DNA of 32,476 bases, from assembly GCA_005878665.1 (NCBI GenBank), contig VBLR01000115.1, forward strand, positions 1-32,476. The letters are read 5' to 3'. How positions within the stretch are numbered: position 1 is the stretch's first letter; every line of letters begins with the position of its first letter. The notes under the pieces were generated by a model, which saw only the letters and a program-made list of their open reading frames with translations, was not told the DNA's origin and searched no databases. The position numbers and the translations under genes are program-made. The DNA comes from Methanobacteriota archaeon. GTDB lineage: Archaea > Thermoplasmatota > Thermoplasmata > RBG-16-68-12. Below, piece after piece: positions 1 to 32,476 of the stretch.

Positions 1-1412
1 GTCTTCTTCAGCTGGATGACCCTCTTGACGAAGTTCTTCTTCGCAGTCGTGACGATCGCCTCGATGATGGCGCCGGAGATGATGTCCTTCCGCTTCACGG
101 TCTTGATCGCCTCTTTCGCCTCGGCGTCGAGTTTGACCTTGACCCACTTGTTCTCTCCGTAGAGTTCGTCGAGGACGAACCGGCGCAGCGACTCAATCGC
201 TTCCTTGTGGCCCCCGACCGCTTCGTCGAGGCTCTCCGCCGTCGGCAAGTCCTCGTTCAGGTAGATCCGCAGGATTTCCTCCGCCGCCTTGCGGTCCGGA
301 CGCGGGATCTCGATGATCTCATCGAATCGCCCGGGCCGCAACAGGGCGGGGTCCACGAGGTCCGCGCGGTTCGTCGCGCCGATCACGAAGACGTCGTGCA
401 GCTCCACGAGCCCGTCCATCTCGCTCAGGATCTGCGCGATGATGTTCTTGTGGACGCCCGAGGTGTCCATCATGCCGCGGACCGTGAACAGAGCCTCGAT
501 CTCGTCGAAGAAGACGATGCTCGGCTTCTTCTCGTGGGCCTGGCGGAAGATCTCCTTGATGATCCGCTCGCTCTCCCCGACCCACTTCGACAGGACGTCC
601 GCGATGCTGACGTTGAAGAACGTCATGTCGTTCTCCGTCGCGATCGCCTTCACGAGGAGCGTCTTGCCGCAGCCCGGGGGACCGTAGAGCAGGATCCCGC
701 GCGGCGCCTCGAGGGAGATCTGAGCGAACAGCTTCGCCTCCTGGTACGGCAGGACGACGACGTCCTTGATCCGCTCGATCGCTTCCATGAGCCCGCCGAT
801 CTCGCCGTACGTCACGTTCGGTTTCTCGCCGAGGAGCAGGGACTTGACCTCGAGGTTCGGGAGGATCTCCAGGACCTCCATCGTCGGAGGCAGCACCCCG
901 ATCTGGAATCCGGGTTTGAGCTTCTTGTACACCGCCTTGTCGCAATCGATCAGGCGCTTCTCCATGTCCCCTTCCACGGAGATCACGAGCTTGCCGTCCA
1001 TCATGTCGACGACCTTCGCGATCACGCCTTCGTTGCGCACCGCGCTGCCCTCGACGATGGCGTAGGTCTGCGGATGCACCCAGACGTACTGGCCGACGCC
1101 GAGCTGAGATTTGTCGACGAGTCCGGTCGAGACTTTCAATAGCTCCGTGGCACGCGCCACGACCACCTGATTCCCGTCGAGGTCGGGCCCTTCTTTGCGG
1201 ACGACGTACGCGTAGAGGAGCGGCGGTTGTTTGATCTTGTTGAACTTGTCCTCGTACGCCTTCAGGCGGTACTCCCGCTCCTCGATCTCGTAGCGGAAGG
1301 AGTGGAGGTCGCGCTCGTACTGCCGACGAAGGCGATCCATCTTCTCCTCGAACTCGTCCCGGACTTCTTCCGCCGACTTGGACACCTTCCCGTCGCCCTC
1401 ATCACTCGCCAT
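1..1412 (-). CDS. arc: ARC/Mpa-like proteasome-associated AAA+ ATPase (3'-truncated by the window edge)
   Basis: Absent from the ORF track because it runs off the edge. Manual translation from ATG 1412 (upstream GGTGAT SD) gives an N-terminal coiled coil ending KIKQPPLLY, two OB-like segments, EKPNVTYGEIGGL, Walker A GPPGCGKT, Walker B IVFFDEIE and SRH GATNRADLVDPALLRPGRFD. It then has an ARC-type insert DELYGENKWVKVKL...KDIISGAIIEAIVTTAKK. The frame is open to the window edge. Confidence 0.85.
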   Translation of the reverse strand, partial: MASDEGDGKVSKSAEEVRDEFEEKMDRLRRQYERDLHSFRYEIEEREYRLKAYEDKFNKIKQPPLLYAYVVRKEGPDLDGNQVVVARATELLKVSTGLVDKSQLGVGQYVWVHPQTYAIVEGSAVRNEGVIAKVVDMMDGKLVISVEGDMEKRLIDCDKAVYKKLKPGFQIGVLPPTMEVLEILPNLEVKSLLLGEKPNVTYGEIGGLMEAIERIKDVVVLPYQEAKLFAQISLEAPRGILLYGPPGCGKTLLVKAIATENDMTFFNVSIADVLSKWVGESERIIKEIFRQAHEKKPSIVFFDEIEALFTVRGMMDTSGVHKNIIAQILSEMDGLVELHDVFVIGATNRADLVDPALLRPGRFDEIIEIPRPDRKAAEEILRIYLNEDLPTAESLDEAVGGHKEAIESLRRFVLDELYGENKWVKVKLDAEAKEAIKTVKRKDIISGAIIEAIVTTAKKNFVKRVIQLKK

Positions 1413-1537
1413 TTTTGGATCACCGCGGGCTTGCGCGCGCGATTCGGTCAGGACGCGACGGCATCTGCTCTAGGGACGCGAGTCTGTGGAACAAGCTGCC
1501 GCCTCGTCCCATCCCTTGTTAGAAAGTGGCATCCGGA

Positions 1538-1556
1538 ATTAAAGCTTTTGTTATCG
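1538..1556 (-). promoter_or_regulatory. Putative BRE/TATA promoter of the AAA ATPase gene
   Basis: The minus strand reads CGATAACAAAAGCTTTAAT, a purine-rich BRE plus TTTAA box. It is the only AT-rich patch in the intergenic region, about 125 nt upstream of ATG 1412. Confidence 0.5.
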
Positions 1557-1703
1557 GTACTGAAGATGCGACAACCCGTGAACGCGCGCCCGATCTCCTC
1601 CCCCGACAAGGGAGAGGTCGCATCGGCGATTCGCGAGCGGCTTGTTGTAGCGAATGAGGACGGAAAGCCGGGCCGCGCACGTGCTCGACGTCGCGCGGTC
1701 TCC

Positions 1704-4700
1704 CTAGGTGTATCCGCCCTGGATCAACTTCTTGATATACGGGGTCAGGACCCGAGCGAGGCCCATGTCCCCGTCCCAATCTTCGATCTGGTCCCAGTGG
1801 TGATCTTCCATGTCCTTGATGCACCGCTCGATCTGGCCGGTCCAGCTCTGCGTGCCGTCCCCTTCGATTCTCGCCGCGAGGACGAGCCACCGGCCTCGAC
1901 CGATCAGGATGTGCATGTGGCCGACCGTCATCTCGTTCAGGTCGGCGTAGTCGTCTCCGCGAAGCGCGTCCTTCACGAACGCTTGCACGGCCGTGAGCAT
2001 CCCGCTCAGGATGTCCGTGTCGACGTCGGGTCGAAGTCGACGGGTCTCGTGCTTGATGAGGAGTCCATCCTTGTGATTGAGGAGGAACACGTCCTCGACG
2101 ATCGCCTCGCTCTCCTTCGCGGTCGGAGCCGCAGGGGAAGGCTTCGATCCCGTTTGTGATCGACGCCGCACGAGGAAGAAGAGGGCCCCCGCAATCGCGG
2201 CGGCCACGAGCAAGAGGATCCACCAGAATTGCCCCAACAGGTTGGGGGCCGTTGCGAACTGGAATGTCTTCGACTGGACCATCGAGTTTCCCGCGAGGTC
2301 GCGCGCGCTCGAATCGATGACGACGAAGTACGTCATCCCGGATTGCAGCTCGCGGGTCGGGACGAATGTCACCGTCCGGGAGTCCGGACTCCACTGGAAG
2401 GAGCCATCGATCGCCGGTGTGATCGAGAACGCCTGCTCGACGGACGCCTGATCCATCCCTTCGCTGAAAGTGATCCGTATCCACGGGGTCGTGTTCGTGT
2501 CCGCGCCAATCGGGCGGGTGTCGGTCACGAACGGATTGATGACGTCGATCAGAGTCCATGTATCGTTCACGGCCGGCGTGGGCTCGACGTTCCCCGCGCG
2601 ATCCCGGGCCATCGTCCGGAACGCGTAGACGTGGGCACCTTGGCCGACGAACGACGCACTCGTCGCGGTCGTGTTGGTGTAGCCCGCGAGATCCGTCCAC
2701 GGACCCGAATCGTCCTGCCACTGCACGTGGTAGCCCGCGATGTCGGTCGTGCCGGTCGCCGGGCCCCAAGCGATCGTGAACTGGATTTGGTCCTCGTAGT
2801 TCGGCAAGAAAACCATGACCGAGTCGGGCGGAGTCGCATCCACGATCGTCCACGAGTCGTTACCAGCGGTCATCTCGACGTTCCCCGCACGGTCCGTCGC
2901 GTTCGAGCGGAAGGCATACGTATGGCCGTCCACGCCGGTGTACATGGCGGACGTCGTCGAGGCCGTTGTGACCATCCAATCCGACCAGGCCCCGCCGTTG
3001 TCGCGCACCTGAATCCGGTAGCTCGCGATGTCGAGGGTGTCGAACTGCGGTCCCCAGTAGACCGGGAACGTGAGCGACGTTTCGTACGTGGGAAGCTTAA
3101 GGGTGTGGGAGAAGGGCCGGCCCGTGTCGACCAGGGTCCAGGTGTCGTTGCCGGCCGTGATTTCGAAGTTCCCCGCACGGTCCGTCGCATTCGAGCGGAA
3201 CGCGTAGACTCCCTGCCCAGTGCTTACGAACGTCCCCGAGGTCGCGGTCGTGTCGACGAGCCAATTCGTCCATCCCGCGGCTCCGGCGTTGTATTGGATC
3301 GTATAGGACGCGATGTCCGTGACCCCGGCGTCCGGCGCCCAGGACACGGTGAACGAGTTCGTGTTCTTGTACGCACTCAGCGGGTTCACATGGGAGCCCG
3401 GTCGGAGCGTGTCGACCGTGGTCCAAGTGTCGTTCGCGGACGGACCCGCTTCCCGGTTTCCCGCACGGTCGTCCGCCGTCGTCGCGAACTCGTACACCCC
3501 ATCGGCGGATGCTGTGAACATGAACTGGCCAAAATTCCCCGCGGGTTGGACCGCGTACTGGACCCAGACCGCGCTCCCCCCGGTCCGATACCAGAGGGTG
3601 ATGTTTCCCAGCCCGGTCCCGTTCCCGTCCGAGGCCGTGTACCAGACCGAGAACGTCAGGGCGCTCTCGTATGTCGGCAAGGAGCCGGCCGCAGAGGTCG
3701 GGGCGATCTTGTCCACCATCACGAAGGATTCTGTATGGCTCGTGCCCATGTCCACCGACCGGGGATCGTTCGCGAACGAATACGGCGGATACGTCGCGCT
3801 GACCTGCGTCTGGTTGTCCGTCGGCAATGGGGAGTCGATGTAGACCCGATCGGTCACCAGGATCCACGGTTGGACTCCGCTCGGGGTTGTACGATCCCAA
3901 ATCCGCGTGCTCCCATCCATGACGACGACATGCGCTCCCCCAACGGGTGTGAATGCGTTGGGCCAGAGCGCGTCGACTTCGAGGTAGTTCTGCACGGTGA
4001 GATTTCCCGCGGCCATCACGGCCCATTTCGTGAAGGGGCTGTTGATCGCGGTCGCCTCGGTATAGTTGTCCACGTAGAATTCGTAGCTGCCGACCGACGT
4101 CAACGTCGCGTTGTCCGCCGTGAACCGCGTGGTGAACGTGTTGTTGCCAATCAGGAAGTATCCGTCCGCGTACGAGGCCTGAATCGGTGCGCCGTTGCCG
4201 GCCCCGCCCTTCGTGACACCGGAAATCGTATCGCTCGCGGACCGGCCGTTCGCGACGAGACCCGAGGCAATGCCGTACGCGTCTCCACCGCGGCCGCCGT
4301 CCGACGCGTCGAGTGCGTCACCACCCCGGCCGCCTTGCATCGTGGTGACCCGGTTCGAAGAGAGGTTCGGAGATACGAATACCTCCGCGGCCCCCGCCGC
4401 CGTGCCTCCGTTGCCGCCGAACCCCGTGCCGATTCCGCCGGCTCCTCCGGTGACGGTGTCGACTTGGTTGTAACTGGTCTGCGTCTTGTTGAACAATCCA
4501 TCATTGTTCCCGAAGAAGACGATGCCCGTCGCGTTGCCGCCGTACCCGCCGCGCACGCCGAGGCCCCCGGCTCCGCCCGTCATCGTCGTGAAGGTGTTGG
4601 CGTGGACCGTCGCGATGCCGGCGACATAGAAGACCGCAATGCCGTTCGCCGCGCCGCCGGTTCCGCCGATCCCGGAACCACCACCGGCCGCCGCCCCGTT

Positions 4701-6008
4701 CCCGCCAATCCCGCCCCGGACCGTCTGAATGGAATTGCCGCTGGCGTCGGCGTTCATCGCGATAATCAGGAAGAGTCCTTCGGCGTCACCGCCCGCACCG
4801 CCGTTGCCGTTCGTCGCACCCTTCCCGCCCGCTCCTCCGTTGCCACCGGCCACGACATCAACGGTATTCGCGGACAACTGGCTGCTGCCTGAGGAGCTCG
4901 CCACCTCGATGGCGACGGCCGACCCGGCATCTCCGCCTCGGCCCCCGGTGACGGTCGTGGCACTGCCGCCGCCTGCGCCGCCGGATCCGCCCGATACCGT
5001 CGTGATCATGTTCCACTGAATCGTCGCGCCCGGCGTTCCGACGACGACAATCCCGGCCGCGGAACCACCGTTGCCGCCCCGACCGCCGGTGCCTCCGGCG
5101 ATCGCTTGACCGTCCCCACCGCGTCCGCCGGTCACGCTGTCAATTGTGTTCGCCGTGATCGAGGCCGAGGGCGCCGCGACTACATAGATCCCCGCGCCGA
5201 TCGATCCGTCCCGGCCCGGGGCTCCGGGGACCCCACCGGGCGCCCCGCTGAATCCGCGGACGCCTTGAATCATGTTTCCGTCAATCGATGCGGTCGCGCC
5301 GGCCGTCAGGAGGATGCCCATCGCAAAGCCGCTGCTCACATTCGTGATCGTGTTGCGCGAGATCGTCGGGGTTCCAGGCTGCTCGACCTGGATGCCGATT
5401 CCGGTGGCGTTGATTGCGTTGTTCGTAATCTGAACATTCGAGGCGTTCGCGTACACGCCGACGTTCGTGGCTCGCAGGATCGTGTTGCTCGAGACGAAAC
5501 TCGAAGACCGAACGAAGGCGAAACCGACCCCCGCTTGGAGAATCGTGTTGCTGATGATGTTCGGAGAGCTGTCGGTCGCCGTGATCGCGCGGTCGGCTCG
5601 GTCGAAGGTCGACCAGGAGACGGATCCGGACGAGCTCGCATTGAACTGAATGCCGCCCCATGGAAACGGCGACCCGGTGTTGTTTGCGGTGAAGGTAATG
5701 GGTTTGGCCGGGGTCCCATCGGCCGTCAGCCTCCCCTCGACGAAGAGGTGGACGCCAGGATCGAACCTCACTATCGTTCCAGGCATGATTGTGAGGGCCC
5801 CTGAAGGACGAATCGTGAGCGGACCTATTACCGTGTAATTGATGTCGGCTCCGCCTCCCCAAGTCGTGGGCACGCTGATGATCCCTCGGACATAGGTCGT
5901 GGCGCTCGTGGTCGGAGCGGTGACTAACAAGATGGCGCCGACGGAGCCGAGCACGGCGAAAACAATCGCCACGCTCCTGATGGAGGACCACGACGGGTGG
6001 GGGCGCAT
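1704..6008 (-). CDS. Large single-pass cell-surface protein: signal peptide, right-handed beta-helix with Gly-rich inserts, 4 FN3/Ig-like repeats, SbsA-type Ig (Big_5-like) domain, TM helix, cytoplasmic longin-like domain
   Basis: 1434-aa ORF. N-terminal hydrophobic signal (VAIVFAVLGSVGAILLVTAPTTSA), beta-helix coils (IxxNTI) and GGxGGxGG repeats. Four repeats of about 95-100 aa end DRAGNxE...NDTW. Then ITFSEGMD...ARDLAGN, TM FWWILLLVAAAIAGALFFLV followed by RRR, and a C-terminal domain of about 130 aa. Confidence 0.9.
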   Translation of the reverse strand: MRPHPSWSSIRSVAIVFAVLGSVGAILLVTAPTTSATTYVRGIISVPTTWGGGADINYTVIGPLTIRPSGALTIMPGTIVRFDPGVHLFVEGRLTADGTPAKPITFTANNTGSPFPWGGIQFNASSSGSVSWSTFDRADRAITATDSSPNIISNTILQAGVGFAFVRSSSFVSSNTILRATNVGVYANASNVQITNNAINATGIGIQVEQPGTPTISRNTITNVSSGFAMGILLTAGATASIDGNMIQGVRGFSGAPGGVPGAPGRDGSIGAGIYVVAAPSASITANTIDSVTGGRGGDGQAIAGGTGGRGGNGGSAAGIVVVGTPGATIQWNMITTVSGGSGGAGGGSATTVTGGRGGDAGSAVAIEVASSSGSSQLSANTVDVVAGGNGGAGGKGATNGNGGAGGDAEGLFLIIAMNADASGNSIQTVRGGIGGNGAAAGGGSGIGGTGGAANGIAVFYVAGIATVHANTFTTMTGGAGGLGVRGGYGGNATGIVFFGNNDGLFNKTQTSYNQVDTVTGGAGGIGTGFGGNGGTAAGAAEVFVSPNLSSNRVTTMQGGRGGDALDASDGGRGGDAYGIASGLVANGRSASDTISGVTKGGAGNGAPIQASYADGYFLIGNNTFTTRFTADNATLTSVGSYEFYVDNYTEATAINSPFTKWAVMAAGNLTVQNYLEVDALWPNAFTPVGGAHVVVMDGSTRIWDRTTPSGVQPWILVTDRVYIDSPLPTDNQTQVSATYPPYSFANDPRSVDMGTSHTESFVMVDKIAPTSAAGSLPTYESALTFSVWYTASDGNGTGLGNITLWYRTGGSAVWVQYAVQPAGNFGQFMFTASADGVYEFATTADDRAGNREAGPSANDTWTTVDTLRPGSHVNPLSAYKNTNSFTVSWAPDAGVTDIASYTIQYNAGAAGWTNWLVDTTATSGTFVSTGQGVYAFRSNATDRAGNFEITAGNDTWTLVDTGRPFSHTLKLPTYETSLTFPVYWGPQFDTLDIASYRIQVRDNGGAWSDWMVTTASTTSAMYTGVDGHTYAFRSNATDRAGNVEMTAGNDSWTIVDATPPDSVMVFLPNYEDQIQFTIAWGPATGTTDIAGYHVQWQDDSGPWTDLAGYTNTTATSASFVGQGAHVYAFRTMARDRAGNVEPTPAVNDTWTLIDVINPFVTDTRPIGADTNTTPWIRITFSEGMDQASVEQAFSITPAIDGSFQWSPDSRTVTFVPTRELQSGMTYFVVIDSSARDLAGNSMVQSKTFQFATAPNLLGQFWWILLLVAAAIAGALFFLVRRRSQTGSKPSPAAPTAKESEAIVEDVFLLNHKDGLLIKHETRRLRPDVDTDILSGMLTAVQAFVKDALRGDDYADLNEMTVGHMHILIGRGRWLVLAARIEGDGTQSWTGQIERCIKDMEDHHWDQIEDWDGDMGLARVLTPYIKKLIQGGYT
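2548..3714 (-). repeat. Four tandem FN3/Ig-like protein repeats within the surface protein
   Basis: The units begin DKIAPTS, DTLRPGS, DTGRPFS and DATPPDS. Each contains YxF...DRAGNxE...NDTW or NDSW. Boundaries are approximate. Confidence 0.8.
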
Positions 6009-6072
6009 GCGGGACGGCGTCTCCCGGGCAAGGGATTTCCCCGGCCCAGTGCCGTCCCTGTTCCCCGCCTCG

Positions 6073-6080
6073 ATATATTA
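6073..6080 (-). promoter_or_regulatory. Putative TATA box for the 1704-6008 surface protein gene
   Basis: TAATATAT on the minus strand, about 65 nt upstream of ATG 6008, in otherwise GC-rich divergent intergenic DNA. Confidence 0.45.
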
Positions 6081-6187
6081 CCCAAATGGCGCCGTTATCG
6101 TGCATGATAGCAACTTCGAACCGGGATAATGGCCGTCGCCTGGAGGAGGCGAGAACCTTCAAGCCGCGCCGAGGGTTAGGCGCCGCG

Positions 6188-8308
6188 GTGCCGCGAACGG
6201 GACTCGACGCGATCTTCTCGCCATCGTCCATTGCAATCGTCGGCGCGTCCCGTCACCGCGGAAAAATCGGATACGAAATCCTGCACAACCTGATCGTGAA
6301 CGAGTACCAGGGGACCGTGTATCCCGTGAATCCGAAGGCGACGAGCGTCCACGGGATTCGGTCGTACCGGAGTGTCCTCGAGATCCCGGATGCCGTGGAC
6401 CTCGCGGTCATCACCGTCCCCGCGGAGGTCGCCATCGCGGCCGTCGAAGAGTGCGGCAAGAAGGGCGTGAAAGGGCTCGTCGTGATTACGGCCGGGTTCC
6501 GGGAGGTCGGCGAAGCCGGAGCGGCCCGAGAGGCGCGACTCGTCGCCCTGTGCGACGAGTACGGCATGACGATGATCGGCCCGAACTGCATGGGCGTGAT
6601 CAACACCCACCCCGACATCCAGATGGACGCGACCTTCGCGCCGACGCCGCCGCTCCCCGGTGGGATCTCGCTCGCGACGCAGAGCGGCGCCCTCGGCATC
6701 GCGATCCTGGACCACGCAAAATCCCTCGGCGTCGGCTTTGCCAAGTTCTGCTCGCTGGGGAACAAGGCCCAGGTGAGCCTCAACGATCTCCTCCGGATGT
6801 GGCACCGGGACCCGGACACGAAACTGATCCTCGCCTACATCGAGAATTTCGGCAACCCGAGGAATTTCGTCCGAATCGCGCGCGAGACCACGAAAGACAA
6901 GCCCGTCATCGCGGTGAAGTCGGGCCGTTCGGAGGCGGGAAGCCGTGCGGCGGTGTCCCACACGGGTTCCCTCGGCGGCTCGGATCTCGCCGCGGACGCG
7001 GTATTCACACAGACGGGGGTGCTGCGAGCGAACTCGATCGAGGAGCTCTTCGATCTCGCCATGGCGTTCGCCTTGCAACCGATTCCCCGGGGAGACCGCG
7101 TCGCGGTGGTCTCGGATGCGGGAGGCCCCGCGATCATGTGCGTCGACGAACTGGTCGCCCAGGGCCTGCGGCTCGCCGAGCTCGACCGGGCGACGATCAC
7201 GTACATGAAGAGCTGGGCTCCGTCGGAAGCGTCGCTTCACAACCCGATCGACCTCACCCCGCAGGGGAGCCTCGAAGATTACCGACGCGCCATGGAGGCC
7301 GTCCTCGCCGACGAAGGCGTGGACGCCGCGATCGCGATCTACGTGCCGCCCGTCCGAGTGAACGAAGTGGATGTCGCGCGCGCAATCTGGGAGACGGCGC
7401 AGAAACATCGGAAGCCGGTCTTGTGCAACTTCCTCGGACGGGCCGAGGACAGTGCGGGCTTCGTCGAGCTGGTGACGCATCGCGTCCCTTCGTATTCGTA
7501 CCCGGAAAGCGCGGCGCGGGCGCTCGCCGCGATGCGCCGGTACGCCCGATTCCGGGACCGGGAGGAAGGGGAGCTTCGAACCTTCTCGGTCAATCGCGGC
7601 GCCGCCGAATCCAGCTTGGCCCGGGCTCGAGCGGAGGGGCGAGCCCTGCTGCGTGGCGACGAGGCGAACATGCTCCTCGAGGCGTACGGGATTCGTACGG
7701 CAGCGACTCGGTTCGTCCGCTCGGTCGAAGACTTGCCCCGCGCCGCGGCGGAGATCGGCTATCCGGTGGTCATGAAGGCGGTCGGTCCGACTCTCATTCA
7801 CAAGTCCGAAATGCACGCGGTCCTGCTAGACGTCCGGGCCAAAGATGCGCTCCTGGACGGGGCTTCCCAGATGGCGCGTCGCCTGCGGGATCGAGGGGTC
7901 GCTCTCGAGGGATTCTTGGTCCAAGAATTCGTGACGGGCGGAATGGAGGTGATCTTGGGCATGACCCGGGACAAGGTCTACGGACCGTGCCTGGTGTTCG
8001 GCCTTGGCGGTATCTACGTCGAGTACCTGAAGGACGTCGCGTTCGGACTGCCGCCGCTGACGGATCGAGATGGGATGCGAATGATCGAATCGATCCGGAC
8101 GTATCCCCTCCTGAAAGGCGTCCGGGGCGAGCGGGCGCGAGATGTGAAGGCAGTGCAAGACGCACTCCTCCGACTCGCCCAACTCGTATCGGACTTCGAG
8201 GCGATTCAAGAGATCGATCTGAACCCGGTCGTGGTCTTCCCGGAAGGCGATGGTTACAAAACGGTCGATGCCCGAATCGCGCTCGCGCCCCCCGCGGCCG
8301 AGACCTAA
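6188..8308 (+). CDS. acdAB: ADP-forming acetyl/acyl-CoA synthetase, fused alpha-beta subunits (ACD)
   Basis: CoA-binding IFSPSSIAIVGAS, YPVNPK, AGFREVG, IGPNCMG, TQSGALG, phospho-His motif SHTGSLGG, NPIDL, and ATP-grasp GYPVVMKA...HKSE...EIDLNP. The start is more likely GTG 6188 than the ORF-track ATG 6086, because family similarity begins just after 6188. Confidence 0.92.
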   Translation: MPRTGLDAIFSPSSIAIVGASRHRGKIGYEILHNLIVNEYQGTVYPVNPKATSVHGIRSYRSVLEIPDAVDLAVITVPAEVAIAAVEECGKKGVKGLVVITAGFREVGEAGAAREARLVALCDEYGMTMIGPNCMGVINTHPDIQMDATFAPTPPLPGGISLATQSGALGIAILDHAKSLGVGFAKFCSLGNKAQVSLNDLLRMWHRDPDTKLILAYIENFGNPRNFVRIARETTKDKPVIAVKSGRSEAGSRAAVSHTGSLGGSDLAADAVFTQTGVLRANSIEELFDLAMAFALQPIPRGDRVAVVSDAGGPAIMCVDELVAQGLRLAELDRATITYMKSWAPSEASLHNPIDLTPQGSLEDYRRAMEAVLADEGVDAAIAIYVPPVRVNEVDVARAIWETAQKHRKPVLCNFLGRAEDSAGFVELVTHRVPSYSYPESAARALAAMRRYARFRDREEGELRTFSVNRGAAESSLARARAEGRALLRGDEANMLLEAYGIRTAATRFVRSVEDLPRAAAEIGYPVVMKAVGPTLIHKSEMHAVLLDVRAKDALLDGASQMARRLRDRGVALEGFLVQEFVTGGMEVILGMTRDKVYGPCLVFGLGGIYVEYLKDVAFGLPPLTDRDGMRMIESIRTYPLLKGVRGERARDVKAVQDALLRLAQLVSDFEAIQEIDLNPVVVFPEGDGYKTVDARIALAPPAAET

Positions 8309-8324
8309 GGGACGCGGTACGAAT

Positions 8325-8726
8325 TCATTCGCCGGGAGCTGGGCCGCTTAACTCGATCCAGATTCCGTCTGGGTCCTCGACGTATGCGAGCAGACTCGTT
8401 CCCTCAACGAACGGAGGATGGCCGACCCGTGCCCCCTTCGAAAGCAGCTCTCGGTAAGCCCGCTCGACGTCCTCGCAGGCGAACGCGATGTGGTCGAGCT
8501 CGTCCCCGTTGCGATACGGTCCTGCGAAGAACTTGGAGCCATCGGGATACCAGTTCAGTTCGAGCAACTGTTTCGATCCCGCGCTGCGAAGCTCTGCCCA
8601 TTCACCCTCTGTTTCCGGAACATGCTGACGGCGGACGACCTGCATTCCAAGAGCGTCCCGGTAGAACGAGATCGAACGGTCCATGTCTCGCACCTGAATC
8701 CCGACGTACGCGAGTTTGTAGCGCAT
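8325..8726 (-). CDS. VOC/glyoxalase family protein (lactoylglutathione lyase-like)
   Basis: VGIQVRDMDRSISFYRDALG, LLELNWY, LDHIAF, YVEDPDGIWIEL. Start set at ATG 8726 (MRYKLAY) rather than 8789. Confidence 0.88.
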   Translation of the reverse strand: MRYKLAYVGIQVRDMDRSISFYRDALGMQVVRRQHVPETEGEWAELRSAGSKQLLELNWYPDGSKFFAGPYRNGDELDHIAFACEDVERAYRELLSKGARVGHPPFVEGTSLLAYVEDPDGIWIELSGPAPGE

Positions 8727-8830
8727 GAAACCGATGGCCCCAGCCACCCGCAGCGCATAAGGGATTTCCCGCCAAACGACGGCGCGCAACGCTTGTAGCC
8801 TCGAAGGGCTATGTCCCTGGGGAGGGGGAC

Positions 8831-9205
8831 ATGATCCAAATTGACGTGGACCTCCCCGATCGACCCGGGGAACTCGCGAAGCTCGCCGCGATCTTGGGAG
8901 ACGCGGGGATCAACATCGACGCGATCGGCGGCGAATCCGCGGGCGGACGATCGTATGTGAGCCTGATCGTGAACCAGCCTGTGCAGGCGAGGGAGGCGAT
9001 GATGAAAAGCGGCTACACCTGCTCCGTGCGAACCGTGCTCGTCGTGCGCCTCGACGACAAGCCCGGAGCCCTCGCCGCCCTCGCCCGGAAACTCGGCGAT
9101 GCCGGGGTCGATGTCGTCAGCGTGATTCATCTCGGCACCGTGGGTGGCCATGCCCAGGTCGCGCTCGGCGTCGACAACCTGGAACGAGCCCGCTCCCTTG
9201 TCTGA
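8831..9205 (+). CDS. Tandem ACT-domain protein
   Basis: Two ACT signatures, LPDRPGELAKLAAILGDAGINI and LDDKPGALAALARKLGDAGVDV. GGAGGGGG SD lies directly upstream. Confidence 0.9.
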   Translation: MIQIDVDLPDRPGELAKLAAILGDAGINIDAIGGESAGGRSYVSLIVNQPVQAREAMMKSGYTCSVRTVLVVRLDDKPGALAALARKLGDAGVDVVSVIHLGTVGGHAQVALGVDNLERARSLV

Positions 9206-9247
9206 CCTCGCCCTTGCCCCGACCTGACAAGCGCCCTTCTCACGACC

Positions 9248-9273
9248 GATAACCAAAGCCCGTTTCTTAAATA
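9248..9273 (+). promoter_or_regulatory. Putative promoter: GATAACCA-N10-CTTAAATA (TATA box plus upstream motif), copy 1
   Basis: TTAAATA fits the archaeal TATA consensus. The same 8+10+8 arrangement recurs at 10780-10805. Confidence 0.65.
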
Positions 9274-9344
9274 AGGCGCGGGCCGCTCGATTTCTCCGTA
9301 CACGAAGCGCGAGGAGGTTCCCTCGCGACCCAGGCGGTCAGCGT

Positions 9345-10748
9345 ATGCAAGGGGCGATCGAAGCTCTGCTTTCCGGTCTCGTATTCCGAGGGCTCGGCCC
9401 CGCCGTCTCCGGAATCCTCATGGCGGCTCCGCTGAAGAAGGTCGCTCGGGCTCAGCTCAAGAAGATTTACGTCCTCGATGAGCGGGGCGAGATGGCCGGC
9501 GAGTACGTCCTCGATTCGGACTGCCCGATCGACTACAACGACTTCCTGAAAGTCCTGCCGGACGAAGGAATCGGCGACCGCGATTCGCTCTTCGTCGGCG
9601 AATACGTGTTCACGGCCTTCCAGAGCGGTAAGTTCGCGTTCGTCCTTCTGTCACGCGGCCAGCTCGCACCGGACGATGTCAACTGGACCGCCCTCCTCCT
9701 CACGGCCGCGGATTCGCATCTCGCGTCCGCGGCGAACCGCCCCCCACCTGCTCGTACCGAACCGAAACCGGATGCCGACAAGGGATTCGCGGAGCGTGAC
9801 GCACGCCTCCAAGCGAAGGAAAAATCCCTCGCAGAGCTGGAGGCAAAACTCAAAGCGGACGCGGCGAACGTGAGCGGGCGCCAGGAGGAGCTCGACCGGC
9901 AGAAGGCGAGGCTGGCGGCCCTCGCCGACTATTCCACCCAACTTCAGGACGCGGTGTCCAAAGGAGCCTCCCGATCCGCGAAGACCCTCGAAATCGCGGA
10001 ACAACTCGCGGCGAGTTCCAACGAGGAATCGAAGAAGGCCGAGTCGAAAGCCAATTCGGAAGTACGACAGGCGTTCGAGCAAGAGCGAAGGGCGCTCATT
10101 GCCGCGAAGACCGATCTCGAGACCCGTTACCAAGAGGCTTCCGCGCGGATCGCACAGCTCGAGAAGGAAGCGAAGGACTCCGTCGCCATCCTCGAGAAGG
10201 AGCGGGCAGAGGCCTCCGCCCGGGCCGCGGAAGATGACAAAACGCGCCGCGAGATCGAGAGCCGCGTGGCCGACCTGAGCCAGCGTTTCACTTCGATGGC
10301 GAAAGAGCGCCTCGTCGCGTCCCATCGCCCCCCGGGCGAAGTCTCCGAGGAAGTCCGGAAGGCGATGGAGGGCGAGAAAGCCGAGTTGGCGCGGGAGCGC
10401 AAATTCCTCCAACGACGGGCGATCGAGCTCTTGGATCGCGAGGAGCGAGTCCGGGACCGCGAAGCCCGGGTCGACGATCGGGACCGTGAATTCGGGCGGC
10501 GGGAGCAGGATCTCGCGGCCCGCGAGCAGGATTTGGACCGGCAGAGGACCCTCCTGGCCCAGGCGAAGCCGCAAGCCCCCGAAGTTCGCGCCGAACCGGA
10601 CGAAGCGAAAAAAGACATCGAACGGCGCGTGAAAATCATCCAGCAGAAGGCGCTGGAACTCCTGGATCGCGAGGAGAAGCTCCGAAAGCGCGCAGCGGAG
10701 CTGGAGGCGATGGAAGCTCGACTCGCCGGTCGCGTAACGGCCGAGTGA
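9345..10748 (+). CDS. Hypothetical soluble protein: N-terminal longin-like alpha/beta domain plus coiled coil; paralogue of the giant protein's cytoplasmic tail
   Basis: 467-aa ORF (alternative start ATG 9420). Globular segment LKKIYVLDERGEM...VLLSRG, a Pro-rich linker, then an E/R/K/A/L-rich coiled coil with LxxRE heptads. The C-terminal KIIQQKALELLDREEKLRK is shared with the downstream giant. Confidence 0.85.
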   Translation: MQGAIEALLSGLVFRGLGPAVSGILMAAPLKKVARAQLKKIYVLDERGEMAGEYVLDSDCPIDYNDFLKVLPDEGIGDRDSLFVGEYVFTAFQSGKFAFVLLSRGQLAPDDVNWTALLLTAADSHLASAANRPPPARTEPKPDADKGFAERDARLQAKEKSLAELEAKLKADAANVSGRQEELDRQKARLAALADYSTQLQDAVSKGASRSAKTLEIAEQLAASSNEESKKAESKANSEVRQAFEQERRALIAAKTDLETRYQEASARIAQLEKEAKDSVAILEKERAEASARAAEDDKTRREIESRVADLSQRFTSMAKERLVASHRPPGEVSEEVRKAMEGEKAELARERKFLQRRAIELLDREERVRDREARVDDRDREFGRREQDLAAREQDLDRQRTLLAQAKPQAPEVRAEPDEAKKDIERRVKIIQQKALELLDREEKLRKRAAELEAMEARLAGRVTAE

Positions 10749-10779
10749 CCGGCTCTAGTTCTCCAAGGAAATCAGGTCA

Positions 10780-10805
10780 GATAACCACCAAACGGCGCTT
10801 AAATA
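10780..10805 (+). promoter_or_regulatory. Putative promoter: GATAACCA-N10-CTTAAATA, copy 2
   Basis: Identical motifs and spacing to 9248-9273, located in the intergenic gap upstream of the giant gene. Confidence 0.65.
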
Positions 10806-11010
10806 GGTCCCAGCGGAACCGGCGGTAAGCCACCCAGACGCTCGCCAGAGTCGTGACGACTTTGAACGTCTCATGTGCCGCACTGCCAGGTTCCTACCAC
10901 GACGTCGCACGAGGTGCCTCGACTCGAACTCCCGGTCCTCCGGCCACGTCGATGAGCGGCAGCGCCGGTCGTCGCGACCCCTCCGCCTCCGTCCAGGACG
11001 TGGTGGTCTC

Positions 11011-14000
11011 GTGAAGGCGGGAACCGCGATCCTGCTCGCCTTCATCCTCCTCGCGACTGCCATCCTGGTGGTCGCAAGTCAGTCGATGCCCGACCCGCTC
11101 GCGAAGTTCCGGACCCCGGACGGTCGGCTCACGATTCCGGGGCGTGCACTGACATCGGAACTGCAACGATTGCTGTTCCATAGTAATGATCTGCAGCCTT
11201 ACACGAATGTCACCTTCCTGCTCCCGGCGAGATCCACGTATCCGACGGAGCGCCTCGTGGCCATGTCATTTGCATCTCCAAATCTCAACGTCTTCGTCCA
11301 TCTACGTCAAGCGCCGGAAACGTGGGGCAGCGCCATTGACCACGTCCTCCGAGTGTGGTTCCCACCGGTCGACTGGCACGAAGTGGGAATCGGAATCCGA
11401 GACTCGGTCCGGGACGGCGTAGGGTGGTTTTTCGATCTCTTCACGATGAACGCCAAGGCCGATACATTGTCGGTGGATTCGACCACCGTCTCGGTCGTCG
11501 ACCCGGCCGCCGCCACCTGCACGACCTCTCAATCGGCAGCGGCGGGAGACAACGCGGTGCTCGTGATGCTCAGCAATCGCGGCCCGACCGCATACACCAC
11601 CGTCACTTACGGCTCGGTCAGCCTGGGTCTGATTGCTGGGACCGCCACGAGCGGCACGGGATTCGTCCGGACGGAGATGTGGTTCTATCAGGGCGCGATT
11701 CCGAGCGGGGCGCAAACGATGACGGCCACGCTGGTGAGCGGCACCGCGAAACAGGTATGTGCAACGGTACTCCTGAGCGGCGTCTGGGCCCCGACTCCGA
11801 CTGCAGGAGGAACCAGCGCCAGCGGGACGACCGCGAATCCGAGCATTTCGATCTCTCCGGCATCCGCCGGCGAGCTGGCTTTCGCGGTGATGGGGATTCG
11901 AGGGACTACGGCACCGACGGCGGTCACCGGCACGGGAGCCACCGCGACGAGTCTCTACGGGATTGCGCCGACCCAGTGCACCAGCGCCCCCTCCACTTCA
12001 TGCGGAGCGGGGGCCGACATGCCCTTCCCCGGAACGGCAATCACGTGGACGGACGGCAACGCCACGGACTGGGTCGTTTCCGCGGTTCGTGTATTGCCCA
12101 CCCCCAACTGCGGCGCTGCATCGGGGAATTGCTACCGGATTGGCGCGGGCGGGACGTGGGCCACGGGCGCGAATTGGTCGAATACGTCCGGCGGGGCAGC
12201 GTGCGGCTGCACTCCGGTGGCAACGAACAATGCCATCTTCAACGCCACCCCCACGGGCACCACGACTCTCGCCGCGGCGACCACGATCGCCAGCATCGAC
12301 ATGACGAACTTCACCGGCACGCTCGATACGACCGCATCCAATTGGGGCCTGACGGTGAACGGCCCGTTCGCCATCCAAGGCACCCTCCTGGCCCGGAATT
12401 CGACCATCGTCGTCACCGGAGACGTGGTCATGCTGACCGCGGGGACGATCGTCAATCTCGGCGCATCGGCGTGGACGATCAACGGATTGTGGACGAATCT
12501 CTCCACCTCCGCCTCGTGGGTCGCGGGGACGAGCACGGTCACGATCCGAGATGCCGCGAGCGGGACGCTGACATTCGCCGCACTCGCCGGCGGGACGAAC
12601 GAGTTCAACAATCTCACGCTCGATGCCACCGTGACCACCAGCATCACCTACACGATGGCGGCGAACCCGCTCCGGATGGGAGCGACCCTCACGATTCGCA
12701 ACTCGACCGGCGGGGCGACGGGACCGACCATCTTGACGACATCGGCGTCGAACCTCGGCATCACGACGGGCGCGCTCGCCCTTACGACCTTTGGAAGCCT
12801 GACGGCGAATGGGTCCGCCGTCGTGGTCAACGGCAACGTGAACGTCAGCGCCGCGAACGGCTACGTCGTCATGGGTTCGTCGACCTGGACCGTCACGGGC
12901 ACTTGGACGAACGCTTCGACGTCCGCCTCATGGAGCGCCGGGACGGGCACGGTCACGTTCACGAGTGCGACCGGCGGGACGATGACGTTCGCCGGTGCGA
13001 ATCTTCCCGGGAACGAGCTCAACAACGTTTCGTTCACCTCCTCGGCCGCGTCCGCCCAGACGTTCACCATGGCAACGAGGGCCCTGATCTGGGGCGGGAC
13101 GCTCACGATCTCGGACGGTTCTTCGACCACGGCGCTCGCAACGGCGAGTCTCGGCCTGACTGGCGGCGCACTCAGCGTCGGCAACGGCGGCATCCTCACC
13201 GCGAACGCATCCACGGTCACGGCATCGAGCGTGGCGATGACCGGGGGAACGAGCGGAACGATTACGCTCACGACCAGCTCGTTCACCAGCACCGGCAACT
13301 GGGACACGAGCGGAGCCGGCTCCGTGTTCACGAAGGGAACGAGCACGGTGACGATGAGCGGTGTGGCTAACATCGCCATTCTGAACGCGAGCAACAACTT
13401 CAACAACCTAGTCATCTCCGCGGCGGGAACGGTCACCCAATCCGGGCTCGTGGACGTCTCTGGGACGTTGACCGTGAATGGCGGCTCGGTCCTCGCGAGT
13501 GGCACCTTCACGTTGACCGTGGCCACCCTCGCGGCGAACATGGCAGGTGGAATCACGGCAGGAGCGGCAGGCACGAAGACCATCACCGGGAATGTCAGCA
13601 TCGCCGCCGCGGGATACTTCAGCTTCGGCGCGGCGACCTGGAACTTCGGCGGTTCGTGGACGAACTCGTCGACGAGTGGATCGTGGTCCGTCGGAACGGG
13701 CACGGTCGTCTTCAATTCCGGCTCGTCTCGCACAATGACCTTCGCCAACTTGGGAGTCTCGGAGTTCAACAACGTGCAGTTCAGCCCGACCGCCGCAGCA
13801 ACGTTCACCATGGTCACGAACGGCCTGCGGTGGGGAGGCACGCTGACGCTCAACAACAATGCGACCCTTTCGACCGGGAACCTCGCGCTGACGGGCCCGG
13901 GCGGGAACCTCACCGTGAACAACGGGGCCACCTTGACCGCGGGCACGTCGGTCGTGAGCGCGACCAACGTGACGATGACGGGCGGGACCTCGGGAGCAAT

Positions 14001-17000
14001 CACGGCCTCCGGGTCGTGGACCGTCTCCGGAAACTGGGACACATCCGGAGCGGGCTCCGTACTCACCGCGGCTTTGAGCACGGTGACGCTGAGCGGAACC
14101 GCGAAGACCGTCCGGATCCTGAACGCATCCAACGGCTTTGGGGCACTCACGATCAGCGGCACGGTTTCCGCGGCGTCGGCAATCACCCTCTCCGGCCTCC
14201 TGACGGTCAGCGGCACCTTCGACACGACCGCGACCAACTACGGCCTGTCGATTGGCGGTGGCCTGACGGTCAGCGGCGTCGCGGGAATCCTCCGGTCAAA
14301 TGGATCGACGGTCTCTGTGGCCGGGAATGTTTCCGTGAACAATGCGGGCGGCTACATCACGTCCGGCGCCGCCGGTTCGTGGACCGTCTCGGGATCCTGG
14401 ACGAACACGTCGACGTCCGCATCTTGGAATTTCGCGGCGTCCATCACGTTTAACTCATCGGTCTCCCAAACGATGACCTTCGCGGTCCTTCCCGGAGGCG
14501 CCGCCGAGTTCACCGACATCGCGTTCAACAGCGGTCCGTCGACCGTCACGTTTACCATGGCGACGAATCGCCTCATCTGGTCGGGGACCTTGGCGGTCCA
14601 GGGTGGGGCCGGAGCGACGACGCTCGCTACGAGCAACCTGGGCCTCACCGGCGGCGCAATCACCATCGACGACGGCGGCGTGTTGACCGCGAATGCATCG
14701 GCGGTCAGTGCATCGAACGTCACGATGACCGGCGGTGCGTCAGGTACGCTGACGCTTACCACGGGCGCATGGACCATAACCGGTAACTGGGACACATCCG
14801 GCGCAGGCTCGACCTTTACGGGCACGGCCAGCACCGTGACGATGACCGGGGCGGTTACGACCGTCAAGATCCTGAACGCGTCGAACGGGTTCGGAGCACT
14901 CGTCATCGGTGGCACCGTCTCCGCCGCCTCGGCCCTCACGACCGCGGGGCTCGTGACTGTGAGTGGTACGCTCGACACGACGGCGACGAACTACGGCCTC
15001 ACGGTCGGCGGCGGACTCACCGTCAGCGGTGCGAGTGGGGTGCTCCGCTCGAATGCGTCGATTGTCTCCGTGGCCGGGAACGTGAGTATCAACAACGCCG
15101 CGGGCTACATCACATCGACGGCCGGCGGTTCTTGGACCGCGTCCGGATCGTGGACGAACTCCGCGACGTCAGCCTTGTGGAGTTTCGCCGCTCCGATCAC
15201 CTTCAACTCGTCGGCCTCGCGAACGATGACGTTCGGTAACCCGCCCCTCGAATTTGGCGGGAACGTCACCTTCAACTCCGGTGCATCGACGGTCTCTTTC
15301 ACGATGGCCGCAAACAGCCTAGACGTCGGTGGGACGCTCACAATCGCAGGCGGAGCCGGAACGACGACGCTGAATACGAGTGGTTCAAACCTCGCCATCA
15401 ACGCGGTCGCATTCGTTGTGAACGCGGGAGGAGCCCTCACGGCCAACGGGTCCACAATCACCGTCACATCGATGGACACCCATCTCGGCACGTTCGCGGT
15501 CGGCGCCTCGACCGTCGTCGTGAACGCCTCGGGCGGCACGATTGACATCACGCAGACCGTCAACAATCTCACGGTCAATCCGGCCGTCTCGACAACGTTC
15601 GCTGGATCCCTCACGTGGACGGGAACCCTCACCTTCACGAGCGCCGGGACCGTCGCGTTCGGAACGAATAGTCTGACCTCCAGTGGCGCCGCGACGTTCA
15701 CGTTCGCGTCGGCGACGGTCACGATGAGCTCGGGGAACTGGGATACGTCTTCGGCCACGACCTTCACTGCGACGAGTTCGACGGTTACGTTCTCAGGGAC
15801 TGGAAATCTTCGGATCGGGGGGAGCGCCTCCTTTGATGTGCTCGTCGTCAGTGGCGGCACCCGGACTCTCCAGAGCCAACTCACGACGGCGGGACTCCTG
15901 ACCCTTTCGGGCGGCATCCTCGCCAAGGGGGCGAACGCTCTCACTGCTAACACCGGACTGACGATGTCAGGAGGCGCGATCACGTCCACCTCCGGTGTTG
16001 TCAGCATCACCGGCAATGTATCGATCGTGGCAGCCGCGTCCTACATCGTCTTCGGTTCCGAATCCTGGACCGTGAGTGGCTCGTGGACGAACAATTCCAC
16101 GTCGGCGAGTTGGTCGATCGGAACCGCGACCGTGGCCTTCAACGCGTCCTCGGCGCAGACGATGACGTTCGCGGCTCTCCCGGGGAACGCACCCGAGTTC
16201 TACAACGTGACCTTCAATAGCGGCGTGTCGACGGTCACGTTCACGATGACGGCGAATGCCCTGGCTTGGTCCGGAATCCTCACGGTCCAAGGCGGGAGCG
16301 GGGTGACGACGCTCGCCTCGAGCAATCTCGGACTCACGGGAGGCGCCATCGTCGTAGGCAATGCGGGAGCCCTCGCGGCGAACGCCTCCGCGGTGTCCGT
16401 CTCCGGGGTGACGATGATCGGAGGTGCGAGCGGCACGTTGACGTTGACGACCGGTTCATGGACCGTCTCCGGCAGCTGGAACACAAGCGGGCTGGGCTCG
16501 GCATTCGCGAAAGGCACCTCGACGGTCACCTTGACCGGGGCCGCGCAGACCGTATCCATTCGCAACGCATCGAACGGGTTCTACAATCTCAGTGTCTCGG
16601 GCACAATCACTCAATCAACCGCCATCGATGTGTCCAATTCGTTGACGGTGAGCGGAGCGCTGGCCACCGGAGGGTTCAACATTACGGGCGGTTCGAACCT
16701 CTTCGTCCCGGATGGTGGCACCCTGGCGGCGGGCACGTCCACAGCCACGTTCACGAACGTCACGATGACCGGAGGAGTCTCTGGTACGATCTCCCTCACC
16801 GGAGCCTGGACGGTGAGCGGTTCTTGGGACAGCACGGGCGCAGGCTCGGTTCTGAACTCCGGGACATCGACCGTGACCTTCACCGGGACCTCTCAGACCA
16901 TTAGCCTCGCGGCGGGCCAGATGTTCTACAATCTCACGATCGGTGGTACAGTCTCCATCAACTCGACGGCGACCGCGGCGGCTTTAATCGTGAACAACGG

Positions 17001-20000
17001 CGCCGTCCTCACAAAGACGGGCCAGACCATCGCCTTCAACACCCTGACAGAGAACGGGACCGGGAGCATCGTCGACGGACCGATTACCGTAGTGAACTTC
17101 TCCGTCACGAACAGCGATGGAACGAACCTCACGGCCATCAGCGTGTTCACGACGTGGACAATCGACGCGGACTACACATGGACCCATTCATCCACCATCG
17201 CGACCTCGACGATCACCTTCACGATCGGGGGCAACACGAGCGGCCACCGATTCAATGTGACCAAGGACGCCGTTGATTTCACCAACGGGCTCGTGAACGG
17301 TTCCGGTCAGATCATCTTCACGATGCTCGGCTCGGACCCGGTCGTCGACGTCCGCCTTTCATCGTCTTGCGGGGGGAATCGATACTGGATCGGCGGGGCG
17401 GGTAGCTGGTCTCAGACGGCCCACTGGGCGGATTCCTCGGGCGGGGTGAACGGATGCTCCGTGCCGAGCTCCTCGAATGCGGTCTTCTTCGACGCGAGCT
17501 CCGGAGGAGGAACCGTCACGATTAATCTGAATGCCGCCGCGTCTTCGCTCAACTCGACCGGGTGGACGGGGACGCTCGCGATCGGGTCGTTCGACCTCGC
17601 GGTCGGCGGCGACATCACCCATGCGGCGGGAGTCATTTCGATTGGCCCCTCCTCCAACGCCGGCCTGACGGCAACCGGGACTCTCACCCTCTCAGGTTCC
17701 GCCGTCCTCGACGGGTCCGGCGCGGCGTCCCTGGTCACCGTCTCCGGCGACGCGTCAATCACCAGCACGTCGGCTTACTTCCGGATGGGCACTGGCACCT
17801 GGACCTTCGGAGGGTCCTGGTCCAACGGCAGCACCTCGACGAACTGGGTCGCCGGAACCGGCCTCGTGATCTTCGATTCTTCGTCCTCGCAGACGCTCAC
17901 TTTTGCGAATCTTGCGGGGGACGAATTCCACAATGTGACATTCCAGTCCGTGGCGGGCAGCGGGACAATCACCTTCTCGATGGCGGCGAACGGCCTGCGG
18001 TGGGGTGGACTCCTCGTGATCCAAGATTCCGCGGGTTCGACGACCACGCTGGTGACATCGAATCTCGCCCTGACCGGTGGATCCCTTACGGTCGGCAATT
18101 CGGGAGTCCTCATCGCGAACGCATCGAGCGTCGCCGTGGTGGATGTCACGATGGCCGGCGGAGCTTCCGGTACGCTGACCCTCACGAGCGGGTCTTGGAC
18201 CGTAAGCGGGCAATGGGACACGTCCGGCGCCGGTTCGACGTTCGCTCGGGGCACGAGCACGGTTACCCTGTCGGGCACGTCGGCGAGTGTCACGACCCTC
18301 GATGCGACCAATGGATTCAGCAATCTGGTCATTTCCGGCACGATCACGCAGAACACCGCGATCGACGTGCGCGGCACGCTGTCGGTGAGTGGCACGCTCA
18401 CCACATCGGGGAACGACCTCACGGGCGGCGCCAACCTCACGATCTCCGGAGGGGGGAGCCTGGTCGGGACCTCGTCGTCTATCGTCGTCTCCGGGGTGAC
18501 GATGAACGACGCAGGGACGAATTCCATTTCCCTCACGACCGGCTCTATTTCCGCGTCGGGTACATGGGACACCTCCGGGGCGTCCTCGGCATTCACTGCC
18601 GGCTCGTCCACCGTGACCCTCACCGCCGCCTCCGCAACGATGGCGCTCGGGCCCGCTCAAGCGCTCGCGTCCTTGATCATCGCAGGGAACGTCTCGTTGG
18701 CATCCCCGTTGACGGTCTCCTCCCTCACAATCTCCTCGGGCGGACTCGCGAAAGGCCCGCACCCGCTGACCGTGAACAGCAATCTGACGCTGGCGGGCGG
18801 CTACCTCACCTCGACGTCTGGGTCGGTCTCGATCGCAGGAAATGTGAGCATTTCTTCGGCGTCGTCTTACATCGCGTTTGGCTCGGAAACCTGGATCGTC
18901 TCCGGGAATTGGACGAACGCCTCGACCTCGGCATCTTGGTCCGCAGGGTCTGCCGTGGTCACATTCAACGCGACGACGGACCAGATCATGACATTCGCTG
19001 GGGCCAACCTTGCTGGCAACGAATTCAGCACGGTTGAGTTTGACAGCGGCTCCTCGACCACGACGTTCACGATGGCCGCAGATGGCCTTGTGGCCCAGAC
19101 CATCACAATCCAAGGTGGCTCCGGGACGACGATTTTGACGACCTCGGGTGCGAGTCTCCCAATCATGGCGAATGCCCTGACCGTGGGCATTGGTGGCGCG
19201 CTTACGGCCAACGCCAGCATCCTGACGGTGCGCTCGCTGAGCACCGCCGCTGGCGTATTCGCAGCCGGGACGTCGACCGTCGTCGTCAACCTCTCCGGCG
19301 GCTCCGTCGATGTCACGCAGACGTTGTACGACATCGTCGTGAGCCCTGGAATCAGTACGACCTTTGTCTCGAGCATCACCTGGTCCGGGGCACTAACGCT
19401 GACGAGCTCCACATCGGTTTTCAACGGCAGTCTGATTTCCAACGGCCCGGCGGTCCTGAACCTCGGAGCATCCACGCTCTCCATCGCAGGATCGTGGGAC
19501 ACCTCCTCGACGACGACTCTCACGTCGATCGGCTCCGCGGTGACCTTTACCAGCGTGACCGGCTCGATCACCCTCGGTGCGAGTCAGCGGTTCGCCACGT
19601 TGACCATCGCCGGGACCGTCGCTCTCGCGACCGACCTGAGCGCGGACACCCTGACCGTGACAAGCTCGAACGTATTGACGATGACGAACCACCGCATCGC
19701 ATTCAACAGTCTGACGGTCAGCGGGACGATTACAGACGGATCCGTCAACGTGACCGACCTCACGGTCACGAACAGCGACACGACCGCCTCGGTCACCATT
19801 GCGGGGTTCAGCGAGTGGTCCCGAGGCTCCTCATACGCCTGGACCCACACCTCGAGCGAATCGTCCCAGACGATCACGTGGACGATCGGTGGAAATGCCG
19901 CGACCATCCCGTACGCCGTGACGAAAGACGGCTCGTCCTTCGCAACCGGAACGGTCAACAGTTCCGGTCAGGTGATCTTCACGATGCTCGGCTCCGACCC

Positions 20001-23000
20001 CGCCATGCAGGTGACCGTGCACAACCCGATTCCGCCTCCGTGGTGGCAGTCATCCTATCTGCTTGCGATCTTCCCCATTGGAATCCTCTTGGGTGTTGCA
20101 ATGTTCGCGCAACGACAGCGCTGGAGGCCCGCGAAGGCCTTCCTCGTGGACGACAGCGGGAGAATGCTCAGGGAATTCACCCTGGACCCGGCCTGCCAGG
20201 TCACGTACGACCAGGCGGTGCAGGCTGGCATCTTGGACGCGGTCGACAAGCCGATCAAAGTCACGAAGTACCACGGCCAGACCGTCCGCGGGGACGCGCT
20301 GGGGGTCGTGCTCCTCGCCTACGGGCCGGTCACCCTCGAGCACGTCGAGTTCGCGCGTGAGATGCTGGTCCAGATTCAGGACAAGTTCGAGGACGCCGTC
20401 AAACAACGCCTCGAAGATGCCCGGGCCCAAGAGGCCAGTGTCGCCACGCAGATGGAAGGCCTCGAGGCACGCCGGACGGAAGTCGAGACGCGAGCAGCCG
20501 AGGTCGAATCGATGACCCAGCGAGCGGAAGCCCGAGAGACAAAGATCGCCGCGGACACCGAATCGCTCGAGGCGAAAGAGCAGGACCTCCGCCGACGGGA
20601 GGACGACTTGGCGGAAGGCCGCAAGGCGGTCGATGAGCAAGTGCGACAAGTCGAAGAACTCCGGACCTCGATCGACCGACGTACCGAGGAAGTCCAGGGG
20701 CAGGCGGCCGAGGTCATCGCTAAGTCCGAGGCGGTCCGGATTCGAGAAGAGGGGGCGACCGCGCTCGAAGCGACTCTCCGGCAGCGAGACGACGCGCTTG
20801 GACAAGGAGAGGCCCGCCTGCAAGACGCGATGGAACGCCTCGCGACGGAAACGTCCGAGGTGCATCAGAGGCTGGACGAGGCCGGGCGGCGCGAGGAGGC
20901 CCTGAGCCGGGATCAGGCAGACCTAGCGAACGGCCGTCAGAAGTTCGAGGTGGATCAGAAAGAGCTCCTTGAGTTCAAGCGTTCGATTGACAGCCGGGTC
21001 AGCGCCGTCGAAGAGAGCGAGGCCGCAATGGGCCAGTTGTCGAAAGAGCTCGCGGCACGGGAGGCCCGAATCGCGCCCGACGAAATACGACTCGCGGAGC
21101 GAGCAAATGCGCTCGACCAACAGGAGGCGGAGCTGAAGACCGATGAAAATCGGCTGACCGCGAGGACCCAGGCGCTCATTGCCCAAGCCGAGGACCTGAG
21201 CGCGCGGGAAGTGACGCTCAAAGAGGACCGAGTGGTCCTAGAGGAAGCGCGGGGTGCGTTCGAGTCGGATCGGCGAGAATTCGAGGAGCGCCGTGCGCAG
21301 TATGACGAAGAAATGCGCCGACGCGGGGACGACCTCGATAGCCAGGCGAAGACGTTGGGCGAGAGCCAACTCCGATTGGCCCAGGAGACGGAGACGTTCG
21401 AGGCGGAGCGGACCGAAAAAAGCCAGGCCATCCTTTCCCGCGAAATCGAACTCGAAGCTCGCGAACAGTCTCTCCGGGAAAAGGAGGACGCGGTCCGCGG
21501 CCAGGCGGAGGAAAACGCGCGTCGCGTCGCGGAACTGACGGCCCAAGACGAATCTCTGGAGATCGAGGCGGCGAAAGCGGACAAGCTGCGCGGTGATCTC
21601 GAGGCTCGCAAGGTTGACCTCGCGAACGGCGCGAAGGAACTGGAAGTCGAAGCGGCTCGATTGCGGGACGAGGAAACAAGAGCGGCGGAGGAACGACGGA
21701 CGTGGCAGACGACCCTGGAGTCCGAGCAAGCCCTCCTGAAGGGCCAGCGGGACGCGTTCGAGCAAGAGGCCGCCTCGGCGCGAGCCTCGTGGGCGGATCG
21801 GGTGATGCGGATCGAAGCCCGCGAGGTCGACGCGGAGGAGAAGGAAGAAAAGGTCCGGACGGACGTGGACTGGATCGCCCGGAGCGAGGAGGACCTCAAA
21901 CGCCGGGAGAAGGCCGTCGAAGAGGCCGGGCTGTCCGCGGCTCAGATGAAGGCCACCGCAGAACGCGTCGCGAAGGAGGCCGAACAGCGATTCCTCGAGA
22001 TCGAGTCGCGGGAACGTGCCCTTCGAGAAGAGGCGGCGCAACGCTCCATCGAACTCACACAGCAGACGGAAGGACTGAAGCGAATCGAATCAGAGCTTGG
22101 ATCGAGGCAAGCCGATTTCGAGAAGGAGCGGGTCATGCAGACCGAACGGCTCCGCGAGACCGAGACGAATCTTCAGATGAAGGCCCAAACCCTCGAGGCC
22201 AAGGCCCGCGAACTCGCAGACCGTGAGAGCCGGGTCGCGGCGACGGAGGAAGCGTCTCGCCAGGCCGACTTGCGCGTCCAGCAGGAGCGGGCGGACGTCC
22301 AGGCGACGGCGAAACAGGTCGAATCCCAACAGCTCGAACTCGCACAGCTCAAAGACCGCTACGATTCGGAGGCGGCGCGTGTCCGCAGCGAGATAGAGGG
22401 CATGCGACAATCCGTCGCGGCGAAAGAGGCAGAGCTGCGTGGAGAGAGAGAACGCGTCGAACGGGATTCGGCGGCCCTGCAGGAGACCCTCGGCGCGAAG
22501 GCGAAGGAGATGTCGGTCCGAGAACGGGCGCTCTCCGCGCGAGAGGCAGAACTCCAAGCGGAGGAGCATGAGCTTGAGGCACGCGGGCGGGAACTCGAAT
22601 CAAAGGAGCGCCAAGCCGAGGCCCACCTGACCGAGATGTCCGCGCAGGCGATGGCGCTCATCCGCAGAGAGCAGGATCTGAACACGCGAGGTGCGCAGCT
22701 CGAACAGACGGTCCGTCGGTTCGAGGCCGAAGCGACGGAGAAGCGCCGCGAATGGGAATCCCTCCAGACGAGCCTGAGGTCTCAGGAGGCACAATTCAGC
22801 GCGACGTCCGAATCTCAAATGGCCGAGCTCTCGAAGAAATCGGAAGAACTCGAGGGCCGAGAGCGCAGCCAACGGGCGGCGCTCGCCCAGCTGGAGCTCC
22901 AGCGATCCAAGCTCGAGGCGGAAGCCAAGGCCCAATCGGCCAAGTCCGCAGAAGCGGAGGCGGCGTGGCGGCGATCGGAAGCCCGACTCGCGGAGCTCAA

Positions 23001-24297
23001 GACAAAAGAGGACGATCTCCTCCGGGGGCGTCAGTCGTTCGAATCCGAACGCTCCACCTGGTCCGCCCGCCGAACCGAAGAGCTGAAGCAGCTCGAAGCG
23101 ACGCGAGATGCAGCCGCACAGCAGGCCCAGCAAGCGGAGCGGCTCGTGGCGGAGTCGCATCGCCGGGCCTTGGTCGCGGAAGAAGCCGAACGGGCGGCGA
23201 AACGGCAGACGGCGGACCTGGCTGCCCAACAGACGCGCCTCGAAAATCGTCGGCTCGAAGCCGAGAAGGCGGAGCGCGACGCCCAGGAACACCTCGCCCA
23301 GCTGCAGGATGCCTCCCAGAAGCTGGCGGCGAAAGACATGGAAATCGCCACCTCGCTCAAGAATCTCGAGTCGCGACAGTCAAAACTGGCGGCATCGGAG
23401 CGCGAGTCTGCGGCCCTCCAGGCCGAATTGCGCTCCCGCAAGACCGCCTTGGACCAGGAGTCGACGCGCATCGCCGCATCGTCGGATCAATTGGCAATGC
23501 GTCAAAAGGACTTGGAGTCTCGGACGGCCGCCCTGGAAGCGAAGATGGCGCAAGCCTCGGCGAGGGAACAGGCCCTCGCGACGGAGCTCCAGCGCGCGGA
23601 CAACCTGATGGAAGACCTCACGAAGAAAGAGCGCGACCTTCGCACCCGCGAGGAGACGGCGAAGGGCACCGAGAAGAACTTGGCGGCACGAGAGACGAAC
23701 CTCACCGCCCGGGATGCCGAGGTCAGAGACGGGATGCGAGGACTCGAGAAGCTCCGCAAAGAAATCGAGGACCAGCGAGGTGCAACCGAGGAGGATCGCC
23801 GGACCGCGAAGACGACCCGTGAAGAGGCGGAGGCGACCAAGCGCGAGGCCGACAAGGTCCGCGCCCAGGCCGACGCGATGCAGGCGGAGGTCAACAAGAA
23901 CCTCCGGTTCCTCCAGAAGAAGGCGCTCGACGTGCTGGATCAAGAGGAGAAAATCCGCGCTCGGGTTGCGAACATCGAAGGACAGGAGAAATCGCTCGAC
24001 ACCAGGGGAGAAATCCTCGAGGGGAAGGAACGCGCCCTCGAGGCGGAGCAAGCCACGCTCGATTCAAAGCTCGGGAAACTACAAGCTGAGGTCGACCGAC
24101 TTCGCGCGCGCCTCGCAGAGACGGAAAAGGCGGGAGGCCCGACGACCGCCGCGATGGAAGAGTGGAAGAAAGATGTCGAGAACCGGGTGAAGATCATCCA
24201 GAAGAAGGCCATGGACCTGTTGGACCGCGAGGAAAAGCTCCGGAAGAAGGAGGAGGAGCTCCGTGCACGCGCGAGCCAGCTCGGCGTGAACCCCTAA
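11011..24297 (+). CDS. Giant (~4400 aa) single-pass membrane protein: ~3000-aa Thr/Ser/Gly-rich beta-solenoid ectodomain, TM helix, longin-like domain, ~1300-aa cytoplasmic coiled coil
   Basis: Uninterrupted ORF (the track starts it at ATG 10873). GTG 11011, preceded by GGTGG, gives a signal-peptide-like MKAGTAILLAFILLATAILVVA. Repeats WTNxSTSASW, EFNN, TFTMAxNxL and GNWDTSGAGS. TM YLLAIFPIGILLGVAMFA plus QRQRWR at about 20050-20125. Charged heptad repeats run from about 20400 to the end. Confidence 0.9.
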   Translation: MKAGTAILLAFILLATAILVVASQSMPDPLAKFRTPDGRLTIPGRALTSELQRLLFHSNDLQPYTNVTFLLPARSTYPTERLVAMSFASPNLNVFVHLRQAPETWGSAIDHVLRVWFPPVDWHEVGIGIRDSVRDGVGWFFDLFTMNAKADTLSVDSTTVSVVDPAAATCTTSQSAAAGDNAVLVMLSNRGPTAYTTVTYGSVSLGLIAGTATSGTGFVRTEMWFYQGAIPSGAQTMTATLVSGTAKQVCATVLLSGVWAPTPTAGGTSASGTTANPSISISPASAGELAFAVMGIRGTTAPTAVTGTGATATSLYGIAPTQCTSAPSTSCGAGADMPFPGTAITWTDGNATDWVVSAVRVLPTPNCGAASGNCYRIGAGGTWATGANWSNTSGGAACGCTPVATNNAIFNATPTGTTTLAAATTIASIDMTNFTGTLDTTASNWGLTVNGPFAIQGTLLARNSTIVVTGDVVMLTAGTIVNLGASAWTINGLWTNLSTSASWVAGTSTVTIRDAASGTLTFAALAGGTNEFNNLTLDATVTTSITYTMAANPLRMGATLTIRNSTGGATGPTILTTSASNLGITTGALALTTFGSLTANGSAVVVNGNVNVSAANGYVVMGSSTWTVTGTWTNASTSASWSAGTGTVTFTSATGGTMTFAGANLPGNELNNVSFTSSAASAQTFTMATRALIWGGTLTISDGSSTTALATASLGLTGGALSVGNGGILTANASTVTASSVAMTGGTSGTITLTTSSFTSTGNWDTSGAGSVFTKGTSTVTMSGVANIAILNASNNFNNLVISAAGTVTQSGLVDVSGTLTVNGGSVLASGTFTLTVATLAANMAGGITAGAAGTKTITGNVSIAAAGYFSFGAATWNFGGSWTNSSTSGSWSVGTGTVVFNSGSSRTMTFANLGVSEFNNVQFSPTAAATFTMVTNGLRWGGTLTLNNNATLSTGNLALTGPGGNLTVNNGATLTAGTSVVSATNVTMTGGTSGAITASGSWTVSGNWDTSGAGSVLTAALSTVTLSGTAKTVRILNASNGFGALTISGTVSAASAITLSGLLTVSGTFDTTATNYGLSIGGGLTVSGVAGILRSNGSTVSVAGNVSVNNAGGYITSGAAGSWTVSGSWTNTSTSASWNFAASITFNSSVSQTMTFAVLPGGAAEFTDIAFNSGPSTVTFTMATNRLIWSGTLAVQGGAGATTLATSNLGLTGGAITIDDGGVLTANASAVSASNVTMTGGASGTLTLTTGAWTITGNWDTSGAGSTFTGTASTVTMTGAVTTVKILNASNGFGALVIGGTVSAASALTTAGLVTVSGTLDTTATNYGLTVGGGLTVSGASGVLRSNASIVSVAGNVSINNAAGYITSTAGGSWTASGSWTNSATSALWSFAAPITFNSSASRTMTFGNPPLEFGGNVTFNSGASTVSFTMAANSLDVGGTLTIAGGAGTTTLNTSGSNLAINAVAFVVNAGGALTANGSTITVTSMDTHLGTFAVGASTVVVNASGGTIDITQTVNNLTVNPAVSTTFAGSLTWTGTLTFTSAGTVAFGTNSLTSSGAATFTFASATVTMSSGNWDTSSATTFTATSSTVTFSGTGNLRIGGSASFDVLVVSGGTRTLQSQLTTAGLLTLSGGILAKGANALTANTGLTMSGGAITSTSGVVSITGNVSIVAAASYIVFGSESWTVSGSWTNNSTSASWSIGTATVAFNASSAQTMTFAALPGNAPEFYNVTFNSGVSTVTFTMTANALAWSGILTVQGGSGVTTLASSNLGLTGGAIVVGNAGALAANASAVSVSGVTMIGGASGTLTLTTGSWTVSGSWNTSGLGSAFAKGTSTVTLTGAAQTVSIRNASNGFYNLSVSGTITQSTAIDVSNSLTVSGALATGGFNITGGSNLFVPDGGTLAAGTSTATFTNVTMTGGVSGTISLTGAWTVSGSWDSTGAGSVLNSGTSTVTFTGTSQTISLAAGQMFYNLTIGGTVSINSTATAAALIVNNGAVLTKTGQTIAFNTLTENGTGSIVDGPITVVNFSVTNSDGTNLTAISVFTTWTIDADYTWTHSSTIATSTITFTIGGNTSGHRFNVTKDAVDFTNGLVNGSGQIIFTMLGSDPVVDVRLSSSCGGNRYWIGGAGSWSQTAHWADSSGGVNGCSVPSSSNAVFFDASSGGGTVTINLNAAASSLNSTGWTGTLAIGSFDLAVGGDITHAAGVISIGPSSNAGLTATGTLTLSGSAVLDGSGAASLVTVSGDASITSTSAYFRMGTGTWTFGGSWSNGSTSTNWVAGTGLVIFDSSSSQTLTFANLAGDEFHNVTFQSVAGSGTITFSMAANGLRWGGLLVIQDSAGSTTTLVTSNLALTGGSLTVGNSGVLIANASSVAVVDVTMAGGASGTLTLTSGSWTVSGQWDTSGAGSTFARGTSTVTLSGTSASVTTLDATNGFSNLVISGTITQNTAIDVRGTLSVSGTLTTSGNDLTGGANLTISGGGSLVGTSSSIVVSGVTMNDAGTNSISLTTGSISASGTWDTSGASSAFTAGSSTVTLTAASATMALGPAQALASLIIAGNVSLASPLTVSSLTISSGGLAKGPHPLTVNSNLTLAGGYLTSTSGSVSIAGNVSISSASSYIAFGSETWIVSGNWTNASTSASWSAGSAVVTFNATTDQIMTFAGANLAGNEFSTVEFDSGSSTTTFTMAADGLVAQTITIQGGSGTTILTTSGASLPIMANALTVGIGGALTANASILTVRSLSTAAGVFAAGTSTVVVNLSGGSVDVTQTLYDIVVSPGISTTFVSSITWSGALTLTSSTSVFNGSLISNGPAVLNLGASTLSIAGSWDTSSTTTLTSIGSAVTFTSVTGSITLGASQRFATLTIAGTVALATDLSADTLTVTSSNVLTMTNHRIAFNSLTVSGTITDGSVNVTDLTVTNSDTTASVTIAGFSEWSRGSSYAWTHTSSESSQTITWTIGGNAATIPYAVTKDGSSFATGTVNSSGQVIFTMLGSDPAMQVTVHNPIPPPWWQSSYLLAIFPIGILLGVAMFAQRQRWRPAKAFLVDDSGRMLREFTLDPACQVTYDQAVQAGILDAVDKPIKVTKYHGQTVRGDALGVVLLAYGPVTLEHVEFAREMLVQIQDKFEDAVKQRLEDARAQEASVATQMEGLEARRTEVETRAAEVESMTQRAEARETKIAADTESLEAKEQDLRRREDDLAEGRKAVDEQVRQVEELRTSIDRRTEEVQGQAAEVIAKSEAVRIREEGATALEATLRQRDDALGQGEARLQDAMERLATETSEVHQRLDEAGRREEALSRDQADLANGRQKFEVDQKELLEFKRSIDSRVSAVEESEAAMGQLSKELAAREARIAPDEIRLAERANALDQQEAELKTDENRLTARTQALIAQAEDLSAREVTLKEDRVVLEEARGAFESDRREFEERRAQYDEEMRRRGDDLDSQAKTLGESQLRLAQETETFEAERTEKSQAILSREIELEAREQSLREKEDAVRGQAEENARRVAELTAQDESLEIEAAKADKLRGDLEARKVDLANGAKELEVEAARLRDEETRAAEERRTWQTTLESEQALLKGQRDAFEQEAASARASWADRVMRIEAREVDAEEKEEKVRTDVDWIARSEEDLKRREKAVEEAGLSAAQMKATAERVAKEAEQRFLEIESRERALREEAAQRSIELTQQTEGLKRIESELGSRQADFEKERVMQTERLRETETNLQMKAQTLEAKARELADRESRVAATEEASRQADLRVQQERADVQATAKQVESQQLELAQLKDRYDSEAARVRSEIEGMRQSVAAKEAELRGERERVERDSAALQETLGAKAKEMSVRERALSAREAELQAEEHELEARGRELESKERQAEAHLTEMSAQAMALIRREQDLNTRGAQLEQTVRRFEAEATEKRREWESLQTSLRSQEAQFSATSESQMAELSKKSEELEGRERSQRAALAQLELQRSKLEAEAKAQSAKSAEAEAAWRRSEARLAELKTKEDDLLRGRQSFESERSTWSARRTEELKQLEATRDAAAQQAQQAERLVAESHRRALVAEEAERAAKRQTADLAAQQTRLENRRLEAEKAERDAQEHLAQLQDASQKLAAKDMEIATSLKNLESRQSKLAASERESAALQAELRSRKTALDQESTRIAASSDQLAMRQKDLESRTAALEAKMAQASAREQALATELQRADNLMEDLTKKERDLRTREETAKGTEKNLAARETNLTARDAEVRDGMRGLEKLRKEIEDQRGATEEDRRTAKTTREEAEATKREADKVRAQADAMQAEVNKNLRFLQKKALDVLDQEEKIRARVANIEGQEKSLDTRGEILEGKERALEAEQATLDSKLGKLQAEVDRLRARLAETEKAGGPTTAAMEEWKKDVENRVKIIQKKAMDLLDREEKLRKKEEELRARASQLGVNP
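12121..20030 (+). repeat. Degenerate protein-level repeat array of the giant ectodomain, arranged as two super-modules
   Basis: Recurring segments WTVSGSWTNxSTSASW...MTFA...EFxNVxF...TFTMAxNxLxWxGxL...LTGG...MTGGxSG...WDTSGAGS...ILNASNGF. Cap motifs at about 12130 and 17380. End modules finishing IFTMLGSDP at about 17340 and 20000. Confidence 0.8.
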
Positions 24298-24342
24298 TCG
24301 ACAACGAGGCGGAACCGACGCCGTAGCCGATTGCGCCGAGCA

Positions 24343-25524
24343 CTAACGCGCGGCCTTGCGAATCGCCTGATCGAAATCCTCGATCAGGTCGTCCGTATCC
24401 TCGAGGCCGACACTCACGCGCACGAGGCCTTCGGTAATCCCGCTCTTCTTTCGCTCGTCCTCCGTGAGGGGCCCGTGGGTCATCGATGCGGGGTGCTGCA
24501 CCAGGGTTTCCGTCCCGCCGAGGCTCACGGCGAGCGTCGCCACCTTCACGGACTCAACGAACCGCCTGCCCGCGCGATGGCCCCCCTTCAGCTCGAAGCT
24601 CAGCATCGCACCGAAGCCGGACATCTGTTTGCGCGCGAGGGCGTGTTGAGGAAACGACGCGAGGCCGGGATAGTGGACCACCCGCACGGCCCGGTCACTT
24701 TCCAAGGACTCGGCGAGTGCCTGGGCGCTTGCGCCTTGGACTTGCATGCGAATCGGGAGCGTCTTAATCCCGCGTCGAACCAGGAACGCCTCAAACGGGC
24801 CGAGCGCAGGACCCAACATCTTGTACGCGAACCAGATGCGGTCGAACAATCGAGGGGTCGCCGTGATGACTGCACCCGCGACGACATCGCTGTGGCCGCC
24901 GAGATACTTCGTCGCACTGTGGAGCGCCGCATCGACCCCGAATTCGAGGGGACGTTGGTTGATTGGCGATGCAAACGTGTTGTCCGCAAGGGTCGTGGCT
25001 CGCACGGACTTCGCGGCATCGACCGCTTCGCGGAGATCCGTAATCATCATCGTGGGGTTCGCCGGAGTCTCGATGTAGACCAACCGGGTGTCGCTCCTGA
25101 CGGCCTCCTTCCAGGCACCCGGCTTCCGCGGATCGACGAAGCTCGTCGACACACCGAACCGTGGCAGGAGGCGGGTGAAGATCTCCGTGGTGGCCGCGTA
25201 CAGGCTCGCGCCCGCGACGACGTGGTCGCCGGAATCCACGCATGCCAGGATTGCCGACGCAATCGCGCCCATCCCGGATCCCGTCGCGAGGGCCCGGGGG
25301 CCGCCTTCGAGATCCGCGAGCGTCTCCTCGAGCTCGCGCAGCGTGGGATTGCCCCATCTCGTGTAGTATGCCGCGGGCGCCGTCGCGGCCGCAAACTCGG
25401 CGCCTTGGTGCGCCGACTCGAGAGCCCAGGTCGAACTCGCGTAGATCGGCGTGACGATGGGACCCCGCCTTTTCCCGCGGCGGCCGTGGACCGCGCGCGT
25501 CCGAGGACCGAGACTCTTTGCCAC
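24343..25524 (-). CDS. PLP-dependent Cys/Met metabolism enzyme (cystathionine gamma-lyase/synthase or methionine gamma-lyase family)
   Basis: YTRWGNPT, GSGMGAI, ETPANPT, DNTFASP, PLP-Lys motif HSATKYLGGHSD, AVSLGGTETLVQHPASMTH and RVSVGLED. GTG start. Exact specificity cannot be resolved from motifs. Confidence 0.92.
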   Translation of the reverse strand: MAKSLGPRTRAVHGRRGKRRGPIVTPIYASSTWALESAHQGAEFAAATAPAAYYTRWGNPTLRELEETLADLEGGPRALATGSGMGAIASAILACVDSGDHVVAGASLYAATTEIFTRLLPRFGVSTSFVDPRKPGAWKEAVRSDTRLVYIETPANPTMMITDLREAVDAAKSVRATTLADNTFASPINQRPLEFGVDAALHSATKYLGGHSDVVAGAVITATPRLFDRIWFAYKMLGPALGPFEAFLVRRGIKTLPIRMQVQGASAQALAESLESDRAVRVVHYPGLASFPQHALARKQMSGFGAMLSFELKGGHRAGRRFVESVKVATLAVSLGGTETLVQHPASMTHGPLTEDERKKSGITEGLVRVSVGLEDTDDLIEDFDQAIRKAAR

Positions 25525-25714
25525 GATACGGAGACGCTGGGTTCGGCGAAATAGGTTTCCAAAGCCAAAGAAAACGAGAGCGAGATGAGGTTCGAAGATG
25601 CCCGCACCGGCGCCGTGAAAGTTAAACCGGAAAGGTCAAAAAGGGGGGGTGTATAACAACCCTTCGCCCGGTCGTTGTATCACGGCCGGGCGACCCGCCT
25701 AAGGAGGCAACTAG

Positions 25715-26140
25715 ATGTCGCGTGAAGTGGACTTTTCGGCGAAACCAATCGACCCCGACTTCATGAACAAGCCGGACGAATACCCCGAGACGGGGACCCA
25801 CTTCGACCACAAAGTCTACGCCGAGGGCGTCGAGCGGCTCGATGCCAACGGGACCCCGTATCCAACGAAACTCGGAATTCACGGTCTCCACGTGGCTGTC
25901 GACTTCGATGGCTGCGTCGCCGACGGCGTCTGCATGGACGTCTGCCCGGTCGACGTCTTCGAGTGGCTTCTCGCCCCGGGCAAGAAAGGCACCGGGAATG
26001 ACAAGATCATTGAGAAAGGCGGCGAAGAGTGGGATAAGTACCGATGCGACAAGTCCGACATGATTCGGGAGTCGGACTGCATCGACTGCATGGCGTGCGA
26101 GACCGCCTGCCCGACGAAAGTCATCAAGATCAACCCGTAA
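25715..26140 (+). CDS. zfx: Zinc-containing dicluster ferredoxin, Thermoplasma type
   Basis: N-terminal extension KPIDPDF...HFDH...YPTKLGIHG carries the His zinc ligands. CVADGVCMDVCP (CxxDxxCxxxCP) and CIDCMACETACP. AAGGAGG SD at 25701-25707. It closely resembles my recollection of Thermoplasma acidophilum ferredoxin. Confidence 0.92.
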   Translation: MSREVDFSAKPIDPDFMNKPDEYPETGTHFDHKVYAEGVERLDANGTPYPTKLGIHGLHVAVDFDGCVADGVCMDVCPVDVFEWLLAPGKKGTGNDKIIEKGGEEWDKYRCDKSDMIRESDCIDCMACETACPTKVIKINP

Positions 26141-26184
26141 CCGGTACGCGCGCCTCGGAGTCCACCGGACGGACCGAGTCGAGC

Positions 26185-27090
26185 TCACTCGAGATCGGCT
26201 TGCGGTTGGGTCTTCCGCCCGAAGAGGGCCCGCCACGCCCGGCGCAAGGGCTCCGAGACGGCGGTGATTTTCCCCGACCGGATTCCCAAATAGACCAGGC
26301 CGACCACGATCCAGTAGGCGACATACGCCGAACTCTCCAGGAGGGTCGGCGCCGCACTGTAGCCCACGATGCCACGCAGCAGATACCCCGCAACATTCGA
26401 CGCGTCGTCGGGAAAGGACCTCGTCAAGTCATAGAGCGTCGCTGAGCCGAGGCTCCAGTTGATCGCTTCTCGCAGTTCATGGACCGCGTGAGCGAAGAGG
26501 CCCGCCGCGATGACGACAAGGAAAACGCTCGTGACCTGAAAGAAGCGCTTCAGATCGATCCGCCAGGACACACGGATCAGGCCGATCCCAATAATCGCCG
26601 CCACCAGCAACCCCACGGCCACCCCGATGATTGCCTCGAGGGGCGATGTGAGCCTTCCCGCGCCGAACACGAACAGCGCCGTCTCGACTCCCTCCCGCAA
26701 GATCACGACGAAAGATAACAACACGAGTCCGAAGGCCTGCTGTCCGCGAAGCGCCGCATCGATCCGCTGCTGGACGTGGACTTTGATGCTACGAGACGCT
26801 TTCATCATCCAGAGGACCATCGAGGTCAGGACCGCGACGGCAACGAGCATCGCGACCCCTTCGAAGACCTGTTCCCCAAATCCCTCGAACTCGATTGTCA
26901 TGAGGACCAAGACAGCCGCAACGCCGGCGCTGACCCCCATCGCTCCTGCGGTCCCCAGGTAGACGTAGCGGTTCAGCGAGCCGCGCCCGATTTTCACCAG
27001 GTATCCGAGGATGATTCCGATGATTAGCGCGGCTTCAATGCCCTCCCGAAGCCCGATGATCAGGTTCGGAATGATCCCAACGGCGGCCAC
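26185..27090 (-). CDS. FTR1/EfeU family iron permease
   Basis: Two REGxE motifs (LREGIEA, LREGVET), about seven hydrophobic segments, IDLKRFFQVTS and VHELRE. The GTG start is bounded by an in-frame TGA two codons upstream. Confidence 0.92.
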   Translation of the reverse strand: MAAVGIIPNLIIGLREGIEAALIIGIILGYLVKIGRGSLNRYVYLGTAGAMGVSAGVAAVLVLMTIEFEGFGEQVFEGVAMLVAVAVLTSMVLWMMKASRSIKVHVQQRIDAALRGQQAFGLVLLSFVVILREGVETALFVFGAGRLTSPLEAIIGVAVGLLVAAIIGIGLIRVSWRIDLKRFFQVTSVFLVVIAAGLFAHAVHELREAINWSLGSATLYDLTRSFPDDASNVAGYLLRGIVGYSAAPTLLESSAYVAYWIVVGLVYLGIRSGKITAVSEPLRRAWRALFGRKTQPQADLE

Positions 27091-27161
27091 GAGTCACGTC
27101 TCCGAGTCACATCTCCGAATCCCGATCGACACAGCGCGCGGTATCGCGTCGATAACGGCGT

Positions 27162-27177
27162 AATATTTGAGCTTTCG
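27162..27177 (-). promoter_or_regulatory. Putative BRE/TATA promoter of the FTR1 gene
   Basis: The minus strand reads CGAAAGCTCAAATATT, about 70 nt upstream of the start codon. Confidence 0.45.
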
Positions 27178-27240
27178 GTCAATGGAATCTGGGGACGAAC
27201 AAAGGCAACGAAACGCGCGATCCGTCCGGTGGGGACGCCA

Positions 27241-28065
27241 TCAAGCCCCGTCGTTCATCGATCCGCTGCGGTATCCGAGAAGATCGATCGTGACGTACAG
27301 GAATCCGGCATCGCGGACCGCGCGGGCGACCTTTTCGGCGGTCTCGGGGGCGACGATACGCGGGATATCCGCTCGCGGCACCTCGATCCGGGCGACCCTA
27401 TCGTGGGCCCGCACGCGCACGACTCGGAAGCCTAGCGCCCGGATCGCTCCCTCCGCTGCCTCGACACGTTGTAGCTTTTCCACCGTGATCACCTCGCCGT
27501 ACGCTATCCGAGAGGACAGACAGGCGTTGCTCGGTTTGTCGAAGAAGCTCAGGTGAAGTTCTCGAGCGAGCGCACGCACGTCGGCCTTCGCAAACCCGAA
27601 TTCGACCAACGGATGCCAGAAGCCCGCCTCGTTCATCGCTTGGATTCCTGGGCGGTGGTCGCCCAAGTCCGAGACGTTCACGCCGTCTGCAATCGCATGG
27701 AACCCCCGTTCGGCCGCCAACGGCTTCAACGCTGCACCAAGCTCCTGGCGACAGAAATAGCATCGGTTCGTCGGGTTCGCAACGTACCGATCGTTCGCGA
27801 GCTCGGAGACGCGGATTGTCTCGAGGCGAATTCCAATCTCCGCGGCTTCTGAAACGGCCTCGGCGAGTTCCCAGCGCGCGAGGGATTCCGCATCCGCGAG
27901 GACCGCGACGGCGTTGTCCCCGAGCGCGTCGTGGGCCACGCGGGCGACGAGACCGCTGTCGACTCCTCCGGAGAAGGCGACGAGCACCCGCCCACGGGCG
28001 CGCATCGCGGCGGCCATGCGATCGTGCGCCTCCCGAATGTCGAACGGGCGAGTCGTGGCCTCCAT
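27241..28065 (-). CDS. larE: LarE-family ATP-dependent sulfur insertase (PP-loop)
   Basis: VAFSGGVDS PP-loop, NRCYFCR, DGVNVSDLGDHRPG, KPSNACLSSRIAYG and RVRAH. Start ATG 28065 gives 274 aa (alternative 28086). The ORF-track extension to 28356 overlaps the divergent gene. Confidence 0.9.
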   Translation of the reverse strand: MEATTRPFDIREAHDRMAAAMRARGRVLVAFSGGVDSGLVARVAHDALGDNAVAVLADAESLARWELAEAVSEAAEIGIRLETIRVSELANDRYVANPTNRCYFCRQELGAALKPLAAERGFHAIADGVNVSDLGDHRPGIQAMNEAGFWHPLVEFGFAKADVRALARELHLSFFDKPSNACLSSRIAYGEVITVEKLQRVEAAEGAIRALGFRVVRVRAHDRVARIEVPRADIPRIVAPETAEKVARAVRDAGFLYVTIDLLGYRSGSMNDGA

Positions 28066-28142
28066 TATCTCTGTCGAATGCGACATCGCGGATAAAGCCA
28101 TCGCGGGACAAAGCGTAAGGGCCCAGCCGAGATGACCGCGGC

Positions 28143-29360
28143 GTGCGCCCCGCATTCCTCGAATGCTCCGCGTGTTCGAAGCACCATCCGATCCGGTTGC
28201 TGAACACCTGCGATTGCGGATCCCCGCTGTTCGCCCGATACGATTGGAAGGACATCCGGACCGACGACTTGTTGTCGAGGAAAGATCTCTGGCGCTACGC
28301 GCCGCTCCTCCCGCTGGAGCCCGAGGAAATTCGATCGCGCGGCGAGGGAGGAACACCCATCCACCGACTCGAACGCATCGGTTCCGGAGGCCGCGTCGCG
28401 CGCCTGAAGGTCGACGCCCTCTACGTCAAAGATGAAGGACTCAACCCGACCGGGACGTTCAAAGCGCGCGGCATGGCGGTCGCGGTCCCGATGGCGTGTG
28501 CCCTCGGAGCGACGACTCTTGCCGTCCCGACCGCGGGGAATGCCGGAGCCGCGTTGGCGGCATATGCCGCGACATATGGAGCGTCCGCGGTCGTGATCAT
28601 GGCAAGCGATGGTCCTCCGCATCAGGCCCTCGACGCATCCGCATACGGGGCGCAGGTGTTCCGGGTCGACGAAGGCATCGCGGACGCGGGGCGGATCGTG
28701 AGCGAGCTCTCGACCACGACGGAGCTGTTCAGCGTCGCGACGTTGCGGGAACCCTACCGCATCGAGGGGAAGAAGACGTTGCTCTTGGAGATCTGGGAGG
28801 CCCTTGGCGGGATGCCGGACTGGATCCTTTTCCCGACCGGAGGTGGGACCGGAATCGTCGGGATGTGGAAGGCGCTCCACGAACTGCGCGAGCTCGGTTG
28901 GTACGAGGGCATCTGGCCGCGCTTCGGGGTCGTTCAGGCCGAAGGTTGCGCGCCGCTCGTGAGAGCCTGGAAAGAGGGCCGGGAAAAGGCGGAGCCCTGG
29001 GCGATGCCGAGGACCGAGGCGGCGGGACTTCGCGTCCCCGCGACCCTCGCCGACCGGATCGTCCTCCGGGCGATTCGCGAGACCCGCGGCGCGGCCGTCG
29101 CAGTCTCCGACGCGTCGATGAAAGTCGCGGCATTGAATCTCGCGGTCCTCGAAGGAATCAGCGCGTGCCTCGAGGGCGCGGCCACCCTCGCCGGCCTCCG
29201 GCGCTTCTTCGACGAAGGCTTCATCACCCGTGAGGACCGGGTCGTGTTGGTGAACACCGGGGCGTCGGACGGCCGCACGGTCGCCGAGCTGAACGTCCCC
29301 GAGGTGAAAACGGCGGAACAGGTCCGCGAGTACCTCGGGCTCACGTCGCGTGCTTCTTGA
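28143..29360 (+). CDS. thrC: Threonine synthase (PLP fold type II) with N-terminal Cys cluster
   Basis: CSAC...CDCG, LWRYAPLLP, GEGGTP, KDEGLNPTGTFKARG (PLP Lys), TAGNAG, EPYRIEGKKT, FPTGGGTG and VQAEGCAPLV. Confidence 0.85.
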   Translation: MRPAFLECSACSKHHPIRLLNTCDCGSPLFARYDWKDIRTDDLLSRKDLWRYAPLLPLEPEEIRSRGEGGTPIHRLERIGSGGRVARLKVDALYVKDEGLNPTGTFKARGMAVAVPMACALGATTLAVPTAGNAGAALAAYAATYGASAVVIMASDGPPHQALDASAYGAQVFRVDEGIADAGRIVSELSTTTELFSVATLREPYRIEGKKTLLLEIWEALGGMPDWILFPTGGGTGIVGMWKALHELRELGWYEGIWPRFGVVQAEGCAPLVRAWKEGREKAEPWAMPRTEAAGLRVPATLADRIVLRAIRETRGAAVAVSDASMKVAALNLAVLEGISACLEGAATLAGLRRFFDEGFITREDRVVLVNTGASDGRTVAELNVPEVKTAEQVREYLGLTSRAS

Positions 29361-29817
29361 CCTCGTCGAGGATCTTCCGGTGGTCCGGCGGAACCTTTGG
29401 ATCCTCGGTCACCCACTTGTATTGAATGATCCCGTTCGCGTCCAGCACGAAGACGGAGCGTTTCGTCACGCCTTGAAGCCCGAAACTGCCGAAGTGCTCG
29501 TAGAGCACGCCGTACGCCGTGCTGACCGTCTTGTTCCAGTCGCTGAGCAACGGATAATTGAGCTGGTTCTGTTGTTTGAAGACCCGATGGCTGTGATGAC
29601 TGTCCGTGCTGATCCCGAACACCTTCGCGCCCCACTTCTGGAGGTCTCCCATCGAATCGCGCATCGCGCAGAGCTGGCCCTGGCACACGTTCGTGAAGTC
29701 CCAGACGTAGAACGACAAGACGACCGGGCCTCCGCCGAGTTCCTTCGAGAGGGTGACGGGCTTTCCTTCGTCGCTCAGCACCGTGAAATCCGGCGCCTTC
29801 TGGCCGACATCCACCAT
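29341..29817 (-). CDS. Peroxiredoxin (AhpE/BCP-like, AhpC/TSA family)
   Basis: VGQKAPDF, FYVWDFTNVCQGQLC, GISTDS, LNYPLLSDWN and RSVFVLDANG. Start ATG 29817. The 3' end overlaps convergent thrC by 20 nt. Confidence 0.88.
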   Translation of the reverse strand: MVDVGQKAPDFTVLSDEGKPVTLSKELGGGPVVLSFYVWDFTNVCQGQLCAMRDSMGDLQKWGAKVFGISTDSHHSHRVFKQQNQLNYPLLSDWNKTVSTAYGVLYEHFGSFGLQGVTKRSVFVLDANGIIQYKWVTEDPKVPPDHRKILDEVKKHAT

Positions 29818-30002
29818 CCGGCTCCCCGGCCGTCGAGAGGCGGGCCCGACATAACCCTTTCGCTTTCGGCACTCCACGAAGTCCGCGGGCGGCGGAACGG
29901 AATGTATATCTAACGGTTGGGACACATTAAGGGCCTCGCCTGTCCAGAGGCATTGCTGAACCGGACTGAACACATCGCTCGGGAGAGAGGTTGGGGGAAC
30001 GA

Positions 30003-31577
30003 ATGGCGAAGTATGTGCTCGCCGCCGACTACACGCTCATGACGGACTACCGAAACGTCCCGCTGGCCACATTCTTCAGCTGCATTCCGACAGATTATTG
30101 GCACTCTCGCCTCGTGTTCCGCATCCTCGCGGACCCGCCGAAGCTCGATGCGGAGGGCCGGCCGATCCGAGTGCCATACGGTCTCCGGAAAGTCGAGGCA
30201 TCCCTCGTCCGCGCGTATGGACGCGATGACGTCGTCATCGCCGACCCTCGGACCGTGGACCGCTATATCGATGACGAAACGGAGGTCGTGGGACTCCACT
30301 CGATGGATCCGCTTGGCCTCGGTCCCGTCAGCATGTCCTTCACCATGGGCGGGGTCCTCACGCCGTACACGAAGGCGATGTTCCTCGAGCTCGTCCAGCG
30401 TGTCCAGCGACCCAATCGGAAATACAAGGTCGTCCTCGGCGGGCCCGGCGCCTGGCATTTCGATTACCGCCAGGAAATGCAGGAATCTCTCGGAATCGAC
30501 CACATCGTCCACGGCGAGGTCGACCATCTCGTCCCGGAGATTTTCGACCGGATCGTAAACGACCACGCTCCCCCGGTCATGCGCTTCACGAACGCGACCG
30601 CCCCGACCGTCGACCAGATCCCGAAAATCTTGGGTCCGACGATGCACGCGATGAACGAGGTCATGCGAGGATGCGGCCGCGGCTGCGAGTTCTGCGAGGT
30701 CACTCTGCGCCGGCCTCGATACTTCCCGCTCGATTACATCGGCGACGAGATCGCCGTGAACACGAAGGTCGGCCAGTCGTCGATTCAGCTGCACTCGGAC
30801 GACATCTTCCTGTACAACCTGGAGAACTGGAAGACGATGGAGCCGAACGAGGACGCGGTGAAAGATCTGTTCCGCTACGTCATGGCCCAACCCGGGGTCT
30901 CCCATTGCTATCCGACGCACGGGACCCTCAGCGCGGCGGTCACGAACCCGGGGCTGATCCAGGACATTTCGGAGATCGTTCGCGCCGGCCCGGGCAAGTG
31001 GGTTGGCATCCAGAGCGGAATCGAGACGGGGAGTCCGGCGCTCTCCCGAGCCGTCTTGCACCGGAAGGCCGCTCCGTTCACGGCCGAGGAATGGCCGGAC
31101 ATCGTCGTGCAGGGCACGCAGATCCTAAACCGCAATTACTGGTATCCCGCCTTCACCATCATCCTCGGTCTGCCGGGCGAGACTCCGGAGGATGCGTGGA
31201 TGACGGTGGACCTCATCGACCGGATGGAGCAGATCCCGGATGGCCACTTCATCACCGCGCCGCTCACGTTCGTTCCGATCGGCGTGCTGCGAGGCGAGGA
31301 GTTCTACAACATCGATGAGATGATCGACGAGTCGCGGTTCAACGTCGCCTACCGCGCGTGGCGCCACGTCCTCCTGGAAATCGACGAAGACTTGTGGCAT
31401 CTCACGCGGCTCCCAGCGCCGACGAGAGCGCTGGTTGTCGCGACCGCACGAATCGGCGGCCGGTACATCCTCGGAATCATGCACCGATATGCGAGGCGAA
31501 TGGGCTTCCGAATCCGAGCTCCGGCGAAGACGCGCCGGCAGGCGGAAGGACACACCCTCAGCTTCCCGGCCGGCTGA
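30003..31577 (+). CDS. B12-binding-like radical SAM protein, probable GDGT ring synthase (Grs) family
   Basis: CxxxCxxC in EVMRGCGRGCEFCEVT. Also PYGLRKVEA, MDPLGLGP, VVLGGPGAW, IDHIVHGE, LHSDD, GIETGS and ILGLPGET. Start ATG 30003. Radical SAM is certain; the Grs assignment is from recalled motifs. Confidence 0.8.
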   Translation: MAKYVLAADYTLMTDYRNVPLATFFSCIPTDYWHSRLVFRILADPPKLDAEGRPIRVPYGLRKVEASLVRAYGRDDVVIADPRTVDRYIDDETEVVGLHSMDPLGLGPVSMSFTMGGVLTPYTKAMFLELVQRVQRPNRKYKVVLGGPGAWHFDYRQEMQESLGIDHIVHGEVDHLVPEIFDRIVNDHAPPVMRFTNATAPTVDQIPKILGPTMHAMNEVMRGCGRGCEFCEVTLRRPRYFPLDYIGDEIAVNTKVGQSSIQLHSDDIFLYNLENWKTMEPNEDAVKDLFRYVMAQPGVSHCYPTHGTLSAAVTNPGLIQDISEIVRAGPGKWVGIQSGIETGSPALSRAVLHRKAAPFTAEEWPDIVVQGTQILNRNYWYPAFTIILGLPGETPEDAWMTVDLIDRMEQIPDGHFITAPLTFVPIGVLRGEEFYNIDEMIDESRFNVAYRAWRHVLLEIDEDLWHLTRLPAPTRALVVATARIGGRYILGIMHRYARRMGFRIRAPAKTRRQAEGHTLSFPAG

Positions 31578-31580
31578 AGC

Positions 31581-31826
31581 TCAGCTCCCGTTCGTGACCC
31601 AGGCCCGATATTGCTTCGCCTTCGCCTCGGCGCCTTCCTCTCCCATGATCGAAGGGAGGGTCCGCTCTCGCAAGAGATCGACGATCTTCTCGAGATCGCC
31701 TTCCGTCAAGCTCGAGAGATCCGCGCGGACGTCGCGAAGCCTCTTGCGGAGCATCGCGAGGGCCATGTCTCCCCAGATAGCCCGCATGTCGGCCTCGATG
31801 AGATCGTACGCCGCCTGTGCACCCAC
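31581..31826 (-). CDS. Small alpha-helical hypothetical protein (81 aa)
   Basis: Natural-looking amphipathic helical sequence (YDLIEADMRAIWGDMALAMLRKRL...LPSIMGEEGA). It fills the gap between the converging radical SAM stop and the upstream membrane gene, 4 nt away. Confidence 0.7.
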   Translation of the reverse strand: MGAQAAYDLIEADMRAIWGDMALAMLRKRLRDVRADLSSLTEGDLEKIVDLLRERTLPSIMGEEGAEAKAKQYRAWVTNGS

Positions 31827-31830
31827 GGTC

Positions 31831-32124
31831 TCACGCTTCGGCCGGCATCTGATGGGCGCTGAGCCACGCGCTGTATCCGATGTAAAATAGGACGACGAGG
31901 GCGAGGACCAGGAAGGCGTCGGGCAGGATCGTGTCCGCGAGGAGGATCCGGAACCCCGCGCTCAGGCTGAGCGCAATCCCCACCGCGGCGAGGCCGACGC
32001 TCAAACGGTACAAGAGGCCGCCGCGCATCATCCGGACGCCCCGGTGCGCGAGGAGGAACCCGCCCAAGACTCCGCAGGAGATACTCAAGACGAGTACGAT
32101 GAACTGCTCCGCGGAGACGGCCAT
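31831..32124 (-). CDS. Small membrane protein with 3 predicted TM helices
   Basis: 97 aa with three hydrophobic stretches. GAGAGGG SD-like sequence and a CTTAAG TATA-like element near 32160. Confidence 0.72.
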   Translation of the reverse strand: MAVSAEQFIVLVLSISCGVLGGFLLAHRGVRMMRGGLLYRLSVGLAAVGIALSLSAGFRILLADTILPDAFLVLALVVLFYIGYSAWLSAHQMPAEA

Positions 32125-32198
32125 CGAACCGACCCTCTCTTCGATGCGGACCGATGCGCCTTAAGTCTACGCCCTCTAGATTCAGGGTTGAGAATAAT

Positions 32199-32476
32199 TC
32201 AGCCCTCGAGTCGAGCGGTGACAGACTGGCCCCCGACTTGGCGGAAGTCCATCGACCGGTAGAGGGCGATGGCGGGTTCGTTTCCGATCGTGACGTACAG
32301 GGCGAGCCGCGGCTCTTCGCGACCCGCGAGCCGCCCCATCGCGGCCTGGAGCAACGCTCGCCCAAACCCACGGCCGCGGCGGTCCTTCGCCACACCGAGC
32401 TCCGCGACGAGCGGCGTGCCCATCCAGTGCGTGATCAGGATCGCGCCCACGATTCGGTCGCCCTCCAACGCGACAT
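32199..32476 (-). CDS. GNAT family N-acetyltransferase (5'-truncated by the window edge)
   Basis: Acetyl-CoA motif LGVAKDRRGRGFGRALL and LYVTIGNEPAIALYRSMDF. The frame stays open to the window end. Confidence 0.85.
   Translation of the reverse strand, partial: VALEGDRIVGAILITHWMGTPLVAELGVAKDRRGRGFGRALLQAAMGRLAGREEPRLALYVTIGNEPAIALYRSMDFRQVGGQSVTARLEG

What the first reader, a model, noticed from the sequence alone, without database searches (positions are those of the whole stretch)
9345..24297. Candidate undescribed two-protein system: giant transmembrane adhesin plus a soluble miniature copy of its cytoplasmic tail
Seen: the two adjacent co-oriented genes share three elements. (i) A globular domain, KKIYVLDERGEMAGEYVLDSDCPIDY versus AKAFLVDDSGRMLREFTLDPACQVTY (9/26 identical ungapped, including a Cys), and FAFVLLSRG versus LGVVLLAYG. 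(ii) An LxxRE coiled coil of about 300 versus about 1300 aa. (iii) A near-identical terminal motif present twice in each protein. Only the giant has a signal peptide, a 3000-aa ectodomain and a TM helix. Both genes have the same promoter element. Inference: the soluble protein hetero-oligomerises with the adhesin tails or bridges them, making a membrane-spanning link from an extracellular adhesive rod to an intracellular coiled-coil scaffold, loosely analogous to adhesion-receptor/cytoskeleton coupling. Roles in cell shape, cell-cell contact or polar anchoring are possible in a lineage whose cultured members often lack a wall.
Basis: partly seen in the sequence, partly recalled or inferred. 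Interest (0 to 1): 0.88.

Follow-up and report, generated by a model that had tools for sequence, protein, structure and literature searches.

The report
Archaeal longin coiled-coil surface-protein pair
Two neighbouring genes of an uncultured soil archaeon are related: a giant cell-surface protein with a very long rod-like tail inside the cell, and a short copy that lacks the outside part, which together may tie the cell surface to an internal scaffold, though no function has been tested.

Summary
The small gene B (9345-10748, 467 aa) and the giant gene (10873-24297, likely start GTG 11011) are paralogs. They share three things:
- a ~100-aa globular domain (BLASTP E 3e-5; one profile hits both at 1e-48 and 1e-41);
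- a long helical rod (~320 vs ~1285 aa);
- a C-terminal module with two copies of a Q-x-K-A-x-x-L-L-D-R-E-E-K-L-R motif.

The shared domain models as a longin-like fold. The giant's ectodomain models with high confidence as a beta-helix rod of the kind seen in autotransporter adhesins.

B and the giant lie on one contig, same strand, giant downstream, in 15 of 29 same-genus genomes; in the other 14 they are on different contigs or one was not found. Both carry a GATAACC-N12/13-TTAAATA promoter signature that occurs only three times in the 1.75-Mb genome. The motif was found in 10 of 201 class genomes, always in genes that carry the domain.

Three corrections:
- B is probably membrane-anchored, not soluble.
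- Most relatives have a third, soluble paralog upstream.
- The ectodomain is swapped between species while the cytoplasmic parts are kept.

Hetero-oligomerisation and a scaffold role remain inference. I found no description in print.

The parts
9248..9273 (+). Promoter signature of the small gene B: GATAACC, 12 bases, CTTAAATA (TATA-like box)
   Evidence: Read. One of only 3 such sites in the genome. Conserved upstream of B in 8 relatives' loci; two more have a near form.
9308..9327 (+). Conserved 7-bp inverted repeat or hairpin in the 5' leader of B (CGCGAGG ... CCTCGCG)
   Evidence: fold_alignment of 8 sequences: the 7 pairs are kept in 6 to 8 of 8 sequences, and no pair changes on both sides. 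It could be an RNA hairpin or a DNA operator; this is not decided.
9345..10748 (+). Small paralog B, 467 aa
   Evidence: 187 relatives at E<=1e-3, most about 465-469 aa.
9357..9431 (+). N-terminal hydrophobic segment of B (aa ~5-29), a probable membrane anchor followed by K/R-rich residues
   Evidence: KD19 maximum 1.53. 44 of 113 orthologs reach 1.6. Distant homologs P0205 and P0215 have a clear TM helix at this position. The membrane role is inferred.
9453..9734 (+). Longin-like domain of B (aa ~37-130)
   Evidence: AF2 model with core pLDDT about 90 and topology b-b-a-b-b-b-a. Top structural matches are longin and roadblock domains, Z 8.6 to 5.4.
9777..10745 (+). Helical rod / coiled-coil tail of B (aa ~145-467)
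10374..10505 (+). Motif copy 1 of B (RKFLQRRAIELLDREERVR)
   Evidence: 2.1e-14.
10605..10736 (+). Motif copy 2 of B (RVKIIQQKALELLDREEKLRKR), ending about 20 aa before the C-terminus
   Evidence: 3.0e-19.
10780..10805 (+). Promoter signature of the giant gene: GATAACC, 13 bases, CTTAAATA
   Evidence: Conserved in 8 relatives' loci.
10873..24297 (+). Giant paralog. The ORF from the first ATG is 4474 aa. The conserved start is probably GTG at 11011, giving about 4428 aa.
   Evidence: In relative L026 the frame opens only at the GTG. Full-length orthologs of 4428-4484 aa occur in other assemblies.
11011..11076 (+). Signal peptide / first hydrophobic helix (aa 47-68)
   Evidence: KD19 up to 2.68.
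11077..20040 (+). Ectodomain (aa 69-3056). It is rich in T/S/G/A, has 72 N-x-S/T sequons, and is built of diverged ~125/250-aa repeats. It is modelled as a beta-helix (solenoid).
   Evidence: Composition and sequons: 72 against 57.5 +/- 6.0 in shuffles. Repeats. AF2 of aa 944-1443: pLDDT 91.6. Best structural match Vag8 passenger, Z 17.8, followed by tailspikes and autotransporter adhesins.
20041..20112 (+). Transmembrane helix (aa 3057-3080), followed by QRQRWRPAK
   Evidence: KD19 up to 2.17.
20131..20442 (+). Longin-like domain of the giant (aa 3087-3190)
   Evidence: 7.0e-41. 63-95% identical among 8 orthologs.
20443..24294 (+). Cytoplasmic helical rod / coiled coil (aa 3191-4474)
   Evidence: 3 prolines in 1285 aa and 1 sequon. 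Sub-threshold SMC/Rad50 coiled-coil hits.
23878..24009 (+). Motif copy 1 of the giant (LRFLQKKALDVLDQEEKIR)
   Evidence: 1.0e-18.
24163..24294 (+). Motif copy 2 of the giant (RVKIIQKKAMDLLDREEKLRKK), at the C-terminus
   Evidence: 4.9e-21.

Best explanation
SHOWN. The two genes belong to a lineage-restricted paralog family of Thermoplasmata. The family layout is: membrane anchor, then a juxtamembrane longin-like domain, then a long alpha-helical rod, then a C-terminal module with two copies of a conserved motif.

The giant member adds a signal peptide and a ~3000-aa glycosylation-sequon-rich beta-helix ectodomain, so it is a single-pass surface protein. B is the same cytoplasmic layout without an ectodomain and with a short rod.

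INFERRED mechanism.
- The giant's beta-helix projects from the cell as a surface fibre or coat. I estimate ~50 nm from standard beta-helix geometry.
- Its ~1285-aa tail would be ~190 nm long if it is a continuous coiled coil. It lies in the cytoplasm or under the membrane.
- B is anchored beside it and has a ~48-nm rod.
- The two co-assemble through the parts they share and that evolve slowest: the longin-like domains at the membrane end and the double-motif module at the far end.
- The result would be a scaffold that couples the surface layer to the cell interior.
- The shared, rare promoter signature suggests co-regulation.
For: Paralogy: domain BLASTP E 3e-5; the A1 profile hits both genes; the tail motif is found only in these two genes of the genome.

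Fold: b-b-a-b-b-b-a model with core pLDDT about 90. Nearly all of the top 50 structural rows are longin or roadblock domains, with AP2 mu N-terminal domain at Z 8.6 over 91 aligned residues.

Topology: signal peptide, TM helix with positive residues after it, and 72 sequons outside against 1 inside.

Ectodomain: beta-helix model at pLDDT 91.6, Z 17.8 to the Vag8 passenger over 351 aligned residues.

Synteny: B and the giant are directly adjacent in 8 of 8 fetched relatives' loci that hold both. They lie on one contig, same strand, giant downstream, in 15 of 29 same-genus genomes; in the other 14 they are on different contigs or one was not found.

Co-occurrence: small and giant forms are also both present, unlinked, in two other families of the order, f4 and f6.

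Constraint: TM plus longin is 63-95% identical and the C-terminal module 55-86% identical among orthologs. The central rod is 42-77% identical. The ectodomain shows no detectable similarity in 4 of 8 relatives. These ranges leave out the rod and C-terminal figures of L017, whose gene is cut by the contig end.

Promoter: 2 of the genome's 3 GATAACC-N10-18-TTAWATA sites lie upstream of these genes, and the signature is conserved in relatives.

Gene integrity: contigs of two other soil runs cover all 30 bins of the 15.5 kb, and table 5 reports no joint.
Against: No interaction has been shown. Adjacency of paralogs is what a tandem duplication gives on its own.

In families f4 and f6 the small and giant genes are not linked, so linkage is not required.

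Family f10 (43 of 46 genomes) has only one soluble ~760-aa longin-plus-rod protein, with no motif (0 of 22) and no giant. The domain therefore works without a surface partner there.

The longin assignment rests on a model built from 29 sequences. Z values of 7-8 are in the range the tool calls 'middling', Foldseek found nothing at E<=1e-3 (best 4.5e-3), and Pfam and PDB sequence profiles give nothing.

B's N-terminal segment is only borderline hydrophobic.

The heptad signal is moderate: 28-37% of windows have a ratio above 2.

Expression is not shown. There are only six 151-nt contigs from two RNA libraries, all inside the giant gene, and DNA carry-over is not excluded.

The pieces listed do not bridge the ectodomain/TM junction (22 of 367 pieces were shown). 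A low-depth back-joint form, 12712 to 11225, exists in both DNA runs.
Confidence: 0.45

Rival explanations
1. Independent paralogs. B, the giant and paralog A (where present) each form their own homo-oligomers and do different jobs. Their adjacency and shared promoter element are leftovers of tandem duplication, and no hetero-complex exists.
For: The small and giant genes are unlinked in f4 and f6. f10 keeps a single soluble member. The subclade of this genome lost A without losing B or the giant: G000, G019, G020, G023 and G255 show no third match. The longin domains of B and the giant are only 17-24% identical.
Against: The two shared end modules are the slowest-evolving parts of the giant. 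The double motif keeps the same arrangement in both proteins across three families and occurs in no other gene. Small and giant forms co-occur in every f1, f4 and f6 genome that had the motif (10 of 10).
Confidence: 0.3
2. Signalling platform. By analogy with longin and roadblock domains that act as GEF/GAP platforms, the juxtamembrane domain recruits or regulates one of the organism's many Ras-family small GTPases. Events at the surface fibre would then be relayed inward, with the rod serving as a spacer or effector dock.
For: Longin-like fold. The genome holds 15 Ras-family matches, 12 of them at E<=1e-20, and 4 Roadblock/LC7 genes over the cut-off. Established knowledge of MglB, Ragulator, TRAPP and Mon1-Ccz1.
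Against: No GTPase gene lies in the window. Ras-family expansions are just as present in sister families that lack this domain family: f2 4/4, f3 5/5 and f7 6/6, against 0/6, 0/7 and 1/11. There is therefore no specific phyletic link. No conserved catalytic-type residues were identified, only E, C, V, G and L.
Confidence: 0.15
3. Assembly artefact. The giant ORF is a chimera of a repetitive surface-protein gene and an unrelated coiled-coil gene.
For: The contig comes from a fragmented MAG of 178 contigs. The ectodomain is highly repetitive at protein level. A low-depth back-joint form is seen in two runs (table 5c). The listed contig pieces do not span 19709-20102 in X6 or 19885-20232 in X7.
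Against: The same signal peptide-ectodomain-TM-longin-rod layout appears in 8 other assemblies fetched, with ORFs of 4428-4484 aa in three of them, and in many more. DNA repeats are at most 80% identical. Two other runs cover every bin at even depth, and table 5 reports no joint. The TM helix and the longin domain follow each other in B-like homologs as well.
Confidence: 0.02

Closest known systems
Longin / roadblock platform domains (AP mu and sigma N-terminal domains, TRAPP sedlin/synbindin, VAMP7/Ykt6/Sec22 longin, Rag C-terminal domains, LAMTOR, MglB/MglC)
   Same: The predicted five-stranded sheet with b-b-a-b-b-b-a order. These domains fill nearly all of the top 50 structural rows, Z 8.6 to 5.4. 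Paralogous copies encoded side by side recall the paired use of such domains; that comparison is from my own knowledge.
   Different: There is no sequence-level match to any Pfam longin or Robl_LC7 model or to PDB sequences. The domain sits directly after a TM helix and is fused to a rod of 300-1300 aa. No GTPase or SNARE partner is known. It occurs in Thermoplasmata, whereas the archaeal longin literature I found concerns Asgard archaea (listing; passages of PMC11188069).
Beta-helix passenger domains of autotransporter and two-partner-secretion adhesins (Vag8, Ag43, TibA, UpaB, EtpA, Fap2) and phage tailspikes
   Same: The ectodomain segment models as a long right-handed beta-solenoid. Best matches: Vag8 Z 17.8 over 351 aligned residues, TibA 13.1, UpaB 13.0, Fap2 11.8.
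   Different: Foldseek gives no hit at E<=1e-3 (best EtpA 9.9e-2) and there is no Pfam match. Anchoring is by a C-terminal TM helix plus cytoplasmic tail rather than an outer-membrane barrel. The host is an archaeon, and N-x-S/T sequons are enriched. Adhesion itself is untested.
Mycoplasma attachment organelle (TM adhesins plus long coiled-coil cytoskeletal proteins such as HMW2). The comparison is from my own knowledge.
   Same: A wall-less-cell logic in which surface adhesins are coupled to an internal coiled-coil-rich scaffold. A weak hit to the 'Mplasa_alph_rch' helix-rich model, 24.1 bits.
   Different: That hit is far below its cut-off of 270, so there is no homology. Here the adhesin-like part and the rod are one polypeptide, and whether this organism has a wall is unknown.
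Eukaryotic trans-membrane linkers (LINC complex nesprins, integrin-talin). The comparison is from my own knowledge.
   Same: The concept only: a single-pass protein with a very long rod on one side of the membrane that couples two compartments mechanically.
   Different: There is no sequence or domain relation. The partner filaments are unknown. The analogy was not tested here.
SMC / Rad50 and bacterial coiled-coil-rich proteins (crescentin, FilP, Scy)
   Same: A long, proline-poor heptad-type rod. NCBIfam SMC and Rad50 models touch the tail.
   Different: Scores are 32.8 and 17.8 bits against cut-offs of 729 and 700. Only coiled-coil stretches match. There are no ATPase heads and no hinge.

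Membership tests
Longin domain (SNARE-like superfamily) | b1-b2-a1-b3-b4-b5-a2 topology with a five-stranded antiparallel sheet | tested here: met
   The AF2 model of B aa 27-140 has elements E11-18, E24-29, H38-44, E55-58, E61-68, E71-78 and H83-104, with core pLDDT about 90. This is a model, not a solved structure.
Longin domain (SNARE-like superfamily) | Clear structural similarity to solved longin domains | tested here: inconclusive
   VIA-align gives Z 8.6 (AP2 mu, 91 aligned residues, rmsd 2.9), 8.2 (synbindin), 7.8 (sedlin) and 7.4 (VAMP7). The tool warns that Z 7-8 is common. The best Foldseek E-value is 4.5e-3, with none at <=1e-3.
Longin domain (SNARE-like superfamily) | Sequence-profile match to a curated longin-type family | tested here: not met
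   Pfam-A finds 0 families at E<=1 for both proteins. The best PDB sequence-profile E-value is 0.54, to calmodulin.
Longin domain (SNARE-like superfamily) | Binding of a small GTPase, SNARE helix or partner longin domain | not testable with these tools
Roadblock/LC7 (PF03259) | Match to the Robl_LC7 model, and an N-terminal helix before the first strand | tested here: not met
   No Pfam hit. The genome's Robl_LC7 matches lie on contigs C108, C44, C52 and C114, not in this window. The model begins with strands, but residues 1-26 of B were not modelled.
Autotransporter / TPS beta-helix adhesins | Right-handed beta-helix passenger fold | tested here: met
   pLDDT 91.6, all short strands. Z 17.8 to Vag8, with 128 chains at Z>=8, chiefly beta-helices among the rows shown.
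Autotransporter / TPS beta-helix adhesins | C-terminal outer-membrane beta-barrel or a TpsB partner for export | tested here: not met
   The C-terminal third consists of one TM helix, a longin-like domain and a helical rod. No barrel family is hit.
SMC / Rad50 | Walker A/B ATPase head halves flanking the coiled coil | tested here: not met
   TIGR02169 scores 32.8 bits against a cut-off of 729.4, and only over coiled-coil positions.
Pfam PF27881 (listed as precomputed for many orthologs of B) | Match to the model | not testable with these tools
   The family is not in the held Pfam copy, and no paper holds the accession. In one search it is listed for some full-length orthologs and not for others, so the match is probably marginal. 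I do not know what it describes.

The most novel reading that the evidence does not exclude
An archaeal trans-membrane surface-to-skeleton coupler. In this reading the giant protein's beta-helix fibre outside the cell is mechanically linked, through a juxtamembrane longin-like hub, to a ~190-nm coiled-coil lattice inside. That lattice is co-built with ectodomain-less paralogs (B, and A where present) through a family-specific double-motif end module. It would be a prokaryotic counterpart of adhesion-receptor/cytoskeleton coupling, using a longin-type domain outside Asgard archaea and eukaryotes.
Probability: 0.25. Interest if true: 0.85.

Novelty: new variant of a known kind. Interest (0 to 1): 0.6.

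Why it matters
If the inference holds, these uncultured soil Thermoplasmata would link a glycosylated surface fibre directly to a long internal coiled-coil scaffold. They would do so with a longin-like domain, a fold mostly discussed for eukaryotes and Asgard archaea, placed at the membrane. That would give archaeal cell biology a concrete and tractable candidate for a membrane skeleton or surface anchoring system.

Even without a known function, the family is useful:
- It is sharply delimited. The domain matched 110 cluster representatives of 1.84 billion. The motif was found in 10 of 201 class genomes.
- It has two conserved end modules that can be expressed and tested.
- Its ectodomain is exchanged between species, which suggests selection at the cell surface.

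Tried and rejected
1. Complex prediction of the giant's longin-like domain with B's (alignments A2 and A1) gave no verdict: scores 0.02 and 0.07 against a mark of 0.32. This is neither for nor against binding.

2. Family scans. Pfam on both proteins, on 4 orthologs and on 10 distant members found nothing above cut-offs. NCBIfam found only sub-threshold coiled-coil hits.

3. ESM Atlas. The ectodomain part gave no usable hit. B residues 1-140 gave a best score of 0.87, with one cluster at 0.82 in which 15% of members carry Robl_LC7. This is a lead only.

4. Second surface protein on the contig. I asked whether the cytoplasmic tail of the 1434-aa protein (1704-6008, minus strand) carries the same domain. 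BLASTP gave E 1.3 and hhalign probability 0.2. No relation was found.

5. PF27881 could not be looked up and is in no searchable paper.

6. A link to Ras-family GTPases by phyletic pattern was rejected as non-specific.

7. Self-BLAST of the whole ectodomain returned nothing twice. Cutting it into 250-aa pieces showed the repeats.

8. RNA evidence. Two metatranscriptome runs gave six 151-nt contigs inside the giant gene and none on B. The runs were found with a stretch of the giant gene, so the missing cover on B means nothing.

9. The third GATAACC...TATATA site (contig C41, 11031) precedes a small ORF of about 85 aa with no evident link.

Supplementary files of papers were not opened. The supplementary tables of PMC11188069, which list arCOG families, might mention this family; I did not see them.
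Full report
WHAT IS THERE. The window is one whole contig (C84) of a 1.75-Mb, 178-contig, 77%-complete genome. Sources name the relatives of its proteins as Thermoplasmata.

Two co-oriented ORFs fill 9345-24297: a 467-aa protein, called B here (P0001), and a 4474-aa giant (P0002). In the closest relative the giant's frame opens only at the GTG that corresponds to window 11011. That start gives an ordinary signal peptide, so it is the likelier start.

The giant has these parts, in order:
- a hydrophobic helix at aa 47-68;
- a 2988-aa stretch rich in T/S/G/A, with 72 N-x-S/T sequons (shuffles give 57.5 +/- 6.0);
- a second hydrophobic helix at aa 3057-3080, followed by QRQRWRPAK;
- a 1394-aa stretch rich in E/A/R/L, with one sequon.

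The T/S-rich part is therefore outside the cell and the helical part inside. This topology is inferred from the signal peptide, the sequon distribution and the positive-inside rule.

CHECK OF THE OBSERVATION. All three shared elements are real.

(i) Globular domain. The globular segments align at E 3e-5, 20/82 identical. A 29-sequence alignment of family domains has an invariant Gly and near-invariant Glu, Cys, Val and Leu. As a profile it finds both window genes, at 2.5e-48 and 7.0e-41.

(ii) Helical tails. Both tails are proline-poor helical rods of ~323 and ~1285 aa, with a raised 3.5-residue periodicity. The only family hits are sub-threshold matches to SMC/Rad50 coiled-coil regions.

(iii) Motif. 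Each protein has two copies of a motif with near-invariant Q, A, L, R, E, E and R. The copies lie 77 aa apart in B and 95 aa apart in the giant, and the second ends ~20 aa before the C-terminus. Within the genome, the tail of B finds only the giant's C-terminus (1.8e-12; next best elsewhere 0.058). Across 201 genomes of the class, the motif profile hits only 10, always in ORFs that also carry the domain, and not the other coiled-coil proteins of the remaining 191 genomes. Coiled-coil composition does not explain it.

Promoter. The promoter claim also holds. GATAACC, 12 or 13 bases, then CTTAAATA lies upstream of both genes. This composite occurs three times in the whole genome. It is conserved upstream of B and of the giant in relatives, while the surrounding intergenic sequence varies.

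WHAT THE PARTS ARE. The shared domain models as b-b-a-b-b-b-a, with mean pLDDT 79 and core about 90.
- In an all-against-all structural comparison, almost all top-50 rows are longin or roadblock-type domains: AP2 mu N-terminal domain Z 8.6, synbindin 8.2, sedlin 7.8, an Asgard Rag C-terminal domain 7.7, VAMP7 longin 7.4, LAMTOR, MglB and MglC 5.5-6.8.
- The strand order fits longin rather than roadblock.
- The Z values are in a range the tool calls common. Foldseek finds nothing at E<=1e-3, and sequence profiles find nothing in Pfam or PDB.
- I therefore call the domain longin-like and do not claim membership.

A 500-aa ectodomain segment, aligned with 39 internal and orthologous repeat copies, models at pLDDT 91.6 as short strands throughout. 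It matches beta-helix passengers and tailspikes: Vag8 Z 17.8, TibA 13.1, UpaB 13.0, Fap2 11.8. The 'extracellular rod' is therefore supported as a fold. Adhesion is not tested.

First, B is probably not soluble. Its first ~29 residues form a borderline hydrophobic segment followed by KKVARAQLKK, the same arrangement as the giant's TM helix and linker. The KD19 maximum is 1.53, and 44 of 113 orthologs reach 1.6. More distant family members of 413-454 aa have an unmistakable TM helix there, then the domain, the rod and both motifs.

Second, the family has more members than two. In 8 of 9 fetched same-genus loci that reach far enough upstream of B, a ~220-270-aa paralog A lies directly upstream of B. 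A has the domain and a short rod, but no anchor and no motif. In this genome and its nearest kin A was not found, and the ACT-like gene that precedes A elsewhere (8831-9205) abuts B.

Third, the ectodomain is exchangeable. Four of 8 orthologous giants have a different, ~1350-aa ectodomain with no detectable similarity. In the same comparison the TM plus longin part is 63-95% identical, the rod 42-77% and the C-terminal module 55-86%. The rod and C-terminal figures of L017 are left out because its gene is cut by the contig end. The two modules shared with B are the best-conserved parts of the giant.

DISTRIBUTION AND SYNTENY.
- An exhaustive profile search of 1.84 billion cluster representatives finds only 110 proteins at E<=1e-3.
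- Among 401 genomes of the class, the domain is in 83: f1 (own family) 33/33, f4 2/2, f6 3/3, f7 1/11 (weak), f10 43/46, and none in the other families.
- A phylum-wide draw of 300 further genomes, which held no f1, f4, f6 or f10 member, has none.
- f10 has a single soluble ~750-aa domain-plus-rod protein without the motif.
- In the genus, B and the giant are on one contig, same strand, giant downstream, in 15 of 29 genomes. In the other 14 they fall on different contigs, or one was not found; these are fragmented assemblies.
- In all 8 fetched loci holding both, the two genes are direct neighbours.
- In f4 and f6, small and giant forms co-occur but are unlinked.

IS THE GIANT ORF REAL?
- Orthologs of 4428-4484 aa with the same layout occur in other assemblies.
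- DNA repeats inside the gene are at most 80% identical.
- The junction stretch is held by 20 public soil runs from 16 studies, 4 of which may be the source.
- Contigs of two of these runs cover all 30 bins of 9000-24500 at even depth, and table 5 reports no joint.
- Caveats: the pieces listed do not bridge the ectodomain/TM junction (22 of 367 shown), and a low-depth back-joint form (12712 to 11225) is present in both runs.
- I put the chimera reading at about 2%.

MECHANISM.

Shown: a paralog family whose layout is anchor, longin-like domain, rod and double motif. One member carries a giant beta-helix ectodomain. The family also shows conserved linkage and a shared rare promoter signature.

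Inferred: the rods dimerise as coiled coils, and B and the giant meet through the shared end modules. The hydrophobic pattern of the motif is wider than a simple heptad, and each chain has two copies, so a helical bundle at the tail end is plausible. The assembly would couple a surface fibre to an internal scaffold.

The lengths (~50 nm outside, ~190 nm and ~48 nm inside) are estimates from standard geometry. I give this reading 0.45.

Rivals:
- Independent paralogs with no hetero-complex: 0.3.
- A small-GTPase platform: 0.15. The genome has 15 Ras-family matches and 4 roadblock genes over the cut-off. However, GTPase expansions are equally present in sister families that lack this domain family.
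- Assembly artefact: 0.02.

COMPARISON WITH WHAT IS KNOWN. The fold classes are known: longin-like, beta-helix and coiled coil. I found no description of the combination.
- The search for the PF27881 accession and the three word searches for longin, roadblock, archaea, transmembrane, Thermoplasmata or Thermoplasmatota, coiled-coil and giant protein returned no paper on such a family. For these I saw the listings and abstract starts only.
- Of PMC11188069 I read the passages on 'longin' and 'Thermoplasmata'. They concern ESCRT systems and Asgard multidomain proteins, not this family.
- Sources name the orthologs 'hypothetical protein' or give generic coiled-coil labels.
- A precomputed Pfam accession, PF27881.1, is attached to some orthologs, but I could not find out what it is. 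It may mean that part of the protein is already catalogued.

VERDICT. The finding is a real, conserved and apparently undescribed architecture whose function is inferred only. Interest 0.6.

Noticed in passing
window 1704-6008 (-): A second large surface protein of 1434 aa. It has a signal peptide, NosD-type beta-helix and Ig-like/fn3-like domains, one TM helix, and a ~150-aa cytoplasmic C-terminal domain whose sequence suggests a strand-strand-helix-strand pattern. No relation to the shared domain was found (BLASTP E 1.3; hhalign probability 0.2).
   Followed up: partly
G000 contigs C2, C24, C87, C56, C99, C95, C20, C40, C26, C37, C108: The genome has 15 matches to the Ras small-GTPase family, 12 of them at E<=1e-20. 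They include three in tandem on C2, and one on C108 next to two Roadblock/LC7 genes.
   Followed up: partly
window 9308-9327 (+): A conserved 7-bp inverted repeat (CGCGAGG ... CCTCGCG) in the 5' leader of gene B, kept in 8 relatives with no compensatory changes. It could be an RNA hairpin or a DNA operator. It is followed by a conserved AGGCGG-N-CAGCG just before the ATG.
   Followed up: partly
G000 C41:11031 (+): The only other GATAACC-N-TATATA composite in the genome lies upstream of a small ORF of about 85 aa (it begins MLFVTQLKVLPGQWED). The ORF may share a regulator with the two genes.
   Followed up: partly
window 8831-9205 (+): This small ORF ends with the same sequence as the ACT-like gene that precedes paralog A in relatives. 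In this subclade gene A appears to have been lost exactly between it and B. The overlapping minus-strand ORF 8555-9256 is probably spurious.
   Followed up: partly
window 10806-11010 (+): A ~200-nt stretch between the giant's TATA-like box and the likely GTG start is nearly identical in the three closest relatives. The upstream ATG at 10873 opens an Arg-rich extension that is closed by stops in G019. It is either a long leader or a mis-called start.
   Followed up: partly
L015, L016, L018, L019 (relatives G024, G002, G018, G004): The alternative ~1350-aa ectodomain of the giant in these species begins ADPW..N.DGTS..VWNFT and shows no similarity to the window's ectodomain. Its fold was not examined.
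   Followed up: no
L024 (G022:C96:2339-5629): A fourth architecture: a 1096-aa paralog with a B-like N-terminal hydrophobic segment, the domain, a long rod and three motif copies, but no ectodomain.
   Followed up: no
window 11225-12712: Both DNA runs laid hold a low-depth contig form that joins 12712 back to 11225 with 22 other letters between (depth 4.2 and 8.07, against about 37 and about 200). This may be a strain variant or a repeat-driven misjoin in the ectodomain's first part.
   Followed up: no
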